Positions 1 through 64,000 of a stretch of DNA of 64,000 nucleotides are shown here, piece by piece. How positions within the stretch are numbered: the stretch's first letter is position 1; each line of letters begins with the position of its first letter. Under the pieces are notes generated by a model. It made no database searches, was not told where the DNA came from, and was given only the letters and a program-made list of their open reading frames with translations. The position numbers were made by a program, and so were the translations under genes. Origin of the DNA: Flavobacteriales bacterium (GTDB taxonomy: Bacteria; Bacteroidota; Bacteroidia; Flavobacteriales; Flavobacteriaceae); NCBI GenBank assembly GCA_027023475.1, contig JALVVJ010000019.1:1459-65458 (forward strand). The letters run 5' to 3'.

Positions 1-2
1 TC

Positions 3-680
3 GAGGATTTTACGGGCACTTGGTGTGTCAATTGTCCGCGTGTAATCTATCACCTGGAACAAGCCATGCAACAGGTTCCGGGCATCGTGCCCGTGGCCAT
101 CCACAACCGCGGCTACAACACCGACCCCTTCCACTTCAACGGTGTGGAAACCCTGGCATCGGAATACGGCATCAACGCCTATCCCACCCCGCTGATCAAC
201 CGCACCGAAGTGTGGGACGAAACCACCGGACATGTTCAACAATACCTGCAAAAAATCGTCCCTTTGGGCATTTCGGTAAGTAACCGGCTCAACGGCAATC
301 AATGGGACGTCACGGTCAATGTGCGCTTCGACATGGATTTGCCGCGCGACACGCTGCGGCTGGTGGTTTTCGTTACCGAAGACGGCCTCCATGCCGACCA
401 AGCCAACACCACCTCCTACTACGGCGGCCAAAATCCCATTCCCAACTTTGAACACAACCATGTGCTACGCCACAGCTTCACCGACCCGTTGGGCGATGCT
501 ATTCCCCAAGCGCAGCAAGCATTCGATAATGAATACACCTGGACCTATTCCGGCCCCGTCCCCGCCGCAGTAAGCGACCCGGCCAACATGCGCGTGGTGG
601 CCTTTGTGGTGCGCGGAACAAGTCAAGCCAAAACCGTAAATGTCAATGAAGTCAATGTCAACGAAGATGCGGATTATTAA
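3..680 (+). CDS. Omp28-related / thioredoxin-fold outer-membrane protein, C-terminal part (5' end outside window)
   Basis: The frame is open from the window edge. The stretch before the track ORF reads EDFTGTWCVNCP, a CxxC thioredoxin-like motif. Track ORF 66..680 is the internal-Met remainder. The family name comes from recalled similarity and was not searched. Confidence 0.6.
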   Translation, partial: EDFTGTWCVNCPRVIYHLEQAMQQVPGIVPVAIHNRGYNTDPFHFNGVETLASEYGINAYPTPLINRTEVWDETTGHVQQYLQKIVPLGISVSNRLNGNQWDVTVNVRFDMDLPRDTLRLVVFVTEDGLHADQANTTSYYGGQNPIPNFEHNHVLRHSFTDPLGDAIPQAQQAFDNEYTWTYSGPVPAAVSDPANMRVVAFVVRGTSQAKTVNVNEVNVNEDADY

Positions 681-3600
681 ACTAGTGCTTCCGGTTTTAC
701 TCGCCGGATGGTTTGCTTCGTCCCGGGCCCAAGGGTTTGGCTTCGGGCAGAACAAGCCCATATACGAAGATTTTAAGTTCAAGGTCTATCGCACCGAACA
801 TTTTGCGCTTTACAGCTATTTGGAAAACGATACGCTGCGCAAACGCTTCCTGCACGATGCCGAAAGTTGGTACTACAAACACCATTTGCTTTTCCGCACC
901 GACACACTCGAAAGGCCCATACCCGTTATCCTGTATAACAACCATGCGCAGTTCCAACAAACCACAGCCATTAGCGGGCAAATAGGCGTGGGCACCGGCG
1001 GCGTTACCGAAGGGCTCAAAACCCGTGTGGTCTTGCCGCTTCGTCCGTCTTACGGGCAAACCAAACATGTGCTTGGTCACGAACTGGTGCACGCCTTCCA
1101 ATACAACCATATCAAAACAAGCCCTTACTTGTCGTTCCAGCATTTGGCCAACATGCCGCTGTGGATGATCGAAGGTATGGCCGAATACCTCTCGCTGGGC
1201 CGCGTGGATGCCCACACGGCCATGTGGATGCGCGATGCGGTGCGCGGCGGTTTTTTCCCGCGCTACAAGGATATGTACAAGCCCAAATATTTTCCCTACC
1301 GTTACGGACAAAATTTCTGGGCCTTTTTCGGTGGCACTTTCGGCGACGATCAAATCGTCCGGCTCTTTGACGCCACCCTCCTTCAAGGGCCCGACAAAGC
1401 CATGGACAGTTTGTACGGCATGCGCATCGACACCTTTTTTGTGCGCTGGAAAACCGCCAACGAACAATACTACCGCCAATTCCTTCCCGGACGCGACACA
1501 ACCGTCCGCGGAACCGTGTTGTTCAACGGAAAAAACAGTGGACGCATCAACATTGCCCCCGCCCTGTCGCCCGACGGCAAAAAAATGGTGTTCCTTTCGG
1601 AAAAACAAGTGATTAGCTTGGACCTTTACCTGGCCGATTTGGAAACCGGAAAAACCAAAATTATCGGCTCGCATAGCATCAACAATCACATTGATGCCAT
1701 CGATGCCTACGAAAGCGCCGGCACCTGGTCGCCCGACGGCAAACGCTTTGCGTTTGTGGTGTTCAAAAAAGGCCGCAATCAGTTGGCCCTGGTGGATGTG
1801 GCCCGGCACAAAATCATCCGCACCCTGAAAATCGACGGGCTGGCATCCTTTTCCAATCCCGCCTGGTCGCCCGGCGGAAAATCCATCCTGTTGCTGGGCC
1901 AAAAGAACGGCCAAACCGACCTTTTCCTCTACTTCCCCGGAACCGGCCGGCTCCAACAAATCACCAACGACCCCTATGCCGAACTGACCCCTTCGTGGTC
2001 GCCCGACGGCAAACATATCGCCTTTGCCACCGATTATTACTACTACAAACGCGACCAATATCCCATGCACTATCATTTGGGCATCTTGGATTTGACCACC
2101 GGACAAAAGTCTTATCCGGGTGTTTTCCCCGGTGCCGATAACCTGAATCCCGTATATGCGCCCGATGGTCAAAGCATTTACTTCCTCTCGGACCGGGACG
2201 GATTCCGCGATATTTACCAATACGACCTTGACGACGGGAAAGTTTATCAACTAACTAAATACTTTACCGGCGTTTCGGGTATTACCAAATTCTCTCCGGC
2301 CCTGTGCGTCAATTACCGCACGGGCGAATTGATTTATAATTACTTTTTCGACCACGGCTACCAAATCGTCAAAGCCAGGCCCTCGCAGTTGCTTCACGAG
2401 CCGGTCAAACTTTCGGATGTGCATCACGAAGCGTCTTTGCTACCGCCCGATGTGCGCATTCAGCGGGCCATGGCGCTGATACGCAAAGGCGTCTTGCCCA
2501 AATACGGCTTGGTGGACGCCATGCTTCGCACCCGCATCGACTCGCTCGACATGAAGGTAACGACCGAAAAATACAAACCGCATTTCAAGCTGGATTTTAT
2601 CAGCAATTCGGGGTTCGGGATGACCACGTCGATATACGGAACCGGTTTCCAGGGCGGGGTAAATATGATTTTTAGCGATATGCTGGGCCGCAACACGCTT
2701 TCGGCCGCCGTGTCGCTCAACGGCGAAATTTATGACTTTGCCGCCATGGCCTTGTATTTCAATCAAGGCAAAAAACGCCAAATCGGTGTGTATGCTTCGC
2801 ATATTCCCTACACGAGTTTCGGTCAGGGCTATGATTTTGAAACCGTCGACGGGCAGGTTTACTACATCCAAAAGCTGTATATCCTGCACATGTTCGAAGA
2901 CAAGGTAGGCGCCTTTCGCTTATTCCCGTTCTCGCGCACCCAACGGCTCGAAGGCGGGCTGAGCTTGTCGCGTTATTACTTCCGCATCGACAGCCACAAC
3001 TATTATTACCCCTTCGACACGGTTTCGCAAAGCATATATCCCTATGCCGTGCACTACGAACGCCACAAAGAACCTTCGCCCGACGGCTTTACGCTGGGCG
3101 AAGTAAACGCCGCCTATGTGGGCGACAACTCCGTGTTCGGTATGACCGCACCCATGAAGGGTATGCGCTACCGTGTGGGCTTGCAGCGTTATTTGGGACA
3201 CCTGAATTTCTACACCGGAACGGTGGATTTCCGCGACTATGTCTATGTCAAACCCTTTACTTTCGCCTTCCGGTTGATGCACCTGAACCGCTTTGGCAAA
3301 GGCGTGGCCGATAACGACATTTTATATCCCTTCTTCATCACCTACGACTATTTTATCCGCGGTTATTCCTATGGCGTTTTGTCGGAATATGTGAATACAA
3401 CGCCGGGTGCAGCATTAACCCTCAACGATTTGATGGGCAACAAGTTGCTTGTTACTAATTTCGAAGTCCGCCTGCCTTTTACGGGCCCCGAACGCTTGGC
3501 CGCCATCAAATCGGGCTTTTTGTTTTCGGACCTGAGCTGGTTTGTGGATGCCGGCTGGGTTTGGGACAACGGCCAAAAACCCGTGCTTCGCTACACCGGA

Positions 3601-3756
3601 GCCCCCGGCGAGCGACGTTTGTGGGCTTCCACGGGCGTATCGCTACGCATCAACCTGTTCGGACAAATCATCCTGCAACCCTACCTGAGCACCCCGCTCA
3701 CGCTCAAAGGTTACCGCAAATGGTCGTTCGGATTCAGTTTCTATCCCGGATTTTGA
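667..3756 (+). CDS. Large outer-membrane protein: N-terminal HExxH (MA-clan-like) domain, PD40/TolB-type propeller repeats, C-terminal beta-barrel
   Basis: Track ORF 640..3756, started here at ATG 667 (MRIIKLVLPVLLAGWFASSRAQ, signal-like). It carries HELVH plus a downstream MIEGMAEY. Five PD40-type repeats are present (SPDGKKMVF, SPDGKRFAF, SPGGKSILL, SPDGKHIAF, APDGQSIYF). The aromatic-rich C-terminal third ends ...FYPGF, as in OM barrels. Confidence 0.8.
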   Translation: MRIIKLVLPVLLAGWFASSRAQGFGFGQNKPIYEDFKFKVYRTEHFALYSYLENDTLRKRFLHDAESWYYKHHLLFRTDTLERPIPVILYNNHAQFQQTTAISGQIGVGTGGVTEGLKTRVVLPLRPSYGQTKHVLGHELVHAFQYNHIKTSPYLSFQHLANMPLWMIEGMAEYLSLGRVDAHTAMWMRDAVRGGFFPRYKDMYKPKYFPYRYGQNFWAFFGGTFGDDQIVRLFDATLLQGPDKAMDSLYGMRIDTFFVRWKTANEQYYRQFLPGRDTTVRGTVLFNGKNSGRINIAPALSPDGKKMVFLSEKQVISLDLYLADLETGKTKIIGSHSINNHIDAIDAYESAGTWSPDGKRFAFVVFKKGRNQLALVDVARHKIIRTLKIDGLASFSNPAWSPGGKSILLLGQKNGQTDLFLYFPGTGRLQQITNDPYAELTPSWSPDGKHIAFATDYYYYKRDQYPMHYHLGILDLTTGQKSYPGVFPGADNLNPVYAPDGQSIYFLSDRDGFRDIYQYDLDDGKVYQLTKYFTGVSGITKFSPALCVNYRTGELIYNYFFDHGYQIVKARPSQLLHEPVKLSDVHHEASLLPPDVRIQRAMALIRKGVLPKYGLVDAMLRTRIDSLDMKVTTEKYKPHFKLDFISNSGFGMTTSIYGTGFQGGVNMIFSDMLGRNTLSAAVSLNGEIYDFAAMALYFNQGKKRQIGVYASHIPYTSFGQGYDFETVDGQVYYIQKLYILHMFEDKVGAFRLFPFSRTQRLEGGLSLSRYYFRIDSHNYYYPFDTVSQSIYPYAVHYERHKEPSPDGFTLGEVNAAYVGDNSVFGMTAPMKGMRYRVGLQRYLGHLNFYTGTVDFRDYVYVKPFTFAFRLMHLNRFGKGVADNDILYPFFITYDYFIRGYSYGVLSEYVNTTPGAALTLNDLMGNKLLVTNFEVRLPFTGPERLAAIKSGFLFSDLSWFVDAGWVWDNGQKPVLRYTGAPGERRLWASTGVSLRINLFGQIILQPYLSTPLTLKGYRKWSFGFSFYPGF

Positions 3757-3769
3757 TTTAGTTGTTCAG

Positions 3770-4389
3770 GCGTTCCGGGAACCTGCGGCTTCCTTAGGCC
3801 TGGCTATATGCCGCGCCTTGTTTCCCTTCACGGCTCCCGACATTGCTATGCAATGTGCGGGACAAGTTCCACAATCCCTCGGGGCGCCGGCGGCGGAATG
3901 AAAATTCCGCTGCCGGCGGCGCAAATGATATCGGGGCGGCGAGTTTTAATCTGAGAAACCCGGTAAAATACCACCTCGACCGTAGAATTCCTCCTTTGTT
4001 TTGCGCCGCCCGGCCCCGCGCCTTCGGCGCGGGGCCGGCGCCCCTTGTCTTGTTCCGCGGCTTCGCGAACCGCCTTGTGGCGTTTCGCTTCGCGGGCCTC
4101 GGAACCCTTCGGTTTCCTCGGCGGCTCCGGGAACCTGCGGCTTCCAATGACCAACGCCACAGGCCGCACCTTGTTTCCCTTCGCACCTTCGGGAGCCGGC
4201 GCGTTCCGCCTTCGGCTCCACGCTTGTCTCCCTACGGGCTCCACAAGCCGGCGCTTCGCCTGCGGCTTCGCTTGTCTTGTTCCGCAGCTACGGCAGCCAC
4301 CTACGGTGTCTGCCTTCGCCACCGCGTCAGCCCTGCGGTCTGCCGCGGGCTCCGCGAGCCCTCCGGTCTCGCTCCGCTACAATTTTTTT
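3770..4389 (+). repeat. Family-B GC-rich composite repeat, copy B1
   Basis: Aligns along its length with B6 (52005..52585) and the reverse complement of B5 (45176..45772). Hairpin 1 is at 3883..3922 and hairpin 2 at 4010..4038, followed by a tail of degenerate CTTGTCTCCCT / GCTTCGC / CCTGCGG units. Boundaries are approximate. Confidence 0.85.
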
Positions 4390-4440
4390 CGGAATGAGAA
4401 CACCGATTAACGATTAATCGATTTAAGATTTCCGAATTTT

Positions 4441-4788
4441 TCAAATCGCTAATCGATGTTCAAATGTTAGGTGTTCATTATTCGAGCGCCGGTCCCTGAG
4501 TGATTTTTGCGTAGCAAAAATTGTATCGAAGGGACGGCGCGCAACAAGCGCCAGGGATGGGAGCGGTTATGAGCCGAAGGGCTGCCCGAGCATTTTCCCG
4601 CAGGCGGAGGCCGACAGCGTGAGGCCCCACGCACCGCGGTGGCGCGAAGCGCCTAAATGCCGGTGCAGCCCGAGGTGAATTTGAGCGGACAGCCCGGTTC
4701 CCGCCTCGTGAACACGTCGCAGGACAAACAACGTGCAGGCCTGCGGCTGTGTGAACGAGTGCGGGAAGGCGCCCAAATAAAAAACACG
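4441..4788 (+). repeat. Family-A GC-rich structured repeat, copy A1 (core 4548..4788, extended left arm shared with A3)
   Basis: Core begins GCGCCAGGGATGGGAGCGGTTATG and ends GGCGCCCAAATAAAAAACAC. Two GTGAAC boxes bracket the hairpin 4716-4723/4740-4747. The left arm AAATCGCTAATCG...ATTCGAG-hairpin also occurs next to A3. Confidence 0.85.
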
Positions 4789-4815
4789 GTCTATAACCAC
4801 AACTTTGAAAACAAC

Positions 4816-5598
4816 TTACACGCCACCGTCCAACTCCATCAAAATGGGCGCATGGTCGGAATGCAAGGCATCGCGTAAAATCACATGACGCCGCACAGCC
4901 GGACGCAAATCCACCGTGGCCAAATGATAATCGATGCGCCAACCCTTGTTGCGTGCGCGTGCGCCTGCACGATACGACCACCAGGTGTATTGTTCGGGCC
5001 GCGGGTCGAAAAGCCGGAACGTGTCGTCGAATCCCAAATCCATAAAGGCCGAAAGCCATTCCCGCTCCTCGGGCAGAAAACCCGAAACGTTCCTAAGCCG
5101 CACAGGGTCGTGGATGTCGATGGGCTTATGACAAATATTATAATCGCCGCTCACAATCAGACGCGGCATGTGCCGGAGTAAATCCGACATATAGTTATAG
5201 AAAGCGTCCATGTAGCGGAATTTTATGCGCAAACGTTCGTCGTTGGTTCCGCTGGGCACATAAACGCTCATTACCGAAAAACCGTTGAAATCGGCACGTA
5301 TATTCCGGCCTTCGTCGTCCATAAAACCGATGCCGGTGCCGTATTCCACATGCAAGGGCTCGATTTTACTCAAAATGCCCGTTCCGCTGTATCCTTTGCG
5401 CTTGGCCGGGAACCAATACTGATACCGGAAACCCGCCTTGCGCAATGCTTCGGTATCGATCTGATCCTCCATGGCCTTGATTTCTTGCAAGCAAACAACG
5501 TCGGGACTCACCGTCGAAAGCCAAGGAATTAAACCCTTGCGCATGGCGGCACGGATGCCGTTTACGTTGTAGGACAATAAGCGGACGGGCTTGCACAT
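4816..5598 (-). CDS. xth: Exodeoxyribonuclease III
   Basis: Track ORF 4816..5601 starts at a GTG. The ATG at 5598 overlaps the rseP stop (TGATG). LLSYNVNGIRAA, QEIK and C-terminal SDHAPI are typical of the ExoIII/Xth family. Confidence 0.9.
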   Translation of the reverse strand: MCKPVRLLSYNVNGIRAAMRKGLIPWLSTVSPDVVCLQEIKAMEDQIDTEALRKAGFRYQYWFPAKRKGYSGTGILSKIEPLHVEYGTGIGFMDDEGRNIRADFNGFSVMSVYVPSGTNDERLRIKFRYMDAFYNYMSDLLRHMPRLIVSGDYNICHKPIDIHDPVRLRNVSGFLPEEREWLSAFMDLGFDDTFRLFDPRPEQYTWWSYRAGARARNKGWRIDYHLATVDLRPAVRRHVILRDALHSDHAPILMELDGGV

Positions 5599-6959
5599 CA
5601 CTTGCCGAACAAACGTATCAAATCATTGCCGTTGGCATAAAGAATCACCGCCAACAGGATAAAAAATCCCACCAATTGGGCTTTTTCCAGGAATTTGTCG
5701 CTGGGCTTGTGGCCGGTTATCATTTCGTAAACGGTAAACATGGCATGCCCGCCGTCCAAGGCCGGAATGGGTAACACATTTATCACGGCCAACATGATGG
5801 ACAAAAAAGCCGTTATTTCCCAAAAGGCCAACCAATCCCAGGTTGTGGGAAATATTTTGGCAATGGACACAAACCCACCCAAACCTTTATAGGCCCCGGT
5901 GGAAGGAGTGAAAATCATTTTGATTTGGTCGATATAACCCGTAAGCGTTTTCCACATCCGTTGAAAGCCCTTGCCAATGGATTGGAAAAATCCGTAACGA
6001 TGATATTCCACGCGTAAGAAACCTTGTTTTTGTAAGGTTTCCATATCGGGTGCGGCGAGCATAACGCCCAATTTTCCTTCTTCGCTTATGTGCACATTCC
6101 GGGTCAAGGTATCGCCGTCGCGCACAATTTGAATCTCTACATCCGTGCCGGGATGGGCTTCCAGGTAGTCGATCACTTGGTCCATGTATTTGACGGGCTG
6201 TCCGGCTATGGCTACAACACGGTCGCCCTTGCGCAAATCCACGCCGGCATTGGGCGATTGCTTGGCCATTTTGTTTATCATGAAAGGCAACCGCAGGTTG
6301 ATAAGCCCTTTCTTTTGTTTGCTTTCGATAAGTTGGTTAATCAAATCTCCGGGCATATTGATTTGCAAGGTGTCGCCTCCGCGCACTACGGTAACCTGTT
6401 TGGCGGCGAGCAACGGAACATTAGGTGAATCCACCAAATCGCCCAAATAATATACCGGCTTGCCGTCCAAAGCAATAATGTGATCACCGGTGCGGAAGCC
6501 CGCTTCTTTGAGCACCTGACTTTGCACCCATATACCATCGGGCAGACTGTTCAAGGGAACACGTTTTTCGCCCCAGGTAAAGGCAATCATGATGTAGATA
6601 AAAATGGCCAACAAAATATTGACAATAATGCCACCCAACATGATCAACAAACGCTGCCAAGCGGGTTTGCTACGAAATTCCCAGGGCTTGGGTTCGGAAT
6701 TCAAAAATTCCTTGTCCATACTTTCGTCTATCATGCCGGCAATTTTGACATAACCCCCCAGCGGCAGCCAACCGATTCCGTATTCGGTTTCACCGATTTT
6801 CTTTTTGAAAAGCGAAAATTTGGGATTAAAAAACAAATAAAATTTTTCAACTTTGGTCTTAAACAGTTTGGCCATCAAAAAGTGCCCCGCCTCGTGCAAA
6901 ACCACCAATAGGGAAATGCTGAGCAGGAACTGTGCAGCCACGATAATTGCTTCCTTCAT
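5598..6959 (-). CDS. rseP: RIP metalloprotease RseP (site-2 protease)
   Basis: HEAGHF (HExxH) in the first TM segment, a PDZ-like middle region, and NVLPIPALDGGH near the C-terminus. Confidence 0.9.
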   Translation of the reverse strand: MKEAIIVAAQFLLSISLLVVLHEAGHFLMAKLFKTKVEKFYLFFNPKFSLFKKKIGETEYGIGWLPLGGYVKIAGMIDESMDKEFLNSEPKPWEFRSKPAWQRLLIMLGGIIVNILLAIFIYIMIAFTWGEKRVPLNSLPDGIWVQSQVLKEAGFRTGDHIIALDGKPVYYLGDLVDSPNVPLLAAKQVTVVRGGDTLQINMPGDLINQLIESKQKKGLINLRLPFMINKMAKQSPNAGVDLRKGDRVVAIAGQPVKYMDQVIDYLEAHPGTDVEIQIVRDGDTLTRNVHISEEGKLGVMLAAPDMETLQKQGFLRVEYHRYGFFQSIGKGFQRMWKTLTGYIDQIKMIFTPSTGAYKGLGGFVSIAKIFPTTWDWLAFWEITAFLSIMLAVINVLPIPALDGGHAMFTVYEMITGHKPSDKFLEKAQLVGFFILLAVILYANGNDLIRLFGK

Positions 6960-6994
6960 AGGTCGAAAAGTATATCTAAATTAAGCGTTTACAA

Positions 6995-7027
6995 AAGTAA
7001 GTAAAATAAGCCGAAGCGCCTTCGGCC
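6995..7027 (-). terminator. Possible intrinsic terminator after the OstA-like gene
   Basis: Hairpin GCCGAAG-CGC-CTTCGGC at 7010..7026. On the minus strand it is followed by TTATTTTACTTACTTTTG, a weak and interrupted T run. Confidence 0.35.
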
Positions 7028-7037
7028 CGTGTATTTC

Positions 7038-8642
7038 CTACATTCCTTTCAGGAAAGATTTGGGCAGGATGGGTTCGCTTGATTTGCGCGGCGGAACATA
7101 TTCGGGAATATCCGGCAACTTAGGCGGGTCGAAATCCAAAGGGCGGCCTTCCAAGAGCTCGTCCGGCGAAGCGATTCGTTCCTTTCCGCGCCACTCGAAA
7201 CCTTTGAGTTGCTTCGACTGCGGTGGTATTTGTCCGGGCGGATAAGTGGTTCCTTGCGGCTTGTCGCGCAAGTAAATGCGCACGGCTTGTCCGGTGGTGT
7301 CCAGGTCGATGTTGATCTCGGAACACACACTGCGGTCGATGCCCGTGAGCCGGTTTTGGTCGTCGCGCAAGTAATAAACGGTTTCGGTGTTGCCGCGAAT
7401 ATCGATATGGCGCAGGCGTCCGTCGATAAATTTTCCGCGCAATTCCTTGCCTTTGATTTGATTGAATCCGGCACTGTCTTTTTGCGCAATAAAAACATCA
7501 CGCGGAATGAGCAAGGAATCGATGTGCCGGCCCGTGGAATCGTTCAGGATAACAATGCTCCGGCCCGTGATTTGGCTATCGTTGTTCCACAAAACCGGCC
7601 GGCGGTGCAATTCAATGCGGTGTTTTTTCCCGGATTGATAAAGCGAATCGGCGCGGCCGCTAAAATCGCGTTGGAAAAAGCGCACATCCGGATAGGCGAA
7701 AGTTTCGCGAAAACTGTCCCGCTTACGGACAATAATGTGTCCGGCGGCCAAGTAGAGGGTATCTTTGTCATCGTAGTTTACCACAACGGGCTTCCGGTCG
7801 AGGAAAACCGAATCCCGGGCGTTCCACATTTCGGCATAGCCGGCCAGGGTCAGGATACCGTTGGTGCTGTCCTTGATGCGCACCCGGCCCGTGGCGGCAT
7901 AGAAATCCTTTTGCCGGTCGGCATAAATGCTATCGGCGGCCGTCCAACGGTCTTTGGAGCGCACAAAAGCACGGCCCGTAAACCAAGCCACGGAATCGCG
8001 GCTGTGATATTGACCGCCTTCGGCATAGATCAAGTCGGAAGCGTTGCGAATTTCGGTGGGGCCCAAAAAACGGGTGATTTGAGCGCGCGTGTCGTAGTCC
8101 AAATGCACCGACCGGATACGGTAATCGGGATTGTCGATCCGCACGCCGTTTTGGAATTCATAGCGGTTTTGCTTGATGTAATACCGGCCTATCCGGCTAC
8201 GGATGGTGTTTATGGTATCGCGAATAATCCCGCCCGAACGGTAATAGGCCAGGTCGCGCCGTTTGTCGTAGAACAAGGTATCGGTATCCAATTGCATGGT
8301 AGGGTCAGTCAGGTGAACCTTTTCCATGGCCAAAGCAAAATCACGGCTTCCGTCGTATCGGATAATGCCGGCCGTAAGCCGCAGCGTGTCGCCTTGATTG
8401 AGTTCCACATTGCCAATGGCTTCGGCAAAATTTTTCCTTGTATCCAAAAGGGCTTTATCGCAAGTGAGCAAGGCGTCTTTGTGTTGCAATTGCACGTGTC
8501 CGGTGAGTAATTTCAGGTCGGGATATTTTTTGTTCAGAATCATTTTGTCGGCATGCAAAACTTGTATGGGCTCGGATTTTTGTTCCTGAGCCGGTAATGA
8601 AACAAAGAGCGGAAGCAACAATATGAAAACAAGTTTTTTCAT
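7038..8642 (-). CDS. OstA/LptA-like domain protein (periplasmic/OM, LPS-transport-related family)
   Basis: Track ORF trimmed to ATG 8642 (MKKLVFILLLPLFVSLPAQ, a signal peptide). The N-terminal region resembles OstA_N-type repeats from memory. It sits upstream of rseP. Confidence 0.6.
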   Translation of the reverse strand: MKKLVFILLLPLFVSLPAQEQKSEPIQVLHADKMILNKKYPDLKLLTGHVQLQHKDALLTCDKALLDTRKNFAEAIGNVELNQGDTLRLTAGIIRYDGSRDFALAMEKVHLTDPTMQLDTDTLFYDKRRDLAYYRSGGIIRDTINTIRSRIGRYYIKQNRYEFQNGVRIDNPDYRIRSVHLDYDTRAQITRFLGPTEIRNASDLIYAEGGQYHSRDSVAWFTGRAFVRSKDRWTAADSIYADRQKDFYAATGRVRIKDSTNGILTLAGYAEMWNARDSVFLDRKPVVVNYDDKDTLYLAAGHIIVRKRDSFRETFAYPDVRFFQRDFSGRADSLYQSGKKHRIELHRRPVLWNNDSQITGRSIVILNDSTGRHIDSLLIPRDVFIAQKDSAGFNQIKGKELRGKFIDGRLRHIDIRGNTETVYYLRDDQNRLTGIDRSVCSEINIDLDTTGQAVRIYLRDKPQGTTYPPGQIPPQSKQLKGFEWRGKERIASPDELLEGRPLDFDPPKLPDIPEYVPPRKSSEPILPKSFLKGM

Positions 8643-8675
8643 AGAGAAATAAGCACGCATAAAGATACAATAATC

Positions 8676-9080
8676 CTAGCGGTCGCGTTCTTGGCAGAAC
8701 TCAATCAACACCCCACCGGTGGAAGCAGGATGCACAAATACGACCATTTTGTTGTCGGCTCCCGCCCGCGGTTCGGTATTGATCAAGCGGAATCCTTCGC
8801 TTTGCAAACGCCGGATTTCGGCCTGCAAATCCTCCGATGCAAAAGCAATATGGTGGATACCTTCACCGCGCCGTTCCACAAAACGGTCGATCACTCCACC
8901 GGCTTCCAAGGAAGCCAACAATTCGATTTTGACTCCTCCGGCATCGAAAAAGGATGTTATCACGCCTTCACTTGCCACTTCTTCGCGTTTGTAAGGGCCG
9001 TGCCCCAAAAGGGATGCCCAACGTTCCTCCGCTGCATCCAAATCGCGCACGGCAATGCCGATATGTTCGATTTTTTTCAT
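8676..9080 (-). CDS. mce: Methylmalonyl-CoA epimerase (VOC/glyoxalase fold)
   Basis: Trimmed to ATG 9080 (MKKIEHIGIAVRDLD...). EGIHHIAF and the overall length of about 134 aa are typical. Confidence 0.8.
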   Translation of the reverse strand: MKKIEHIGIAVRDLDAAEERWASLLGHGPYKREEVASEGVITSFFDAGGVKIELLASLEAGGVIDRFVERRGEGIHHIAFASEDLQAEIRRLQSEGFRLINTEPRAGADNKMVVFVHPASTGGVLIEFCQERDR

Positions 9081-9940
9081 AGATAATAAGTTTTCAAAAC
9101 ATGTTCCAAACTTTCGCGCCAAGGACGAACTTGCCAATCAAACATCCGGTGGATTTTTTCCTTACTCAATACCGAATAGGCCGGACGCTCGGCGATTTGC
9201 CGGAAAGCCGTGTGCAGAACGGGTTCCACCCGCACCGGCAAGCCGAGTATTTCCACAATGGCCCGCGCCTGGTCAAAGCGACTTACTTCACCCAGGTTGC
9301 TACAATGGAAAATCCCGTAATCGTCCGGGCGCTCACGCATCAAAAAAAGCGTAAACCGTGCCAAATCCAATGCCGACGTAGGACTTCCGATTTGGTCGTT
9401 GATAAAGCGTAAAACTGCATTTTTTCGCGCCAAATCCATCACAAGCCGGATAAAATTCCGCCCGTAGCCGCTGTAAATCCAGGCAGGACGGATAATGTAA
9501 TAACGTTCGGCATGTTGTTGGATATTTTTTTCGCCTTCCCATTTGGTCAGTCCGTAGAAATTGACGGGTGCCGGCGCATCGGTTTCGGTGTAGGGCGTTC
9601 GTTTTTTTCCGTCGAAAACATAATCGGTGGAGTAGTGAATAATCGTTGCCCCCGCCTCGCGGCTCAATTGTGCCAAGACCGCCGGCCCTACGGCATTGGT
9701 TTGCCGGGCGGACTCACGTTGCTGTTCGGCCATATCCACATGGGTAAAAGCGGCGGAGTTGATGACAAAGTCGGGGCGAAAGGATGAAAAGATTTCCTTT
9801 CCTTTTTCCGCATCGGCAATATCCCACTGCTTGTGTGAAAGGGCCAAAACTTCGGCTCCGGGCCACTCACGGGCCAAAATCTCCTGCAAAGTTTGCCCCA
9901 TTTGACCCGTTCCTCCCGTAATGAGTATACGCGTTTTCAT
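9077..9940 (-). CDS. rfbD: dTDP-4-dehydrorhamnose reductase
   Basis: N-terminal ILITGGTGQMG Rossmann motif, 287 aa, translationally coupled to rfbC (4-nt overlap). Confidence 0.85.
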   Translation of the reverse strand: MKTRILITGGTGQMGQTLQEILAREWPGAEVLALSHKQWDIADAEKGKEIFSSFRPDFVINSAAFTHVDMAEQQRESARQTNAVGPAVLAQLSREAGATIIHYSTDYVFDGKKRTPYTETDAPAPVNFYGLTKWEGEKNIQQHAERYYIIRPAWIYSGYGRNFIRLVMDLARKNAVLRFINDQIGSPTSALDLARFTLFLMRERPDDYGIFHCSNLGEVSRFDQARAIVEILGLPVRVEPVLHTAFRQIAERPAYSVLSKEKIHRMFDWQVRPWRESLEHVLKTYYL

Positions 9941-10485
9941 CCTTTCAGCGCTTGACGGAGCGGTGGCAAATGCAGGTCTTTGTCCGACAGGATAAGTTGA
10001 CCGGACGGCAGCGGGAGTTCAATCCCCACCGAAGGGTCGTCCCACCGGAATCCCGCATCGTATTCGGGGCGGTAAAAACAATCGGTTTTGTAAAAAACCT
10101 TGACCTGCGGGCTCAGGGCCAGATAACCGTGGGCAAAACCTTTGGGAATAAACAGTTGGCGTCGGTTGGCAGCACTCAGCCGCACACCATACCAGCGTCC
10201 GAAATCCGGACTTTCGGGGCGAATGTCCACGATGATGTCCAAAATTTCACCTTCCACACAACCCACCAATTTGGCCTGTGCGTAGGGCTCACGCTGAAAA
10301 TGCATACCACGAAAAACTCCGTAGGTTGAGCCCGCCAGATTATCTTGGACAAAATCCACATCCAAACCGGTGGCGGCCCGGAATTTTTCTTTATTGTAAT
10401 ACTCATAGAAAAAACCCCTGCGGTCTTCAAAAACCTGCGGTTCGAGCAAATATACGCCCCGGAAAGGTTCTTCTATGATTTTCAT
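9937..10485 (-). CDS. rfbC: dTDP-4-dehydrorhamnose 3,5-epimerase
   Basis: FEDRRGFFYEYYN..., FVQDNLAGSTYGVFRGMHFQ and KLVGCVEGEILDIIVDIR are cupin RmlC hallmarks. Confidence 0.9.
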   Translation of the reverse strand: MKIIEEPFRGVYLLEPQVFEDRRGFFYEYYNKEKFRAATGLDVDFVQDNLAGSTYGVFRGMHFQREPYAQAKLVGCVEGEILDIIVDIRPESPDFGRWYGVRLSAANRRQLFIPKGFAHGYLALSPQVKVFYKTDCFYRPEYDAGFRWDDPSVGIELPLPSGQLILSDKDLHLPPLRQALKG

Positions 10486-11564
10486 TGATCTCTTCGGTCT
10501 TGGGCTTGTTTGTATCGACGGTCTAAATAAACAATCAAATCTATCAGATAGAACAATATGACAAGCAAAAATACCATGGAAATTAAGAAACTGAACTTAT
10601 AATTCATCCAAACCGGATTGTAGGGCGGCGCAAATTCGGGAAAAGCCGAATTCATCAAAATAATTTTTTCTTTATCCACCCTGTCGGTTTTTAATTTGGT
10701 CAAATCATCAACCAATTTTTGACGCTTTTCGAATAGATCATATTTTTTTTCGGGAAAATTGATTTGAGCAGTTCCAACAATCACGCTATTTTCGGGGGTG
10801 CTCCCTTTACCGAAATTTTTGATGGCGCCGTTTATGGCCATCCGTAAACTATCCAATTGACCAATGTTCTTTTCGATGAATGCAATTCGTTCATCCATAG
10901 TTTGCAAAGCAACTTTTCGCCGGTTGACAAAGAGCGGCTCGTTGTCCAAAAGCGTTTTAAAGGTTTTGTTGAGCGGTTTGAATGCATCGGGGCGCGTAGC
11001 CGTAACCGTAACAATCAATTGCGGATAATCGAATTCTTGTTTCAGGTACGATTTCCGGTAGGACTCGAAATCTAAATTTTTCACCACCGAAGTATCTAAA
11101 AAACGCGTGTATTCATCGTAGGAACGCAAATCGATTCGTTCATTGTAATTAGGCCGTACGTCAAACGACACATAGGATTCTGCTACTGCACGACTGACCC
11201 CTAAGGCCGTGGCAAGCGTGTCGAATTTTTCGTTGGCAATCAAGCTGTTGTACATATCGATGTGGGTATAAATCTCTTTCCCACTGTCGTAATTGGGACT
11301 AATAAGAATTTCGGCCTTATATAAAGGTTGTTTAGTAGCATCGGCCCAAATACCGGCCAAAAAAGCCAACACAAGTAACGGAACAACGATTTTACGGTAA
11401 CGCTTAAAATAAACAAACGGCTTGTAAATAAGCACATTGAACAAAAAAACAAAAAAACTTTTTATGCCGTTCCAAAGTCCGGTAAAGCCCTTCCCAATCA
11501 GTTTAAAGAATTGGATAATATCAATTTCGTCGGAGGTTCGCGGTTGAAGGGGTTGTTGGTCCAT
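10482..11564 (-). CDS. Membrane protein, possibly polysaccharide chain-length-determinant (Wzz)-like
   Basis: N-terminal DEIDIIQFFKLIGKG followed by a TM segment, and a C-terminal TM (FSFLISMVFLLVILFYLI). It is coupled to rfbC. The functional assignment is weak. Confidence 0.5.
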   Translation of the reverse strand: MDQQPLQPRTSDEIDIIQFFKLIGKGFTGLWNGIKSFFVFLFNVLIYKPFVYFKRYRKIVVPLLVLAFLAGIWADATKQPLYKAEILISPNYDSGKEIYTHIDMYNSLIANEKFDTLATALGVSRAVAESYVSFDVRPNYNERIDLRSYDEYTRFLDTSVVKNLDFESYRKSYLKQEFDYPQLIVTVTATRPDAFKPLNKTFKTLLDNEPLFVNRRKVALQTMDERIAFIEKNIGQLDSLRMAINGAIKNFGKGSTPENSVIVGTAQINFPEKKYDLFEKRQKLVDDLTKLKTDRVDKEKIILMNSAFPEFAPPYNPVWMNYKFSFLISMVFLLVILFYLIDLIVYLDRRYKQAQDRRDQ

Positions 11565-11635
11565 TCTTCAATACTTTTGTGATTTTACAAATTTAATATT
11601 TTTCGCTTTATTTGTTGCTTAAACGTAGGAAGGCC

Positions 11636-12268
11636 GTGGATATTACACTTATTGAAAAATATTTTGACATTGATGCAGAACAAAAAGACAAATTCAAGGC
11701 ATTGTTTCCGGTGTTTGCCCGTTGGAACGAACGCATCAATCTGATTTCGCGTAAAGACCTGCCGCATTTTTATTTGCGCCATGTTTTGCATTCACTGGCA
11801 CCGGCTAAAATAGTGGATTTTTTACCCGGCACCCATGTACTGGATTTGGGAACCGGCGGCGGATTTCCGGGCTTGCCTTTGGCTATTATGTTCCCGCAAA
11901 CCCGCTTCCACCTGATTGACTCTATTGGCAAAAAAATCAGAGCCGTGCAAGCCATGGCCGACGAGTTGAACTTGGAAAATGTTACCACCGAACAAGTACG
12001 TGCCGAAAAACATCGCGAAAAATACGATTTTGTCCTTACCCGGGCCGTAGCGCCCTTGCCCAAATTGGTTCATTGGTCGGCCAAAAACATCCGGCCCGGC
12101 AACCGGCATCGTATTCCCAACGGACTTATTGCCCTCAAAGGCGGTGATTTGACCGCCGAAACCGCCGGATTCGACCAAATACAAATCATTCCTATTTCCC
12201 GTTTTTTTGACGAAACCTTTTTCGAGACCAAAAAAATGGTCTATCTACCTTATACGGAATTTTCGTAA
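11636..12268 (+). CDS. rsmG: 16S rRNA (guanine527-N7)-methyltransferase RsmG
   Basis: LGTGGGFPGLPLAIMFP is a SAM-binding motif. The start is uncertain, either TTG 11612 (track) or GTG 11636. There is no in-frame ATG near the N-terminus. Confidence 0.8.
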   Translation: MDITLIEKYFDIDAEQKDKFKALFPVFARWNERINLISRKDLPHFYLRHVLHSLAPAKIVDFLPGTHVLDLGTGGGFPGLPLAIMFPQTRFHLIDSIGKKIRAVQAMADELNLENVTTEQVRAEKHREKYDFVLTRAVAPLPKLVHWSAKNIRPGNRHRIPNGLIALKGGDLTAETAGFDQIQIIPISRFFDETFFETKKMVYLPYTEFS

Positions 12269-12291
12269 CTTTGGTTACTAAATTTAATAAC

Positions 12292-12789
12292 ATGACACAA
12301 GTAAACTTTAAAGGTCAAGCCGTTCGTTTGGCCAGGAATATGCCCGCTGTTGGAAGTCCGGCACCCGAATTTTTGCTTACCGGAACCGATTTGCAGGACA
12401 AAAAGTTGAGCGATTTCCGCGGTTCAACGCTTATCCTTAATGTTTTTCCCAGTTTGGATACGCCGGTCTGTGCCGCTTCGGTGCGCCGTTTCAATACTTT
12501 GGCCTCGGGCATGGATAATGTGAAAGTCTTGGCCATTTCGCGTGACTTGCCCTTTGCCCATGCCCGTTTTTGTTCCACCGAAGGCATTGAAAACGTGATT
12601 AATCTTTCGGATTACAAGACCTGTAATTTCGGCAAGGACTATGGCTTGGAAATTACCGAAGGACCTTTGGAAAAACTACTGGCTCGCGCCGTATTTATTA
12701 TCGACCCGCAGGGCAAAATTACTTACGTCCAATTGGTTCCCGAAATTACCGAAGAACCCGACTACGAAGATGTATTGAAACATTTGTAG
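12292..12789 (+). CDS. tpx: Thiol peroxidase (Tpx-type peroxiredoxin)
   Basis: Trimmed to ATG 12292 (MTQVNFKGQAV...). FPSLDTPVCAASVRRFN contains the peroxidatic Cys context of Tpx. Confidence 0.85.
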   Translation: MTQVNFKGQAVRLARNMPAVGSPAPEFLLTGTDLQDKKLSDFRGSTLILNVFPSLDTPVCAASVRRFNTLASGMDNVKVLAISRDLPFAHARFCSTEGIENVINLSDYKTCNFGKDYGLEITEGPLEKLLARAVFIIDPQGKITYVQLVPEITEEPDYEDVLKHL

Positions 12790-12828
12790 GATTTCCTTAC
12801 ATTTAGGTGGGAATAAAAAATCGGAATC

Positions 12829-13431
12829 ATGCGTTTGATGATCATAGCAGGCGGGATGCGTCATCCGTCGGGTAGCGGACGTGCCGCGGCATTTATACGT
12901 CAAAAAGCCGGAAAACTAAGTTTATTCGACCCAATCGACCTGCTGGATTTGGGGCAAAATCCCTTGCCGCTATGGGACGAAGGTGTTTGGCAAGGCGAAG
13001 AAAAATGGAGACAAATACTCACACCCCTGCGCGAACGTATGCAAGCGGCCGATGCCTATGTGCTCGTGTCGCCCGAGTACAACGGCATGGCTTCGCCGGC
13101 ATTGAAAAACCTGAGCTTGTTTTTCGACGAAAGAACCACCGGACACAAACCCGCTCTTATCGTTGCCGTAACTTCCGAAGCCCACAACGGCCAATATCCC
13201 GTGGCCGACTTGCGCGCCTTCGGCGCCAAAAATACCAAGTGGGTGTTTATTCCCGACCATCTAATTTACCGCAATATCGGACGGTTGATTAGCGAAAACC
13301 TACAAATGACCGATGCTTTGCTCGAAGAACAAACCTTGTTCAGCTTGCGGGAATTACGGCTATATGCCGAAGCGATGAAGGAAGTGCAAAACCGGCACAG
13401 ATTCCGTCCCGAATTCAAATATGCTCCCTAA
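12829..13431 (+). CDS. NADPH-dependent FMN reductase family protein
   Basis: The SPEYNGMASPALKN motif and flavodoxin-like length. The family is recalled, not searched. Confidence 0.7.
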   Translation: MRLMIIAGGMRHPSGSGRAAAFIRQKAGKLSLFDPIDLLDLGQNPLPLWDEGVWQGEEKWRQILTPLRERMQAADAYVLVSPEYNGMASPALKNLSLFFDERTTGHKPALIVAVTSEAHNGQYPVADLRAFGAKNTKWVFIPDHLIYRNIGRLISENLQMTDALLEEQTLFSLRELRLYAEAMKEVQNRHRFRPEFKYAP

Positions 13432-13432
13432 A

Positions 13433-14389
13433 TCAGAAACTGAGTTCCGCTTCGGGATAAAGATTTTTTTGCAAGCCCGAGAGCATGGCGCGCACCATAG
13501 CATCCAAATCGTAGCGGTGTTGCCACTGCCAATCCCTGCGGGCGGCACTGTCGTCGATGCTATCGGGCCAAGTGCGGGCAATATCCTCACGGAAATCGGG
13601 TGCATAATCCACTTGAAAGTCCGGCACATAGCGCCGGATGGCCGCTTCCAATTCGCGCGGCGTAAAACTGACGGCCGCCAAATTGTAGGACGAACGGATA
13701 TTTAAGCCGGCGGCCGGTGCATCCATCAGTCGCACCGTGGCATCGATGGCATCGTCGATATACATCATGGGCAAACGTTCATCAGGCGCGATATAGCAAG
13801 TATAGGGTTCACCGCGCAGGGCGTAATGAAACATTTCCACGGCATAATCGGTGGTGCCTCCGCCCGGCCGGGTTTTCCAACTGATGATGCCCGGATATCG
13901 CACACTACGCACATCCAAGCCGTATTTTTCGTAGTAATATTCCATCCAGCGTTCGCCGGCCAGTTTACTGATGCCATACACCGTATCCGGGTCCATCACC
14001 GTGTATTGCGGCGTGTTTTCCTTGGGCGTATGCGGACCGAAAACCGCAATGGAACTGGGCCAAAATAATTTGTGGTACAATCCTTCGCGACCCAATTCCA
14101 ACAAGTTGTGCAAAATACGCATATTCACATGCCATGCCTTTCGCGGCATCTGTTCGGCACGGGCCGAAAGGATGGCGGCCATCAGGTAAACATCATCGAT
14201 GCGGTAACGTTCAAACACGGCACGCAATGCATCCGTATCCGTTGCATCCAAAAGGACAAACTGCTTGTCGGCCTCATCTTTACGGACAATATCCGCTGCC
14301 AGAACTTGTTCATACCCAAAACGTTTTTCCAAAAGCTGCCGCAATTCCGTTCCGATTTGTCCGTTGGAACCGATGATGAACTTTTTCAT
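13433..14389 (-). CDS. NAD-dependent epimerase/dehydratase family protein (L-threonine 3-dehydrogenase-like SDR)
   Basis: N-terminal IIGSNGQIG Rossmann motif, 318 aa, extended-SDR pattern. Confidence 0.7.
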   Translation of the reverse strand: MKKFIIGSNGQIGTELRQLLEKRFGYEQVLAADIVRKDEADKQFVLLDATDTDALRAVFERYRIDDVYLMAAILSARAEQMPRKAWHVNMRILHNLLELGREGLYHKLFWPSSIAVFGPHTPKENTPQYTVMDPDTVYGISKLAGERWMEYYYEKYGLDVRSVRYPGIISWKTRPGGGTTDYAVEMFHYALRGEPYTCYIAPDERLPMMYIDDAIDATVRLMDAPAAGLNIRSSYNLAAVSFTPRELEAAIRRYVPDFQVDYAPDFREDIARTWPDSIDDSAARRDWQWQHRYDLDAMVRAMLSGLQKNLYPEAELSF

Positions 14390-14512
14390 ACCTGCATTTT
14401 ACGGCCCTAAAATACAACTTTCGCCTCGAATAAATCCGCCAAAGGTCAATTTTTGGTGGATGTTCCGAAAACCTGTGGGCACCCTGAAAATCAGAATAAA
14501 CAACCGCCCGAA

Positions 14513-15589
14513 TTAAACCTCGATGTCCTGGGCTTTGAGTTTTTCGGTGTTGTCGGCAATGCGCAGCGCTTCGATAATTTTGTCCAAATCGCCGTTAAGG
14601 ATATTCTGCAAGTCGTAGAGTGTCAATCCAATACGATGGTCGGTAACGCGGCCTTGCGGAAAATTGTAGGTGCGGATTTTGGCCGAACGGTCGCCACTGC
14701 TCACCATGGAACGGCGTTTTTGGGCCTCGGCCTCCTTGCGTTTGCGTAATTCCATTTCGTAGAGCCGTGAACGCAACACGCGCAGGGCTTTTTCGAAATT
14801 TTTGTGTTGGGATTTTTGGTCCTGGCATTGGGCGGTGATACCCGTGGGAATGTGTGTGAGCCGTACCGCCGAATAGGTGGTGTTCACCGACTGTCCACCC
14901 GGGCCGGACGACATGAACAAGTCCTTGCGGATGTCCTTCATGTTGATTTCCACGTCGAACTCCTCGGCCTCGGGGAGCACCATCACCGTGGCGGCGGAAG
15001 TGTGCACGCGACCCTGAGTTTCGGTTTGCGGAACGCGCTGAACACGATGCACGCCGGCCTCGTATTTCAGGGTGCCGTAAACATCGGTGCCCGAAATGTT
15101 GAAAATAATTTCCTTGAAACCGCCTGCGGGGCCTTCGTTGTAATCCACAATTTCGGTTTTCCACCCCTTTTTTTCGGCATATTTGGTGTACATACGAAAC
15201 AGGTCGCCGGCAAACAGGGCGGCTTCGTCGCCACCGGTACCGGCGCGTATTTCCACCACGGCATTCTTGGCATCCTCGGGGTCTTTGGGAATGAGCAACA
15301 GCTTAATTTCCTCGGCGGTTTTTTCCAGTTGCGGTTCCAAATCGGCCAGCTCCTCTTTGGCCATTTCCACCAATTCCTTGTCGGCTTCGGTGCGCAAAAC
15401 TTCTTTGGCCTCGTCCATCCGCGCGGCAAGTAATTCGTAGGCCTCGATTTTTTCTACCAGCGGTTTGAGTTCTTTATATTCCTTGCTGATTTTGACATAC
15501 TGCTTTTGGTCGGCCATAACAGCCGGATCCGCCAGTTTGTCGGAAATATCGCGAAAGCGTTGTTTGATAAGGGGAAATTTATCCTTCAT
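14513..15589 (-). CDS. prfA: Peptide chain release factor 1
   Basis: [10 protein letters not shown] (GGQ) and the [14 protein letters not shown] region (RF1-type tripeptide context). Trimmed to ATG 15589, because a terminator hairpin occupies 15623..15645. Confidence 0.9.
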
Positions 15590-15616
15590 TCCCGGGAAGA
15601 TTATGTGCAAAAGTAA

Positions 15617-15645
15617 CAAAAAAGCCGCAGCCCGGGGCTGCGGCT
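15617..15645 (-). terminator. Intrinsic terminator after gldN
   Basis: Minus strand reads AGCCGCAGC-CCCGG-GCTGCGGCT (9-bp stem) followed by TTTTTTG. It lies between the gldN stop (15668) and the prfA start. Confidence 0.7.
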
Positions 15646-15667
15646 TGGGATATGATTACAGGTTGTG

Positions 15668-16555
15668 TTAGTAATTCCACTGGTCTTCCTCGTAATCGCG
15701 AATCATTTCCTTGATGCGGTTGGATTCGAGGAGTTGACGCAAAGCGTTTTCATGAATATATTCACGTATGCTGCGGTCGCCGTATTCGTTACTTGTTTTG
15801 TAGATAATCGTATTGAAAAAGCGTCCGTTGAGCAAGTGGTCGTAGTTCATGGGGCGTGCCGCATTGCGCGGATTGTAGGCATAGTAGTTATGCAGGGTTT
15901 CGCGCGCATCGGGGAAAAACACCCAAAACAGTTCCACCAACTCGGCATCCATACCGGCAGCCACCGAAGCCAAGTCGTAGGCCACGGGCGCAATACCGAT
16001 AAGCCGGTAGCGCAATTCACCATAACGGGCATCGAAGTACCATACGCCGCGAACATGGTATTCTTCGATTTCGGCCGAAGTGATTTTCATCCGGCGAATA
16101 TATTGCTCGTCCACCTTGCCCTCGTAGTTATACTGCTCTATACCGGCGTCCATGGTGTCGGTAAAGGTCATACGCTCTTTGAGCATATCAGGCGTGAGCT
16201 TTTCGGTAAAATAGGTATCGGCATAAACCTCGGTGATTTTACCCGAATTGATACCCGACATTAGGGCATCGAACAGGGAAACCTGACCGGGCGTGGCCAA
16301 TGCCGTGTCCACCGGATAGTAAAGACGCAAATTGAAGCGTTCGTCCAGGTCGATTTTTTCCCATACCTGAATGCTCCACAACACGTCTTTGTCGTCCGTA
16401 AACGGATAGGGTAACGGACGGGAATGATCTTCCTTGATTTGCTGCGGCGTAGGGCGACCGATTTCTTGCGGCGTGTGCGCATTGAGAATATTGCTCTGCG
16501 CACTACCGATCACCGGCAACAGCATGAGGAAAACCAAAACAAACAACCTTTTCAT
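15668..16555 (-). CDS. gldN: Gliding motility / T9SS protein GldN (PorN)
   Basis: Signal peptide MKRLFVLVFLMLLPVIGSAQ. The sequence and its position directly after gldM match Bacteroidota gldKLMN operons. Confidence 0.85.
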   Translation of the reverse strand: MKRLFVLVFLMLLPVIGSAQSNILNAHTPQEIGRPTPQQIKEDHSRPLPYPFTDDKDVLWSIQVWEKIDLDERFNLRLYYPVDTALATPGQVSLFDALMSGINSGKITEVYADTYFTEKLTPDMLKERMTFTDTMDAGIEQYNYEGKVDEQYIRRMKITSAEIEEYHVRGVWYFDARYGELRYRLIGIAPVAYDLASVAAGMDAELVELFWVFFPDARETLHNYYAYNPRNAARPMNYDHLLNGRFFNTIIYKTSNEYGDRSIREYIHENALRQLLESNRIKEMIRDYEEDQWNY

Positions 16556-16576
16556 AACAACCTGTATTTAACTGAT

Positions 16577-18139
16577 TTAATTTGTGATTTCTACAATAAC
16601 CGGAGAGGTTTTTTGCAGGCGATAACTACTGTTACCCAACAACTTGGCTTTGATGTTGAAAATCTGAACGGTTTGGCCTTTACGTACACGGCGGAGTGCG
16701 CTCTTGGCACGTTGATTCAGCCGCGTTCCGTTCACATGAATGGTTGGTTGGCCGGGAGCTTTGAAATCAAAGCTGGTAACCGCCAGTTTTACATCAAAAT
16801 CAAAGTCGGGCAATTTTGCACCTACGGTTCCGATTTCGATATTGCGTTTAGGCAATTTTACATAACCATCCTGTCCGCTGATGGTCCCCACGGGTGGAGG
16901 AATGTTTTTCACCCGGAAGGTTTTTTTATCGGACTTGGTTTGTCCGTTGGGTAATTTCCACGAAACTTTAATATCAATGGTGCGGCCTTTATAGTTGGTT
17001 ACATTGACCACATATTTTCCGGCTTTGATTTTACGCAATCCGGGAGCCGATACATTGACTTTGTTGTCAGGAATACCCGGAACGGAAATGGAAAGCGGGT
17101 TATCCACGCCCTTGTAAACCACGTTCATTTTATCGGCCGAAATAACCGCCGAATTGGGCATGGGAATAACCGAATAGGTATATTCAAACGGCAACTTCAC
17201 CAGCGAATCGCCTTCTTTGAATTCCAAATATCCTTTCAAGTCCTTGTCGCCCGGATTACCGGCCGGAAGATCAACAAACACTTGGCCGTTTTGCAATTGT
17301 TCGGCAGGGACTTCCTTACCGTTGATAACGGCTTTTTCAAAGGTCATGGTTTGGTCGTAACGACCCAGTACCACTTTACCTTTTACGCGTTCGCTGGGGA
17401 AAAATGCGCTTTTGTCCAAAAGCACCAATGCTTGGTAGTTTTTGAACGACACATCGCTTTTCAACTGTCCTTGGAACATGGAGGAGAGCAATTCGTTTTC
17501 GCTATTGACGGCATTGCTTTCCAACCGGGCCATATTGGTAAGCGAAGCAATGGCCGGAAAGTCTTCGAAAGTATAATGCATCCAATCCACTTTTCCGGCG
17601 GCTTTACCTACTTTTACCGGCTCGGTATTGAATCGTTTTTGAATACGTTTTACGGCTGTTTCGTCGCCATATTTTTGTGCGTATTCCAAAAGCGACTTTT
17701 TGTATTGATTCACCTTGTCCAGAAATTCTTTTCCGGTTTTGGTCAATCCTTCACCTTTAAAAAATATTTCGTCCAGTATAAAACCTTTATCCAAACTTTC
17801 ATAATCGGGTTTGGCCGGATCTTGCTTATATTTTTTAAACAGGTCTTTTTCGAACTTATCCAGGTAGGATTGGAACTCCACGGTCAGTTTGTCCAAACTT
17901 TGTGCATCTTTGAATTTGGCGGCATATTTTTCGGGCTGTTCTTGTGCCTTGGCCGACAATTCATTGAGCAATTGGGCATTCTTTTGCTTGGTCAGTTCCA
18001 CACCTGATTTCAAATCTTCATATACACGTCCGAAAGAAGTCAATACCTTTTTGGACATGGTCAGGGCCAACATGGCGATGAAGACCAAGTACATCAGGTT
18101 GATCATCTTCTGACGTGGGGAGAGTTTTCCGCTTGCCAT
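16577..18139 (-). CDS. gldM: Gliding motility / T9SS protein GldM (PorM)
   Basis: The N-terminus MASGKLSPRQKMINLMYLVFIAMLAL (single TM) is characteristic of GldM. 520 aa, between gldL and gldN. Confidence 0.9.
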   Translation of the reverse strand: MASGKLSPRQKMINLMYLVFIAMLALTMSKKVLTSFGRVYEDLKSGVELTKQKNAQLLNELSAKAQEQPEKYAAKFKDAQSLDKLTVEFQSYLDKFEKDLFKKYKQDPAKPDYESLDKGFILDEIFFKGEGLTKTGKEFLDKVNQYKKSLLEYAQKYGDETAVKRIQKRFNTEPVKVGKAAGKVDWMHYTFEDFPAIASLTNMARLESNAVNSENELLSSMFQGQLKSDVSFKNYQALVLLDKSAFFPSERVKGKVVLGRYDQTMTFEKAVINGKEVPAEQLQNGQVFVDLPAGNPGDKDLKGYLEFKEGDSLVKLPFEYTYSVIPMPNSAVISADKMNVVYKGVDNPLSISVPGIPDNKVNVSAPGLRKIKAGKYVVNVTNYKGRTIDIKVSWKLPNGQTKSDKKTFRVKNIPPPVGTISGQDGYVKLPKRNIEIGTVGAKLPDFDFDVKLAVTSFDFKAPGQPTIHVNGTRLNQRAKSALRRVRKGQTVQIFNIKAKLLGNSSYRLQKTSPVIVEITN

Positions 18140-18170
18140 AACAACGAGTTTTTAAAGGATTAAACAAAAA

Positions 18171-18782
18171 TTACTTGCCCATGGCGGACAACATACCTTG
18201 ATAAACTTGGTTGAGTTTGGCAAGATTCTCGTTGAGTTCGGCCATTTTGTGTTGGAGTTCTTCGGCATGCAAAGCCATTTCCTGGTTGGCTTTGGAACTT
18301 TTGTCCACGGATTCCAATTCGGAACGCAGTACTTGGTTCAATCCTTCCAAATGGGCCGACGCTTCGAGCATTTCTTCGTTGAATCGCTGGGTGGAACCGG
18401 CGGCATCCACCACCACATCCAAACCTTTGGCGGCTTCGGCAAATTTGTTCAAGCTCACGCCCAAACGATTCATCAAATCGGCGTCCACTTTGGCTTCTTG
18501 GAGCATTTTATCCAATTTTTCGGACAATTTGGCTTCCAATTGATTGCCCGACAAGCTACTTTTCTTGATTTCGTTGTAGAGCAATGACCAATCGAATTCA
18601 TCTTCGATGGGCTCGAAGGCCGAAATAGCGAACACAATAGCTTCAACAATCATACCGATGGCCAAAATAAAGGTTCCATGGGGCCAGTGGGCGATTTTAA
18701 ACAAAGCACCGATAATTACTACGGACGCACCAAGTCCGTAAACCATTTGAAAGAACTTTTTTCTACCTTTTGAAGTTGCCAT
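18171..18782 (-). CDS. gldL: Gliding motility / T9SS protein GldL (PorL)
   Basis: Two N-terminal TM helices (VYGLGASVVIIGALFKIAHWP, FILAIGMIVEAIVFAISAF) followed by a helical tail. Sits between gldK and gldM. Confidence 0.9.
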   Translation of the reverse strand: MATSKGRKKFFQMVYGLGASVVIIGALFKIAHWPHGTFILAIGMIVEAIVFAISAFEPIEDEFDWSLLYNEIKKSSLSGNQLEAKLSEKLDKMLQEAKVDADLMNRLGVSLNKFAEAAKGLDVVVDAAGSTQRFNEEMLEASAHLEGLNQVLRSELESVDKSSKANQEMALHAEELQHKMAELNENLAKLNQVYQGMLSAMGK

Positions 18783-18828
18783 ATCTTTTCGTTTTTTAGG
18801 TTATTCTGGTTAATAGGGTTACAAATTA

Positions 18829-20220
18829 TTAATAATAAGACATTTTGGAGCCACGTTGTTTGCGTGCAAATCGTTTGGCATTGGCGCCCATAAAATCTTG
18901 CACACAACGGAAGCCCACATAACTACGTGCCGAATCGGCATACTCATAGGTACGCGTAGAAACCTGAATGAAGTATTTTACATCTTTCCACGAACCACCA
19001 CGTACCACTTTCCGCTTGTTAAACCAATCGTGTGTGGTAGGATTGAAGGTGGTTACATAAAGGTACGAATCCGGATTGTAGGACGAAGCCGTCCATTCAG
19101 CCACGTTACCGGACATATTATAAAGCCCGTAACCATTGGGGTTGTAGGATTTGGCCCGGGCGGTGAATACCGCTTGATCCGAACCGTAGTCGCCACGCAA
19201 GGGCTTGAAGTTGGCAAGGAAACAGGCCTTTTCGTTCATCGTGTAGGGCGACCCCCAAGGATAATCAGTTCCGGTACGTCCACCACGAGCAGCATATTCC
19301 CATTCGGCCTCGGTGGGCAGGCGGAAATGATGCAGCGTAGGCCGATGACGGCTACGCAAATACCAGTTCATTTTCTTAGTACGGTAGTCGGCAAATGCAT
19401 TGGCCTGGTACCAATTAACACCCACCACGGGATAATCGTTGTAGGCATCATGCCAAAAATACTCTTCGAGCATGGGCTCGTTGTAGGCATACATAAAGTC
19501 TTTTACCCACACGGTTGTATCGGGATATACCTGAATAATCGTGTCATGTTTGAAAGCCGATTTTTGTTTGCCGGCACGCACGGCGCTATTGAGGTCAATC
19601 CAAGAATAGCGATAAGTGAATTGTTTCACATCAAACAAGCGCTCGCCATCGGGGGTTTCTTTCAAAGGCAAATACAACGAATCAAATACTTCGGCATAAA
19701 ATTCGTCGGGAAATTTGTTGCGGTTGAAAATAATAGGCACCTTCCAATTAAGGCGTTTGCCCGCAGTTTCTTCATCTTCATAGGTCAACCCTCCGTACTT
19801 ATCAATCATGTAACGGTTATACGCATTACGGGCCGTATCCAACGAAAGATAGGCATAACGGGCAATACCTTTACGCCCTTCGATACCTTCTTCCTCCACC
19901 ATTTTGGCCAAACGGGTGCGAATAACCGAATCGCGGACATAATTGACAAATTCGCGGTATTCGGAATTGGTGATTTCGGTCTCATCCATATAAAAGGAAT
20001 GTACCGTTACGGTTTTGGCCGGAGCATCATTTGCATAGCCCTTATCCTCATTTTGTTTACCCATTATAAACGCTCCACCGGGCACAAGTACCATTCCGTA
20101 GGGTTGGTACGGATGCCAGGTCTTACCTCGTACTCCTACAATTTCCCCCCGTTGGTTGGGACTACCACAGGAGGCCAAAACCAAACCGGCGACCAATAAA
20201 ATAATTAGGACTCTCTTCAT
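18829..20220 (-). CDS. gldK: Gliding motility / T9SS lipoprotein GldK (PorK), FGE/SUMF1-like domain
   Basis: Trimmed to ATG 20220 (MKRVLIILLVAGLVLASCGS, a lipobox). VLVPGGAFIMG and RGGSWKD are FGE-sulfatase-type motifs. First gene of gldKLMN. Confidence 0.9.
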   Translation of the reverse strand: MKRVLIILLVAGLVLASCGSPNQRGEIVGVRGKTWHPYQPYGMVLVPGGAFIMGKQNEDKGYANDAPAKTVTVHSFYMDETEITNSEYREFVNYVRDSVIRTRLAKMVEEEGIEGRKGIARYAYLSLDTARNAYNRYMIDKYGGLTYEDEETAGKRLNWKVPIIFNRNKFPDEFYAEVFDSLYLPLKETPDGERLFDVKQFTYRYSWIDLNSAVRAGKQKSAFKHDTIIQVYPDTTVWVKDFMYAYNEPMLEEYFWHDAYNDYPVVGVNWYQANAFADYRTKKMNWYLRSRHRPTLHHFRLPTEAEWEYAARGGRTGTDYPWGSPYTMNEKACFLANFKPLRGDYGSDQAVFTARAKSYNPNGYGLYNMSGNVAEWTASSYNPDSYLYVTTFNPTTHDWFNKRKVVRGGSWKDVKYFIQVSTRTYEYADSARSYVGFRCVQDFMGANAKRFARKQRGSKMSYY

Positions 20221-20337
20221 GAGAAATTTATTTTTTTCTTGTAAAACAAACACATTTCGACTTGCCATTTTTCAGGGGTGCAATATATAATTTTTTTTTT
20301 ACATAGAAATTCATACCGGAATTTATTCTCTTGGATA

Positions 20338-21369
20338 TTACCAAAACTTTAACAATAAGTCCGTATTTCTTCCTTCGGAAACATCCAGGGCAACCCGTGT
20401 GGATACGGGAAGTAGCCGGGTTTCATCACCGGTATCCGGAACTTCAATCCACCACCGCCCGGTTTGTGGATTATGATATAAATAAGTCCGGTAATCGTGA
20501 ACATACACTTCCGTTTTTTCCAAATTTTGTATGGGTAATAACGGATAATCCTTGATTTTATTTTTTATTCCCTCAAAATAATGCCAAATGCCAATGGCCA
20601 CTGTTTCGCTATCAACAGGAAAGAATTCCTCCAATTTCGTATTTGCCATCATCATCACCCGGTTTACAGGAGACAAACCCGCGTAATAAAATATTGCAGC
20701 CCACTGCTTGATGTCCATCCCCGCCGGGTGAGGTAATACTTGGCTTCCCGTAACGCTCCGTGCCAAAACACGGTAATCCGCCCAAACCACCGCGGCATGG
20801 CGCACAACCACTTCGATTTGGTCGTTATCTATGTCGCGCAAATACCAAATATCCACCTTGGGGTAGGATGCCAATTTCCGGTAATCGGATTGCACCAAAT
20901 AATGTTGCACGCCTGCAAAAATGATTTTGTCAAATTTGAGGTTGGAAATAACCTTGGATAAAAGCGGAAAATTCTGCGTTTTAATGCTTGGTAAAAAAAA
21001 TGTTAATTGTTTCAAAGCATCAAACGTGGATGACAGTCCCGTCTCGCTCCCTTGTAATCCATAAATCAAAAGACGGGCTTCGGGATATTGTTTTTGTAAA
21101 AAACCAATGAGTTTTCGCAATCCCACACCCATATCATTATCAATAAAAATACCCAAATGTGCTATCGGATTTTTGCCGGCTACATCCCAAACCAAATCCC
21201 GCAGGGCTTGACAAACAGGATTATCCGTAATACCCGTGTGATTGTCCGTGACACCAAACATCAACAGCTTAGCCCGCCGGACATCGGGGAAAGAACCGGG
21301 CAAATGCCAATCGATGGCGTGCTTTTGCAAACCCGGAATATTTACCGGCAAAAAGACTTCTTCCAACAC
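20338..21369 (-). CDS. Hypothetical protein, possibly a degenerate arginase/formiminoglutamase-fold protein
   Basis: 343-aa ORF with a GTG start, 5 nt after the topA stop. The layout LLMFGVTDNHTG...HLGIFIDNDMG loosely recalls ureohydrolase N-terminal motifs, but the canonical Mn-binding DAHxD / GGDH motifs are not evident. Confidence 0.55.
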   Translation of the reverse strand: MLEEVFLPVNIPGLQKHAIDWHLPGSFPDVRRAKLLMFGVTDNHTGITDNPVCQALRDLVWDVAGKNPIAHLGIFIDNDMGVGLRKLIGFLQKQYPEARLLIYGLQGSETGLSSTFDALKQLTFFLPSIKTQNFPLLSKVISNLKFDKIIFAGVQHYLVQSDYRKLASYPKVDIWYLRDIDNDQIEVVVRHAAVVWADYRVLARSVTGSQVLPHPAGMDIKQWAAIFYYAGLSPVNRVMMMANTKLEEFFPVDSETVAIGIWHYFEGIKNKIKDYPLLPIQNLEKTEVYVHDYRTYLYHNPQTGRWWIEVPDTGDETRLLPVSTRVALDVSEGRNTDLLLKFW

Positions 21370-21374
21370 GACGA

Positions 21375-23792
21375 TTATTTGAACAAAGATTGGATTTGTT
21401 CCAAGGTGATTTTTTCGGGATCGGTATCCCGGGGCAACATTTTGCGTTTACCATCGGGCGTGTAGGCATAGAGCCGGCCGTAACCGCCTTTGCGCACCGT
21501 ATATCCTCCTTCGAATGTGCGCAGGGTATTCTTTTTATCCTTTTCTTCTTTGGCTTTGATCAGCTCGCGTATATCCTCTTCGGTCAAGGAGGCGGGGTCG
21601 GTATTACGCGGCAAGGGTATGTTCATATTATTCCACTTCAAATAACGCCCATAGCGCCCCGAAGCCGCCACCACGGGATGGCCGTCGATTTCGGCCAAGG
21701 GTTTGTCGGCCTGTTGTTTTTGCATCACAACCGCCCGTGCATCTTCGTCAGTCATTTGAAGTACGTCCATATGTTTGGGGACATTATAAAACTTACCTTT
21801 ATATCGAATATAAGGCCCGTACTTTCCTATGCCCAGCACCATATCTTCTCCCTCCAATTGTCCCACCACTTTGGGCAAGGCCAACAAAGCCACCGCTTGT
21901 TCCAACGTAACATCCATCAAACTCATGCCGGGCAACAAGGACGCATATTTGGGTTTCTTTCCTTGCAAACTTTCGCCCATCTGAATCATAGGTCCGTATG
22001 GACCGAATTTTGCATAAATTTTCTCGCCCGTTTCGGGATGGGTGCCCAAAAAGCGTTCGCCCTTGGCCCGTTTGCTCTCGGTTTCCACCTTGGCCACCAC
22101 CGGCGCAAAGGCCTCATAGAAAACACGTATGGGCTCGTGCCAATCCTTTTCGCCGCGTGCCACCTTGTCAAACTCCTCCTCCACGTTGGCTGTGAATTGA
22201 TAATCCAAAATATCGGCAAAATGCTCGGTGAGAAAATCCGTTACGATAAATCCCATATCCGTAGGAAGCAATTTATTTTTCTCGGCACCATAACGCTCCT
22301 TGCTCTTTTGTTCGCTAATATTACCACCCTGCAAAGTAATTTGCAAAACGCTACGCGTTTTGGCAGGCACGGTTTTACGTTCCACATAACCGCGGCGTTG
22401 TATGGTGGAAATAATAGGTGCATAGGTCGAAGGGCGGCCGATACCCAATTCTTCCAATTTACGCACCAAAGATGCCTCGGTATAACGCACCGGCGGACGA
22501 CTGTATTTTTGAACGGCCGACAACAAAACGGGCGATAATGGTTCGCCTTTTTTTACTTTGAAAATTTGTTGCTCTTCGTCGGCATCTTCGGTCTTATATA
22601 ATTTCATAAAACCGTCGAACAGGACAACCTTGCCCTTGGCCTTAAAAAGCGCTTTGTCTTTATTGTTAGTAATACTTACGGTGGTATATTCCAATTCCGC
22701 GGGTTTCATTTGCGATGCCAAGGTACGTTTCCATATCAACTGATATAGTTTCAAGGCATCGCGGTCCAATGCGGGCGCCTCATTCTCAAACGAAGTGGGA
22801 CGAATGGCCTCATGCGCTTCCTGAGCGTTTTTGGATTTGGTTTTGTATTGGAACGGGCGGGAATATTCCTTACCGAATTTGGCAATAACCGCTTGCTTGG
22901 CTTTGGCCAATGCCTCGTCCGACAGGTGAACGCTATCGGTTCGCATATAGGTAATCAACCCGTTTTCGTACAAATACTGTGCAATTTGCATGGTTTTGCT
23001 CACACTGAACCCGTAAATACGTGATGCCTCCTGCTGCAAAGTGGATGTGGTAAAGGGCGGTGGTGGTGTTTTTTTGCCGGGTTTTTTCTCAATGGAACTA
23101 ACGACAAAATCCGCATCTTTGATTTTTTCGAAATATGCTTTTACGTCTTTGTCCGTCTTGAATTCCTTCTCTAAACCGGCTTGAATCTTTTCGCCCGAAT
23201 CCTTGGCAAATTCCCCCGACACACGAAAGGCATAATTCGACTTGAAAGCACGTATTTCCTTTTCGCGTTCCACAATCAACCGCACCGCTACCGATTGCAC
23301 CCGGCCGGCAGACAAACCGCGCTTGACTTTTTTCCAAAGCACCGGCGAGAGTTTGTAACCCACCAAACGGTCCAACACGCGACGGGCTTGCTGGGCATTG
23401 ACCAAATTTTGGTTAATGTCTCTGGGCGAACGTACCGCCTCGGTAATCGCTTTTTTGGTGATTTCGTGAAAAACGATTCGCTTGGCCTTATCGCCCAATT
23501 TCAGAAAATTCTTCAAATGCCAGGCAATGGCTTCCCCTTCACGGTCTTCATCACTGGCAAGCAACACCTGGTCGGACTTTGCCACCAATTGTTTGAGTTG
23601 ATTTACGACCTTTTTCTTATCCTTGGGAATAATATATTGTGGTTCGAAACTCTTCAAATCCACTCCCATCCTGTCCTCGGGCAAATCGGCAATGTGTCCG
23701 TAGGACGATGCCACATCATAATCCTTACCCAAATATTTTTTTATGGTCTTGGCCTTGGAAGGCGACTCGACAATCAGTAATTTTTTGGCCAT
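21375..23792 (-). CDS. topA: DNA topoisomerase I
   Basis: TOPRIM N-terminus MAKKLLIVESPSKAKTIKKYLG, the active-site region GLITYMRTDS, 805 aa with C-terminal repeats. Confidence 0.95.
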   Translation of the reverse strand: MAKKLLIVESPSKAKTIKKYLGKDYDVASSYGHIADLPEDRMGVDLKSFEPQYIIPKDKKKVVNQLKQLVAKSDQVLLASDEDREGEAIAWHLKNFLKLGDKAKRIVFHEITKKAITEAVRSPRDINQNLVNAQQARRVLDRLVGYKLSPVLWKKVKRGLSAGRVQSVAVRLIVEREKEIRAFKSNYAFRVSGEFAKDSGEKIQAGLEKEFKTDKDVKAYFEKIKDADFVVSSIEKKPGKKTPPPPFTTSTLQQEASRIYGFSVSKTMQIAQYLYENGLITYMRTDSVHLSDEALAKAKQAVIAKFGKEYSRPFQYKTKSKNAQEAHEAIRPTSFENEAPALDRDALKLYQLIWKRTLASQMKPAELEYTTVSITNNKDKALFKAKGKVVLFDGFMKLYKTEDADEEQQIFKVKKGEPLSPVLLSAVQKYSRPPVRYTEASLVRKLEELGIGRPSTYAPIISTIQRRGYVERKTVPAKTRSVLQITLQGGNISEQKSKERYGAEKNKLLPTDMGFIVTDFLTEHFADILDYQFTANVEEEFDKVARGEKDWHEPIRVFYEAFAPVVAKVETESKRAKGERFLGTHPETGEKIYAKFGPYGPMIQMGESLQGKKPKYASLLPGMSLMDVTLEQAVALLALPKVVGQLEGEDMVLGIGKYGPYIRYKGKFYNVPKHMDVLQMTDEDARAVVMQKQQADKPLAEIDGHPVVAASGRYGRYLKWNNMNIPLPRNTDPASLTEEDIRELIKAKEEKDKKNTLRTFEGGYTVRKGGYGRLYAYTPDGKRKMLPRDTDPEKITLEQIQSLFK

Positions 23793-23826
23793 AATAATCC
23801 TCTGAAATTAATAAACGGGTATATAA

Positions 23827-23858
23827 GGAAAAAACCGAGCTTTTTGCAAAGCCCGGTT
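23827..23858 (-). terminator. Intrinsic terminator after gldJ
   Basis: Minus strand reads AACCGGGCTTT-GCAA-AAAGCTCGGTT followed by a T run. One stem position is G.U on the minus-strand RNA but A.C on the plus strand, which fits the minus orientation. Confidence 0.6.
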
Positions 23859-23873
23859 CATTGGTTTCAAATA

Positions 23874-25535
23874 TTAGTGAGCCGGTCTGCGGTACGACTT
23901 GGCAATGGTCTTGCGGCCGAAACGCGACATGGCGCAACGGAAACCGATGTCGTTGGTGGAAAGATATTGCGGCAAGAACCGGCGCTTGGAAGGTTGCAAC
24001 CAGTAGGCACGGTCTTTCCACGAACCGCCTTTGTAAACACGCACTTCATTATCAATCAATGTGGTACGGTTATTGGTACGGTCAAACTCACGCACCATTT
24101 TCCATTGTCCGTCAATCGAGTCCATGTAAATGCGATGAACCGGCGCATTGTACATACGTTTTTTATCATCACCGGCAAGCGTGGTGGAATCTTCGGTAAA
24201 GTAACGCGACGATTGAATATCGCCGTCCATATAGTCGCGATTGTCGGCGCGGAAAAAGTTTTGACGCAGGTACAATTCTTTTTCATCAACCAATTTGGTG
24301 GCCGGAGCGCCGGGCAAAGCTTTGTAAACAATCTTACCGTTCGACAAGGTGTCAAAAGGTATGCTGTCGGGCGTAATGACCACCAGGTTACCATCGGCAT
24401 CAAATGCTTTTTTGGTATAAATATTACCACGGAAATAGTTGAAATCACTTTGTTGGTCGTCAATGATAGGACGGTAAACATCGGCCACCCATTCGTTTAC
24501 GTTTCCGGCCATGTCATAAAGCCCGAAGTCATTGGGCGGATAGGTTTTTACCGGCGCAGTAATATCCGCCGCATCGTCCGACCAACCGGCTAATCCGCTG
24601 TAATCACCGTCCGACATTTTGAAATTGGCCAATTCCTTACCGCGATTACGTCCACGCCCCAAATAACGCGTAGCCGTACCTTTCCAGGGATACAAATTGC
24701 GGTTTTCCAGGCGGTTGTAAGAACGGTTACCAATATCGGCCTTGGCGGCATATTCCCATTCGGCTTCGGTAGGGAGACGGTATTTGGGATAAATGATTCC
24801 GGTAGAAATATTAGCCACATCCAAACGTTCTTCTCGTCCGTCTTTGGTACGAACTTTCCGCACCGGGATGTATTCGGTATTTCCGCCAAAAACACTTCCC
24901 GGATCGGTCAGATAGGTTTGTGTATTGAAGGTTCCGTCGGCCGATTCGTTGTAAATGGCATCACGTTTCAGTTTTCCGCTACGAATCAGACGCATTTCAT
25001 TTACCCGGTCGGTACGCCAATTGGCATATTGAACCGCTTGCACCCAATTGACTCCCACCACCGGATATTCGGCATAGGCCGGATGGCGTAAATAATTCAC
25101 CACCAAATCTTCCGAATAACTCAACGGCGAACGCCATACCAAAGTGTCGGGCAAAGCGCCTTGATAAATTTGACGGAATTTGGGATCATCCTGCGGAAAA
25201 ACACGTTTCAACCAATCCAAATATTCCAAATACATCATATTGGTTACCTCGGTCTCGTCCATATAAAACGACTGGATATGCATTTCGCGCGGCATGGAAT
25301 TCCACTCGTGCATAATATCATCGCCGCGGTCGCCCATCGTAAAGGTTCCCCCTTCAACAAACACAAGTCCCGGAGCAAATCCTTGATCCTGAAAATGCGT
25401 GTTATACTGAAAACCTCCGCGCGGGTCGTTGATGGGCATTCCCGTAGCACGGGAAACATTTTTGTTGGAGCAGGCATGCAATCCCGCAAGCAACAATCCG
25501 AGGCCCAAAACTTTAATGAAACCGGTATATTTCAT
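23874..25535 (-). CDS. gldJ: Gliding motility lipoprotein GldJ
   Basis: Trimmed to ATG 25535 (MKYTGFIKVLGLGLLLAGLHAC, a lipobox). It has a GldK-paralogous FGE/SUMF1-like domain (VFVEGGTFTMG, YKGGSWKDR). A TATATTTG box lies 36 nt upstream. Confidence 0.9.
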   Translation of the reverse strand: MKYTGFIKVLGLGLLLAGLHACSNKNVSRATGMPINDPRGGFQYNTHFQDQGFAPGLVFVEGGTFTMGDRGDDIMHEWNSMPREMHIQSFYMDETEVTNMMYLEYLDWLKRVFPQDDPKFRQIYQGALPDTLVWRSPLSYSEDLVVNYLRHPAYAEYPVVGVNWVQAVQYANWRTDRVNEMRLIRSGKLKRDAIYNESADGTFNTQTYLTDPGSVFGGNTEYIPVRKVRTKDGREERLDVANISTGIIYPKYRLPTEAEWEYAAKADIGNRSYNRLENRNLYPWKGTATRYLGRGRNRGKELANFKMSDGDYSGLAGWSDDAADITAPVKTYPPNDFGLYDMAGNVNEWVADVYRPIIDDQQSDFNYFRGNIYTKKAFDADGNLVVITPDSIPFDTLSNGKIVYKALPGAPATKLVDEKELYLRQNFFRADNRDYMDGDIQSSRYFTEDSTTLAGDDKKRMYNAPVHRIYMDSIDGQWKMVREFDRTNNRTTLIDNEVRVYKGGSWKDRAYWLQPSKRRFLPQYLSTNDIGFRCAMSRFGRKTIAKSYRRPAH

Positions 25536-25571
25536 AATGTATAGATATATTTTTGTCTTTTTTTCCGTGTG

Positions 25572-25579
25572 CAAATATA
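25572..25579 (-). promoter_or_regulatory. Candidate Bacteroidota -7 promoter box (TATATTTG) for gldJ
   Basis: Plus-strand CAAATATA is minus-strand TATATTTG, matching the TAnnTTTG consensus described for Bacteroidota sigma-A promoters. No clear -33 TTTG was seen. Confidence 0.45.
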
Positions 25580-25642
25580 TGTATTTTTTATATACACCTC
25601 CGAAAGCCCTAAAATCCTTTTTTCGGAACATTAACGAAAAAA

Positions 25643-26917
25643 TCACTTCCTTATTGCATCAATAGGGTGCAACCGCGACGCTTGCCAAGCAGGGAAAAAC
25701 CCCGCCACCACACCTGTGAGCGCCGAAATCAACAGGCCCTTCAAAATCTGCGACTGGCGGTAAACCAGCACAAAATCCGATGCCTGCGCATTAAATACTT
25801 TCACAATCAACAACACGAAAACCAAACCCAAAAGTCCGCCCACCAAAGCCAAAATAACAGCTTCGAGCAAAAATTCCGACAAAATAAATCCCCGCTTGGC
25901 TCCCAAGGCCTTTTGAATACCGATTTCCCGTGTGCGCTCCTTGACCGACACAAACATTATATTGGCAATGCCAAAGGCCCCTACCAAAAGCGAAAATCCA
26001 CCCAGAATCCATCCGGCCAAAGTAAGCGCCCGCATACTTTGCTTGACCATATCTTTCAAAAAATCAATATTGTTGATATAAAAATTACTTTTTTCGCCCG
26101 GTTTAAGTTTCCGGAAATTACGCAGCAATACCTCAATGCGGGCCTTCAAAGCATCCAAAACATCCTCCGAGGCCGGCTTGACCATAATGGTGGTGTAAAA
26201 ACGCCGCTGTCCGCCCGGAACCAATTTTCGCAAAGTCAAATAAGGAACATAAACGGTATTATTTGCCGGGTTGATGGTTACCATCCCGCCTTCTTTCCTG
26301 AAAACACCGATAACTTTGATTTTCTTCCCGCCGATTTGAATGTATTTACCCAAAGGATTTTCTCCCCCGAACAAGGCATCGGCCACATCCCAACCCACCA
26401 CCGCCACCGGCAGACCCTTTTCCCGTTCCAAGGCATTGTAAAACCGCCCCTTGTCCAAATCGAAACTCATAATGCGAAAAATATTCCCTGCATCACCATA
26501 CAAGGATGCCCTTACCTTTTCTTTTCCGTATTTGACGGCCATGCCCGGCACCACCATCCTGAAATTCAATTCATCGTAAAGCGACGAATCCAATTTGCGC
26601 TGCAAAAACCTGTATTCATCGTAGGACGGCTTGCGCATCCGCCTGATTTTGGCCCAGGGCTGATTGCCCATATTTTTATAATCGAACCTATCAATATATA
26701 AGGTATTATTCCCGAATTTCCGAAGCGAATGAATCAAATAGTTTTGCAACGAATCCACGCCCACCAAAATACTTACCACCGAAAAAATCCCGATACTCAC
26801 CCCCAAAAGCGATAGCGAAGTGCGTAGCAAATTGATTTTCAACGTGCGACCCGTCAGCCGGATAACTTCACGAAAACCGTCCCAACGCAGACCTAAATAT
26901 TTCAGGAAGTTGTTCAT
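25643..26917 (-). CDS. ABC transporter permease (FtsX/MacB-like)
   Basis: Trimmed to ATG 26917 (MNNFLKYLG...). It has an N-terminal TM, a large periplasmic domain, and a C-terminal FtsX-type 3-TM bundle (GIQKALGAKRGFILSEFLLEA). Confidence 0.8.
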   Translation of the reverse strand: MNNFLKYLGLRWDGFREVIRLTGRTLKINLLRTSLSLLGVSIGIFSVVSILVGVDSLQNYLIHSLRKFGNNTLYIDRFDYKNMGNQPWAKIRRMRKPSYDEYRFLQRKLDSSLYDELNFRMVVPGMAVKYGKEKVRASLYGDAGNIFRIMSFDLDKGRFYNALEREKGLPVAVVGWDVADALFGGENPLGKYIQIGGKKIKVIGVFRKEGGMVTINPANNTVYVPYLTLRKLVPGGQRRFYTTIMVKPASEDVLDALKARIEVLLRNFRKLKPGEKSNFYINNIDFLKDMVKQSMRALTLAGWILGGFSLLVGAFGIANIMFVSVKERTREIGIQKALGAKRGFILSEFLLEAVILALVGGLLGLVFVLLIVKVFNAQASDFVLVYRQSQILKGLLISALTGVVAGFFPAWQASRLHPIDAIRK

Positions 26918-27007
26918 CCGCCACACTTTTTTCAGCACACAATTTAGCAAAAATATCCTCCCCTCTCCTACCGAAGATTTCAAACGTCGTCCGTTTATCC
27001 TTTTTTA

Positions 27008-27250
27008 TTTTTTTTGGGCGTGTCCCTCGCGCCCTTCGGGCGCTCGGGAAACCGGCCCTCCGCTACAATGGGAACGCCTTCGGGCTGCGCCCTCCGGCTC
27101 TCGGACGGGCGGTGTTTTTTGCGCGGGCTGCGTCTGCGACTTGCCCGCGCCCGCCCGTGCGTGGGGCTTCCACAGGTCGCCTCCGCCGGGCGGAAAAAAC
27201 TACCACCGCCCTTCGCCCCATTACCGCTCGGTCCGGCACGCGGAAAAACT
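27008..27250 (-). repeat. Family-A repeat, divergent copy A2
   Basis: Its reverse complement contains the family core TTTTCCGCCCGGCGGAGGCGACCTGTGGAAGCCCCACGCACGGGCGGGCGCGGGCAAGTCGCAGACGCAGCCCGCGCAAAAAA and ends in an A run. Both flanking parts diverge from the other copies. Confidence 0.75.
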
Positions 27251-27332
27251 CCATAATCCGTATATCTCAACTATGACTTCAACCAAAGGGCTGAACAAAA
27301 AAAATTTCTAAATTGCTAGAAATTCCAAACCT

Positions 27333-28529
27333 ATGTTTTCACGTTATCTGTACCTTTCCTTCATTCTCTTCACATTTAATAGCCACACCCTAAGCGCTCA
27401 ACCCAAAGCCGCGTTGGATTCCGCAAACCGCTTGGTGGAACAGCACAAATATTTTTCGGCCTTTCAACTTCTGCGCAAAGCCGACCCGAACGATACCATC
27501 CCCGATTTTGTATTGGCCAAAGAAAACCTTCTGCTTAGGTATTTCGCCCAAAGTATAATGCACCGCTTATTCGGCCTTGTCGATTTATCCCCCGATCAAA
27601 AAGTAGAAGAAATTCGTGGAAAAAACGGAAGCTACACAATGGTAAATATGGACATCGATTCGGTGCTCATCAACTTGACACAAAAATACCCCGGCGACTA
27701 CCGGCTGCACAAAGGTTTGGGCGATTTCTATCGCGAAGTGGAACTGCATTATGGTAACAACTGGTTTATCCCGACCGAACAATTGACAAACAAAGCCATA
27801 ACCCATTACGAAAAAGCACTGAAACTCAACCCCGGCGCCAAAGAAATTTATCCGCTTTTGGGAGAACTCTATCTTCAAAGCGGCCGGCTGGAAAAAGCCG
27901 CAACCACATTACAAAAAGCAGTACAATCGGTCCCCGACAATGGCGATGCACATTACAATCTGGCAGGTGCGTACATACAACTAAACCTACCCGCCAAAGC
28001 ATTGTCCGAAGCCCGAAAAGCTCTTGAAATCTACAATGATTCATCTTGGATCGCCGATACCTATTATATTATTGTACTGGCTCATCAGGCGCTGAAACAT
28101 TCCGACAAGGCACTGGAAGCCATGCACAAAGCCGTGGATTTTATGCCTGGAAATATCTTTTACCGGCTTCGATATGTGGAAATGACTATGGAACTAAAAA
28201 TCCCCGCTTACAAATCCGAAACGCAAAAAATCATCCGCCAATATCCCGACGATCCAAGGGTTTACAACAGTTTGGCCCAAATTTATGGGAAGGCGAATAA
28301 AACGGACGAACTTATCAATATCTTACGACATCAAGCAAAAGATTTCAAAAAATCATCCGAAGCGTTTGCTACAATTAATGTATTTTTAGCACAATTATTA
28401 CTCGACCAAAATCCCGGCGAAGCCCGTAAATATTTGATAGAAGCCAAATCCACCTTTCAAAAACTAAAACCGCTCAATCAACAAGCTCTCGATTATATTG
28501 ACAGTTTGCTGAAACATTTGGAAAAATAA
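27333..28529 (+). CDS. Tetratricopeptide (TPR) repeat protein, secreted
   Basis: Signal-like N-terminus and repeated A/Y/L TPR pattern (e.g. AHYNLAGAYIQLNLPAKALSEARKALEI). Confidence 0.7.
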   Translation: MFSRYLYLSFILFTFNSHTLSAQPKAALDSANRLVEQHKYFSAFQLLRKADPNDTIPDFVLAKENLLLRYFAQSIMHRLFGLVDLSPDQKVEEIRGKNGSYTMVNMDIDSVLINLTQKYPGDYRLHKGLGDFYREVELHYGNNWFIPTEQLTNKAITHYEKALKLNPGAKEIYPLLGELYLQSGRLEKAATTLQKAVQSVPDNGDAHYNLAGAYIQLNLPAKALSEARKALEIYNDSSWIADTYYIIVLAHQALKHSDKALEAMHKAVDFMPGNIFYRLRYVEMTMELKIPAYKSETQKIIRQYPDDPRVYNSLAQIYGKANKTDELINILRHQAKDFKKSSEAFATINVFLAQLLLDQNPGEARKYLIEAKSTFQKLKPLNQQALDYIDSLLKHLEK

Positions 28530-28554
28530 AAAAACCGCCCCCTTCCGGGAGCGG
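28528..28554 (-). terminator. Intrinsic terminator after rpmA
   Basis: Minus strand reads CCGCTCCC-GGAA-GGGGGCGG followed by TTTTTTT. One stem position is a G.U wobble valid only on the minus-strand RNA. Confidence 0.7.
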
Positions 28555-28579
28555 CCATATTCCGTAAGCATTTTTTCGT

Positions 28580-28843
28580 TTAAGCTTCGGTTTGCGGAAC
28601 GATATGAATATATTTTCGTCCGCCCCGTTTGGTTTCGAACCGGACCACACCGTCAATGGCCGCATGAATCGTGTGATCCTTGCCCATATAGGTGTTTTTG
28701 CCCGGATGAAATTTGGTGCCGCGCTGACGCACGATAATGTTTCCGGCAATGGCTTTCTGCCCGCCGTATATCTTGACGCCCAGCCGCTTACTTTCCGACT
28801 CGCGTCCGTTCTTGGAACTACCTACACCTTTCTTATGTGCCAT
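28580..28843 (-). CDS. rpmA: 50S ribosomal protein L27
   Basis: [24 protein letters not shown] is a canonical L27 N-terminus. Confidence 0.95.
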
Positions 28844-28860
28844 AATCTTAAATTTTCAAA

Positions 28861-29589
28861 TTATTCGCGACCGCCTTTCAATTGGTCTTGCAAAGTTTGA
28901 AGTTCATCCCATTTACCGTCAGCCGCCAATTGAGCTTGCTTGGGCCAGGTATCGGGATTGTGCATCGCATAGCGCTTGCCGCCTTTTTCCACTAGCAAGT
29001 TGCGAATGTCGTCCGGGTTGGCCTTGGCCAATTTGGCAAAACTGTCAATACCCGCTTCGACCAAGATTTGCGCAATCTTGGGCCCGATGCCTTCGATTTT
29101 TTTCAAATCATCGACTTTGGCTTTGGGTTTGGCTGCGGATTTCTTGGAAGCGGCTTTGGGTTTTTCGGCCTTTACGGCTGCCGCTTTTTCGGGTTCGGCT
29201 TTTTTGGATTTAGCTTTCTTGGTTTCCGCCTTTTTGGATTCGGCCTTTTTGGCTTCCTGCTTGGCGGGTTTGAAGCCCTTGGTTACGATGTCTTCCACTT
29301 GGATTTGCGAAAACAGTTGTCGATGTCCGCGTTTTACGCGGTAACCTTTACGTCGTTTTTTCTTGAAAACGATCACTTTGTCGCCTTTCAAATGGCGCAG
29401 GATTTTGGCCTTGACGGCCGCACCCTGTATAGCCGGGGCGCCAACGTTGATTTTACCGTCGTCGGCAAGCAAAAGCACCTTGTCGAAAACCACTTCGGCG
29501 CCTTCGTCTTGCGGCAAACGATGAACATACAAACGTTGGTCTTTGCTCACTTTGAATTGTTGCCCTGCTATCTCTACAATTGCAAACAT
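28861..29589 (-). CDS. rplU: 50S ribosomal protein L21 fused to a Lys/Ala-rich linker and a C-terminal helix-hairpin-helix-like domain
   Basis: The first ~104 aa (MFAIVEIAGQQFKV...RRKGYRVKRGHRQ) are L21. They are followed by KAESKKAETKKAKSKKAEPEKAAAVKAEKPKAASKKSAAKPKAK, then DDLKKIEGIGPKIAQILVEAGI...TWPKQAQLAADGKWDEL. Confidence 0.9.
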   Translation of the reverse strand: MFAIVEIAGQQFKVSKDQRLYVHRLPQDEGAEVVFDKVLLLADDGKINVGAPAIQGAAVKAKILRHLKGDKVIVFKKKRRKGYRVKRGHRQLFSQIQVEDIVTKGFKPAKQEAKKAESKKAETKKAKSKKAEPEKAAAVKAEKPKAASKKSAAKPKAKVDDLKKIEGIGPKIAQILVEAGIDSFAKLAKANPDDIRNLLVEKGGKRYAMHNPDTWPKQAQLAADGKWDELQTLQDQLKGGRE

Positions 29590-29615
29590 ACATCTGAGGT
29601 TTTCCGATTGGCTTG

Positions 29616-29623
29616 CAAATATA
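29616..29623 (-). promoter_or_regulatory. Candidate -7 promoter box (TATATTTG) for rplU-rpmA
   Basis: Plus-strand CAAATATA, 26 nt upstream of ATG 29589. It is bracketed by a 10-bp inverted repeat, GATTGGCTTG (29606..29615) and CAAGCCAATC (29638..29647). Confidence 0.45.
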
Positions 29624-29654
29624 CAAAAATTCTTTCACAAGCCAATCCCCCGGC

Positions 29655-30626
29655 TCAGCGTATGTGCGGACATCCGTAGCGGTAAACCCGTTGACGGCAA
29701 TCGAAATTGAAGCCCAGTGTGATTTGATGAAACCCACCCTGCGAAAAGGTGTTTTGCGCCAATTGATGCGTATAAACATAGGCCAAAATAAACCGGCCCG
29801 AATAAAAACCGATAATGGGAGTAATGTCCGACAAAGGATTGGTAACCGCCGAATTTAAATAATTCCGGTAGGAAACACCATAAAAAAATGCCCCATTGGA
29901 CAAATCGTGATAAAATTTCAAGTTACCGTCCACAATCATGGCCTTGGAGTAATCCTTGTATTGCAACATCACCGATGGCTCAACATGGAAACCCATTCGC
30001 TTGCCGAAAAAGTAACCCATCGTGCCCACATAATTACGCAAGTTCACGTTTTCGAGCCCGGGCGTATAAAGCCCGCGCGGCATCAACAGTAAATTTTTCA
30101 CCGATGCCAGCAAAAAGAAATTCTCCAAATGATAGGCCAGCCCCACATCCACATTAAAATAACCCGAACTCTGCATGGTGTAGGCAATCACCGGGTCGAA
30201 ATCGTTCGGGTCAAAGGCCGACTGATCCAATTGATTCAGCACATACATGGCACTGACGCCAAACGACAATTTGTTGAGAATCTCCCTTTGACTGAGTAAA
30301 ATATGTTGCGCAAACGACATTTGAATACCCTTCTGGCTGTGATAGCCATTGCGGTCGTTGAACAAAATAACGCCAAAGCCCGAACTTTTGCCCAGATGCG
30401 AACTCAAACTAAGGGTTTGCAACATGGGAAAATCCTTGACACCACTCCATTGCATCCGTCCGGTGAGGCGCACTTTACTACACGAACTGGCACCGTTCAT
30501 GGCCGGATGTATCAAATGTAAATTATCGGTTAGATAATCATAATATATGGGAATGCCTTCTTGTGCAAACCCCATACGACCTGTTATTAGAAAAAGAATG
30601 CTTAATGTAATAAAAATTCGTTTCAT
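29655..30626 (-). CDS. PorP/SprF family type IX secretion system membrane protein
   Basis: Trimmed to ATG 30626 (MKRIFITLSILFLITGRMGFAQ). YYDYLTDNLHLIHPAMNG and RLTGRMQWSGV are typical of PorP/SprF. Confidence 0.85.
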   Translation of the reverse strand: MKRIFITLSILFLITGRMGFAQEGIPIYYDYLTDNLHLIHPAMNGASSCSKVRLTGRMQWSGVKDFPMLQTLSLSSHLGKSSGFGVILFNDRNGYHSQKGIQMSFAQHILLSQREILNKLSFGVSAMYVLNQLDQSAFDPNDFDPVIAYTMQSSGYFNVDVGLAYHLENFFLLASVKNLLLMPRGLYTPGLENVNLRNYVGTMGYFFGKRMGFHVEPSVMLQYKDYSKAMIVDGNLKFYHDLSNGAFFYGVSYRNYLNSAVTNPLSDITPIIGFYSGRFILAYVYTHQLAQNTFSQGGFHQITLGFNFDCRQRVYRYGCPHIR

Positions 30627-30675
30627 CGCGCCCCTTTTCGGTTTTAGATTTAATGCCACAAGTTATAAAAAATTT

Positions 30676-31623
30676 TTAATGGAAAAACGAATCCACAAAT
30701 TCAAACTTGTCAAACTCCTGCAAATCATCCACTCCTTCGCCCACACCAATGTATTTCACGGGCACCGAAAGCTGGTCGGAAATACCTATCACCACGCCTC
30801 CCTTAGCCGTGCCGTCCAGTTTGGTAACGGCCAAGGCCGTAATATCGGTGGCTTCCGAAAATTTTTTGGCCTGTTCATAGGCATTTTGTCCAGTTGTCCC
30901 GTCCAAAACCAGCAATATTTCGTGCGGTGCTTCGGGCAGAAGTTTTTGCATCACCCGCTTGACCTTGGCCAATTCGTTCATCAAATTCACCTTGTTGTGC
31001 AGGCGCCCTGCCGTATCGATCAACACAATGTCGGCATCATTATGCAAAGCGTGATGCAGGGTATCGTAGGCCACCGATGCCGGGTCGGAGCCGGGTTTTT
31101 GCTTGATAAGTTTGGCTCCGGTGCGTTCGGCCCAGATACCCAATTGATTGATGGCTCCGGCCCGGAAAGTATCCGCTGCACCGATAACCACTTTTTTTCC
31201 TTCATTACGGAATTTATGAGCCAATTTGCCAATGGTGGTAGTCTTCCCCACGCCGTTCACCCCCACCACCATAATTACGTAGGGTTTGGTGTTTTCGGGC
31301 GTGTATTTCTGTCGTTCCGGTTCGTTTTCGGCCAACAAAGCGGCAATTTCTTCACGCAATATCCGGTTCAGTTCCGATGTTCCCAAATATTTTTCACGTG
31401 CCACCCGTGCCTGGATGCGGTCAATGATTTTCAGCGTGGTATCCACCCCCACATCCGATGTGATAAGCACCTCTTCCAATTCGTCCAAAACATCATCGTC
31501 CACCTTCGACTTGCCGGCCACGGCTTTACCCAGTTTTTCAAAAAAGGATTGCTTGGTTTTTTCCAATCCCTTGTCCAGTTTTTCCTTTTTTTCTTTCGAA
31601 AATATGCGTTTGAACAATGCCAT
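30676..31623 (-). CDS. ftsY: Signal recognition particle receptor FtsY
   Basis: GVNGVGKTTTIGKLA, LIDTAGRLH and AVTKLDGTAKGG are the SRP-GTPase motifs. Confidence 0.95.
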   Translation of the reverse strand: MALFKRIFSKEKKEKLDKGLEKTKQSFFEKLGKAVAGKSKVDDDVLDELEEVLITSDVGVDTTLKIIDRIQARVAREKYLGTSELNRILREEIAALLAENEPERQKYTPENTKPYVIMVVGVNGVGKTTTIGKLAHKFRNEGKKVVIGAADTFRAGAINQLGIWAERTGAKLIKQKPGSDPASVAYDTLHHALHNDADIVLIDTAGRLHNKVNLMNELAKVKRVMQKLLPEAPHEILLVLDGTTGQNAYEQAKKFSEATDITALAVTKLDGTAKGGVVIGISDQLSVPVKYIGVGEGVDDLQEFDKFEFVDSFFH

Positions 31624-31669
31624 ACATTACATTTAATAAGCGAAGCGAAATTTACGAATTTTCCCGAAC

Positions 31670-31700
31670 AAAAAAACCGCATCCCGTTATGAGGATGCGG
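31670..31700 (-). terminator. Intrinsic terminator after the rpmB-rpmG-DUF4295 operon
   Basis: Minus strand reads CCGCATCC-TCATAACG-GGATGCGG (8-bp stem) followed by TTTTTTTG. Confidence 0.7.
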
Positions 31701-31736
31701 CCTGCAAATTCGTTTTCCGCCCCTAGGGGCCGGTGC

Positions 31737-31886
31737 TTATTTTTTTACATAGGTTTTGGCCTCGTCGGCATTCATAATTTTTTCTTCGAACGTGTATCCG
31801 CCCGTCTTGGGATTTTTGACAGCCCGGATAACCTTGGTCCATTTTTTGGAACCTTTCTGCAAGGTAGCAACTACTTTCTTAGCCAT
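31737..31886 (-). CDS. Small basic protein, DUF4295-like
   Basis: Absent from the ORF track (49 aa). It runs from ATG 31886 to TAA 31737 and reads MAKKVVATLQKGSKKWTKVIRAVKNPKTGGYTFEEKIMNADEAKTYVKK. From memory, a conserved small gene follows rpmG in Bacteroidota. Confidence 0.65.
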   Translation of the reverse strand: MAKKVVATLQKGSKKWTKVIRAVKNPKTGGYTFEEKIMNADEAKTYVKK

Positions 31887-31898
31887 GATGTAAAGGTT

Positions 31899-32084
31899 TT
31901 ACTTGATTTCGCGATGAATGGTATGCCGTTTCAGGATGGGATTGTACTTACGCAATTCCAAACGTCCGGGTGTGTTTTTCTTGTTCTTGGTGGTGATATA
32001 GCGCGAAGTGCCCGGAAGCCCCGTTTTCTTGTGTTCGGTGCATTCCAAAATCACTTGCACGCGATTGCCTTTTTTCTTTGCCAT
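31899..32084 (-). CDS. rpmG: 50S ribosomal protein L33
   Basis: [49 protein letters not shown] is canonical L33. Confidence 0.95.
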
Positions 32085-32089
32085 CGTCC

Positions 32090-32335
32090 TTAGATTTTAC
32101 GAGTTAAATATCCTTTTTCACGCGCCTGCTCAATGGCTTTTTTCACGCCGATTTTGTCAATGAGTTTCAATCCCGCTTTGCTCACCTTCAATGTAACCCA
32201 ACGGTCTTCTTCGGGAATATAAAAACGTTTTTTGAACAAGTTTACTTTGAACTTGCGCTTGGTCAGGTTGTGAGCGTGCGACACGTGATGCCCGCTCATG
32301 GCCCGCTTACCGGTAATCTCACAAACTTGCGCCAT
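32090..32335 (-). CDS. rpmB: 50S ribosomal protein L28
   Basis: Trimmed to ATG 32335 ([29 protein letters not shown]...), a canonical L28 N-terminus. Confidence 0.95.
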
Positions 32336-32439
32336 ATTGCGTCCTTTTACTTTTTTCGGACTGCAAAGTAACGATATTTTTCGGTTTTTTCCAAACCCGT
32401 TTCGTCCGGCCGGTTTTTCTCCGTTCCCAGGCCGCAAAT

Positions 32440-32925
32440 TCAATATCTGTCCACTATCAAACTCCCCCCATCCAAAGTCTCATCGCGGAAGTTTTTAAAA
32501 CCCCGGGCGCACAACATACGTATCACTTCGGCGCGCAAAACTCCGCTACCTATGCCATGGATAATCCTGAAACGCGGAATTTTATCCCTTTTCATCCGTT
32601 GCAAAAACAAACGGAGTTCGTCCAACTGACAAGACAAAATCATATCCGCAGGCAATTTCCGGCAAGCGGACAACTTTTCGGCATGTAAATCCAAAACGGG
32701 AATACCCGGATTTATCTTCGGCCCCTGCGCTCCCGGTTCATCTTTGACGCTCTTTCCCCTGATGTCCAAAGGCCCCAAGGGTACCAATTCATCCATGGCA
32801 TATACTTCGACAAAACCCTCGTCATCCTTCACCACCAATTTCCCTTCCCGGATACCAATCACCGTGCCCGTCCAGCGGCCGTCCACGGGCGAACAACGAT
32901 CATCTATTTGCCATTTGTGCTTCAT
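32440..32925 (-). CDS. Smr (MutS2-related) domain protein
   Basis: C-terminal LDLHAEKL...RIIHGIGSGVLRAEV matches the Smr pattern. The start overlaps the upstream stop (ATGA). Confidence 0.7.
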   Translation of the reverse strand: MKHKWQIDDRCSPVDGRWTGTVIGIREGKLVVKDDEGFVEVYAMDELVPLGPLDIRGKSVKDEPGAQGPKINPGIPVLDLHAEKLSACRKLPADMILSCQLDELRLFLQRMKRDKIPRFRIIHGIGSGVLRAEVIRMLCARGFKNFRDETLDGGSLIVDRY

Positions 32926-34103
32926 GCCAGTTCGTTCAAAATATCACTGATGATTTCCCAAGCATAATCCAATTCGTTCCGGCTAACGGTCAAGGGCGGC
33001 GTCAAGCGAACGGCACGCGGTTCATAAAGCAGCCAAAACAGAATCACCCCGCGTTCCAAGGCACGCCTCACCAGCAAATCGGCCCGGCGCTTGTCGGGCA
33101 ACATCAGGGCCAACATCAATCCGCGGCCGCGGATTTCACCGATAAGCGGATGCTTAAAGTTTTGGCGAATATGTTTTTCCAAGGACAAGGCCTTGTCACA
33201 TAGATGCATTTTTTGCAATTGCCTGACGGTTTCGGCCGCCACGGCCGCCACCACCGGATGGCCGCCAAAGGTGGTGATATGACTCATGGGTGGATCGGTC
33301 AATGTCCGCGAAATTTCTTTCGATGTATGAAAAGCCCCCACAGGGAATCCGCCGCCCAAGGCCTTGCCCGTAATCAAAATGTCGGGCACAATGCCGTAGT
33401 GTTCAAAGCCGAACATACGTCCGGTGCGCGCAAAGCCCGTTTGAATTTCGTCCAAAATAAGCAAAGCGCCCGTTTCGTCGCAACGCTTGCGCACCTGCCG
33501 CAAGTAATCGTTTTGCGGCTCCACAAAACCTGCACCGCCTTGGATGGTTTCCAATATGACCGCCGCCGTCCGCCGGTCGATACGGTCCAGGTCTTCGGGC
33601 CGGTTGAAACGGATAAACTCCACCCCGGGAATCAACGGCGCAAAAGGCCTTTTGCGCGGCTCGTAACCCATTACCGACAACGAGCCCTGCGTATTGCCGT
33701 GGTAACTGTGCCGGGCGGCCACCACTTTGGGCCGGCCCGTATATTTTTTTGCGGTTTTAAGGGCCGCCTCCGTGGCTTCGGTACCCGAATTCACCGGATA
33801 CATTTTGTGCAAGCGCTCCGGCAACACGGCCGCCATTTCCCGGGCCAATTCCACTTGCGGCGCTTGAACAAATTCGCCGTAAACCATCGTATGCCAATAT
33901 CGATCCATTTGCCGGCGGGCCGCTTCCATCAATGCCGGATGCCGGTGCCCCAGCGGCAAGGCCGACACCCCCGCCACCAGGTCCAAATAGGCCTTCCCCC
34001 GCCGGTCGTATAACCAACTGCCGCGGGCATAAGCCGGTTCCACCCCCAAAGGTTCCGGCCCCGTGGGAATTTGATAGCGGAAATAATCGTCTCTTAGCGA
34101 CAT
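32922..34103 (-). CDS. Class-III PLP-dependent aminotransferase (acetylornithine/ornithine aminotransferase-like)
   Basis: DEIQTGFARTG and TGKALGGGFPVGA (PLP Lys). The track start 34121 is a GTG only 3 nt after a TAGCTTTG box, so I prefer ATG 34103 (MSLRDDYF...). Confidence 0.8.
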   Translation of the reverse strand: MSLRDDYFRYQIPTGPEPLGVEPAYARGSWLYDRRGKAYLDLVAGVSALPLGHRHPALMEAARRQMDRYWHTMVYGEFVQAPQVELAREMAAVLPERLHKMYPVNSGTEATEAALKTAKKYTGRPKVVAARHSYHGNTQGSLSVMGYEPRKRPFAPLIPGVEFIRFNRPEDLDRIDRRTAAVILETIQGGAGFVEPQNDYLRQVRKRCDETGALLILDEIQTGFARTGRMFGFEHYGIVPDILITGKALGGGFPVGAFHTSKEISRTLTDPPMSHITTFGGHPVVAAVAAETVRQLQKMHLCDKALSLEKHIRQNFKHPLIGEIRGRGLMLALMLPDKRRADLLVRRALERGVILFWLLYEPRAVRLTPPLTVSRNELDYAWEIISDILNELA

Positions 34104-34123
34104 GGCTTGGTATTTCGGCACAA

Positions 34124-34131
34124 CAAAGCTA
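34124..34131 (-). promoter_or_regulatory. Candidate -7 promoter box (TAGCTTTG) for the aminotransferase operon
   Basis: Plus-strand CAAAGCTA is minus-strand TAGCTTTG, 20 nt upstream of ATG 34103 and downstream of repeat A3. Confidence 0.45.
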
Positions 34132-34154
34132 CTAATTTTCGGGCATTGGCGGTT

Positions 34155-34484
34155 CCCGGTGTTTTTTTGTTTTGGGCGCCTGCCCGCACCCGTTCACACA
34201 GCCGCAGGCCTGCACGTTGTTTGTCCTGCGACGTGTTCACGGGCCGGCCACCGGGCTGTCCGCTTAAATTCGCCTTGGCTGCTCGCTGCTTTTGCGCGGG
34301 CGCGCGTGCCACGCGCCCGCGCCCGCCCGTGCGTGGGGCTTCCTGCCGGTCGCCTCCGCAGGGCGGAAAAGCATGCTCGCCGCCTACGGCTCATAACCGC
34401 TCCCATCCCTGGCGCGTTGGCTCGGGCGGCAAGCCGCCCTCGAATCAAGAACATCGAACAGATGATTAACGATTGGCGATTTGT
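34155..34484 (-). repeat. Family-A repeat, copy A3 (core 34155..34416 plus the extended arm shared with A1)
   Basis: The reverse complement starts CGCGCCAGGGATGGGAGCGGTTATG and ends GGCGCCCAAAACAAAAAAACAC. Its variable hairpin is identical to A1 and its central hairpin is lengthened. Confidence 0.85.
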
Positions 34485-34734
34485 CCTCTCCTAGTGAAAA
34501 TATTGAAGCAGGATGTCATTTCGAAGGAGTTCCCGAAGGGAACGACTGAGAAATCTCTACACGGGCAATTCATACAAGGGGGAATTCTACGTTCCTATTG
34601 TCCAATCCGCGAAGAGATTCCTTCCCGACCTTCGGTGCGGGACAGGCTGGCGTTTTACCTTGTTGTCGCCCGGCAATATTTTGTCGGAATGACATCACTC
34701 TCCTATTGTAAACATTGATGCAAGTCTGTCATTC
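34484..34734. repeat. Family-C inverted-pair repeat, locus C3
   Basis: Left unit 34515..34564 (GTCATTTCGA...GAGAAATCTCTACACGG) and inverted right unit 34607..34693 (...GAGATTCC...GTCGGAATGAC). Flanking direct repeats are of the TCCTATTGTAAACATTGA type. Confidence 0.8.
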
Positions 34735-34861
34735 AAACGACCAACCAATAAAAATAATTTATACGCTTGAAATGCCTTCCTCCATCAATTTTAGCCATGT
34801 TCTGCCTGTTTTTCAAAAATGATTATTTTTGGACAACTAAATATCCAAAACCCAATGTAGT

Positions 34862-35431
34862 ATGGACAAACCTGAAAAAAGAAAAAAATTCCTTGACCGT
34901 AAGGAAGCGGTTAAATACATCGAAGCGGAACTTACCAAAGGCACACCGCGTAAAGATATTCTCCAACAGTTATCTCAGCAATATTACGGGAAACATTCCA
35001 TTGCCATGCTGATAGCGTCCATTCCGAATCCCGAATTAAAAAGAAAGTATAAAATCCTGAACGATATCCTGCTCGGATTACTTTTGCTCATCATCCTTAA
35101 TAAATTATGGTATAGTGTTATCTTATTATCAAATTTTTCCTTTGCCGCAGTCCCGTTTATTATTCAGCTCGTGTTTAATATCTACTTTGCTTACGAAGTA
35201 ACCAAATACAATGCCCGTATTTACAATTTGATAGGCATACTTGCGCTTGTAGGAATATGGTATCTTATTTCTAATCTTGGGGATACGGCAAACGGAGTTG
35301 CTATAATCCTCGGCGTTCTCCTCAACCTGATTATTGCCATACTGGCATTTTATCTGTCTTTAAAAATATTTCCCAATTACGGATTCTTCGGCCCCAAAAA
35401 AGATGCAAAGGGCAATATCATTTTGGAATAA
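34862..35431 (+). CDS. Hypothetical membrane protein
   Basis: 189 aa, a charged N-terminal ~60 aa followed by four hydrophobic segments. No recognised family. Confidence 0.55.
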   Translation: MDKPEKRKKFLDRKEAVKYIEAELTKGTPRKDILQQLSQQYYGKHSIAMLIASIPNPELKRKYKILNDILLGLLLLIILNKLWYSVILLSNFSFAAVPFIIQLVFNIYFAYEVTKYNARIYNLIGILALVGIWYLISNLGDTANGVAIILGVLLNLIIAILAFYLSLKIFPNYGFFGPKKDAKGNIILE

Positions 35432-35488
35432 CATCGCCAATCAAATCCCGCATTCCCAAGTCATCGGTCGCTTGAAAATAAAATAATT

Positions 35489-37033
35489 TCACTCTTCCAT
35501 TTTCCTAGTAATAAACCGCTCAATCTCCGTATCACCACTACGATTTTTTAAATGCTCATCAAATTTCCGCGCATTGATTTTGCCCAGTTCCACGCCAAAC
35601 TGGTCGAAGGCGTTGATGTTCCAAAGCACACTTTCCACAAAGGTTTTGTGTTCGAACACGGCCAACATATAACCCAAGTTTTCGGGCGTAAGTGCATCCC
35701 AAAGCCAGGTAACCGACGGGCGGTTGCCCGGAAAATGTTTGTGCGGTTCGTCGTGCCGGCGGCCGAAGGCCAAACTTTCGGCCTGGGCCAGCAGGTTGGC
35801 CAAAAGAAAACGCCGGTTTTCGAGTGCGCCGGTGGCGCTGCGCACATAACCCAGGAAAAATACCGGCACTTCTTGTGTGCCCTGATGCAGTTGCTGAAAA
35901 AAGGAATGCTGTGCATTGGTTCCGGTGTCGCCAAACACCACGGGCGATGTAGGCCCGGCCGACGGACGGCCGTCGCGTTGCACGGATTTGCCATTGCTTT
36001 CCATGATGAGTTGTTGCAGGTAGAGCGGTAAATATTGTAAGCGTTGGCGATAGGGAATGTAGGTTTCGATGCCGTAGCCGGCCAGGTTATTATATAGGAA
36101 AGTAACCGCCGCCAGCAAACGGGCCGGATTTTGCGTCAAAGGCAACCGGCGAAAATCCGCATCGGCTAACCGGGCACCGGCCAACAAACGGGCAAACACA
36201 TCGTAACCCAACGACAAAGCTATGCTTATTCCCGCCGCCGACCACAGCGAATAACGGCCACCCACAAAATCCCACATGGGGAAAATGTTGGCATGCGCGA
36301 TGCCAAAGGCCTCGGCTTTACCGGGATGGGCCGTAACGGCCACAAAATGCTTGGCAATGGCTTCGGTGCCGTATTGCCGCTTGAAATGGTTTTGCACATG
36401 GCGGGCATTCATCAAGGTTTCGGGCGTGGTAAAGGATTTGGACACCACCGCATAGAGTGTTTCTTCGGGCGGAAAACGGCGAAAAACATCCTGCAAATGC
36501 TCGTCGTCCACATTGGAAAGAAAAGCCACCGGAATACGGGCTTGTTCCTTCAAGGCCGCGGTAACGGTCAAAGGGCCCAGGTAGGAACCGCCGATGCCGA
36601 TGTTCACCACATAACGTAATGGCTTGCCGGTGATACCCGTAAGCCGGCCTTGGTACAAACGGCCGGCCAGTGTGCGGATGCGTTCGAATGTTTCACGGAT
36701 TTGCGGCCGGATGTTTTGTCCGTCCACAAAAATATCGTCATCGCTGCGCAAAGCCGTGTGCAAGGCCGGGCGCCTTTCGGTGTTGTTGACCTTGCGGCCC
36801 GAAAACAAATCTTCGATTTGCGCCTCCAAATCCAATTCCCGCAACATTTGTTCGTAGGCATCCAAAAAAGCGGGCGTCAGGTGGGTTTTGGTCAGGTCGA
36901 GCAGGAAATTCGAAGTTTCCAAAGTCAGTTGTTGGTTGCGCGCGGCATCACGGTTGAGCATTAGCAAATCGGGACTTTGTTCCCAAAGCGATTGAAGCCG
37001 GTCGAAGGCGGCGGTTTGTTTATAGTTTTTCAT
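35489..37033 (-). CDS. pgi: Glucose-6-phosphate isomerase
   Basis: Trimmed to ATG 37033 (MKNYKQTAAFDRL...). SKSFTTPETLMNA and GGRYSLWSAAG are PGI signatures. The start overlaps the upstream gene end by 14 nt. Confidence 0.9.
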   Translation of the reverse strand: MKNYKQTAAFDRLQSLWEQSPDLLMLNRDAARNQQLTLETSNFLLDLTKTHLTPAFLDAYEQMLRELDLEAQIEDLFSGRKVNNTERRPALHTALRSDDDIFVDGQNIRPQIRETFERIRTLAGRLYQGRLTGITGKPLRYVVNIGIGGSYLGPLTVTAALKEQARIPVAFLSNVDDEHLQDVFRRFPPEETLYAVVSKSFTTPETLMNARHVQNHFKRQYGTEAIAKHFVAVTAHPGKAEAFGIAHANIFPMWDFVGGRYSLWSAAGISIALSLGYDVFARLLAGARLADADFRRLPLTQNPARLLAAVTFLYNNLAGYGIETYIPYRQRLQYLPLYLQQLIMESNGKSVQRDGRPSAGPTSPVVFGDTGTNAQHSFFQQLHQGTQEVPVFFLGYVRSATGALENRRFLLANLLAQAESLAFGRRHDEPHKHFPGNRPSVTWLWDALTPENLGYMLAVFEHKTFVESVLWNINAFDQFGVELGKINARKFDEHLKNRSGDTEIERFITRKMEE

Positions 37034-38288
37034 AGGGCAAGCTGTCCAATTGACGTTTAAGCGGACGGATATAGTCCAGGTAACGCGGCAAATCGGCCGG
37101 ATCGAGCGATTTGGCTTGTGGCAGTTTTTGTTTGAACGGGTCCACTTGGCGGCCGTTTTTCCAAAAGCGGTAACAAACATGCGGCCCGGTGGTGAAGCCC
37201 GTCATGCCCACATAGCCGATCACCTGACCTTGGCGCACGTGCACACCCTTGCGCATGGCTTTGGCAAAACGGCTCATGTGCAGGTATTGGGTGGCATAGG
37301 TGGAATTGTGGCGGATTTTGATATAGTTTCCGTTTCCGCGCGTATAGCCGATTTTTTCAATGTATCCATCGGCCGTGGCATGAATGGGCGTGCCCACGGG
37401 CGCGGCAAAATCGGTGCCCAAATGCGGTTTGATGCGGCCGTAGATGCGCACGTAGCGGCGCATGGTGTAGCGCGAGGTAATCCGTCCGAATTTAAGCGGC
37501 GATTTGAGAAATTGCTTGCGTAACGAACGGCCTTTTTCGTCGAAATAATCGTAGCGGTGGTTGAGCGTGTCAAATTCGTAACGAAAGCCGTAAATGGTGT
37601 CGCCGCGGTGGTAAAACACGGCGGCCAGCACATCGCCGACACCCAAGTAGCGTCCATCGGCGGTGTATCTGTCGGAGTATATGGCCTTGAATCCATCACC
37701 CGGGAACAGGTGAAAAAAATCCACCGTCCAGGCATAAATTTCCGAAAGCCGTAGCGCCAACACCGGACTGACCTTGCGTGCTTCCAAATCGCCGAAAAGC
37801 GATTGGCGGATGGGTAAAGAAATTTTTTTGACACGTTCCTCCACCGGCTTTTGTATGTCGGAGAAAGGATATTGTGCGTTGATACTGTCCAAATAAACCA
37901 ATTTGAAGTCCACCGGCGAATCTTCGTAAACAAAAACCACGGGCGGTGTAAGGGAATCGGCCTGTTTGGGGAAAATCAAATGATAGGGACGGCCGGCGCG
38001 TATAAGGCGCACATCCCAATGTTTTTTCAGCATTTCCGACACACGAAACACATCGGAAGGGCGAAGTGCCCTGGCCAAAAGGATTTTACCGAAGGTTTCG
38101 TTGGGTCGCACGGTGTCGTGAAGCACGCGATAGTGTCGCAGGTCGAAGCCCAGGAAACGGGGAACGGGTTTACGATGTGCCAGCGAGTCGGCGGGCGGCG
38201 AAGCCGGCTTGCCGGGTGGCGAGGAAGGAGAATCACATCCGGCAAGGACAAGGAAAAACACAAGCAATACAATCGGCCGTAATTTCAT
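37020..38288 (-). CDS. M23 family peptidase (lipoprotein)
   Basis: Trimmed to ATG 38288 (MKLRPIVLLVFFLVLAGCDS, a lipobox). HLGTDFAAPVGTP (HxxxD). The second motif reads GPHVCYRF, i.e. HxC instead of HxH. Confidence 0.8.
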   Translation of the reverse strand: MKLRPIVLLVFFLVLAGCDSPSSPPGKPASPPADSLAHRKPVPRFLGFDLRHYRVLHDTVRPNETFGKILLARALRPSDVFRVSEMLKKHWDVRLIRAGRPYHLIFPKQADSLTPPVVFVYEDSPVDFKLVYLDSINAQYPFSDIQKPVEERVKKISLPIRQSLFGDLEARKVSPVLALRLSEIYAWTVDFFHLFPGDGFKAIYSDRYTADGRYLGVGDVLAAVFYHRGDTIYGFRYEFDTLNHRYDYFDEKGRSLRKQFLKSPLKFGRITSRYTMRRYVRIYGRIKPHLGTDFAAPVGTPIHATADGYIEKIGYTRGNGNYIKIRHNSTYATQYLHMSRFAKAMRKGVHVRQGQVIGYVGMTGFTTGPHVCYRFWKNGRQVDPFKQKLPQAKSLDPADLPRYLDYIRPLKRQLDSLPYEKL

Positions 38289-38366
38289 AAGACAAAAATA
38301 TGAAAAGCAATCGAGGCAGGCATTGCTAAATGGTATAAATTTTTGGTTCAATCAGAAATAATTCCG

Positions 38367-38411
38367 GGGACATATTGGGGACATATTTTGGACATATCTT
38401 GGACAGATTTT
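38367..38411. repeat. Four tandem degenerate 11-13 nt units (GGGGACATATT / GGGGACATATTTT / GGACATATCTT / GGACAGATTTT)
   Basis: Read directly from the sequence. It lies between the M23 peptidase start (38288) and the tRNA-Gln terminator. Confidence 0.8.
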
Positions 38412-38437
38412 GACGAATTAATTCATAACTGCCTGAT

Positions 38438-38478
38438 AATCAAAAGGCGCTCGCTACAATGTTTAAAGTAGGAGCGCC
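38438..38478 (-). terminator. Possible intrinsic terminator after tRNA-Gln
   Basis: Minus strand reads GGCGCTCCTAC-loop-GTAGCGAGCGCC (about 11 bp with one bulge) followed by TTTTGATT, about 30 nt past the tRNA 3' end. Confidence 0.45.
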
Positions 38479-38507
38479 AATAAATACGGTAGCGGAGCGA
38501 TAAGTTG

Positions 38508-38578
38508 TAGACCCGCCAGGATTCGAACCTGGACAAGCAGAACCAAAATCTGCGGTGCTGCCGTTACACCACGGGTCT
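38508..38578 (-). tRNA. tRNA-Gln (anticodon TTG)
   Basis: The 71-nt minus-strand sequence AGACCCG...CGGGTCTA folds as a cloverleaf by hand: a 7-bp acceptor, anticodon stem GCAGA/TCTGC with loop TTTTGGT (anticodon TTG), and T arm CCAGG-TTCGAAT-CCTGG. CCA is not encoded. Confidence 0.9.
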
Positions 38579-38592
38579 GTCAAAAAGCGATG

Positions 38593-38600
38593 CAAATATA
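38593..38600 (-). promoter_or_regulatory. Candidate -7 promoter box (TATATTTG) for tRNA-Gln
   Basis: Plus-strand CAAATATA, 14 nt upstream of the mature tRNA 5' end. Confidence 0.45.
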
Positions 38601-38706
38601 TGAAATATTTTTCGGGAAAAACAAAGGGGGATTTTCGGATTTAGAAGGCGGTTGATGCTAAGGACGGCCATTGCTACGATTGTTCAAATGGTTAGCAAAA
38701 AAAAAT

Positions 38707-38958
38707 CGCGCCAGGGATGGGAGCGGTTATGCGGAGACGTCGGCGAGCATGCTTTTCCGCCCGGTGGAGGCTGACAGTGGGAAGCCCTACGCACGGGCGG
38801 GCGCGGGCAAGCCGCAGGCGCAGCCCGCGCAAAAAGCAGCGAGCCGACAAGCCGCATTTGAGCGGACAGCCCGGTCCCGCCTCGTGAACGCGTCGCCGGA
38901 TGAGCCACAGGCGAAAGCCGGCGGCAGTCGTGAACGAGTGCGGGAGGCGCCCTAAAAA
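38707..38958 (+). repeat. Family-A repeat, copy A4
   Basis: Runs from CGCGCCAGGGATGGGAGCGGTTATG to GTGAACGAGTGCGGGAGGCGCCCTAAAAATC. Central hairpin at 38801..38830 and variable hairpin at 38892-38899/38918-38925. Confidence 0.9.
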
Positions 38959-39005
38959 TCTTTTCCACGATTTGTCGTAATTTTACGCATTCGACCACTT
39001 ATGGT

Positions 39006-39980
39006 ATGAAACCCGTCGAACGCATCAAAGAACCCATACGGCTGGAAATGGAACTTTTCGAGCAAAAGTTCGGCCAGTTGCTACGCTCGCACGTGCCATT
39101 GCTCAATCGCGTTACCATGTTCCTGGTTACGCGCAAAGGCAAGCGTATGCGGCCTATGCTGGTGCTGCTGACGGCCAAAATGCTGGCGGGCAAAGTTACC
39201 GAACGCACCTATCGCGGCGCCGGCATCATCGAACTGATCCACACGGCCACCATCGTGCACGACGATGTGGTGGACGAAAGCACGTTCCGGCGCGGTTTTT
39301 TCTCGATCAACGCGCTGTGGCGCAATAAAATCGCCGTGCTTGTGGGCGATTACCTGCTGGCCAAAGGGCTGATCCATTCCATCGACAACGACGATTTTGA
39401 CCTGCTGCGTATTATTTCGGTGGCCGTCAAGGAAATGAGCGAAGGCGAACTGCTGCAAATCGAAAAAGCGCGGAAACTCAACATTACCGAAGAAGTGTAT
39501 TTCGAAATCATCCGCCAAAAAACAGCCACACTCATCGCCGCCTGCACCGCTATGGGCGCAGCATCGGTGGGTTCCGACCCCAAAACCGTCCACGACCTGC
39601 ACCGCTTCGGCGAACTGCTGGGTTTGGCATTCCAAATCAAGGACGATTTGTTCGATTATTCGGGTGATAGCATCGGCAAACCCACCGGCATCGACATCAA
39701 AGAGCGCAAAATGACCCTGCCGCTCATTTATGCCCTCGACCAGGCGCCGCCGGCCAAAAAACGCTGGATACGCGACATTGTCAAAAACCACAATACCGAC
39801 AAGCAAAAAGTGGCCGCCTTGATCGAATATGTGCGCAGGGCCGGCGGATTGGACTATGCCGTCCGCAAGATGCACGCCCTCAAAGACGAAGCCCTGGACA
39901 TCCTGAAACAATATCCCGACAATGCCGCCCGCCGTAGTTTGGAACAATTGGCCGAATATGTAATCAACCGCAAAATCTGA
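39006..39980 (+). CDS. Polyprenyl diphosphate synthase (octaprenyl/IspB-like)
   Basis: Two DDxxD motifs (IVHDDVVDES, FQIKDDLFD). 324 aa. Confidence 0.85.
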   Translation: MKPVERIKEPIRLEMELFEQKFGQLLRSHVPLLNRVTMFLVTRKGKRMRPMLVLLTAKMLAGKVTERTYRGAGIIELIHTATIVHDDVVDESTFRRGFFSINALWRNKIAVLVGDYLLAKGLIHSIDNDDFDLLRIISVAVKEMSEGELLQIEKARKLNITEEVYFEIIRQKTATLIAACTAMGAASVGSDPKTVHDLHRFGELLGLAFQIKDDLFDYSGDSIGKPTGIDIKERKMTLPLIYALDQAPPAKKRWIRDIVKNHNTDKQKVAALIEYVRRAGGLDYAVRKMHALKDEALDILKQYPDNAARRSLEQLAEYVINRKI

Positions 39981-39984
39981 GCCC

Positions 39985-41961
39985 GTGGGACGTATTCCCG
40001 GACATATTGTGGAACAAATCCGCGACACGGCCCGCGTCGAAGAGGTTATCGGCGAATTTGTGGAACTCAAACGGGCCGGAAGCAACCTGAAAGGGTTCAG
40101 CCCGTTCAATAACGAACGCACGCCTTCGTTTTTCGTGTCGCCCGCCAAACAAATTTGGAAAGATTTTTCGTCGGGCAAAGGCGGCGATGTGGTCAAGTTC
40201 CTGATGGAACACGAAAGTATGAGCTATCCCGAGGCCCTGCGATGGTTGGCCCGCAAATATAACATCGCCATTCCCGAAGAAGAACCCGACGCCGAAGCCG
40301 AACAACGCCGGCGCGAACGTGAGAGCTTGCTTTTGGCCCTGGAATTCGCCCGCGATTGGTTTGTGGAGCAACTTTACAACACCGACGAAGGCCGGGCCAT
40401 AGGGCTGAGCTATTTCCGCGAACGCGGTTTCCTGGAAAAAACCCTGCGGGAATTCGACATCGGCTATGCCCCTGAGGCCTACGATGCCTTCTACAAAGCC
40501 GCCACGGCCAAGGGCTTTAAGGACGATGTGCTGGAATCCGCCGGCTTGATTATCCGCAAAAACGACCGCATTGTGGACCGTTTCTACGGCCGGGTCATAT
40601 TCCCCATCCACCGGCTCGGCGGCAATGTGGTGGGCTTTGCCGGACGTATTTTGGACACCTCCAAGCATCCGGCCAAATACATCAATTCGCCCGAAACCGA
40701 GGTGTATCACAAAAGCAAAATCCTTTACGGCATCCACAAGGCCAAAAGCCATATTGGCCGCGAAGACAATGCCTACCTGGTGGAGGGATATACCGACGTG
40801 CTGGCCTTTTACCAGGCCGGCATCCAAAACACCGTGGCATCGGCAGGCACTTCGCTTACCGAAGAACAGGTGCGGCTCATCAAACGTTTTACGCCCAACA
40901 TTACGCTGGTTTACGACGGCGACCCGGCGGGACTCCGTGCCGCCATCCGGGGAGTGGACATCATCCTGGAAAACGATATGAACGTGCGTGTGGTGGTGCT
41001 ACCCGAAGGCGAAGACCCCGACAGCTACGCCCACAAGGTCAGTGCCGAGGAATTGGTGCATTACCTGGATGCCAACAGCAAGGATTTTATTGAATTTGCC
41101 GCCGAAATACTGCTCCAAGACCAAACCGACCCCGTGCGCATCTTTGAAATGATCCGCCACGTGGTGGAAAGCATTGCCAAAATTCCGAACGAAATCAAGC
41201 GGGAACTTTACATCCGCCGTGTGGCGCAAATCACCGGCATCGACGAACACAAGCTTTTTGTGGAACTGCACGCGGCTCTGCGCCGTAAAATCCGTTCCGT
41301 GCAAGGACGCTTGCGCCAGGAACTGCCCACGCCCAAAATGCAAGTGGCCGAGCCCCAAATCACGCTCACCGAACGTATTCCGGTTTTGGAGCGCGAAATT
41401 ATCAAAATCCTCTTGCTCTACGGCCACGAAAAAGCCCTGTTTCCGTATTACAAGGTGAAGGACGAAATCGACGGTGAACTCCAAATCGACACCTACGAAG
41501 TGGAACAACCCGTTTGGAAAAAAATCCACACCGAGCTCACGGCCGACGAGGTGGAATTCGCTTCGCCCGTATTCCGGGCATTGTATGACAAACTCATCGA
41601 CACCTTTCTCAACGGCGAAACGCCCGATGTGGCCGCGCTGAGCAAGGAATTGCCCGAGGAGCATTTGGAGGTGCTGTCCGACATTGTGTTCGACAACGAA
41701 AAACACCGGCTTTCGGATTGGTCCAAGCGGCGGATGCGCAACATCGACCCGGTGGAAAACCTGTCGCGCCACGTAACCGAGGTGCTTTACAACCTACGCT
41801 TTGAATTACTCATCAAAAGTTTGGATGACTTCCATCGCCAACAATTTCCCGATGGTGATCAATCACTGGAACCGGATAGGGCCGAAGCCGTTATGGAGGA
41901 AATGATACAATATATCAAGCTCAAACGGATGATTGGCGATATTTTGCATCGGGTTGTTTGA
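39985..41961 (+). CDS. dnaG: DNA primase DnaG
   Basis: GTG start. It has the zinc-ribbon-equivalent region SPFNNERTPSFFVSPAKQIWKDFSSGKGGDVVKF, a TOPRIM region (LVEGYTDVL...VYDGDPAG), and a C-terminal helical domain. Confidence 0.9.
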   Translation: MGRIPGHIVEQIRDTARVEEVIGEFVELKRAGSNLKGFSPFNNERTPSFFVSPAKQIWKDFSSGKGGDVVKFLMEHESMSYPEALRWLARKYNIAIPEEEPDAEAEQRRRERESLLLALEFARDWFVEQLYNTDEGRAIGLSYFRERGFLEKTLREFDIGYAPEAYDAFYKAATAKGFKDDVLESAGLIIRKNDRIVDRFYGRVIFPIHRLGGNVVGFAGRILDTSKHPAKYINSPETEVYHKSKILYGIHKAKSHIGREDNAYLVEGYTDVLAFYQAGIQNTVASAGTSLTEEQVRLIKRFTPNITLVYDGDPAGLRAAIRGVDIILENDMNVRVVVLPEGEDPDSYAHKVSAEELVHYLDANSKDFIEFAAEILLQDQTDPVRIFEMIRHVVESIAKIPNEIKRELYIRRVAQITGIDEHKLFVELHAALRRKIRSVQGRLRQELPTPKMQVAEPQITLTERIPVLEREIIKILLLYGHEKALFPYYKVKDEIDGELQIDTYEVEQPVWKKIHTELTADEVEFASPVFRALYDKLIDTFLNGETPDVAALSKELPEEHLEVLSDIVFDNEKHRLSDWSKRRMRNIDPVENLSRHVTEVLYNLRFELLIKSLDDFHRQQFPDGDQSLEPDRAEAVMEEMIQYIKLKRMIGDILHRVV

Positions 41962-42043
41962 TAATATTTGGTTTGAATCATTCCGTGTTTTATTTACCGT
42001 GCAAGCCCCTGTGCAGGAAGCCGCCCGAATTAATCCAACCGTA

Positions 42044-42973
42044 TTACACTGACTTGGCACTGCGCGGATGATATTTTTCCAAACTTTCGCGGATTTGTTT
42101 TTGGGAGGTGTGCAAATAGATTTCGGTAGTGGTGATGTTTTCGTGCCCCAATAGCAACTGGATGCTGTGCAAATCGGCACCGTTTTCCAAAAGATGTGTG
42201 GCAAAACTGTGCCGCAAGGTATGCGGACTGATATTTTTGGTGATGCCGGCTTCCTTGGCATAATTTTTCAAAAAAACATAGATCATATGCCGGCTCAATT
42301 GGCCGCCCCGCCGGTTGAGAAACACATAGTCGCGGGCTTCCTTTTTGGGCTCCACCTGCGGCCGCACCCGTTCCAAATAAAGGCGTAGAATCCGGGCCGT
42401 ATATTTTTCCAAGGGCACAAAGCGGTGCTTGCTTCCCTTGCCCAAGATGCGCAAAAAACCTTCGTCGAAAAAAATATCTCCGGTTTTCAGGTTTACCGTT
42501 TCGCTCACCCGCAGGCCGCAGGCATACATCAGTTCGATGATGGCATGGTTGCGTTCGCCCTCGAAGGTGGAGCGGTCGATGGCGGCCAAAATCCGGTCGA
42601 TTTCGTCCGTGCTGAGCGTTTCGGGAATTTTGCGGTTGAGCTTAGGCGCTTCCACCCAGTCCACCGGATTGGCTTGGAGCCGGTTTTCCAATATCAAATA
42701 ATCGAAGAAATTACGCAAACCCGACAGCATACGTGCCTGCGTGCGCGGGCTTACGTAATCGGCCATCCGGTAAATAAATTCTTTGACCGAATGCTTGTCC
42801 AAATCCTTCAAAGCCACACGGCGGGCATCCTCACCCGCTACAAAGCGCAGGTATTTTTCCAAATCCTGCATATAAGCCGCCACCGAATGCGCCGCCAGCT
42901 TTTTTTCCCATTGTAGATAATTGCGGTATTCGGCCACCAAAAATTCCAAAGATTTACTCAGATCCGGCATCAT
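42044..42973 (-). CDS. xerD: Site-specific tyrosine recombinase XerD/XerC family
   Basis: C-terminal HTLRHSFATHLLENGADLHSIQLLLGHENITTTEIYLH (R-H-R-Y catalytic pattern). An N-terminal SAM-like domain is present. The XerC versus XerD assignment is not certain. Confidence 0.8.
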   Translation of the reverse strand: MMPDLSKSLEFLVAEYRNYLQWEKKLAAHSVAAYMQDLEKYLRFVAGEDARRVALKDLDKHSVKEFIYRMADYVSPRTQARMLSGLRNFFDYLILENRLQANPVDWVEAPKLNRKIPETLSTDEIDRILAAIDRSTFEGERNHAIIELMYACGLRVSETVNLKTGDIFFDEGFLRILGKGSKHRFVPLEKYTARILRLYLERVRPQVEPKKEARDYVFLNRRGGQLSRHMIYVFLKNYAKEAGITKNISPHTLRHSFATHLLENGADLHSIQLLLGHENITTTEIYLHTSQKQIRESLEKYHPRSAKSV

Positions 42974-43059
42974 TTTTGCTATAAAAGTTACATCCGTTTT
43001 TCGGTTTCAATAATTTGAAATAAATTTATTCCAAATATATAAACAAAAAACGCATAGCT

Positions 43060-43662
43060 ATGAAAAAGAAATGGATTTTACCGCTCGTTCTGATGCTTTT
43101 TGCCTATTCGTTGGCCAATGCACAGGATTTTCGTATCGGGCTTTCCTTGGCGCCCAGCATCAACTTCAACAAGGGGTTTGTCAAGGTAAACGGTAATTTT
43201 GTCCAAGTGGATTCGCTCAAAAGCGGCGGTTTGGGCTTCAAAGGCGGCCTTTGGGCCGATTACGGCTTTGCCAAAAACTATTACCTGCATTCGGGCATTA
43301 TGATTCACAGCCGTAATTTCAAATCGGATTTTTCCAATATGAAAATCACCACGGTGGAAGTGCCCTTGGCCCTCAAAATGCGTAGCAATGAAGTGGCCGA
43401 CAATATTCGTATTTTGGGCTTTTTCGGCGCCACGCTCGACATCAACGTAACGGCCAAAAGCGGTAGTGTGGTTATTACCGACCAGGTGAACAAAATCGGT
43501 TCGTCCTTGATTTTCGGTGCCGGTGCCGAATACAATGTGGGCTTTGGCAACATCAATCTCGGACTCTCCTATCATTTGGGTATGACCGACGTGATGAACT
43601 CATCGCTTATCCGTCAAATGCCGCGCCACTTGTCCGTTGATTTCACCTTCTACTTTAATTAA
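43060..43662 (+). CDS. Small outer-membrane beta-barrel protein (porin-family/OmpW-like)
   Basis: Signal peptide MKKKWILPLVLMLFAYSLANAQ, alternating hydrophobic beta-strand pattern, C-terminal aromatic ...FTFYFN. Confidence 0.7.
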   Translation: MKKKWILPLVLMLFAYSLANAQDFRIGLSLAPSINFNKGFVKVNGNFVQVDSLKSGGLGFKGGLWADYGFAKNYYLHSGIMIHSRNFKSDFSNMKITTVEVPLALKMRSNEVADNIRILGFFGATLDINVTAKSGSVVITDQVNKIGSSLIFGAGAEYNVGFGNINLGLSYHLGMTDVMNSSLIRQMPRHLSVDFTFYFN

Positions 43663-43672
43663 AACGGACGCA

Positions 43673-44560
43673 TTATTTCAACGTATGTAAACGCGACGTC
43701 CGGGCAAAGCCGTTTTCCCAGGCGTCGCCGTTATTTTGCAGTATTTCCGGCACATTGCGAACGGTATATATGTGCGGGTCGTTCAAGTTGCGCAGCTGTT
43801 CCCAGCTAAGCGGCATAGACACCGACGCCACGGGCGTTGCCCGTGTGCCATAGGGCATGCTGAACGTTTGAAAGGCACGGTTACGGTAAATATCAATCAA
43901 GAATTTGCCACGTCGCTTGTCTTTGCGTACATCCAGGGTGGAACCGGGAAAAGCGCGCATAATCTCCCTTGCAACACTTTCGGCTGCTTCCATCACTTGG
44001 TCCACCGTGTAGGCGGGTTCCAAAGGACAAACAATGTGCACACCCCGCTTGCCCGAAGTTTTGACCAGCGTAGTGTAGCCCAATTTTTCGATCACCGGCC
44101 GTATGCCTAGGGCAAAATCACGGATTTCTTCAAAACCGGCCCCGTCGGGCGGGTCGATGTCGAACACCATCAGGTCGGGATTGGCCCAATGCGGCTTGCA
44201 GATGCCCATCACGTGGAATTCCAAAGCGTGCAATTGCACCAACCATATCAGGTCGGCCACCTGTTCCAATACCACATAACGGGTGGGTTTGAATTTGCCC
44301 ATTTCGCGAATTTCCACAAAGGACGGCACCGGATCGGGTGCATTTTTTTGAAAAAACGAATATCCGGGCGCCCCGTGCGGATAACGGACAAATACCAAGG
44401 GCCTTCCGCGATTATAGCGTAGGATGTAAGGCGCCACGGCCAAATAATAATCCATCAATTCCCGCTTGGTGATGCCCGTTTGCGGGAAAAGCGGTTTATC
44501 GGGATGCGTAATTCGCAGTTCAAAACCATCAACACGAAGGATTTGCTCGTGAGCATCCAT
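43673..44560 (-). CDS. LigD-type NHEJ polymerase/primase domain protein (stand-alone PolDom)
   Basis: The N-terminus LRVDGFELRITHPDKPLFPQTGITKRELMDYY and the LVFDIDPP-like MVFDIDPPDG and KTSGKRGVHI motifs are typical of LigD PolDom (AEP primase fold). Confidence 0.8.
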   Translation of the reverse strand: MDAHEQILRVDGFELRITHPDKPLFPQTGITKRELMDYYLAVAPYILRYNRGRPLVFVRYPHGAPGYSFFQKNAPDPVPSFVEIREMGKFKPTRYVVLEQVADLIWLVQLHALEFHVMGICKPHWANPDLMVFDIDPPDGAGFEEIRDFALGIRPVIEKLGYTTLVKTSGKRGVHIVCPLEPAYTVDQVMEAAESVAREIMRAFPGSTLDVRKDKRRGKFLIDIYRNRAFQTFSMPYGTRATPVASVSMPLSWEQLRNLNDPHIYTVRNVPEILQNNGDAWENGFARTSRLHTLK

Positions 44561-44608
44561 AGCCGGTGTTTTGTTTTCAAGTTACGGATATTTCCGGTAA
44601 AATAAAAT

Positions 44609-44867
44609 GTTTTTTGGGCGCCCCGCCGCACACGTTCACGCATCGGCGGTTGCTTCAAGGCGACGGAGCGCTTTCGCACCCGCCGCGTTCACGTGGCGCC
44701 GTCGGGCTGTCCGCTCAAATGCGGCTTGCCGGCTCGCTGCTTTTTGCGCGGGCTGCGCCTGCGCTTGCCCGCGCCCGCCCGTGCGTGGGGCTTCCTTCGG
44801 TCGCCTCCGCCGGACGGAAAAGCATCCTCGCCGCCTTCACCGCATAACCGCTCCCATCCCTGGCGCG
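44609..44867 (-). repeat. Family-A repeat, copy A5
   Basis: The reverse complement runs from CGCGCCAGGGATGGGAGCGGTTATGCGG to GTGAACGTGTGCGGCGGGGCGCCCAAAAAACA. Its variable hairpin has a CGGCGG/CCGCCG stem. Confidence 0.9.
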
Positions 44868-44968
44868 ATAATAAGGTGCGCGCGATAAATCGCTTTTCCC
44901 GCGCGATAAATCGCGCGGCTACAATGATACATCCGGCCTTGGTTGAAGCGTTCGGGTTTATGATTAAT

Positions 44969-45175
44969 GTCCTACTGTAAACATTGAAGGCAAATGTCAT
45001 TCCGACAGAGCCGCGTAGCGGCGACGAGGAATCTCTACACGGATACTCCATTCGGGGCGGAATATTAGATTCCTATTGTCTAATCCGTGATGAGATTCCT
45101 CGGCGTTTTACCTCGCTTACGCTCGGCAAAACTTTGTCGGAATGACATCGATCTCCTATTGCAAACATTGAAGGC
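44969..45175. repeat. Family-C inverted-pair repeat, locus C5
   Basis: Left unit 44996..45042 (GTCATTCCGACAGAGCCGCGTAGCGGCGACGAGGAATCTCTACACGG) and inverted right unit 45085..45146. TCCTAYTGYAAACATTGAAGG direct repeats sit at both ends. Confidence 0.85.
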
Positions 45176-45772
45176 GAAACCGAACAGCGGGTTCGCCGCT
45201 TCCCGAGGAGACCAAAGGGCTCCGAGGGCCGCAAGGAGACACCGCAGGTGGCTCCGAAGCACACGGAGCAAGACCGGAGGCGAAGCGAAGCGGCGCCGGA
45301 AGGGCTTGCGGAGTTGCGAAGGGAGACAAGCGCGAAGCCGCAGGCGGAGCGTGCCGGCTCCCTGAGCCGCGAAGGCAGACCGCAGGGCTGCCGGAGTGCC
45401 GGAGGGAGACAAAGCGCGGGCTTGGCATCAGCCGCTTGGCAGCCGAAGGATCCCGGAGGGCGGAACAAGACAAGGGGCGCCGGCCCGCGCCAAAGGCGCG
45501 GGCCGGGCGGCGCAAAAAAACGGTGGATTTTATTCGCTAAACCCAAAACAAATCATCGATGGCCGCAACAATCCATTTTCCGGAATAAGTTTTGCGCCGC
45601 CGGCAGCGGAATTTCATTCCGCCGCCGGCGCCCTGACGGCTTGTGGAGCCGTGGAGCAAGACCCGCAGGGGCTTGCGGAACCGCATAACTTGTCCCGTAT
45701 ATTGCCTGGCAATGTCAGGGAAACAAGGCGCAGCCCTTGGCGTAGGCCTATGGAAGCCGTATGTTCCCGAAG
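45176..45772 (-). repeat. Family-B repeat, copy B5
   Basis: The reverse complement aligns with B1 from TTCGGGAACATACGGCTTCC through hairpin 1 (45594..45632) and hairpin 2 (45480..45506) to the CTTGTCTCC/GCTTCGC tail. Confidence 0.85.
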
Positions 45773-45889
45773 CAAGTCAAAATTTAGTGGTTTTTAACGG
45801 AAAAATCATTGATCAGTCGAGTTGTCCTTCCGTCGTATTTAACTTTGGCAAGATTTTTGCTTCGGTTTTACAAAACCCAAGGATTAACC

Positions 45890-46243
45890 ATGCGCGACGA
45901 TCATGTTTTTACTACGCAAAAAAGTAAAGAAGCAACCGATTTTGATGCGAAACAAAAATTGATGCAACAAAGTTGGCGTTTGCAAAGTATTTACGAAACG
46001 GGATTGGTGCCCGATGTGGCCCGATACCGGGATGTGGAAGTGGTTTTCGGGCCGATGCATATTTATGCCCTCTATGGCAGCCGGGCCGAACGGTTTTCCT
46101 ATCGTTTCCTGTCGCCGCGCGTGTTTGAAGTGGTGATCAACAACATTCCCTTCCGCTGCCGCATCAGCCGCTTGACCGACACCGAACTCCGTTTCCACGC
46201 CGATGCACCCGAACATCATTTTATCATCGAAATGCGCCGGTAA
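45890..46243 (+). CDS. Hypothetical protein
   Basis: The track ORF starts at TTG 45809. ATG 45890 (MRDDHVFTT...) is preferred. No recognised motifs. The 3' end overlaps the convergent neighbour by 28 nt. Confidence 0.45.
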   Translation: MRDDHVFTTQKSKEATDFDAKQKLMQQSWRLQSIYETGLVPDVARYRDVEVVFGPMHIYALYGSRAERFSYRFLSPRVFEVVINNIPFRCRISRLTDTELRFHADAPEHHFIIEMRR

Positions 46244-47160
46244 TCGCGGTAAAGGGGCAGCGTGGAGCAACGCAACAAACCTTCTTGTTTGGCAATTTCA
46301 CGATAACCGATTTCCTCAACGGTCAGCCCTTGCCGGCGAAGCCAAGTGTTTAACCGACTGAAATGCCGGTCGGAAACCACGACCTCGGGCGATATGGAAA
46401 ATACATTGGCCGTCATATCATACATTTCTTCCTTTGTGATATGAAAAAGATTTTCCCGGCCGAACAAATCGCGTAGGAAGTCGTATTGTTCCGGCACCAG
46501 AAAACCCTCGCGGTGAATGATGGCCTTGCCTTTGCCCACGGGTTGAAATACGCAATCCAAGTGCAGGGCGTTTTCATAGGGGTCGGCGTTGGATTTTTTC
46601 AGGTCGAAAGCCACCACTTTTTTGTGCGGGAACAATTGCTGCAACCATTCCACGGCGGCGGCATTGGTGCGCGCAGTGATCATTTTAGGATAATCTGGGC
46701 GGCGATAGGCGCCTACGAAAATATAATCATACCACGGCATCACATCACCACCTTCGACATGCACCGTTTCGGGCGGAATAATAATATTCCCCGGATCGAT
46801 ACTGCGGGCGATTTCCAAAATGGCGTTTACTTCACACTCGCGCGCCGGTAAAATATTGGAACGGATAAATTTATTTTCGATTACAAAACCCACATCGCGG
46901 GCAAATATTTGATTGGTATTTTCCAAGGGCTTGGGCCGGAAAACCCTGACACCGTATTTTTCCAAAACCTCACGGAAAGATTCCATTTCGCGCACCATAT
47001 CTTCCTCGCGCGGATAGGTGCCTTTGAGCACATTTTCCAAGGACTTGGGGTCGTAACAATCTTCGGGCTCGGGAACGGGACCGGGGCTATCGGCGCGGCC
47101 CAGAATAACGGCGCGCAGGGGTGAAATTTCATCAATTACATAAAACCGGTCGATTTCCAT
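46216..47160 (-). CDS. Amidinotransferase / arginine deiminase-superfamily (DDAH-like) protein
   Basis: Trimmed to ATG 47160 (MEIDRFYVIDE...). The C-terminal GLLRCSTLPL (catalytic Cys context) and HLDCVF are typical of the guanidino-group-modifying enzyme fold. Confidence 0.7.
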   Translation of the reverse strand: MEIDRFYVIDEISPLRAVILGRADSPGPVPEPEDCYDPKSLENVLKGTYPREEDMVREMESFREVLEKYGVRVFRPKPLENTNQIFARDVGFVIENKFIRSNILPARECEVNAILEIARSIDPGNIIIPPETVHVEGGDVMPWYDYIFVGAYRRPDYPKMITARTNAAAVEWLQQLFPHKKVVAFDLKKSNADPYENALHLDCVFQPVGKGKAIIHREGFLVPEQYDFLRDLFGRENLFHITKEEMYDMTANVFSISPEVVVSDRHFSRLNTWLRRQGLTVEEIGYREIAKQEGLLRCSTLPLYRDYRRISMIK

Positions 47161-47202
47161 ACAATTGTGGGTTTGGCCTAAAAATACATAAAGCTTTCGG
47201 AA

Positions 47203-47244
47203 CAAAAAAAACGAAAAGCCCGTTCCAAAAGAAACGAGCTTTTC
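47203..47244 (-). terminator. Intrinsic terminator after gltA
   Basis: Minus strand reads GAAAAGCTCGTT-loop-AACGGGCTTTTC (11 of 12 bp) followed by GTTTTTTTTG. Confidence 0.6.
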
Positions 47245-47264
47245 AAATAAACCCAATGCGTAAA

Positions 47265-48557
47265 TTATTTTCTGTTTTCCATGGGAACATAATGCCGTTG
47301 AGCAGGACCTACATACAATTGACGCGGCCTTCCGATAGGTTCGTTGTTTTCGCGCATTTCTTTCCATTGGGCTATCCACCCGGGAAGGCGCCCCATGGCA
47401 AACATCACGGTGAACATTTCTACCGGAATACCCAGCGCGCGGTAGATTATGCCGCTGTAAAAGTCCACATTCGGATAAAGTTTTCGCGCTTGGAAATATT
47501 CGTCGTTCAGTGCGGCTTGTTCCAGTTCTTTGGCAATATCCAACAAGGGATCGTCCACGCCTAATTCGGCCAACACTTCATCGGCGGATTTTTTGATAAT
47601 GCGGGCCCGCGGGTCGAAGTTTTTATACACCCTGTGCCCGAAGCCCATCAGCCGGAACGGGTCGTTTTTGTCCTTGGCCTTGTCGATGTATTTGCGCACA
47701 TTGCCGCCGTCGGCACGGATTTGTTCCAACATTTCAAGAACGGCTTGGTTGGCGCCGCCATGCAGCGGACCCCAAAGGGCCGAAACACCCCCGGATATGG
47801 AAGCATACAAACCCGCATGCGACGAACCTATGAGCCGCACGGTGGATGTAGAACAGTTTTGTTCGTGGTCGGCGTGAAGAATCAAAAGTTTGTCCAAGGC
47901 CCGGGCTGCCACCGGATTCACTTTGTAGGGTTCCATGGGCTTTTCGAACATCATTTTCAGGATGTTTTCCACGTAGCTGAGCCGGCTGTCGGCATAGGTA
48001 AGCGGCCAGCCGTTGCGCTTGCGCATGGCCCAGGCACCCAGAATGGGGAATTTGCCCAAAGTGCGAACAATGGTGTTGTAAAGCACTTCTTTGTTGGAAA
48101 TATCTTTAACATCACGATAAAAAGCCGTCATGGCGCCGGTGAGCGACGACAATATACCCATGGGGTGGGCCGAGCGCGGAAATCCGTCGATGATGTTTTT
48201 CATTTCTTCGTTCACAAAGGATTTATCCTTGACGTCGGCCACGAACTTATCAAAAGTTGTTTTGTCGGGCAATTCGCCGTAAATGAGCAGGTAAGCCACT
48301 TCCAAAAAAGTGGATTTCTCGGCCAGTTCTTCGATCGGATAACCGCGATAGCGTAAAATACCCGCCTCGCCGTTGAGGTAGGTGATTTTACTCCGGGTGG
48401 AAGCGGTGTTTTTATAACCGGGGTCCACGGTTACAACGCCACCGGTGGAAGCCCGCAATGTTTTAATGTCAATAGCCCGGTCGCCTTCGGTTCCGGTTTC
48501 CACCGGAAGTTCCACTTCCAGGTTGTTGATTTTCAGATATGCTGTATCGGTTGTCAT
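47265..48557 (-). CDS. gltA: Citrate synthase
   Basis: GFGHRVYKNFDPRA and HADHEQNCSTSTVR are citrate synthase signatures. 430 aa. Confidence 0.95.
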   Translation of the reverse strand: MTTDTAYLKINNLEVELPVETGTEGDRAIDIKTLRASTGGVVTVDPGYKNTASTRSKITYLNGEAGILRYRGYPIEELAEKSTFLEVAYLLIYGELPDKTTFDKFVADVKDKSFVNEEMKNIIDGFPRSAHPMGILSSLTGAMTAFYRDVKDISNKEVLYNTIVRTLGKFPILGAWAMRKRNGWPLTYADSRLSYVENILKMMFEKPMEPYKVNPVAARALDKLLILHADHEQNCSTSTVRLIGSSHAGLYASISGGVSALWGPLHGGANQAVLEMLEQIRADGGNVRKYIDKAKDKNDPFRLMGFGHRVYKNFDPRARIIKKSADEVLAELGVDDPLLDIAKELEQAALNDEYFQARKLYPNVDFYSGIIYRALGIPVEMFTVMFAMGRLPGWIAQWKEMRENNEPIGRPRQLYVGPAQRHYVPMENRK

Positions 48558-48576
48558 AATATTGATTTATTTATGG

Positions 48577-48849
48577 TTATCGAATAATTTCAAAACTTTT
48601 GTAGCCCTTTGGCCCGGTGCGCCGGAAGTCCACACGTTCAACGCGTGAAAGCGGCGAACCCTGATGAAGCCAATCTTTGAAAATCCGTATTTGCTCTTCG
48701 GGGCCTTCGGCTTCCACATACACGCTGCCGTCGGGCTCATTCCGCACAATACCGGTCAAACCTAACCGGTCGGCCTGCATTTTAGTGTGTTTACGGAACC
48801 ATACGCCTTGCACCTTGCCGTAAACACGCGCTTCGATGGCTTCGGTCAT
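48577..48849 (-). CDS. acyP: Acylphosphatase
   Basis: Trimmed to ATG 48849. VYGKVQGVWFRKHT matches the acylphosphatase signature. 90 aa. Confidence 0.85.
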   Translation of the reverse strand: MTEAIEARVYGKVQGVWFRKHTKMQADRLGLTGIVRNEPDGSVYVEAEGPEEQIRIFKDWLHQGSPLSRVERVDFRRTGPKGYKSFEIIR

Positions 48850-49015
48850 ATACGCTCGGAGTTTTGCATATAAATTTATTTCAAAATCCGCTACTTCCGA
48901 CTGACAAAAAGCAGTTTTTGCGTTGTTTTTGTAATAATTATCACCAAAAACATCCGAAAAATGTGGCACAAAGCGTCTGCATAGGGAGCACATTGGAAAA
49001 TAGCGCGGTAAATCC

Positions 49016-49023
49016 TATATTTG
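49016..49023 (+). promoter_or_regulatory. Candidate -7 promoter box (TATATTTG) for secDF
   Basis: A perfect TAnnTTTG 25 nt upstream of ATG 49049. The track TTG start at 49028 is only 4 nt after the box, which argues for the ATG. Confidence 0.45.
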
Positions 49024-49048
49024 CGCATTGTTTGAAAAAATAAGAATA

Positions 49049-51946
49049 ATGCAAGGAAAAGGACTTGTTAAAACGTTTGCCATTCTGTTGGCATTGTTGA
49101 GTATCTATCAATTATCGTTTACCATTGTAGGGCAAAACATCAAGCAAAAGGCACGCGAATATGCCCAAGGAGATCCGGTTAAAGAAAAACGTTATCTGGA
49201 CTCGGTCAATAAAATTCCGGTGTATAACCTGCTGGGGATGCACTTTACCTATGAAGAAATCAAGAAGCGGGAGATGAAATTGGGTTTGGATTTGCAAGGA
49301 GGTATCAATGTCATTTTGCAAATTTCCATTCGCGACATTCTCAAAGATTTGGCCAATCATACGCACGACCCCGATTTTAACCGCGCACTTAAAATGGCCG
49401 CCGAAGCCCAAAAATCCAGTGATAAACCTTTCTTGGATTTGTTTTTCGAAGCTTGGGATAAAATTGCCAAAGAGACCGGCAAACAACTGAGCGACCCGGC
49501 CATTTTCGGTAACAAAAAATTGGCCGGCGACATTGAACCGGGCATGCCCGACGAAGAAGTCAAAAAAGTCATCCGCCAAAAGGTGGATGAAGCCATGACC
49601 AGTGCCTTTGAAGTGCTGCGTAAGCGTATCGACAAATTCGGGGTAACATCGCCCAATATTCAACGCTTGGGTACCAGTGGCCGCATCCTGGTGGAACTGC
49701 CCGGCGCCAAAGATGCCGAACGTATAAAAAAACTTCTGCAAAGCACGGCGCAATTGGAATTTTGGCCCGGCTATAAGCAGGAAGAATATGCCGGCTATAT
49801 CCAACAGGTGGATCAAATTATTTCACGCAAATACAGTATTCAACCCAAAGACAGCACACAAGCACCTCAAATCGTTTCGCTTTCGGCCCTCAAACGTCAA
49901 GCCGGATATGGCCCGGTGGTAGGTTATTTTGCTATCAAAGACACCGCCAAAGTAAATCAATTCCTCCGCGATCCGGAAGTGGTTAAAGCCCGTCCCGAAA
50001 ATCTGCGTTTTGCTCAGTTCCTTTGGGGCAAACGCGACGCCGACAAAGACATTATTCCGCTATATATCGTCCACGGCAATGCCGACCATATTCCGCCGCT
50101 AAGTGGTAGTGTGATAACCGACGCCCGTCAAACTTTCGACCAGTTCAGTAAACCTGCCGTGTCGATGGATATGAATTCCAAAGGAGCCAAAATCTGGGAA
50201 AAACTTACCACCGATGCCTATAAAAACGGCTCCACCATCGCCATTGTGCTGGACAAAGTGGTTTATTCGGCCCCCACGGTAAGCAACGGCCCTATCACCG
50301 GCGGACGTTCGCAAATCTATGGTAAGTTTACCGTCGAAGAAGCCAAGGACTTGGCCAACGTGTTGCGTGCCGGTAAGTTGCCTGCCAAAGCCGATATTGT
50401 TCAATCCGAAATTGTAGGACCCACCCTTGGCCGTGAAGCCATTCACCAAAGTAAAATCGCCTTTGCTTTTGCCCTGCTCCTTGTGATTTTGTGGATGATT
50501 TTCTACTACGGCCGTGCAGGTGTGGTAGCCGGTGTGGTGTTGCTGGTCAACCTGTTGTTTGTGTTCGGTGTTTTGGCCAGTTTGAAACTGGTGCTCACCC
50601 TGCCCGGTATTGCCGGTATCGTGCTGACCATTGGTATGGCGGTGGACGCCAATGTGCTTATCTATGAGCGGATACGCGAAGAACTAAGGGCGGGCAAAAA
50701 TATGCGGGCCGCTATCGCCGACGGATACAGCAACGCTCTTTCCTCCATTTTGGATGCCAACATCACCACCTTGATTACGGGCTTTATCCTCTTTGTGTTC
50801 GGAACCGGACCCATTCAAGGTTTCGCCACCACCCTGATTATCGGTATCGTGGCCTCCTTGTTTACGGCCATCCTGCTTTCGCGTCTGTTTATCGAGTGGT
50901 GGATGAACAAGGGTAAGAAAATGACTTTCTCCACCAAGGTAACCGAAAATTGGTTGGTGGATGTTAAGTTCGACTTTATCGGTAAACGCAAAATCGCTTA
51001 TTTGGTTTCGGGCTCTTTGATTGCCATCGGGTTGATTTCCATCTTTACCCAGGGACTTAACCCGGGTGTGGACTTTGTGGGCGGACGAACCTTTACGGTG
51101 CGCTTCCCGCAAGCCATGAACAGCAACGAAGTGGCCAATGCCTTGGGTGAAGTGTTTGTGGTAAACGGACATAAAATTAAGCCCGAAGTCAAAACCTTCG
51201 GAGCGCCCAACCAACTGAAAATTACCACCAAATACAAAATCGACCAAAGTGGTGAGGAAGTGGACCAGGAAGTGGAACAAAAACTCTACGAAGGGCTCAA
51301 ACCCTTCCTGCCCAAAGGTATGACCTTCGACCAATTTATCAGCACCAAAGGCGAAAAACAATACGGAATGATGCAATCCATCAAAGTGGGTCCCACTATT
51401 GCCGACGACATTAAAAAAGGCGCCGTTTGGGCTGTGATATTCTCGCTCTTGGCCATCTTCATCTACATTTTGGTGCGTTTCAAATACTGGGAATTCAGTG
51501 TGGGCGCCATTGTGGCCTTGGTTCACGACGTGCTCTTTACGCTGGGCGTGTTTTCGCTCACCTACAAGATTATGCCTTTCGATATGGAAGTGGACCAGGC
51601 CTTTATTGCCGCCATCCTGACCGTAATCGGTTATTCGCTAAACGACACGGTGGTCATCTTCGACCGTGTGCGGGAATTTTTCAAGATCCACCTCTCGTGG
51701 ACGCCGGAAAAACTGATCAACCGGGCTCTGGGTTCCACGCTTTCGCGAACCTTGAACACATCGTTTACCACCTTCCTGGTGTTGTTGGTGGAATTCATCT
51801 TTGGCGGCGACAGCATCCGCGGCTTTATTTTCGCCTTGATGGTGGGTGTGATTGTGGGAACTTATTCGTCGCTGTTTGTGGCCACACCCGTGATGTATGA
51901 TTTAATGAAGAAACGTTTCGACAAGGTGTTGAAACGAAAAAAATAA
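49049..51946 (+). CDS. secDF: Protein translocase subunit SecDF (fused)
   Basis: About 965 aa with an N-terminal TM, a large periplasmic domain, and two six-TM-type SecD and SecF halves (LGLDLQGG, GVDFVGGRTF motifs). Confidence 0.95.
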   Translation: MQGKGLVKTFAILLALLSIYQLSFTIVGQNIKQKAREYAQGDPVKEKRYLDSVNKIPVYNLLGMHFTYEEIKKREMKLGLDLQGGINVILQISIRDILKDLANHTHDPDFNRALKMAAEAQKSSDKPFLDLFFEAWDKIAKETGKQLSDPAIFGNKKLAGDIEPGMPDEEVKKVIRQKVDEAMTSAFEVLRKRIDKFGVTSPNIQRLGTSGRILVELPGAKDAERIKKLLQSTAQLEFWPGYKQEEYAGYIQQVDQIISRKYSIQPKDSTQAPQIVSLSALKRQAGYGPVVGYFAIKDTAKVNQFLRDPEVVKARPENLRFAQFLWGKRDADKDIIPLYIVHGNADHIPPLSGSVITDARQTFDQFSKPAVSMDMNSKGAKIWEKLTTDAYKNGSTIAIVLDKVVYSAPTVSNGPITGGRSQIYGKFTVEEAKDLANVLRAGKLPAKADIVQSEIVGPTLGREAIHQSKIAFAFALLLVILWMIFYYGRAGVVAGVVLLVNLLFVFGVLASLKLVLTLPGIAGIVLTIGMAVDANVLIYERIREELRAGKNMRAAIADGYSNALSSILDANITTLITGFILFVFGTGPIQGFATTLIIGIVASLFTAILLSRLFIEWWMNKGKKMTFSTKVTENWLVDVKFDFIGKRKIAYLVSGSLIAIGLISIFTQGLNPGVDFVGGRTFTVRFPQAMNSNEVANALGEVFVVNGHKIKPEVKTFGAPNQLKITTKYKIDQSGEEVDQEVEQKLYEGLKPFLPKGMTFDQFISTKGEKQYGMMQSIKVGPTIADDIKKGAVWAVIFSLLAIFIYILVRFKYWEFSVGAIVALVHDVLFTLGVFSLTYKIMPFDMEVDQAFIAAILTVIGYSLNDTVVIFDRVREFFKIHLSWTPEKLINRALGSTLSRTLNTSFTTFLVLLVEFIFGGDSIRGFIFALMVGVIVGTYSSLFVATPVMYDLMKKRFDKVLKRKK

Positions 51947-51968
51947 CCGGATTTTAGTGCATAGTTTT

Positions 51969-51999
51969 AATCCCGGCCTTTGTGTGCCGGGATTTTTTT
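51969..51999 (+). terminator. Intrinsic terminator after secDF
   Basis: AATCCCGGC-CTTTGTGT-GCCGGGATT (9-bp stem) followed by TTTTTTA. Confidence 0.75.
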
Positions 52000-52004
52000 A
52001 TGAC

Positions 52005-52585
52005 GCTCCGGAACCGCTACGCGTTTCCTACGCGGCTCCGCAAGCCGTCAGGGCGCCGGCGGCGGAATGGAATTCCGCTGCCGGCGGCGCAAAATTTTGC
52101 GGCCATTGACAACAAATGATTTAAAGTTTCGACTACGCCATTCCCGGAAAACCCTGCCGGGATTTTGCGCCGCCGGCCCCGCGCGTGAGCGCGGGGCCAG
52201 CGCCCTTTGTCTTGCTACGCTGCTTCGGAAACCTCGTATGTTTGTAGCATGAAAAATTTTATAATTTTGTTCACATCCGATGCAAAAAGGAAAGAAGGTA
52301 AGAAATCTGGGAAACCTTGGTACGTACAAAACGATACCGTAGCGCAGAATGTATTCTTACCTTCTTTCTGCGCTTCCAAAGCCCAACGCCCGGGCCGCGC
52401 TTGTTTTCCTTCGCACCTCGGGGAACCCGCACGCTCCGCCTGCGACTCCGCGTTTGTCTCCCCTCGGGCTTCGCAAGCCCTTCCGGCTTCGCTTCGCTGT
52501 GCCGCAGGTCTTGCTTCGCGTGCTGCGGAGCCACACTGCCTCCCGACAAGTTCTGCTACGCCATGGCAGCGGTCTCCGCAGACAG
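52005..52585 (+). repeat. Family-B repeat, copy B6 (with a nested AT-rich insertion at about 52225..52372)
   Basis: Hairpin 1 at 52052..52090 and hairpin 2 at 52175..52198 (GTGA loop). The tail is of the CGCGTTTGTCTCCCCTCGGGCTTCGCAAGCCC... type and aligns with B1 and B5. Confidence 0.85.
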
Positions 52586-52622
52586 GAAATTATTAAACTA
52601 CATACATTATTCTCCGCAAAAA

Positions 52623-54398
52623 CTACCGTTTTACAAACATTTTCCAACTTCCACTCACTTCCAACCAATAAACCCCCGATGTCAAGTTCGAAATATCCAA
52701 TACTTGCAGGTTTCCTTCCGGCTCCCTCATCCTGATAAAGCCCGTCATATCCATCCCCGCCGAATTAAAAATGCGAATTTCTTTGATCGCACTTGCGGTT
52801 GTCGTGATAAACAAAACATCACTGCACGGATTGGGATAAACAACCATATCCTGTTCAACCGATTTAACCACCCCGGTTTGCCCGCCAAATTCATAGGCGC
52901 CCATATCCGGCCCATTGCCCAACGGACGGACTTGTCCGTCAAAATCCGTTGTGGGAGCGCCGTTGGATGTTCCCGTATCAACACAAGGGCTTCCCGCCAA
53001 AAGATGATAATCGTTCAGGGTGCTATCTACAAACTGTGGGTCGGCATTGATATTACCCGTTCCGACGGGCATCGCAAAGCCGTTGTTATAAAAGTCCGAA
53101 TAGGTAAAATCGAAATTCAACGTATATCCGTTGCTGTCGGTTTCCAACCGGACAAAACCTGTAACAATGCAATTGGCCATTAAATTGTCGTAGTTGTTTC
53201 TTTCCACATTGACAAGTGTGTTTCCACCGTCAAATACACAATTGTAAAAAGCATTGTTGTCCACATCGGTGTCTTCTTCATAATCATTAAAATCAATGGC
53301 TATGTAATTGTCAAAAAAAATACAGTTGGTAAACCGGTTATAACGCCCGCAATATTGGGCGCCGTCGTCTTCGTCGCTATCACAAAATTGAACGGCGCGT
53401 TTACAATGGTGGGCTATACAAGCATCGAAGGAGTTGTAACTGGCCCCGTCTCGTGCCACAAAACCCGTGGATTCTTGTGTAATACCCCGGGTAGTACAAT
53501 GCACAAAGCGGTTATGCTGCGCCCCGCGATGCCGCACATAGAAGGCCTCGTCACGAAAATTAACCGCCGTGCAGTTTTCAAAAAGATTATGTGCCGCATC
53601 CCCTTTGGCACCTATGCCGTGCCCGTAATTGGGCAAATCGCCGATACGTTCCACATAGCAGTTACGAACGATATTATCATTTCCATAATACACTACAATG
53701 TAATAATCCATTGCCGCATTGTCCGATCTGTCATCGTCGCAGTAAACCTTGCAATCTTCGATGATGTTTCTTTCTCCTTCCACATAAATACCCTGCGCCG
53801 AAGCATTGACCACCACACATTGGCGAATAATATTATCCGATGACTTTAACTCGATGGCCTTACCCGAATAATTTGCCAAAGTGTCGCCCAATTCGGTTAA
53901 GTATATCCTGTCCAAAACTATATGACGGTTGCTCAGTCTTTCGTCGTCAATTACTCCATTTTCATAACGTGTAATTTGCAAGTTATGGAATTCCACGTAT
54001 TGCGCTCCGTTCAGGTCGATGGCCGTCCCGTGGCTACGGTCTCCTCCATCCAAGAGTGGTAACCGGGAAGCATCGAGCGTGTCGCCGTAATCAAAATCAA
54101 ATCCCGGATCCTGGCCGGGTGTTTGTCCGTAACCTTGAACCACAACCGGATGCTCGGGTGTTCCACTTTTTTCCACGACCACATGCTCACCGGCATAAAT
54201 ACCGGCTTGAACCCATACCGTATCACCCGCCGCCACGGGCGAAGCCGCCGAAAGGGCATAGAAAAGCGTGCGCCACGCCGTTCCGGACGAGCGGCCGTCG
54301 TTATGGTCATCACCCGTAGGCGAAACGTAATAAAGCGTTTGCGCCCCGCTCCATAAGGGCAGAATGACAAAAATCAGAAATAAATACCGTCGAATCAT
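52623..54398 (-). CDS. Right-handed parallel beta-helix repeat protein with T9SS C-terminal sorting domain
   Basis: Trimmed to ATG 54398 (MIRRYLFLIFVILPLWSGAQ). YYVSPTGDDHNDG is typical of pectate-lyase-fold proteins. The C-terminal ~80 aa (VVYPNPCSDVLFI...LTSGVYWLEV...) resembles a type-A T9SS CTD. Confidence 0.8.
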   Translation of the reverse strand: MIRRYLFLIFVILPLWSGAQTLYYVSPTGDDHNDGRSSGTAWRTLFYALSAASPVAAGDTVWVQAGIYAGEHVVVEKSGTPEHPVVVQGYGQTPGQDPGFDFDYGDTLDASRLPLLDGGDRSHGTAIDLNGAQYVEFHNLQITRYENGVIDDERLSNRHIVLDRIYLTELGDTLANYSGKAIELKSSDNIIRQCVVVNASAQGIYVEGERNIIEDCKVYCDDDRSDNAAMDYYIVVYYGNDNIVRNCYVERIGDLPNYGHGIGAKGDAAHNLFENCTAVNFRDEAFYVRHRGAQHNRFVHCTTRGITQESTGFVARDGASYNSFDACIAHHCKRAVQFCDSDEDDGAQYCGRYNRFTNCIFFDNYIAIDFNDYEEDTDVDNNAFYNCVFDGGNTLVNVERNNYDNLMANCIVTGFVRLETDSNGYTLNFDFTYSDFYNNGFAMPVGTGNINADPQFVDSTLNDYHLLAGSPCVDTGTSNGAPTTDFDGQVRPLGNGPDMGAYEFGGQTGVVKSVEQDMVVYPNPCSDVLFITTTASAIKEIRIFNSAGMDMTGFIRMREPEGNLQVLDISNLTSGVYWLEVSGSWKMFVKR

Positions 54399-54729
54399 TA
54401 CTTCAAATTTATGCAAAAAATAAATTTGCCAAACATTGTTCCAACAGGACATCCTCGAAATCCTCATTTGGAGAGTATTAAATTTTTATGATAAATTATG
54501 TCAATTATTTCTTTATAAATAATTGCCATTAACATTGATTCGATTATACCCGAAAAAAAACCGTATTTCTACTTTAAAAACATAGGAACTTTTATTGTTT
54601 TCAAACATGATTTTTATGTTTTGCGAGTAATTTTTTTCAAAATATGTCGAATGTTATTTGCACGAGAAAAAAATAATTATATATTTGTAATAGGAAAGTA
54701 ACTAAAATTAACATAAAAATCCGCTTGCT

Positions 54730-55272
54730 ATGAAAACTAAAAATTTTATCCGCCTCATTACGCTTGTTTTAGCCCTTGGTTTGACCACTTCCGTTTGGGC
54801 CAAAAAAAAGGCCTTCCTCAGGTTTTATCCTATGGGCAAAGACCTGGTGGTAACCATTAACCAAAACGATGACCAAACAGCCAATGACTTCTTCTACATT
54901 CAACTTGCGGCTCCCATCGATTACAATTTGCTGGAAGACGGAATGTATTCATTATTTATCCGTAAGGATTTTATTATTATGGAAGGCAAGGAACACAGTT
55001 TGGGCTTTACCGTGAATCCCGAAATTATCCAAACGGCTTTTCGTCAAAAAATCAAATATGTGTATGCCATCGGCATTGTGGAGGGTCATTCCGAAACGCC
55101 CATTGGTGTAAACCAGGTCTTGAAACAATATTTGACCGAAGCCGCACAATTGCATCCGGCCACCTTTGAACGTAAAGGGCATCTCAAAGCTTGCCGGGCC
55201 GGTTATCAACTCTACTGTACCGAAGACGGCTTTTGGTGCCGTTGCATCAAGAAAGAGGAAGAACAATTGTAA
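54730..55272 (+). CDS. Hypothetical secreted protein
   Basis: Signal peptide MKTKNFIRLITLVLALGLTTSVWA. No recognised family. Cys-rich C-terminus (CRAGYQLYCTEDGFWCRC). Confidence 0.55.
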   Translation: MKTKNFIRLITLVLALGLTTSVWAKKKAFLRFYPMGKDLVVTINQNDDQTANDFFYIQLAAPIDYNLLEDGMYSLFIRKDFIIMEGKEHSLGFTVNPEIIQTAFRQKIKYVYAIGIVEGHSETPIGVNQVLKQYLTEAAQLHPATFERKGHLKACRAGYQLYCTEDGFWCRCIKKEEEQL

Positions 55273-55290
55273 ATTGACACAACATTCATC

Positions 55291-55328
55291 AAAAAATCCC
55301 TTGCTCAAATCTAGCAAGGGATTTTTTT
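55291..55328. terminator. Bidirectional intrinsic terminator between the hypothetical gene and pnp
   Basis: AATCCCTTGCT-CAAATCT-AGCAAGGGATT (11-bp stem), with an A run on the left and a T run on the right. Confidence 0.7.
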
Positions 55329-55349
55329 ATTTGGCGGAATGATTTTTCA

Positions 55350-57575
55350 TCAATCGTCACGACGTGGCGGACGGTTTCCCGAGCGGTGTTTTCCACCGTC
55401 GCGGCGCGGACCGCGTCCACGTGCCGGGCGCCGTTCGCGGCGTTCGGGTTCGGTATAACCTTCGGGTTTGGGTATGATGGCTTTACGCGAGAGCCGCAAC
55501 TTGCCATTGGGTTCTTTGGCCAAAAGTTTTACGCGAACCATATCGCCCACTTTCAGTACATCGTTTACGTCGTGGGTGCGTTTCCAATCGATTTCGGAAA
55601 TATGGAGTAAACCTTCGGTTCCGCGTCCTATTTCCACAAAGGCACCGAAATCCTTGATGGAAACAATGCGGCCTTCGTACACTTCGCCCACTTCGGGTTC
55701 AAAGGCAATACTGCGGATAATGTCGATGGCTTCTTGTATTTTTTCGCGGCTTTTGCCCATAATTTCCACCACGCCCATATCGCCTTCTTCTTTGATAACA
55801 ATAACCGTGTCGGTTTCGTCTTGCAATTGTTGAATATCCTTTCCTCCTTTGCCAATAACGGCTCCGATAAAGTCTTTCGGAATTTCGATACGTTCGATTT
55901 TGGGCACGAAGTCCTTCACATCCGGACGCGGCTTGTCGATGGTTTGGTTCATGATTCCCAGGATGTGCATCCGGCCTTCGCGTGCTTGATGCAGGGCTTT
56001 TTCCAACACGCCACGGTCCAGATTTTTGATTTTAATGTCCATTTGACAGGCCGTGATACCATCGGCCGTTCCGGCCACCTTGAAGTCCATATCGCCCAAA
56101 TGGTCTTCGTCGCCCAGAATGTCGGACAGCACCACATGCCGGCCGCTTTCTTCGTCCCAAATCAAGCCCATGGCAATGCCGGCCACCTGCTTTTTGATTT
56201 GAATACCGGCGTCCATCAGGGCCATGCTGCTGGCGCAAACCGTGGCCATAGACGACGATCCGTTGGACTCCAACACATCGGAAACCACACGAATGGTGTA
56301 GGGCGAATCCGTGGGCACCATGGGTTCCAAAGCCCGTTGGGCCAGATGTCCGTGCCCGATTTCGCGGCGTGAAGTCCCGCGCAAGGGCTTTACTTCGCCA
56401 GTGGAATAGGGCGGAAAATTATAGTGCAAATAAAAACGCTCTTCGTCTTGGAACGAAACCCCGTCGATGATGTTCACATCCATCGACGTACCCAAGGTTA
56501 CTTGTGCCAAGGCCTGGGTTTCACCACGGGTAAAAATGGCCGAACCGTGTACCGAAGGCAAATAGTCCACTTCGGTCCAAATGGGACGTATTTCTTCGGG
56601 CTTGCGACCGTCGAGGCGTTTTTGTTCGTTCAAAATCAAGTCGCGAACGGCCTTTTTCTTTACGTCGGAAAAGTATTCCGAAATCAATTTGCCTTTTTCT
56701 TCGAGCGTTTCTTCGTCGAATTGTTCTTGGAGTTCTTGCTTGACGGCATCAAACATTTCTTTGCGTTCCTGTTTGCCTGTGGATTGGGAGGCAATGGCAT
56801 AGATGCGGTCGTAGGCGAAGTCATGCACTTTTTGGTAAAGTTCTTCATCCTCTTCGCCACGGTCGTAATCGCGCTTGGTTTGCGCCTTGGCCACCTTGGC
56901 GGCAAATTCCTTTTGGGCTTCGATTTGCTTGCGAATGGTTTGATGGGCAAAGTCGATGGCATCCAGCATTTCTTCTTCGCTCACTTCGTGCATTTGGCCT
57001 TCGACCATGGTTACCGAATCGTAGGTTCCGCCCACCATCAGGTCGATATCGGCCTCTTCGATGTCCTTGATGCCCGGGTTGATCATAAATTGCCCGTCCT
57101 TGCGGATTACGCGCACTTCGGAGATGGGTCCGTCAAACGGAATATCCGATACGCTGATGGCGGCCGAAGCAGCCAAGCCGGCCAAAGCATCGGGTTGTAC
57201 GTCTTCGTCGTATGACAACAGCGAAATCATTACTTGCGTATCGTGACGGTAATCCTTCGGAAAGGTGGGCCGCAATACGCGATCCACCAGGCGCATAACC
57301 AATATTTCTTCGCTTGACGGACGGCCTTCGCGCTTAAAAAATCCGCCGGGGAATTTTCCCGATGCCGAATATTTTTCGCGATAATCCACTGTGAGCGGGA
57401 AAAAGTCCACGTCGGGTTTGGCTTCTTTGTTCGACACCACGGTGGCCAGCAACATGGTGTTGCCCATACGCACCACGGCCGAACCGTCGGCCTGCTTGGC
57501 CAGTACACCGGTTTCGAGCGTGATTTCGCGCCCGTCGTCCAGGGTTATTACTTGTTTTATGGGTTCAGGTTTCAT
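55350..57575 (-). CDS. pnp: Polyribonucleotide nucleotidyltransferase (PNPase)
   Basis: Two RNase PH-like halves, a KH domain ([11 protein letters not shown]) and an S1 domain ([15 protein letters not shown]). There is an Arg/Gly-rich C-terminal tail. Confidence 0.95.
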
Positions 57576-57596
57576 AAATGTTCTGTTTTTCGATTA

Positions 57597-57625
57597 AACA
57601 AAAAAAGGGCTTGGAACCGCCCTTT
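57597..57625 (-). terminator. Intrinsic terminator/attenuator between rpsO and pnp
   Basis: Minus strand reads AAAGGGC-GGTTCCAA-GCCCTTT followed by TTTTGTTT. Confidence 0.6.
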
Positions 57626-57639
57626 TTGTTTGGGATTGC

Positions 57640-57909
57640 TTATTTACGCAATCCGAGTTCTTTGATGATTTTTCGATAACGTTCGATGTCCACTTTTTTG
57701 AGGTAGTCCAGGTGTCGCCGGCGCTTGCCAACCAGTTTGATCAACGCCCGCTCCGTACTGTAATCGTGCTTGTGCTTTTTGAGATGTTCGGTCAGGTGTT
57801 GAATGCGGTAGGTAAACAACGCGATTTGTGCTTCCGGCGATCCGGTGTCCTTTTCGGATTTGCCGTACTTCTTGAAGAATTCTTTTTTGATTTCAGGTGT
57901 CAAATACAT
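57640..57909 (-). CDS. rpsO: 30S ribosomal protein S15
   Basis: Trimmed to ATG 57909 ([44 protein letters not shown]...), canonical S15. Confidence 0.95.
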
Positions 57910-57948
57910 GCCAATATTTTTTAAATGATTTTTATGTATTGCAGTGTG

Positions 57949-57956
57949 CAAAGATA
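57949..57956 (-). promoter_or_regulatory. Candidate -7 promoter box (TATCTTTG) for rpsO
   Basis: Plus-strand CAAAGATA, 39 nt upstream of ATG 57909. Confidence 0.4.
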
Positions 57957-58156
57957 TAATCATTTTCCCGAATAACCAAAGCATACATTATTTTATATAT
58001 TCACCACCCGGGCGGCTGAAAAAATTACACCAAAAAGCGAAATAATGTCTTGATTTTTAGAATTTTATTTGGTTTTTCCTGCAAAAATGGCCGGTTTGTT
58101 CGTTAGGCATATTTTTTTCCGTTTCCAACAGTGCAAACCTAAAAAAACAAAAAACG

Positions 58157-58729
58157 ATGATCAATTATCCTACGCGCAAAGTATTCTACGATAAGTATAT
58201 CGTGCATACCAAAAGGTTGGCCATTGCCTTTTTCCTTTTGGGATTGGCCGGAGTGATTTTTCCCGGACTAATGGGATTGACCTTTGCCGTGTTTGTGGGC
58301 TGGGTGATGCTTTTTTTGGGAATTTACGGAGGTGTCATTACCTACAAAGTGAACGCCAAGAGCTTATGGGCTTGGCTCAAAGTATTACTACTTACGGTTA
58401 CGGGCATTTTGATGGTTTGGAAACCCTGGGCCGCTGCCAGTGCCTTGGCTATCTTGATGGCGGTTTACCTTTTTACCGATGCGGCCATTAATTTCGGTTT
58501 GGCCTTAACGCTCAAACCGGCGGTAAACAAGCTGTGGGCCGTAATTAACGGCCTGGTGAGTGGTATATTGGGTGTGATTTTCCTCTATTATACGCCCAAT
58601 CCGTTGGCTTCTTCCTGGCTTTTGGGCCTCTATGTGGGCATCAGTTTGCTCTTTGATAGTATTATGCTTTGGTCATTGAGTAAGGGAGCCGACAAAATCC
58701 TAGTGGAACAAATGTATTTGGAAGAATAA
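58157..58729 (+). CDS. HdeD/DUF308 family membrane protein
   Basis: 190 aa with six hydrophobic helices in the repeating pattern typical of DUF308. The family is recalled. Confidence 0.6.
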   Translation: MINYPTRKVFYDKYIVHTKRLAIAFFLLGLAGVIFPGLMGLTFAVFVGWVMLFLGIYGGVITYKVNAKSLWAWLKVLLLTVTGILMVWKPWAAASALAILMAVYLFTDAAINFGLALTLKPAVNKLWAVINGLVSGILGVIFLYYTPNPLASSWLLGLYVGISLLFDSIMLWSLSKGADKILVEQMYLEE

Positions 58730-58750
58730 TGTCCAACATCAGCTGTTTGC

Positions 58751-58780
58751 AACCGGTCCATCAGGGCCGGTTTTTTGTTT
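58751..58780 (+). terminator. Intrinsic terminator after the DUF308 gene
   Basis: AACCGG(T)CC-ATCAG-GGCCGGTT followed by TTTTTGTTTTATT. Confidence 0.6.
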
Positions 58781-59013
58781 TATTCCGGGTTTAGGCCGGA
58801 ATTTTGTTCTTTTCTATCAGGGGTGGATAATTTCGTATTTGTAAAAATTTCAATAAAATATGATATTTATCAAATATCAAAAATATTTTATTCTATTACC
58901 AAAAAACTAATCATTATTTTGATTTTTATTCAAAAATATTATTATTTTTGTTTTATATGGAATATAAACCGAATCCTGTACAGTCAATTAACTTTTAAAA
59001 AAGCCTCTAAGCC

Positions 59014-62000
59014 ATGAGAGTCATATTTTTAGTTACCGTTTTTGTTTGGGCTCTTGGAATTACACGGGCCCAAGTGAGCATCAACACCGACGGGAGCCAG
59101 CCACATGCTTCCGCCATGTTGGACATTCAAAGCACTTCCAAGGGATTATTGATTCCCAGGATGACAAAGGATCAACGCGATGGTATTGTTTCGCCGGCCG
59201 AAGGTTTGATGATTTACCAAACCGACAACACACCGGGTTTTTATTATTATGACGGCACAGCTTGGTTGATGGTTCAGAACGCTGCTACGGCCGTAAAAAA
59301 AATCGATGACTTGGAAGATGGCAAATCCGACAACGACGGCACCGACAACGGTTCGTCGGTTTTCCTGGGGCATGAGGCCGGCCTTTCCGATGATGCTACC
59401 GACAACAGGAATGTGGGGGTGGGGTATCAGGCGTTATTGTTTGACGGAACCGGGCTTTCCGATAAGCGTTATTGTACAGGTATTGGATATCAGGCTTTGC
59501 GGGAATACCGGGCCGATTATAATACTGGCATTGGATACAAAGCGTTATATTTGGTTGGGGACAGTTGTAATACGGCTGTGGGAGCCGAGGCCGGATACCG
59601 GACCAGTGGAGTCCACAATGTGGCAGTAGGATACAGGGCTTTATATCAAAACAATGGCGATAATATCACGGCCGTTGGTTCACAGGCTTTGTATAGCAAT
59701 GATGGTGGGACAGGAAATACCGCATTGGGATATGCATCACTATACAGCAATGAATACGGACATTATAATACCGCATCCGGTGCCCAAGCCCTTTACAGTA
59801 ATATAAACGGCTATCGTAATACCGCCATGGGATACCAAGCCCTTTACAACAATTATAACAATGACAATTCCGCTTTCGGTTATCAAGCGCTATACAACAA
59901 TACCGGAGGCAGAGAAAATACGGCAATAGGTTCCGAAGCACTTTACAGCGGTACGAACATCAGTAATAACACCGCGGTAGGTTACCGGGCACTTTACCAT
60001 AACCAAACAAACAGCAATGCGGCATTTGGGCACAGCGCATTGTTTAGTAACACAACCGGAGTGGCCAATGTGGCTGTGGGTAACGGAACGCTTTATTCCA
60101 ATCAAACGGGCTATGATAACACAGCCATAGGTACAGGAGCGCTGAACGCTAACACAACGGGCAGTTTTAATACGGCTTGTGGAAGGGCATCGCTCCAATC
60201 CAATACCGAAGGCGAATGGAATGTGGCTATGGGAAAAGAAGCTTTATTCAACAATACTACCGGCGGCCAAAACACGTCCATAGGTTCCAAATCCTTACGG
60301 GCAAATACTACCGGAGAAAAAAATACGGCTCTGGGATATGGTGCTTTAACTGGAAATAGTATCGGCAATGAAAATACAGCCGTAGGATATGGTGCAATAA
60401 AACAAAGTGTTTATAGCCAACGCACAGCCGTTGGATACGAAGCCGGCTTCCGTGCAGGCGAGGGCACGGTGGCTGTGGGATATCAAACAGTTCATGAACA
60501 TTCTGTGGGGTATAGTGTGGCTATCGGCTATCAAAGCATGTATAATGGTGGGGGTGGTTCCAGTGTGGCCATAGGTCATCAGGCCTATTATGCCTATGGC
60601 GGCACCAACAATACGGCCATTGGGTATCAAGCGCTGTACAGCAACAATGAAGGAGGGTACAATGTTGCCATTGGTTCCCAAACGCTTTATTCCAACACCA
60701 CCGGCGACAGGAATATTGCAATTGGAAACGATGCACTTTTTAATAATACGTCCGGCCAATTGAATATAGCCATTGGCAGCGAGTCATTATACGCAAATAC
60801 AACTGGACACCTAAATATTGCTTTGGGTTATTATGCACTTCATGAAAACACAACGGGCATGTATAATATTGGTTTGGGTTATTATGTACTTCGTGAAAAT
60901 TCAACTGGTCATGACAATATTGCCTTGGGGAACAGTACGCTTATGAATAATACAACAGGAGCTAATAATATAGCGGGAGGATTTAACGCCCTGAAAAACA
61001 ATACAGCCGGCAATTACAATATTGTTTTGGGATATTTGGCTATGAATAACAATGACGATGGATCCAAAAATATTGCCATAGGAATGAGTGCGCTCTCTTC
61101 CAACACTTCGGGAGATGACAATATTGCCATTGGCGAACAATCCCTTTATACAAATACAACGGGCTATGAGAATGTGGCCATAGGGCACATGGCTATTAAT
61201 CGCAATACAACGGGAGCATATAACTGTGCAGTTGGTGCCTATGCACTTAGGGCCAATCAAACAGGAAACGATAACGTTGCTATCGGGACATCGGCATTGA
61301 ATTACAATACTTCCGGATTCGGTAATACGGCATGTGGAAGAGGAGCATTGTTTAAGAATTCAAACGGACAATATAATAGTGCTTTGGGTTATTCGGCACT
61401 CAACGCGAACAGGGCGGGACGAGAAAACATAGCTGTTGGTTTTAAGGCACTTTATCGTAACATTAATGGCAATGATAACATTGCCATAGGGTCAAGCGCT
61501 CTTTACAACACCACAAATAACAATAACATTGGTATAGGAAAGTATGCATTGTATGATAATGGTCCTGGCTACAATAATGTTGCCATTGGCCATGGTGCGC
61601 TCAATCGTAATACTAACGGGTACAATAATACCGCTGTGGGATATCAGGCCTTTTATTATCATTCAGACTACAACAACTCCACGGCGTTGGGCTACAATGC
61701 CCAACCCACTGCCAGCAACCAAGTGCGTATAGGCAATGCCGATGTTACCAGCATTGGCGGTTATGCCGACTGGACCAATCTGTCGGATGCCAGGTTCAAG
61801 AAAGATGTGCGGGAAAATGTAGTGGGTTTGCCATTTATCATGAAGTTGCGTCCCATCACTTACCGGTTGGATATGGATGCCTTGGCGGCCTTTTTGCACA
61901 CCCCTGACAGCTTACGTATACCCGAAGCCGAAAAACGTAAAGCATCGGAAGTGCAAAGCGGTTTTATAGCCCAGGAAGTGGAGCAGGCGGCCCGTAGCGT

Positions 62001-62241
62001 GGGCTATGATTTCCATGGTGTTGATAAACCGGATAATGAAAACGATACCTACGGCTTGCGTTATGCGGAGTTTGTTGTTCCCATGGTCAAAGCCATGCAA
62101 GAACAACAAAGAGAAATTGAACGTCAGCGGGCGGAAATCGAGGATTTGAAACGCAGGAATGCACGACTCGAAGAGTTGGTGAACCGGTTGCTAAGTCAAG
62201 ATCGTAATATCAGCCGAAGACAGGACAGCGAAGGTGGCTGA
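59014..62241 (+). CDS. Large repeat protein: conserved Bacteroidota N-terminal domain, ~40-50 x 17-aa NxAxGxxAL-type repeats, C-terminal tail-fibre intramolecular-chaperone (peptidase S74-like) domain
   Basis: Signal peptide [20 protein letters not shown] and N-terminal motif KGLLIPRMT...GLMIYQTD...GFYYYDG. The 17-aa period is visible as [17 protein letters not shown] / [17 protein letters not shown] and so on. The C-terminus reads [10 protein letters not shown]...LRPITYRLD...GFIAQEVEQ...YGLRYAEFV, followed by a coiled coil. Confidence 0.85.
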
Positions 62242-62366
62242 GTGATAGGAGCTCTACGAACAGTGTTTCAAAGGCGTTAGCCACCAAAGAGAAAGGAAAT
62301 TTTACATCCGGCCAACGGTTTAATTTTACTCGTACTTTGTATAATCACTCAGCATCCGGCAATCTC

Positions 62367-62791
62367 CGCGCCAGGGATGGGAGCGGTTATGCGGTGCTGG
62401 CGGCGAGCATGCTTTTCCGCCCGGAGGAGGCGACCGAAGGAAGCCCTACGCACGGGCGGGCGCGGGCAAGCGTAGGCGCAGCCCGCGCAAAAAGCAGCGA
62501 GCCGGCAAGCCGCATTCGAGCGGACAGCCCGGCGGCTGCCGCGTGAGGAACAGCCGGCGTGAGCGTGCTCCGTCATCGCGAAACGACGGCTGAGGCGCCG
62601 CCGCGGCGCGCAGCAGCGCGCCGGGCGGATGGCCGGACGTAAACGATTGTAAATCAGCGAAACGCCCCGGCCCCGCGGCGAAGCCGCGGGGCCGGGGCCG
62701 ACGATAAATCCGCTTCCGCGTCCGGCCATCCGCCGCGGGCTTCCGCCCGCCGGCGGCGCCCCGAACGCCGGCAGCCGGGCGCCCAAAAAAA
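62367..62791 (+). repeat. Family-A repeat, long variant A7
   Basis: The 5' two thirds are like A4/A5. The 3' part is replaced by a chain of GC hairpins: 62605..62622, a 16-bp inverted repeat at 62624-62639/62719-62734, and an enclosed 16-bp hairpin at 62664..62698. It ends GGGCGCCCAAAAAAA. Confidence 0.85.
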
Positions 62792-62905
62792 TTACCGGCA
62801 CCTATTCATCCCGACCACGTAAACATTACACCGGAAAATTTCATTCCCGGTAGACAATATGTTGTAAGGAAAGATATGTGCCGCATTTACACATCAAAAA
62901 AATTG

Positions 62906-62913
62906 TATATTTG
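62906..62913 (+). promoter_or_regulatory. Candidate -7 promoter box (TATATTTG) for the 62937 gene
   Basis: A perfect TAnnTTTG 23 nt upstream of ATG 62937 and downstream of repeat A7. Confidence 0.45.
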
Positions 62914-62936
62914 CTTCAATCAAAAAGACAAGTGAA

Positions 62937-63680
62937 ATGTATTGGTTCGTTTTTATCCTTTTGGTTTTACTGATATTGTTCTTTGCCTACCTGGTGGCCC
63001 AAGGCAAAATGCCGCCCGTAACGGTGAAAATCATTAACCTTATCCTACTGATTGCCGCCATTTATTTGGGTTATCAAATTTATGAATCCATTACCGGCCC
63101 CGTTCGCTTCAACCAAACCAAAAAGAAACGTTATGCCGCCGTGGTGGACCGGCTCAAAGATATTCGCGACTCGGAAATCGCCTATCGCACCGTAACCGGA
63201 CGCTATACGGGTTCGTTCGATTCGTTGGTGCGTTTTGTGGACACGGCCAAATTTACCATTACCCAACGAAGAGACTCGGTTATCAAAGAATACAACCGGT
63301 ATTTGGGCATCACCGAAGAAAAAGAAATTGTGGTCATCGACACGCTGGGATTCGTTCCGGTCAAAGACTCGTTGTTCAAAAATACCGACCGCTACAAACA
63401 AATGCAATGGGTGCCCATACCCGGGCGCGAGCATCAGGTAAAATTTGAACTCAAAGCCGGAAAGCTCAAAAAAGGCGAAGTAAAACTGCCCGTGTTTATG
63501 GCCCGCGTGCACAAAAAGGAAATTCTTTACGACCAGCCCAAAGACCTGGTGGAACAAGAACTCAACGTTATCAGCACCGAAGAAATCAACGGGCCATACA
63601 TTCAAGTGGGCTCCTTGGATGACGTTACCACCAGCGGCAACTGGCCCAAACTCTACGATATTAAGAACAAACGCAAGTAA
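62937..63680 (+). CDS. Hypothetical membrane-anchored protein
   Basis: Two N-terminal hydrophobic helices followed by a soluble domain. No recognised motifs. Confidence 0.6.
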   Translation: MYWFVFILLVLLILFFAYLVAQGKMPPVTVKIINLILLIAAIYLGYQIYESITGPVRFNQTKKKRYAAVVDRLKDIRDSEIAYRTVTGRYTGSFDSLVRFVDTAKFTITQRRDSVIKEYNRYLGITEEKEIVVIDTLGFVPVKDSLFKNTDRYKQMQWVPIPGREHQVKFELKAGKLKKGEVKLPVFMARVHKKEILYDQPKDLVEQELNVISTEEINGPYIQVGSLDDVTTSGNWPKLYDIKNKRK

Positions 63681-64000
63681 TGCAACCCTCGCGAAAACGA
63701 CTGTCCATACAAGCCGGCTTGTATGGACTTTCGTATTTTTTGGAAAACGGCCCCGTGCACGCCTACGACCGGAAAAACTTCCGGGTATCGGGACCCGCAG
63801 GCATCGAACCCCACATACGGTCGATGCTGGACGAACTGATGGTAGATAATGACATCGAACAAGTCCGTATTTTCCATCATAATCCCTGGAACGTTTGGGT
63901 GCCCTTGGCCTTGTTCGATGAGCGACAGGCGGACAAATACCTGCAAACACATATCCGGCTGTTCCGTTCCGATGCGCCGGCCTGGGATGTGTTTGAAGAT
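63680..64000 (+). CDS. DUF3822-like protein, N-terminal part (3' end outside window)
   Basis: ATG 63680 overlaps the previous stop (TAATG). The frame is open to the window end and so is absent from the track. MQPSRKRLSIQAGLYGLSYF... resembles the DUF3822 N-terminus as I recall it. Confidence 0.5.
   Translation, partial: MQPSRKRLSIQAGLYGLSYFLENGPVHAYDRKNFRVSGPAGIEPHIRSMLDELMVDNDIEQVRIFHHNPWNVWVPLALFDERQADKYLQTHIRLFRSDAPAWDVFED

Follow-up and report, generated by a model that had tools for sequence, protein, structure and literature searches.

Repeats of the REP, REPIN and MITE types have been characterized mainly in Proteobacteria, and the Bacteroidota are barely covered. Bacterial MITEs such as Correia/NEMIS and the ERIC-like elements are 100-200 bp long. 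They are bounded by terminal inverted repeats, of about 26 bp upwards, and flanked by short direct repeats; their transcribed copies form hairpins, and they do not encode a transposase. The REPINs of Pseudomonas and the enterobacteria consist of two REP modules in inverted orientation with roughly 70 nt of spacer between them, fold into a long hairpin, and occur in tens to hundreds of copies (PMC3116915, PMC3337134). The BIMEs and RIP (RIB) elements of E. coli and the NIMEs of Neisseria are intergenic clusters of repeat families (PMC2817692, PMC3733652).

Here we present an analysis of family B, a repeat found in a window of 64,000 nt (the whole stretch of DNA analyzed) from a Flavobacteriales bacterium (assembly GCA_027023475.1, contig JALVVJ010000019.1, positions 1,459 to 65,458, forward strand). 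Our best explanation, to which we give a probability of roughly 0.6, is that family B is a lineage-specific, non-coding, intergenic REP/BIME-like mosaic with a MITE/REPIN-like core of ~190 bp, and not one 600-nt unit.

Family B in the window

The window carries marks of a Bacteroidota host, namely an S15-Flavobacteria leader, gliding-motility and T9SS genes, and SecDF. Its G+C content is ~49%, and its GC-rich islands coincide with the repeats. A profile search with the core of family B returned exactly three matches in the 64 kb, far beyond chance (E = 1e-43 to 1e-46), at 3870-4053 (+), 45465-45646 (-) and 52039-52214 (+); these are the copies B1, B5 and B6, which a preliminary description of the window had already located at the right coordinates and on the right strands. 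All three are intergenic. B1 sits between convergent genes, a PD40/Omp85-type protein that ends at 3756 and an exonuclease III-like gene on the minus strand (4816-5601); B6 lies between the convergent secDF and a T9SS beta-helix gene, and B5 between two minus-strand genes. That the repeats are unlikely to code for protein, as had been argued earlier, is borne out by the absence of any Pfam match in all three copies, by their intergenic position, and by indels between copies that are not multiples of three. The GC-rich ORFs within the repeats match and cluster only with each other, and annotation is affected because these spurious ORFs cluster as ‘protein families’.

The features of the three copies and of the neighboring repeats are as follows (P0, P1 and P3 are helices of the core).

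3770..3868, plus strand: B1 head, one alpha-type unit plus a 33-nt ‘mini’ hairpin insertion
3770-3830, plus strand: alpha-type unit of the B1 head, which recurs at 4124-4180
about 3836-3868, plus strand: 33-nt ‘mini’ hairpin insertion of the B1 head, absent from the orthologue L024
3871..4053, plus strand: B1 core mini-element
3871-3875 with 4049-4053: B1 helix P0, ACAAT/CTTGT
3881-3888 with 4037-4044: B1 helix P1, GGGGCGCC/GGCGCCCC
3885-3918, plus strand: B1 hairpin 1
within the B1 core: helix P3, GGCGGCGCAAA.../...TTTGCGCCGCC
about 3927-3998, plus strand: AT-rich center of B1
4010-4038, plus strand: B1 hairpin 2
4054..4389, plus strand: B1 tail, a series of imperfect hairpins, all in one orientation, with CTNC tags and a C/T mismatch, plus an alpha unit (4124-4180)
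4065-4088, 4101-4117, 4292-4314 and 4354-4372, plus strand: examples of B1 tail hairpins
4478..4790, plus strand: family-A repeat that follows the B1 tail; relative order and orientation are the same as for the A repeat that follows B5
14456..14495, plus strand: what is best read as the scar of a lost B...A block, between an epimerase gene and prfA, GTTCCGAAAACCTGTGGGC/ACCCTGAAAATC (the slash marks the junction)
44681..45171, minus strand: modules downstream of the B5 tail (C 45026-45171, D about 44870-44990, A 44681-44869)
45173..45464, minus strand: B5 tail hairpin array (45374-45392, 45235-45255, 45207-45223, 45173-45197)
45465..45646, minus strand: B5 core, with hairpin 1 at 45594-45632 and hairpin 2 at about 45478-45511
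45647..45772, minus strand: B5 head, an alpha unit, a mini hairpin and one C/T hairpin (45656-45676)
51969-51994: terminator-like hairpin just before the B6 head
52005..52037, plus strand: short B6 head, CGCTCCGG plus one C/T hairpin at 52010-52028
52038..52215, plus strand: B6 core, with hairpin 1 at 52052-52090 and hairpin 2 at about 52171-52204
52216..52585, plus strand: B6 tail, interrupted by an AT-rich insertion at about 52238-52372
about 52288-52304 with 52355-52370: inverted repeat of 16-17 bp inside the AT-rich insertion of B6

The three copies were at first thought to align over their whole length. The core of ~185 nt is indeed collinear, but the heads and tails differ. B6 is without the head unit that B1 and B5 have, its own head being different and shorter, and its tail holds the AT-rich insertion of ~135 nt (about 52238-52372). 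Common to all three are CCTTGTCTTG after hairpin 2 and the hairpin-dense tail that follows it, as had been described; the tails share unit types, which differ between the copies in number and order, and the mean column identity is 66%, with long gaps.

Anatomy of the core and its hairpin arrays

Two MAGs of Flavobacteriales and two metagenome samples from JGI yielded ~100 more copies of family B. A scan of 185,579 species representatives for the exact hairpin-1 pattern returned 52 loci, found only in the MAGs JALWYR01 and WGAP01 and many of them at contig ends; the same scan of metagenomes returned 45 loci in the two JGI samples, one of which is 99.4% identical to positions 45443-51914 of the window. 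No family-B matches were found in IMG/VR or in plasmid and phage collections, and a plasmid, phage or viral origin was rejected for this lack of matches. In two more distant relatives, whose prfA protein is 82-86% identical, there is no B-like element in 32 kb. Since matches come only from the two MAGs and the two metagenome samples, and the 32 kb of the more distant relatives are without them, family B is restricted to a narrow clade. No gene recurs as a neighbor of the copies. Family B marks synteny breakpoints and also breaks short-read assemblies, many MAG contigs ending within it.

The core is an element of ~190 bp in which two inverted 54-nt modules, each with its own hairpin, enclose an AT-rich center; apart from their hairpin tips of 18 nt, the two modules are reverse complements. 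The left module reads ACAAG CCGTC GGGGCGCCGGCG (GCGGAAT-loop-ATTCCGCT) GCCGGCGGCGCAAAA, or in short form ACAAGCCGTCGGGGCGCCGGCG, hairpin-1 tip, GCCGGCGGCGCAAAA, with the other module as its near reverse complement bearing the hairpin-2 tip; written out, the right module is TTTTGCGCCGCCGGC (CCCGCGC-loop-GCGCGG) CGCCGGCGCCCC TTGT CTTGT. The terminal inverted repeats are RCAAG/CTTGY plus GGGGCGCCGGCG/CGCCGGCGCCCC, and the end sequence is ACAAGCCGTCGGGGCGCCGGCGG and its complement. Hairpin 1 is, as first described, a 15-bp stem with one G.T (CGCCGGCGGCGGAAT/ATTCCGCTGCCGGCG, 3885-3918 in B1), and hairpin 2 a GC stem, of 11-13 bp. The spacer between them had been called variable, at 70-95 nt; its length is instead tightly constrained, to 69-76 nt in nearly all of ~80 copies, so that the center can be given as 72±3 nt of free sequence, and the distance between the P1 ends of the core is 146-167 nt. 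As a single strand the core can close on itself: both single-sequence folds and RNAalifold give a closed four-helix junction formed by P1, hairpin 1, P3 enclosing the center, and hairpin 2, and outside this junction lies an extra closing helix, P0 (RCAAG/CTTGY).

Conservation differs sharply between the parts of the core. Hairpin 1, its G.T included, is invariant in 79/79 distinct cores, a count to be read knowing that hairpin 1 was the search pattern for copies; the stems of P1, P3 and hairpin 2 lie outside that pattern and are at least 95% conserved in the same 79 cores. P0, P1 and P3 are paired in 97-98.5% of cells, and a C.C mismatch in hairpin 2 is kept in 58 of the 79 cores. The hairpin loops vary freely, that of hairpin 1 being flipped in two cores, and the center sequences are 62-70% alike against a shuffled null of ~60%, with no consensus structure. 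The sole variable positions of P0 and P1 covary (A-U 52, G-C 15, other 11; G-C 50, A-U 12, G.U 4, other 13): there are 30 terminal-pair double-change cells versus 10±2.4 in shuffles (0/500), counts that are inflated by related copies. Among the core copies of the window, which is an unbiased sample of 64 kb, none has decayed, and this suggests rapid turnover, module-anchored gene conversion or host-level selection.

Just outside RCAAG...CTTGY, 57 of 77 copies have the same trinucleotide on both sides, versus 42±3.2 expected (0/10,000), although orthologues from several genomes inflate these counts. The identical trinucleotides are TCC (45), TTC (10) and TGC (2), in the context GC-TNC-[core]-TNC-GC. 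Judged by their sequence, the TNC flanks look like a 3-bp target duplication within a GCTYCGC linker that is abundant in the arrays, which supply many such linkers; they could also simply be part of the repeated linker.

The head and tail are arrays of co-oriented, imperfect hairpins of 17-25 nt that vary in number and order. Each hairpin follows one plan: a CTNC tag, a basal stem of 4-6 bp, a C, two to four GC pairs, a loop of 3-4 nt, a T, and the complementary stem. The tails of the first 55 copies hold 178 hairpins, and 154 distinct hairpins were found around all copies, all of them intergenic. The exact 5′ C/3′ T mismatch occurs in 120 of 156 imperfect tail hairpins, and GC-rich C/T hairpins lie 154 times on the strand of the element and twice on the other. 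The 5′ tag CTNC precedes 104 of the 154, the 5′ context being CTCC, CTTC, CCTC or CTGC; GTAG or CGTC upstream, and CTAC or GACG downstream, occur in 0 of the 154. Basal stems covary between units (GGAG/CTCC, GCGAG/CTCGC, GGCAG/CTGCC, GCGAA/TTCGC, GTGAA/TTCAC and GCAAG/CTTGC). Within the window C/T hairpins are confined to B1, B5 and B6, other matches being AT-rich and at background level. The larger ‘alpha’ units (GGGAAC...GCCGCGCCTTGTTTCCC) resemble cores without their interior.

Module turnover and competing explanations

Around the core the modules stand in a constant order, with the head followed by hairpin 1, the center, hairpin 2, the tail units and then, optionally, modules E, C, D and A, all in one orientation. 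The optional modules are these.

Module E: a REP of the CGTC-1/dRS3 type (as defined in PMC3733652), TGTC-ATTCCCGC-GAAA-GCGGGAAT-CCA
Module C: a MITE with GTCATTCCGAC ends
Module D: a pair of GCGATTTATCGCGCG palindromes
Module A: the family A of the preliminary description

Among copies, the GC-rich block can be as short as about 165 nt and as long as about 755 nt. In recent paralogues of the same genome, whose centers are at least 85% identical, similarity extends from ~25-35 nt before hairpin 1 to just past hairpin 2, that is, to about the P0 ends, which indicates that the core is the unit that is copied or converted and that heads and tails are a separate layer. JALWYR and WGAP share many copies at the same intergenic site, with flanking DNA 82-88% identical. 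At these shared sites hairpin 1 is 96-100% and hairpin 2 88-95% identical, while the centers are 64-65% identical, no more alike than random between-genome pairs (shuffled null ~60%); each center is nearer to paralogues in its own genome (69-85%) than to its orthologue. Heads and tails of orthologous copies differ in module content, the orthologue L022 being tail-less. B1 and its orthologue L024, whose flanks are 97% identical, match completely up to and including the gamma unit except for the 33-nt mini hairpin, which is found only in B1 and has TCC on both sides; beyond the gamma unit, tails and downstream synteny diverge. B6 and L037 have cores that are 98% identical and different upstream genes. 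Among close relatives, modules and entire blocks are gained, lost and recombined.

One site shows the loss of a whole block. Beside prfA a B core is present in JALWYR (L038) and WGAP (L004), and WGAP also has a family-A element immediately adjoining prfA (L099); the L038 contig ends inside the repeat, and the block junction is taken from WGAP. The same site in the window and in L098 holds only GTTCCGAAAACCTGTGGGC/ACCCTGAAAATC, a degenerate head joined to the last bases of A (...GGGC/GCCCTAAAAATC). This scar is best read as the loss of the whole B...A block between GGGCGCC repeats. For insertion of the core, no empty site that pairs cleanly with a filled one was recovered, the sole case of presence and absence being this whole-block deletion. 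The polymorphism at prfA is a loss and not a gain, and so counts against a mobile element.

Of the two natures that the preliminary description had considered, a BIME-like mosaic of REP units agrees with what we find: module content, number and order vary, the tail consists of short imperfect palindromes of common architecture, and the core is separate. In our preferred explanation the core would be a non-autonomous mobile element, MITE/REPIN-like, copied by an enzyme encoded elsewhere that would recognize the terminal hairpin modules and not the center; recognition of the ends alone would account for several center subfamilies with identical ends. Gene conversion within a genome would homogenize or replace copies, with the identical 45-54-nt modules as anchors, the arrays would grow and shrink through recombination or slippage between similar hairpins, and whole blocks would be lost by deletion between short GC-rich direct repeats; the repeats may, in addition, have some effect on transcripts. 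Mobility of the core is favored by the terminal inverted repeats, the flanking direct repeat, the center subfamilies with identical ends, the near-identical cores at non-orthologous sites and the restriction to one clade. A stretch of ~120 nt that is near-perfect in every copy is unusual for purely selfish DNA, and may point to a host-level function or to gene conversion restricted to the hairpins. The constant polarity of all modules is unlike that of classical BIMEs and counts against this explanation.

As for the enzyme, no transposase of any kind lies beside the copies or in ~0.6 Mb around ~100 copies, nor is there one near the repeats of the window. A search for Y1/RAYT proteins with tblastn (IS200 TnpA and the E. 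coli RAYT, from approximate query sequences) and with a screen for the HUH...Y motif followed by Pfam found none, which is a weak negative. The suggestion that a RAYT-type transposase acts on the tail units was accordingly not confirmed, there being no Y1 in the ~0.6 Mb (again a weak negative) and no GTAG/CGTC tags on the hairpins. A full-length autonomous element ending in family-B sequences, which had been named as the finding that would make these copies deletion derivatives, was not found in the collected loci, and neither was a parent insertion sequence with the ends of the core.

The best-surviving alternative, which we consider unlikely, is that the core, with or without the hairpin array, belongs to a structured ncRNA gene family, the RNA being a four-way junction of ~190 nt in which one arm, of 72 nt, is variable. 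Hairpin 1 with its G.U and the C.U mismatches would then show features of RNA, hairpin 2 followed by UUGUCUUGUU would be a terminator, and the array could be a protein-binding or stabilizing 3′ extension. The fold is much more stable than those of shuffled sequences (z = -7.6 for B1 and -4.2 for B5), but the complementary strand has a fold of at least equal stability (-315 versus -295 kcal/mol). RNAalifold recovers the closed four-helix junction, the hairpins are intact in every copy despite the diverged centers, and two long-range terminal pairs covary. The stems, however, are invariant and so offer no real test of covariation, and the center is without consensus structure. RNAalifold gives a covariation term of -0.04, and more than two double-change cells are seen in only 2 of the 47 pairs, both of them terminal. 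Asymmetries specific to one strand are kept (the G.T in 79/79, the C/T hairpins at 154:2), but are equally expected under recognition of single-stranded DNA. Hairpin 2 plus the T-rich tract scores, weakly, as terminator-like, yet no conserved promoter was seen, and a sigma-70 scan, which is ill-suited to Bacteroidota, found nothing. Neither family B nor the adjacent family-A repeat matches any Rfam family at the gathering or E-value thresholds (E up to 10). By a crude assignment from ORFs, 49 copies have an upstream gene that runs in their own direction and 37 have a divergent one; copies are found in all four gene contexts, and the composition of heads and tails differs even between orthologues. 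The large structured RNA of ~600 nt that the preliminary description had also proposed is not supported: it has no Rfam match, no conserved architecture, no covariation term, and no link between orientation and genes.

The strand asymmetries and the two covarying closing pairs do imply an RNA or a single-stranded DNA form, and the data fit either. A broader reading, and one that we find quite improbable, is that the core is more than selfish DNA and is a functional single-stranded four-way junction. It would be either a new small RNA family, its 72-nt arm left free, or folded single-stranded DNA on which a recombinase or HUH enzyme acts; purifying selection would hold it at >50 loci per genome, with the co-oriented C.U arrays as a binding or processing platform.

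It is very unlikely, in our judgment, that the repeats are DNA sites kept by the host, as are the BIME/RIP elements of E. coli. The two GC-rich palindromes of family B would then clamp a fixed-length AT-rich segment that binds a nucleoid protein of the IHF/HU or gyrase type, and purifying selection or GC-biased gene conversion, in place of transposition, would maintain their identity. The center, fixed in length and free in sequence, would suit such a role, as would palindromes that are invariant in every copy across species and the many copies at orthologous sites; centers nearer to paralogues of the same genome than to orthologues are what gene conversion predicts. In the core alignment the center has a partly conserved TTTGATGC, the reverse strand of which, CATCAAAGCATTT, resembles the IHF core ATCAANNNNTT, but the match is weak and the consensus is that of E. 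coli. The very narrow clade, with close relatives lacking family B, argues against an essential role in the host, and the terminal inverted repeats, the flanking-repeat signature and the center subfamilies fit a replicating element better.

We give equally little credence to families B and A as the left and right ends of a larger mobile element, whose copies would be internally deleted derivatives of an autonomous element carrying genes. The order B, E/C/D, A recurs in the same relative orientation at B1, B5 and many loci, and the block at the prfA site (in WGAP, not in the window) begins where the B core begins and stops where A stops, with GGGCGCC at both edges. No copy, however, has genes between B and A; B occurs without A in B6, L001, L008 and L022, and A without B at 27110, 34161, 38705 and 62367; recent paralogues have only the core in common; and housekeeping genes lie between inverted B copies (B5 to B6, and the L042 pair). 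Genes between inverted copies include citrate synthase, SecDF, LpxB and methyltransferases.

Three further candidates were rejected: a composite transposon, by the housekeeping genes in the B5-B6 interval and in that between the two inverted copies of L042; CRISPR-like acquired spacers, since the centers are mutually homologous and form subfamilies; and an inverton with both center orientations, the reverse-complement identity (median 0.61, maximum 0.71) being that of the shuffled null (0.60, maximum 0.72).

Comparison with known repeat families

The REPINs are like family B in several respects, for the core too consists of two inverted palindromic modules around a less conserved spacer of ~70 nt, can form a long hairpin, is present in tens to hundreds of copies, is inherited mostly vertically, and exists as sequence populations within genomes. 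The modules of family B, however, are 54 nt long, compared with about 25 nt, and each has its own hairpin of 11-15 bp; a GTAG tag is absent, the searches of ~0.6 Mb gave no RAYT, the host belongs to the Bacteroidota, and a flanking 3-nt direct repeat is not what Y1 transposition would lead one to expect.

With BIMEs, RIP elements and NIMEs, family B shares a fixed relative order of parts, short imperfect palindromes with a conserved mismatch, and an AT-rich segment between inverted palindromes; its tail units of 17-25 nt are, like REPs and BIMEs, short extragenic imperfect palindromes at high copy number. The hairpins of BIMEs alternate in orientation, whereas those of family B point the same way (154:2), and the tag is CTNC, not GTAG or CGTC, with only module E fitting the CGTC-1/dRS3 type. 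Like MITEs, the core has terminal inverted repeats and, in most copies, a short flanking direct repeat. It has no sequence similarity to Correia/NEMIS or ERIC, its inverted repeats are much longer and themselves palindromic, its flanking repeat is TNC and not TA, and it is embedded in the arrays of a second hairpin family.

What is unusual about family B, then, is the combination of very long, self-palindromic terminal modules, near-identical across species, with a center that has drifted to near saturation, and the placement of such a core within strictly co-oriented arrays of a second hairpin family with a fixed C/T mismatch and a CTNC tag. Most unusual of all is a palindrome of ~120 nt that is invariant at every copy, beside a center fixed in length and free in sequence. 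An enzyme that recognizes these hairpins, if one is found, would make a new element-enzyme pair; if there is none, family B would be a clean case of the concerted evolution of dispersed palindromes. Family B works like the REP, BIME, REPIN and MITE families and is a member of none of them, being without a GTAG/CGTC tag, alternating orientation or a demonstrated RAYT.

Junctions and synteny breaks at family B elements

When the window was compared with a close relative, synteny was found to end precisely at the family B elements, that is, 3′ of the copy B1 and 5′ of the copy B6, and breaks placed exactly at these elements imply that rearrangements arise through recombination between B copies. 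The segments compared were:

Window 3756-4816, B1, against L024, a related locus carrying its orthologue
Window 51946-52040, B6, against L037, a related locus with a similar core

At the left junctions of many copies, among them window 51969-52004 and the related loci L016, L017, L021, L043, and L052, a T run usually stands 0-10 nt ahead of the element's left end, (G)GCGYTCCG. In many cases this T run forms the tail of a terminator-like hairpin. Between B6 and L037, the 60 nt upstream, including the hairpin, are about 70% alike despite different upstream genes. Either insertion favours sites that follow terminators, or an AT-rich leader is itself part of the element.

Loop inversion and AT-rich inserts

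Two copies from related genomes (L007, 6302-6334, and L027, 2503-2536) have a hairpin 1 whose loop is the reverse complement of the usual one, reading TTTTC or TTTC as opposed to GAAAA or GAAA elsewhere, with the asymmetric G.T of the stem in its normal orientation. This combination suggests flipping of the loop through intrastrand recombination or template switching. Certain tail hairpins with the C/T mismatch (CCGGAGAGCCCGGCC ... GGCCGGTCTCTCCGG) hold, in the tails of L007, L016, L021, L023, and L024, a variable AT-rich interior of 60-90 nt in place of the 3-nt loop seen in other units. In the B6 tail (window 52238-52372) the AT-rich insert is a different one and contains an inverted repeat of its own, 16-17 bp long. 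AT-rich cargo within GC-rich stems is a repeated design in the tails, and likewise in the core.

Family A, spurious reading frames, and tandem repeats

A second GC-rich repeat family in the window, family A, is distinct from B, starts 5′ with GCGCCAGGGATGGGAGCGG, ends 3′ with ...GGCGCCC(A/T)AAAA, and matched nothing in Rfam or Pfam. Its copies are:

Window 4478-4790
Window 27110-27243
Window 34161-34420
Window 38705-38960
Window 44681-44869
Window 62367-62790, the long version (about 420 nt), with its own long-range pairing GGATGGCCGGACG / CGTCCGGCCATCC enclosing a GC hairpin at 62664-62699

Family A is purine-rich on the strand on which B is pyrimidine-rich. It frequently follows B on the downstream side, with its orientation fixed, and solitary copies also occur.

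All of the GC-rich repeat regions contain long spurious ORFs on both strands (for example, window 3843-4397, 4478-5059, 44689-45051, and 62349-62801). In an all-against-all comparison these formed the two largest "protein" clusters, of 43 and 40 loci, a pitfall for automatic annotation.

Two tandem repeats were also observed. Four copies of GGACATATTTT (window 38368-38412) lie about 95 nt from a tRNA-Gln (38507-38578, minus strand) and are absent at the orthologous region of the related locus L008. A 1075-aa ORF (59014-62241), probably encoding a repeat-containing surface protein, contains degenerate 51-nt (17-codon) tandem repeats, AATATTGC.TTGGG..., at 59743-59853 and 60712-61476.

Modules following the B tails

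A MITE-like element, about 125 nt long and with inverted ends, is found again 3′ of B tails at many loci and has direct repeats of about 25 nt on both sides:

Window 45026-45171 and 34548-34718, MITE-like element GTCATTCCGAC...GTCGGAATGAC
Window 44967-44994, 45151-45178, and 34698-34725, direct repeats CCTTCAATGTTTRCARTAGGA

Elsewhere, one or two TGTC-ATTCCCGC-GAAA-GCGGGAAT-CCA units follow B tails, as in L011 (about 5090 and 5151), L018, L034, L039, L052, and other related loci, with none in the window itself. These units match the published description of the CGTC-1 REP type, identical with Neisseria dRS3 (PMC3733652).

Follow-up and report, generated by a model that had tools for sequence, protein, structure and literature searches.

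What are the G+C-rich, hairpin-dense sequences that recur between the genes of an uncultured Flavobacteriales bacterium, and what keeps them alike? The stretch of DNA analysed here (hereafter the window) spans 64,000 nucleotides, and a preliminary description made from its sequence had listed six copies of one intergenic element, family A, in which pairing appeared to be conserved where sequence was not. The window is ordinary Bacteroidota chromosomal sequence, and its genes include those for DnaG, citrate synthase, SecDF, PGI and IspB.

Six copies of family A in the window

All six copies were recovered where they had been placed, both by a nucleotide pattern and by a covariance model. The core pattern GAGCGGTWATG-N15-30-TTTTCC-N5-10-GGAGGC matched at 4561 (+), 27229 (-), 34402 (-), 38721 (+), 44853 (-) and 62381 (+), with no match in 100 shuffles of the window, and the 25-nt 5' block occurs five times, each time with at most one mismatch. 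An unfiltered search of the whole window with the covariance model recovered the six and no seventh copy ('A6'). The limits of a copy were set from the 5' GCGCC through the 3' GGCGCC, and the motif C-W-AAAAA lies directly 3' of GGCGCC in every one of the six copies:

4548-4773 (with tail 4548-4780), plus strand: A1; covariance model, 76 bits
27241-27017 (with tail 27010-27241), minus strand: A2; 77 bits, over model positions 28-141 only
34415-34175 (with tail 34168-34415), minus strand: A3; core pattern, and model at 151.7 bits
38708-38951 (with tail 38708-38958), plus strand: A4; core pattern, and model at 135.6 bits sense and 27 antisense
44866-44617 (with tail 44610-44866), minus strand: A5; core pattern, and model at 145.1 bits
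62368-62783 (with tail 62368-62790), plus strand: A7, a long form; model, 145.2 bits

The copies amount to one per ~10.7 kb, or 2.6% of the sequence. Their richness in G+C, first estimated by eye, is borne out by computation: 0.65-0.73 in the copies, 0.49 in the window as a whole and 0.43-0.57 in the flanking genes.

A branched fold with a conserved junction

A common fold was obtained from 87 sense copies, taken from 73 related loci together with the window. When RNAalifold was applied to a plain MAFFT alignment, this fold was under-predicted because stem types were misaligned there, and a model-based alignment was used instead. The MFE folds of twelve short copies are mutually consistent, and A4, which folds at -144.4 kcal/mol (z = -6.5), is as hairpin-dense as had been proposed. 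From 5' to 3', the element comprises a closing stem, a core, a 3' arm of 30-400 nt and the sequence GGCGCC-C-W-AAAAA; its length is 164-578 nt (about 160-580), with modes near 200, 245 and 350-420. The parts of A4 are as follows:

38708-38712, plus strand: 5' strand of P1 (GCGCC), pairing with 38946-38950 in the MFE folds of A4 and 12 short copies
38708-38873, plus strand: conserved core, an irregular rod (P2-P9) with the side hairpin P10, according to model R1
38801-38830, plus strand: side hairpin P10, GCGCGGGC...GCCCGCGC, a swappable module
38875-38945, plus strand: variable 3' arm, a long hairpin, from an alignment of 21 arms
38946-38958, plus strand: 3' strand of P1, GGCGC within GGCGCC, and the tail C-W-AAAAA, from 46 distinct 3' flanks

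P1 (GCGCC/GGCGC), of 5 bp, closes the whole element. The core of ~165 nt includes P2 (GGG/CCC), P3 (UG/CA), P4, which lies within a symmetric GAGCGG/GAGCGG internal loop, P5, the hypervariable P6, P7 (GCUUUU/AAAAGC), P8, the terminal hairpin P9 and the side hairpin P10. In the common arm type, two (G/A)UGA(A/U)(C/U) boxes are opposed as Watson-Crick, U-A, G.A, A.G, A-U and Watson-Crick pairs, of which the outer ones covary; the arm of A4 has its GTGAAC boxes at 38884-38889 and 38930-38935, opposed as U-A, G.A, A.G and A-U. Tandem sheared G.A motifs (GUGAAC/GUGAAC and AUGAGCC/GGCGAAU), GNRA/GNA loops and CUUG-type loops are all present in family A copies. The modelled fold shows the conserved blocks meeting at a three-way junction formed by the closing stem, the core and the arm.

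On this plan the copies vary by module. The variable hairpins quoted for A1 (GTCGCAGG/CCTGCGGC at 4716-4723/4740-4747) and A4 (GTCGCCGG/CCGGCGGC at 38892-38899/38918-38925) are present as quoted, and the central hairpin is, as described, lengthened in A3 and shortened in A1, where P10 reads GGCGC-GAA-GCGCC and the P6 and P8 stems are of a different sequence type. A1 and A3 have an arm type in common and differ in their cores. A2 belongs to a divergent subfamily, which differs in its basal region and has the closing stem GCGTG...CACGC, and whose further members are L010, L048, L062, L055 and L039; the flanks of L010 and L048 match each other. Outside the window, L072 is 99% identical to A5, L081 is identical to A7, and L068 carries a 17-nt duplication in P10.

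About half of the copies are preceded by a conserved 5' extension of ~95-110 nt with a covarying hairpin at its end. Two forms of extension occur in the window:

34416-34510 (approximate), minus strand: 5' extension of A3, shared with 15 copies; CTTCAATATTTTCACTAGGAGA, TTCGATGTTCTTGATTCGAG, the hairpin GGGCGGC-TT-GCCGCCC and CCAAC, in this order
44867-44990, minus strand: 5' extension of A5; CCTTCAATGTTTACAGTAGG, then two GCGCGATTTATCGCGC hairpins

The hairpin of the A3-type extension covaries among the 15 copies that it precedes, and the A5 module also lies upstream of L013, L018, L024, L034, L035, L051 and L056. The arm of A7 owes its greater size to nested hairpin modules; one of them, CCCCGGCCCCGCGGCGAAGCCGCGGGGCCGGGG, is also present in 'family B' repeats, and other repeats are nested within some family A arms. 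Copies are mostly single, as all six in the window are; head-to-head A(-)/A'(+) doublets occur in L018, L007 and L074.

Covariation and strand preference

The proposal that pairing is maintained by compensatory changes was upheld well beyond the two hairpins on which it had been based, with both-sided changes in 45 of 56 core pairs and in 18 of the 23 pairs of the 21 aligned arms, as counted among related copies on an alignment fitted to the structure. In the sense-only core alignment (A6; 87 copies, 4,228 cells, model R1), 94.9% of cells form standard pairs, versus 79.0% after shuffling and 30-51% with slid partners, and four pair types occur at several positions. P10 (helix 9) has compensatory changes in 12 of its 13 pairs. 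Covariation extends to the basal stems that are conserved most: in subfamily A', P2 changes from GGG/CCC to GCG/CGC and P3 from UG/CA to GC/GC, both sides being altered, and in the A2 type P1 changes from GCGCC/GGCGC to GCGTG/CACGC, a double compensatory change. Given the controls with slid partners and the variety of pair types, the conclusion that the fold is under selection is robust despite the fitted alignment and the relatedness of the copies.

The G.U and A.C counts bear on which strand is folded. G.U accounts for 80 cells versus 28 for A.C, and for 26 pair columns versus 15; G.A accounts for a further 101 cells. The sense MFE is the lower one in 52 of 64 elements, with a mean advantage of 7.5 of ~165 kcal/mol (mean fold -167 sense vs -159 antisense). 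These figures show selection on one strand, with a modest preference for the sense strand; they do not tell RNA and single-stranded DNA apart.

Distribution

A scan of 185,579 species, each represented by one genome, with a gapped pattern that fits all six copies gave true matches in two, the Flavobacteriales MAGs WGAP01 and JALWYR01, three further matches being chance occurrences in A+T-rich or coding sequence. A second pattern matched 50 metagenome contigs, all from two samples, several of which come from the species of the window (96.5-99.4% identity). Viral contigs gave no pattern match, and plasmids and phages no BLAST match. WGAP01 represents a sister species, its proteins being 62-97% (mostly 75-97%) identical to those of the window and its flanking coding sequences (CDS) roughly 90% identical in nucleotides, as estimated by eye from alignments. 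With divergent subfamilies included, model R1 identified 87 sense copies across 455 kb. It found no family A copy around ispB in the three nearest outgroups (~60 kb non-redundant, 97 kb fetched), where IspB is 81, 77 and 75% identical and the intergenic spacers are short.

The elements had been said not to resemble a known RNA, and Rfam agrees at both thresholds applied. Over the whole window at gathering score, release 15 matched only a tRNA (tRNA-Gln) and the S15-Flavobacteria leader, with no match to family A, and at E <= 10 the A4 region gave only a chance match to sR30 (E = 2.5). On these comparisons of sequence, family A is confirmed as a real, undescribed repeat of one small group of uncultured Flavobacteriales.

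Coding potential, neighbouring genes and transcription signals

The open reading frames (ORFs) predicted over the copies had been dismissed as conserved proteins on account of single-nucleotide indels; these indels are real, they shift the frame between copies, and no Pfam family was matched by the ORFs over A4, A5 and A7. No copy measured for length bears an ORF. The multi-copy 'ORFs' that appear in the loci, considered as a coding alternative, are translations of the repeat without a Pfam match. Family A is therefore best described as a non-coding repeat, as first proposed. It nonetheless yields spurious ORFs of 90-150 codons, which annotation pipelines may call.

No copy was seen inside a recognised gene, and the genes bracketed by two copies are housekeeping ones by Pfam (aminopeptidase P, a LacI regulator and an Na+/H+ antiporter). 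In the window, five of the six copies are co-oriented with the downstream gene, and a role as its cis-regulatory leader was considered and rejected, there being no bias in the larger sample: relative to downstream neighbours, 34 copies have the same and 34 the opposite orientation, and relative to upstream neighbours 34 and 27. Small sample size accounts for the 5/6 co-orientation seen in the window. Where the promoter of the downstream gene can be recognised, it lies between the element and the gene. The TAnnTTTG (Bacteroidetes -7) motif is found upstream of 4 of 72 copies, at scattered positions. At A4, neither a sigma-70-like promoter nor a terminator was found; in particular, no stem followed by a T-run, as in an intrinsic terminator, is present on either strand. 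At some loci, though not generally, the A-tract is shared with the terminator of a neighbouring convergent gene.

Locus stability and module exchange

A comparison of orthologous sites for presence or absence, which the preliminary description had recommended, found all six within-species locus pairs filled. Between the sister species, three of four assessable sites are filled and the fourth holds a remnant. Two apparent empty sites were rejected: L015, compared with L028, retains a ~25-nt 3' remnant exactly at the synteny break, and the L005/L047 comparison involves a paralogue. No insertion event or empty site was therefore seen in the six within-species and four sister-species comparisons, and since all or nearly all compared sites are filled, current mobility is unproven. 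The filled orthologous sites in turn point to dispersal in the common ancestor of the two species, the copies having been mostly static since.

While staying in place, the copies differ by whole blocks. In sister-species orthologues, the invariant blocks are almost unchanged, more conserved than the flanking CDS, and P6, P10 and the arm differ as entire blocks. The clearest case is the ispB locus, where an identical 324-aa IspB is accompanied by three core/arm combinations, and the 5' flanks also differ: arm-1 in the window, L068 and L079 (with core-a where the core is assembled), core-a with arm-2 in L013 and L076, the arm having been wholly replaced at an orthologous locus, and core-b with arm-1 in L078. 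The replaced segment is bounded exactly by the CAGCCCG and GGCGCC blocks. A donor-like copy at another locus, L031, has an arm nearly identical to arm-2 and, downstream of the arm, only ~16 nt in common with the ispB copy. Some of these strain comparisons use metagenome contigs that are possibly chimeric at repeats (L027, for example, has mismatched P6 and P8 halves close to where its contig ends); several independent assemblies back each of arm-1 and arm-2. Reassortment is also seen across the family, with four-gamete violations among 56 complete copies in 9 quartets for P6/arm, 4 for P6/P10 and 5 for P10/arm. Taken at the level of sequence, these comparisons show copies that stay mostly at their loci while exchanging the modules P6, P10 and arm.

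Nature of family A

The explanation favoured here, held with about as much confidence as doubt, is that family A is a position-stable, non-autonomous repeat akin to REP, BIME and REPIN elements, one that is recognised as a folded single strand of DNA and whose copies are kept alike by exchange with one another. A repeat acting as DNA is preferred because there is no promoter motif, orientation is unbiased, the lineage is very narrow and modules reassort between copies. A structure-specific enzyme acting in trans would recognise the three-way junction on one strand of unwound DNA, the leading candidate being a RAYT-like HUH/Y1 enzyme, and may have carried the element across the intergenic DNA of the two sister species' ancestor. 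Module exchange among copies would then keep the family both homogeneous and mosaic. This exchange would use very short 3' homology, which speaks less for RecA recombination than for site-specific strand transfer or template switching, and any effects on neighbouring genes would be secondary.

In 605 kb, which is only part of the genomes in question, no Y1/RAYT gene was found by tblastn with IS200, IS608 and RAYT proteins as queries, and a RAYT motif scan of the same 605 kb gave no match. By eye, no GTAG or CGTC tag was found at the ends or hairpin feet of the aligned copies, and no fixed tetra- or pentanucleotide precedes the 5' end, the 5' flank being merely G-poor. The window has three copies on each strand; of its 64 1-kb segments, 48 show a negative GC skew, and the skew is positive mainly at 36-39 kb and 58-63 kb; from this small number of copies, there is therefore no strand bias of the IS200/IS605 kind.

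The strongest rival, if an unlikely one, is a structured non-coding RNA present in many copies, which would work, for instance, as a ribozyme, as a scaffold for proteins or as a cis element acting on the ends and stability of mRNAs, its dispersal being secondary. The extensive covariation, including G.U pairs, would be expected of it, as would the invariant internal-loop nucleotides, the better folding of the sense strand, the CUUG-type loops, and the tandem G.A pairs and GNRA/GNA loops, the last two being typical of functional RNA. The G+C content of family A, 20 points above that of the genome, could be read in the same way, high G+C being known for structural RNAs in AT-rich thermophiles. 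It is the persistence of the invariant blocks beyond that of nearby CDS, at orthologous loci where copies are kept, together with the RNA-like motifs, that makes an RNA a serious rival still. Against it stand the lack of an upstream promoter motif across the copies, and of a promoter or terminator at A4; a random orientation, through which read-through would be antisense about half the time; an estimated copy number in the hundreds per genome; the tolerance of truncated, nested and module-swapped copies; and absence from the close outgroups and from Rfam. The antisense strand, moreover, folds almost as well.

More speculative, and doubtful, is the idea that the copies are fixed chromosomal 'docking sites', at which a dedicated single-strand-specific enzyme copies or swaps whole hairpin modules (the arm, P10 and P6) by cutting at conserved junction sequences. 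The exact borders of the exchanged arm, a 3' homology of at most ~16 nt, the occupied sites and the invariant blocks fit this idea and do not prove it. If it were true, family A would be a replicator that persists by overwriting copies instead of inserting anew, amounting to cassette exchange of non-coding structured modules.

A conventional MITE, that is, a deleted IS derivative moved as double-stranded DNA by an end-binding DDE transposase, is improbable. Its size range, intergenic sites, high copy number and narrow host range would suit family A, and the GCGCC...GGCGC termini do form a short inverted repeat. This repeat, however, is only 5 bp long, and no terminal inverted repeat extends beyond GCGCC/GGCGC, whereas a MITE-type repeat has ~10 bp or more. 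Target-site duplication is absent, with a mean best match of 2.43 in 46 distinct flank pairs against 2.28 +/- 0.27 in permuted ones, 27% of flank permutations scoring as high as observed; individual cases look striking (AAAAATC at A4, TAAAAAT at L023), and there is no excess of them over permuted flanks. GCGCC itself could be taken for a duplicated target, and the GCGTG...CACGC of the A2 type speaks against this, being inverted and not direct. Conservation peaks inside the element, in a block that lies 150 nt in from the 5' end, rather than at both termini, covariation of internal stems is unexpected for a double-stranded substrate, and no transposase-like multi-copy ORF was found in the loci. 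Least probable of all is an RNA-mobilised retroelement, SINE-like or retron-like, with its reverse transcriptase encoded elsewhere: the 3' A-rich tail of all copies, the conserved 5' region with its variable 3' arm, the retron-like order of closing stem, structured part, variable hairpin and closing stem, and the lack of the 5' part in the few truncated copies are outweighed by a tail that is the fixed motif C-W-AAAAA and not a variable poly(A), by the lack of target duplications and of a promoter motif, by positional stability, and by the finding of no reverse transcriptase gene adjoining any copy examined.

Likeness to known systems

The favoured explanation, a single-strand-recognised repeat homogenised by exchange, draws on the likeness of family A to REP, BIME and REPIN sequences, which are high-copy, strictly intergenic, G+C-rich and palindromic, specific to a lineage and vertically persistent at orthologous loci, which form mosaics with recurring linker modules, include some inverted doublets (here A with A') and lack target duplications. 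These sequences are thought to be recognised as folded single strands, as is proposed for family A. The differences are nevertheless considerable. REPs are simple hairpins of 20-40 nt with a GT[AG]G or CGTC foot, whereas family A, at 164-578 nt, is footless, 5-15 times longer and branched, with 56 core and about 23 arm pairs; unlike REPIN doublets, its copies are mostly singletons, and no RAYT gene has been found so far in the 605 kb. Classical REPs carry GTAG or CGTC feet (PMC3733652). In Bacteroidetes, genes of TnpA_REP subclass 2.6 have 'atypical secondary structures' on their flanks (Quentin et al. 2018, PMC6006769). The likeness here lies in the phylum and in structured repeats that stand beside a RAYT-like gene and have copies elsewhere in the genome (PMC6006769). 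The link is a lead, the two having been compared by description only, and no subclass 2.6 gene is present in the DNA examined.

Pneumococcal BOX (boxA-B-C), Neisseria Correia and enterobacterial ERIC elements resemble family A in being modular, intergenic and 100-400 nt long, in their strong predicted folds and in having internal modules that vary. Long terminal inverted repeats are present in Correia and ERIC elements, and a TA duplication in Correia elements. None of the three is known to have a three-way-junction fold so dense in compensatory changes, or to exchange blocks at fixed loci. Integron attC sites also conserve structure over sequence and have short boxes at the ends of a variable palindrome, and one folded strand of attC is the substrate through which modules are swapped by site-specific recombination, the counterpart of this in family A being proposed only. 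They differ in length (57-141 nt), in standing in same-orientation arrays behind cassette ORFs and in their RYYYAAC/GTTRRRY boxes; family A lacks these boxes and is scattered in both orientations among housekeeping genes. Retron ncRNAs are built of a closing stem (a1/a2), the msr and the msd hairpin, and share with family A closure by a terminal inverted repeat and a conserved 5' part followed by a long variable hairpin. Retrons, however, are single-copy, far smaller and located directly upstream of a reverse transcriptase, whereas family A has 87 copies in 455 kb flanked by housekeeping genes.

Significance

Family A repeats break short-read assemblies of this lineage and coincide with synteny breakpoints. 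What maintains the interspersed palindromic repeats of bacteria is still debated, and family A is informative in this respect: the unit is large enough for a branched fold, in which dozens of pairs covary independently and the junction sequences are strictly invariant, and its positions are stable across strains and a sister species while modules reassort among copies. It thereby allows spread by new insertion to be distinguished from maintenance by exchange between copies, and it offers a concrete folded substrate for testing the RAYT-like enzymes of Bacteroidetes, whose cognate repeats have only been called 'atypical'.

Other repeats and features in the window

Besides Family A, the G+C-rich structured intergenic repeat, the window contains further repeats, a ribosomal protein leader and a repetitive ORF.

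3760-4400: family B, a second G+C-rich intergenic repeat family
45210-45790 (-): family B copy
52000-52580: family B copy
34548-34725 and 44967-45178: family C, a third repeat, with inverted ends of the GTCGGAATGACATC type
57907-57956 (-): ribosomal protein leader of the S15-Flavobacteria family (RF03161, score 60.6 bits), diagnostic of the phylum
60712-61476: seven in-register 51-nt (17-codon) repeats, within a 1075-aa ORF (59014-62241)

Family B elements are 0.5-0.6 kb in length and are composed of arrays in which short hairpins and CTTGTCTCCCT/GGCTCCG-type units recur, and the hairpin CCCGGCCCCGCG...CGCGGGGCCGG is common to this family and the enlarged arm of the Family A copy A7. The family C repeat is adjoined by the motif CCTACTGTAAACATTGAAGG, which at other loci lies immediately upstream of copies of the A' subfamily and, in inverted orientation, ~95 nt upstream of A copies; this motif may therefore be a shared junction or target. 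The product of the 1075-aa ORF looks like a repetitive fibre-like surface protein, since it carries a Peptidase_S74 (endosialidase chaperone) domain at its C-terminus.

Variant, nested and paired copies of Family A

At several related loci (L022, L037, L053, L051, L061, L035 and L039), the Family A arm contains a MITE of classical appearance, ~190 nt long, with terminal inverted repeats of roughly 22 bp (GGCGTTGCAGCAAGCATAAAAT ... ATTTTATGCTTGCTGCAACGCC), and a short, internally deleted form occurs at L008. This arm-nested MITE is absent from the window. Variation was also observed within the conserved core. In a related contig with 98.7% identity (L027), the counterpart of A1 (5952-6100; window 4548-4696) carries the 5' halves of stems P6 and P8 from another subtype together with unchanged 3' halves, so that pairing is broken. 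Because a contig end is only 56 nt away, this variant could reflect genuine conversion of a patch of sequence or, alternatively, a chimeric assembly. In the A4 orthologue at L068 (window 38801-38830), the side hairpin P10 contains a 17-nt tandem duplication, CGGGCAAGCCGCAGGCG.

Head-to-head doublets, each formed by an A copy and an A' copy, are found in three related contigs.

L018, 3571-3991: A/A' doublet
L007, 1842-2373: A/A' doublet
L074, 1-440: A/A' doublet

The partners are spaced 120-225 nt apart by a linker common to the doublets, and these pairs resemble REPIN/BIME doublets.

Gene order beside Family A copies

Downstream of dnaG, the window encodes a XerD-like integrase, an OMP beta-barrel protein and a stand-alone LigD-type primase-polymerase (41962-44560). 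In L077, a contig whose encoded IspB is identical, an EPSP synthase gene occupies this position instead; gene order beside A5 thus varies among strains. The OMP-integrase pair is also found in one outgroup. At another site, the sister species (L015, ~3990-4030) retains only a ~25-nt 3' remnant (…AAACCGGTGCGCCCCGAAAAAAAACAAAAAAT), as opposed to a full copy in the window species (L028). The upstream neighbour of this site differs between the two species, which places the Family A element at a synteny breakpoint.

Follow-up and report, generated by a model that had tools for sequence, protein, structure and literature searches.

An intergenic space of 1.3 kb in a very compact genome raises the question of what fills it, and whether its repeated parts are separate elements lying side by side or pieces of a single one. 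The space is found at positions 44561–45889 of a 64,000-nucleotide stretch of DNA (the window, to which coordinates refer unless a contig is named) from a small uncultured member of the Flavobacteriales, whose genome (G000) is a MAG of 197 contigs. To its left is ligD, which begins with an ATG at 44560 on the minus strand, and to its right is a gene for a 117-residue protein that starts at 45890. An earlier note on this DNA described the space as gene-free, and this agrees with the finding that none of the five open reading frames of 110–157 aa within it has a Pfam match. Module B1 was considered as a coding sequence and rejected, the units of one B1 copy (window 4036–4302) being 62–101 nt apart, a spacing that does not keep to multiples of three. 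Promoter-like and terminator-like sites are not over-represented within the space. We argue below that it is probably occupied by a modular repeat of selfish character, similar to BOX and BIME elements and reshuffled by recombination at conserved cores.

Organization of the ligD-proximal composite

Each part of the segment 44604–45780 has 13–150 look-alikes elsewhere in the genome, and 44610–45780 is the fullest copy in the genome of a composite repeat. The features of the space are as follows.

44561–44609, minus strand: unique upstream region of the LigD primase-polymerase gene (repeat depth 1–2)
44610–44622, plus strand: T1 terminus, a T-run followed by GGGCGCC; outer end of A and of the whole composite
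44616–44866, plus strand: module A, 251 nt, a three-way structured element (nhmmer and folding)
44704–44723, plus strand: K1 core GGGCTGTCCGCTCAAATGCG, 5′ half of a conserved interrupted helix
44843–44866, plus strand: T2 terminus CATAACCGCTCCCATCCCTGGCGC, 3′ half of the conserved helix and end of A
44867–44929, plus strand: hairpin linker with two copies of GCGCGATAAATCGC (44880–44893 and 44901–44914), identified by motif
44930–44971, plus strand: module L (CATCCGGCCTTGGTTGAAGCGTTCGGGTTTATGATTAATGT), one of two alternative connectors, L and N (adjacency counts)
44972–44990, plus strand: J1, a copy of the 19-nt junction motif, CTACTGTAAACATTGAAGG (motif copies)
44991–45155, plus strand: module C, a 165-nt palindromic doublet (TGTCATTCCGACA ... 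TGTCGGAATGACA) flanked by J1 and J2
45156–45174, plus strand: J2, the junction motif again, CTATTGCAAACATTGAAGG (sequence and motif listing)
45175–45518, plus strand: module B1 (nhmmer)
45519–45589, plus strand: AT-rich spacer between B1 and B2, repeated along with them (repeat depth about 31–47)
45590–45780, plus strand: module B2, the hairpin TTTTGCGCCGCCGGCAGCGGAATTTCATTCCGCCGCCGGCGCC followed by tail units (nhmmer)
45781–45889, plus strand: unique upstream region of the 117-aa gene (repeat depth 1)

What the earlier note called a palindromic linker is in fact a pair of GCGCGATAAATCGC hairpins, followed by module L and then by the 19-nt junction motif. B1 is made up of a GAAACCG..CGGGTTCGCC hairpin, purine-rich mini-hairpin units (GGAGACCnnAGGGCTCC) that differ in number between copies, a GC hairpin of 12–13 bp, and an A-run. 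The ligD side of the space is collinear with the corresponding regions of G009 and G003 up to 44623/44631; in both of these genomes T1 is also present about 55 nt upstream of ligD, and the sequence beyond it is different.

Repeat islands across the genome

Self-BLAST of the whole 2.29 Mb assembly, with islands defined by a depth of at least 5, identifies 381 repeat islands, which together span 149 kb (6.5% of the assembly) and have a mean GC content of 0.61. The islands in the window are:

3774–4783
27006–27243
34164–34718
38699–38960
44604–45687
51994–52234 plus 52405–52532
62364–62794

These lie in exactly the seven intergenic spaces to which the earlier note had assigned all repeats of the window, and its estimate of about 4 kb, or about 6% of the window, compares with a measured 3949 nt (6.2%). 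The sharp difference in base composition that it saw relative to the genes is also real, the islands having 58–73% GC versus 48.8% for the genome. Genome-wide, islands occupy 243 of the 1730 intergenic spaces (about 14%), and the median length of the occupied spaces is 545 nt versus 27 nt for the remainder. Islands are found mostly where neighboring genes converge or diverge, occupying 24.5% of the spaces in convergent gene pairs, 19% of those in divergent pairs and 10% of those in co-directional pairs, and the orientation of the modules relative to the flanking genes shows no bias across the genome.

The different families are clustered beyond chance, as the earlier note had proposed, and not uniformly distributed: 84 intergenic spaces contain at least two families versus 31 expected (range 18–47) for families placed independently. 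A and B1 occur together in 38 spaces versus 4.6 expected (p = 5e-30); when island spaces only are considered, B1 and B2 share 25 spaces versus 7.7 expected, and J and C share 27 versus 10. The same intergenic-space statistics show that B1/B2 and P, a further module described below, are mutually exclusive.

Distribution, age and exchange

The repeats are present in three to five of the ten genomes of the genus and absent from close congeners, and copy number within the genus ranges from 0 to about 180. T2 was not found in about 398 other genomes of the order, bar one genus of another family, and no repeats were detected in other sampled families with the exception of a second Flavobacteriales family, in which the core of A is conserved and is present in 1–27 copies in some genomes. 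Apart from the occurrence of A in the second family, the system is thus limited to one subclade within an uncultured genus of the Flavobacteriales.

Within this subclade several patterns are seen. First, A is old, with copies kept at orthologous sites since the split of three species; the same copy is found at orthologous sites in all three, and there is a copy beside tRNA-Gln in both G009 and G003. Secondly, modules are replaced in place at orthologous sites. At site C70:16062, for example, G003 has a different 5′ module and G009 retains only the last 19 nt of T2. Thirdly, there has been recent exchange between loci, as seen from segments of 95–99% identity at different loci that end at T1, K1, T2 or J. 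Every orthologous site examined in relatives contains the element, a variant or a relic, with no clean empty site among them, and the strain-variant contigs within the MAG include no presence/absence variants. Target-site duplications are also not apparent, the longest match of left with right flank having a mean of 4.56 nt in real pairs versus 4.56 nt (sd 0.10) in shuffled pairs.

Structure and possible function of module A

There are 193 nhmmer matches to A in the genome, and 65 solo copies, which are 178–567 nt in length. The termini of A are TTTTnGGGCGCC and CCCTGGCGC. The first of these, the T1 motif, begins 158 copies, whose flanks are unrelated; the K1 core has 179 copies and is invariant in the alignment, and T2 has 178 copies in G000. 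The architecture combines a closing helix (GGCGCC/GGCGC) with a 5′ region of hairpins that is variable, and with a helix formed by K1 and T2 that has invariant internal loops and a variable capping stem, and this three-way fold is predicted in every copy that was folded. The internal loops are symmetric and purine-rich, and one strand has GNRA-type loops; the stems are swapped for unrelated sequences that nonetheless still pair, and the base of the variable stem shows compensatory changes, 15 copies having GC and 11 having CG. A T-run precedes GGGCGCC in 86–100% of the copies, a proportion to be read with the fact that the search motif itself demanded most of the T's, and about nine of the 65 solo copies adjoin, as judged by eye, a terminator hairpin with its T-run.

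The invariant loops, the covarying stem, the retention of copies at orthologous sites since the three species split, and the conservation of the core in a second family are all features that could be expected if the modules, and above all A, were transcribed structured RNAs or selected cis-acting RNA or DNA structures. They might then act as 3′-end protectors, insulators of convergent genes or platforms for protein binding, and the composite would be a long multi-domain RNA. The fixed co-orientation of the modules (see below) would similarly suggest that one strand matters, and the strands do differ, the folding z-score being −2.87 for the reverse strand and −1.52 for the forward strand, with the reverse strand the more stable in 77% of copies. 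However, G-U pairs are more common on the forward strand, which folds less well (913 versus 459), such that the strand evidence is contradictory and an assignment of strand from G-U pairs was rejected. Moreover, a copy number that varies from 0 to about 180 in a single genus is the pattern of a mobile element and not of a needed RNA, and neither the unbiased orientation relative to flanking genes nor the promoter-like and terminator-like content of the stretch favors a transcribed function. No module matches an Rfam family at gathering or E-value thresholds; a search of the window with Rfam 15 identifies only tRNA and the S15 leader, and the best score in 44500–45950 is 23.6 bits versus a threshold of 40. 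A role as a leader or riboswitch was also considered, five of the six A copies in the window facing a gene start, and was rejected because, of 148 cases in the genome as a whole, 64 have the T1 end towards a gene start and 84 have it towards a gene end. We therefore regard a structured RNA or cis-acting structure as a rather unlikely explanation. The GC contrast that the earlier note linked to structural RNAs may be such a mark, module A having a conserved fold. That note also raised the possibility that the larger units are functional; the patchy spread, the range in copy number and the lack of gene-orientation bias point rather to selfish DNA.

A single order and orientation of modules

When anchor motifs are used to parse the islands into module strings, these obey one grammar: T1 K1 T2 Hp (L or N) J [C J] (Bs Bu B2 or P T1′). 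In full, the order is A, the GCGCGATAAATCGC hairpins (the motif occurs 127 times, in every case with T2 on one side and L or N on the other), one of the connectors L and N, the 19-nt J, an optional C with a second J, B1 and B2. P is an alternative tail found in place of B1 and B2, and terminates in an inverted T1. B1 and B2 have 145 and 100 nhmmer matches respectively, and variants of B1 differ by compensatory changes. By nhmmer, the genome contains 213 module adjacencies; every one is co-oriented, and 203 keep to the order A > L > (C) > B1 > B2; A is followed by L in 44 cases, L by B1 in 29, L by C in 15 and B1 by B2 in 53, and there are 28 tandem B1-B1 adjacencies. What had been described as separate repeat families are thus modules of one collinear composite. 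Because the modules are co-oriented and in one order, their clustering is neither chance nor random nesting. The earlier note had offered nesting or modular assembly as alternatives, and assembly is the one that describes the architecture, with nesting applying to C only.

Several observations single out J and C. There are 103 copies of J at no more than two mismatches from a 21-mer, and its left partners (L, N, the end of C, and H) combine freely with its right partners (B1, C, P and others); outside this lineage there are essentially single matches only, which are probably due to chance. C is bounded by J1 and J2 in direct orientation, and a copy on another contig, at C119:6275–6669, is 98% identical over A, the linker, L and J and is without C and one J; past J it is only 88% identical. 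C therefore behaves as a J-bounded insertion, and is the only module that looks inserted.

It is from this behavior of C, and from the existence of solo islands (65 of the form T1 K1 T2, i.e. A alone, as well as solo P-T1′ and solo B2), that one could picture independent mobile elements inserting into or beside each other as nested MITEs, with the hot spots as insertion pile-ups. Random nesting is nonetheless disfavored because all four orientation combinations and interrupted copies would be expected, and not one of the 213 adjacencies is in opposite orientation. The flanks carry no target duplications, and whole composites are found again elsewhere, as on C152, where a copy is 85% identical over 546 nt from A to C. 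We consider nesting of independent elements very unlikely as a general account, and return below to the modular repeat as the preferred one.

Search for mobilizing functions

No Y1_Tnp gene (PF01797) was found in G000, G003, G006 or G009, these being MAGs of 88–96% completeness, and the only match in the genus is in the repeat-free G005. The Y1 genes of the second family lack flanking copies of the element and show no relation to its copy number. No TnpB gene is present in any repeat-rich genome, and reverse transcriptase genes are present and are uncorrelated with the repeats. The only tyrosine recombinases are two Xer-like genes, which are also found in repeat-free relatives, and there is no extra integrase beyond these. 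A parent insertion sequence is not apparent, the assembly containing no multi-copy sequence of at least 600 nt besides strain-variant contigs; MAGs often lose IS copies, and the absence of an IS is weak evidence.

REP units are imperfect palindromes of 20–40 bp, RAYT systems are found in enterobacteria, Pseudomonas and Stenotrophomonas, and a RAYT gene is typically flanked by its repeats. IS200/IS605-derived palindrome-associated elements (PATEs) insert 3′ of a short motif, have neither inverted repeats nor target duplications, and carry hairpins near their ends. The repeats described here share with REP/BIME/REPIN systems their high copy number, their extragenic GC-rich hairpins in mosaic arrays with linker motifs, their enrichment between convergent genes and the lack of target duplication, and, with the location of copies beside a short T-rich motif, this could suggest a REP or REPIN system moved by RAYT, or an IS200/IS605-derived element. 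However, the units are multi-helix structures of 178–567 nt, with only sub-parts such as GCGCGATAAATCGC being of REP size, and the repeat-rich genomes of the genus encode neither Y1 (RAYT or TnpA) nor TnpB proteins. Furthermore, adjacent REPs in BIMEs alternate in orientation (PMC2817692) where these modules are co-oriented, and the termini are without the GTAG or CGTC tetranucleotide that is found at one end of REPs (PMC3733652). An origin of either kind is extremely improbable.

That the mosaic and its hot spots are chimeric joins from short-read assembly over dispersed repeats is barely credible, even with 40 of the 193 A copies at contig ends in a 197-contig MAG, strain-variant contigs that halt exactly at repeat edges, and a G009 contig (C125) that brings together segments lying on three G000 contigs, with an island wherever two of them meet, since the module order is repeated at dozens of loci and in three genomes that were assembled independently, the repeat-poor G002 likewise has ligD next to the 117-aa gene, and orthologous flanks lie on either side of an island on single contigs in G003 and G009.

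A model for the modular repeat

The reading that we prefer is the selfish modular repeat introduced above. A would be its basic unit and would settle beside T-runs, often the U-tract of a terminator, and longer composites would expand and contract through recombination or gene conversion, the invariant cores being the sites of exchange, with C entering at J in a cassette-like manner. The mover of A may be missing from the incomplete assemblies, or may be a host function. The 'hot spots' of the earlier note could be the few insertion-tolerant spaces of a very compact genome, in which resident modules would provide homology for additions. Weighing against this reading, the searches yielded no mobilizing enzyme, no copy-specific target duplication and no clean empty site, and the invariant purine-rich loops, the GNRA-type loops of one strand and the conservation of the core in two families would be just as compatible with a functional RNA or with a structure that binds protein. 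In addition, all of the genomes are short-read MAGs that break at repeats, and the joins in islands, in particular those on C125 of G009, could be partly chimeric.

We also entertain, as a speculative and distinctly unlikely proposal, that the core of A is the recognition structure of an undescribed Flavobacteriales mobilization or recombination system, with J as a site-specific recombination core. Such an 'integron of hairpins' would exchange non-coding modules as cassettes through a host or unseen enzyme and not through a known transposase, and the candidate recognition core of A would comprise the closing helix and the K1/T2 helix, including the invariant loops GGA/GGA and GGUU/UUGA. The comparison with integron-like or Xer-exploiting cassettes draws on the location of C between two direct copies of J and on the interchangeable partners of J, and the sole tyrosine recombinases are the two Xer-like proteins common to repeat-free relatives.

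Relationship to known repeat systems

BOX elements have been reported with terminal inverted repeats and target duplications, the latter being a point of difference from the repeats described here. In Streptococcus pneumoniae and S. suis, BOX elements consist of boxA, a variable number of boxB modules, and boxC, and several likenesses are evident. Both are composite interspersed repeats with modules in a fixed order and orientation, and in both the tandem internal modules (here, the B1-B1 tandems) vary in number and there are optional extra modules. Both also range from less than 100 nt to more than 600 nt with tight predicted folding, have no dedicated transposase known, and reach about 100 or more copies per genome of about 2 Mb (PMC3049150). 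The module types differ in size and composition, and the repeats here are GC-rich and not, like BOX, AT-rich or neutral. Their basic unit, A, forms a three-way structure of 180–570 nt with invariant internal loops, a 19-nt junction motif joins interchangeable partners, and the host belongs to the Flavobacteriales and not to the Firmicutes. Sequence homology to boxA, boxB or boxC is not expected, given the differences in host phylum and in GC content.

MITEs such as Correia in Neisseria and Nezha in cyanobacteria are, like these repeats, non-autonomous, structured, intergenic, patchily distributed and variable in copy number. Short inverted termini of a MITE-like kind are limited to 5–6 bp in A (GGCGCC/GGCGC) and are present in P-type composites as the 12-nt T1/T1′ (TTTTnGGGCGCC and its inverse). 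Unlike MITEs, the repeats have no target-site duplication, are not AT-rich and have no parent IS with matching ends among the sequences found, and their interior is a set of interchangeable modules and not one sequence. On their defining tests, the system appears to fall outside the REP/RAYT, MITE and IS200/IS605-derived classes. The conservation of a structured core in two families, together with this departure from the known classes, implies a partner protein or mechanism.

For short-read assemblies of this uncultured group the repeats are a source of breaks and perhaps of wrong joins. Islands also lie at places where the gene order of near-identical genomes differs, and both synteny and bin quality in this group therefore need to be read with caution. 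With 6.5% of a compact genome consisting of non-coding repeat, and with congeners that are free of it, the genus offers a natural contrast for the study of how such repeats invade, persist in and reshape genomes.

Extent and clustering of the repeats

Self-comparison of the whole source assembly (2.29 Mb in 197 contigs, GC 48.8%; the window is C19:1459–65458), with a repeat island defined by a depth of at least 5, identifies 381 islands occupying 149 kb, or 6.5% of the genome, at a mean GC of 0.61. The same comparison bears out the earlier note's claims that the repeats of the window are confined to seven intergenic spaces and total about 4 kb, or some 6% of it (3949 nt, 6.2%, as measured). 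Islands are present in 243 of 1730 interior intergenic spaces, and these have a median length of 545 nt versus 27 nt for the others, only about 125 nt of the 545 being non-repeat sequence. Occupancy varies with the orientation of the flanking genes, with 24.5% of spaces occupied between convergent, 19% between divergent, and 10% between co-directional gene pairs. The co-localisation of families also exceeds chance across the genome, with at least two families in 84 spaces where independent placement predicts 31 (range 18–47), and modules A and B1 together in 38 spaces where 4.6 are predicted (p = 5e-30).

The stretch at issue lies in the following setting:

43673–44560, minus strand, ligD, a stand-alone LigD primase-polymerase domain gene (also L003, an extracted stretch, 4627–7298)
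44610–45780, the repeat stretch under study
45890, start of a 117-aa gene

Each part of 44604–45780 has 13–150 look-alikes in the genome, and nhmmer profile searches of the genome seeded from the modules of the stretch gave the matches listed below. The stretch has no match to Rfam families, its ORFs have none to Pfam families, and neither promoter-like nor terminator-like sites are over-represented in it.

Genome matches to modules of the stretch (nhmmer)
Module A: 193
Linker/L: 60
Module C: 51
Module B1: 145
Module B2: 100

Elsewhere in the window, an S15-Flavobacteria ribosomal-protein leader (57907–57956, minus strand; 60.6 bits) aligns only through its flanking conserved stretches, with the hairpin of the Rfam model deleted; this leader helps to assign the window to Flavobacteriales. 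The motif TTCGGCACAACAAA (window 44574–44603 and 34104–34150; also extracted stretch L070, 2560–2640) is conserved about 15–30 nt upstream of an aminotransferase start (ATG at window 34103, minus strand) in the source genome, G000, and its congener G009, and beyond it the two sequences differ; it is probably the promoter region of the aminotransferase gene, with the islands starting just outside.

Module order

Neighbouring profile matches separated by at most 150 nt form 213 adjacencies; the modules are co-oriented in every one of them and follow a single common order in 203. Short anchor motifs across the islands give the same grammar.

Adjacencies between modules
A then L: 44
L then B1: 29
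L then C: 15
C then B1: 15
B1 then B1: 28
B1 then B2: 53
A then C, about 80 nt apart: 10
A then B1, about 80 nt apart: 9

Sixty-five islands are solo copies of A (T1 K1 T2, its ends and inner core), and the composite reads T1 K1 T2 - GCGCGATAAATCGC hairpins - (L or N) - J - [C - J] - B1/B2 or P, where J is a 19-nt junction motif and P an alternative tail that closes with an inverted T1; B1/B2 and P are mutually exclusive. The anchor string of 44610–45780 is the longest and is found once in the genome; here the composite is at its fullest. The islands at 3757–4815 (first copies of B and A) and 34104–34861 (third copies of A and C) keep the common order, each on its own strand. The families cluster because they are not independent of one another. 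The proposal that larger units are assembled from modules thus holds as a description of architecture, and that of nested elements holds for C and for no other module.

Junction J and module C

J (CTAYTGYAAACATTGAAGG) occurs about 103 times in the genome and combines freely, with L, N, the end of C, or the AT-rich CACAGAGT family on its left and B1, C, P, or others on its right. Two direct copies always flank C. A copy on another contig (C119:6275–6669) is 98% identical to window 44603–44994, which spans A, linker, L, and J; C and the second J are missing from it, and past J it falls to 88% identity. By this comparison C plus one J behave as an insertion at J, and recent sequence exchange also has one of its boundaries at J. 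J is also present in a separate AT-rich repeat family of CACAGAGT/ACTCTGTG units (L001, from G009:C125, 5100–5560; G000 C5:20159, C180:71112, and C146), and is thus common to GC-rich and AT-rich modules.

Ends, predicted fold, and distribution of module A

Solo copies of A (n = 65; 178–567 nt) begin and end cleanly, TTTTnGGGCGCC ... CATAACCGCTCCCATCCCTGGCGC, and the sequences on either side are unrelated and T-rich. A tendency of the A-rich end to face gene starts is not borne out across the genome. A single architecture is predicted in all copies folded: a closing helix (GGCGCC/GGCGC), at least one variable 5′ hairpin, and a K1/T2 helix with invariant symmetric internal loops (GGA/GGA and GGUU/UUGA on the GCGCCAGGG strand) capped by a variable stem. 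The first pairs of this stem covary (GC in 15 copies, CG in 11), and there is no covariation in the invariant parts. The A copy of the stretch has z = -2.87 on the reverse strand and -1.52 on the forward; the reverse strand is the more stable in 77% of 146 copies, and G-U pairs are commoner on the forward (913 vs 459).

A-like sequence is abundant in three other genomes of the genus (G003, G006, G009), occurs as traces in two (G002, G007), and is absent from four (G001, G004, G005, G008), as it is from 31 genomes belonging to other genera and families. G000 has 178 copies of the T2 motif; among about 398 other sampled genomes of the order, the motif is found only in one genus of another family. 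In the second family a 19-nt core is found 27, 6, 4, 3, 2, 1, and 1 times in 7 of 151 genomes; these copies keep the T1, K1, T2 framework with different inner sequence, and neither J nor B modules are found near them. A spread this patchy and this variable in copy number is characteristic of mobile DNA.

Turnover at orthologous sites

Segments of 95–99% identity common to different loci have both ends at T1, K1, T2, or J, which shows that modules are exchanged whole. At the tRNA-Gln site (window 38579–39005) the flanks and the 3′ half of A are kept in G009 and G003; G003 has a different 320-nt 5′ module of A, and the G009 contig with this copy has added L and J modules on the tRNA-facing side. 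At C70:16062 an element directly follows the upstream gene's terminator in all three genomes, as a solo A in G000, as A with another 5′ module and a further 920 nt in G003, and as the last 19 nt of T2 in G009, beside a 1.1 kb AT-rich insertion that contains an ORF and replaces the rest of A (L080, G009:C131:10600–12200, at about 270–1380). Elements with differing modules at orthologous sites show that the islands are older than the split of these species and undergo remodelling in place.

Upstream of ligD, G009 and G003 likewise have islands, which begin with the T1 motif of the stretch and at its distance from the gene, with different modules and a different gene beyond; the upstream neighbour differs in each of G000, G009, and G003. 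In the repeat-free G005, ligD overlaps by 4 nt the end of a 592-aa gene judged to be uvrC-like. In G002, too, ligD lies next to the 117-aa gene, in another orientation, which supports their join in the window as real. Contig C125 of G009 (L001, 1–12000; also 12382–15755) strings together 97% identical G000 segments (C70:21556–26628, window 44623–42056, C146:1–2713, and window 62242–58866) with a repeat island at every joint, possibly through real recombination between dispersed repeats, or through short-read mis-joins or chimeric assembly. Contigs C143, C109, and about 40 more short G000 contigs are 80–93% identical to parts of longer ones (e.g. C143:1–1592 to window 43034–44622), a sign that the bin contains a second, related strain or species; the variant contigs end exactly at repeat edges.

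Search for a mover and relation to known repeats

Defining tests speak against three known classes: an IS200/IS605 derivative, as neither Y1 nor TnpB genes are found in the repeat-rich genomes; a MITE, with no copy-specific target duplication at the copies' flanks and no multi-copy IS in the assembly; and a REP/RAYT-mobilised element, as no repeat-rich genome of the genus has a Y1/RAYT gene, and Y1 genes in the second family neither flank the element nor track its copy number. The only tyrosine recombinase genes are two Xer-like ones, which repeat-free relatives also have, and a single reverse transcriptase gene occurs both in genomes with the repeats and in genomes lacking them. Its domain lies in a 787-aa ORF (G000:C106:8786–9415, G009:C12:1699–2328) that may be a defence-type reverse transcriptase.

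We infer that the stretch represents a modular selfish repeat in its complete form. The composite is nearest in architecture to streptococcal BOX elements, in which terminal modules are fixed and the tandem middle varies (PMC3049150), and nearest in genomic behaviour to REP/BIME mosaics (PMC2817692). The conservation of A's core would be compatible with a role at the RNA level or in protein binding, and with an undescribed mechanism of mobilisation.
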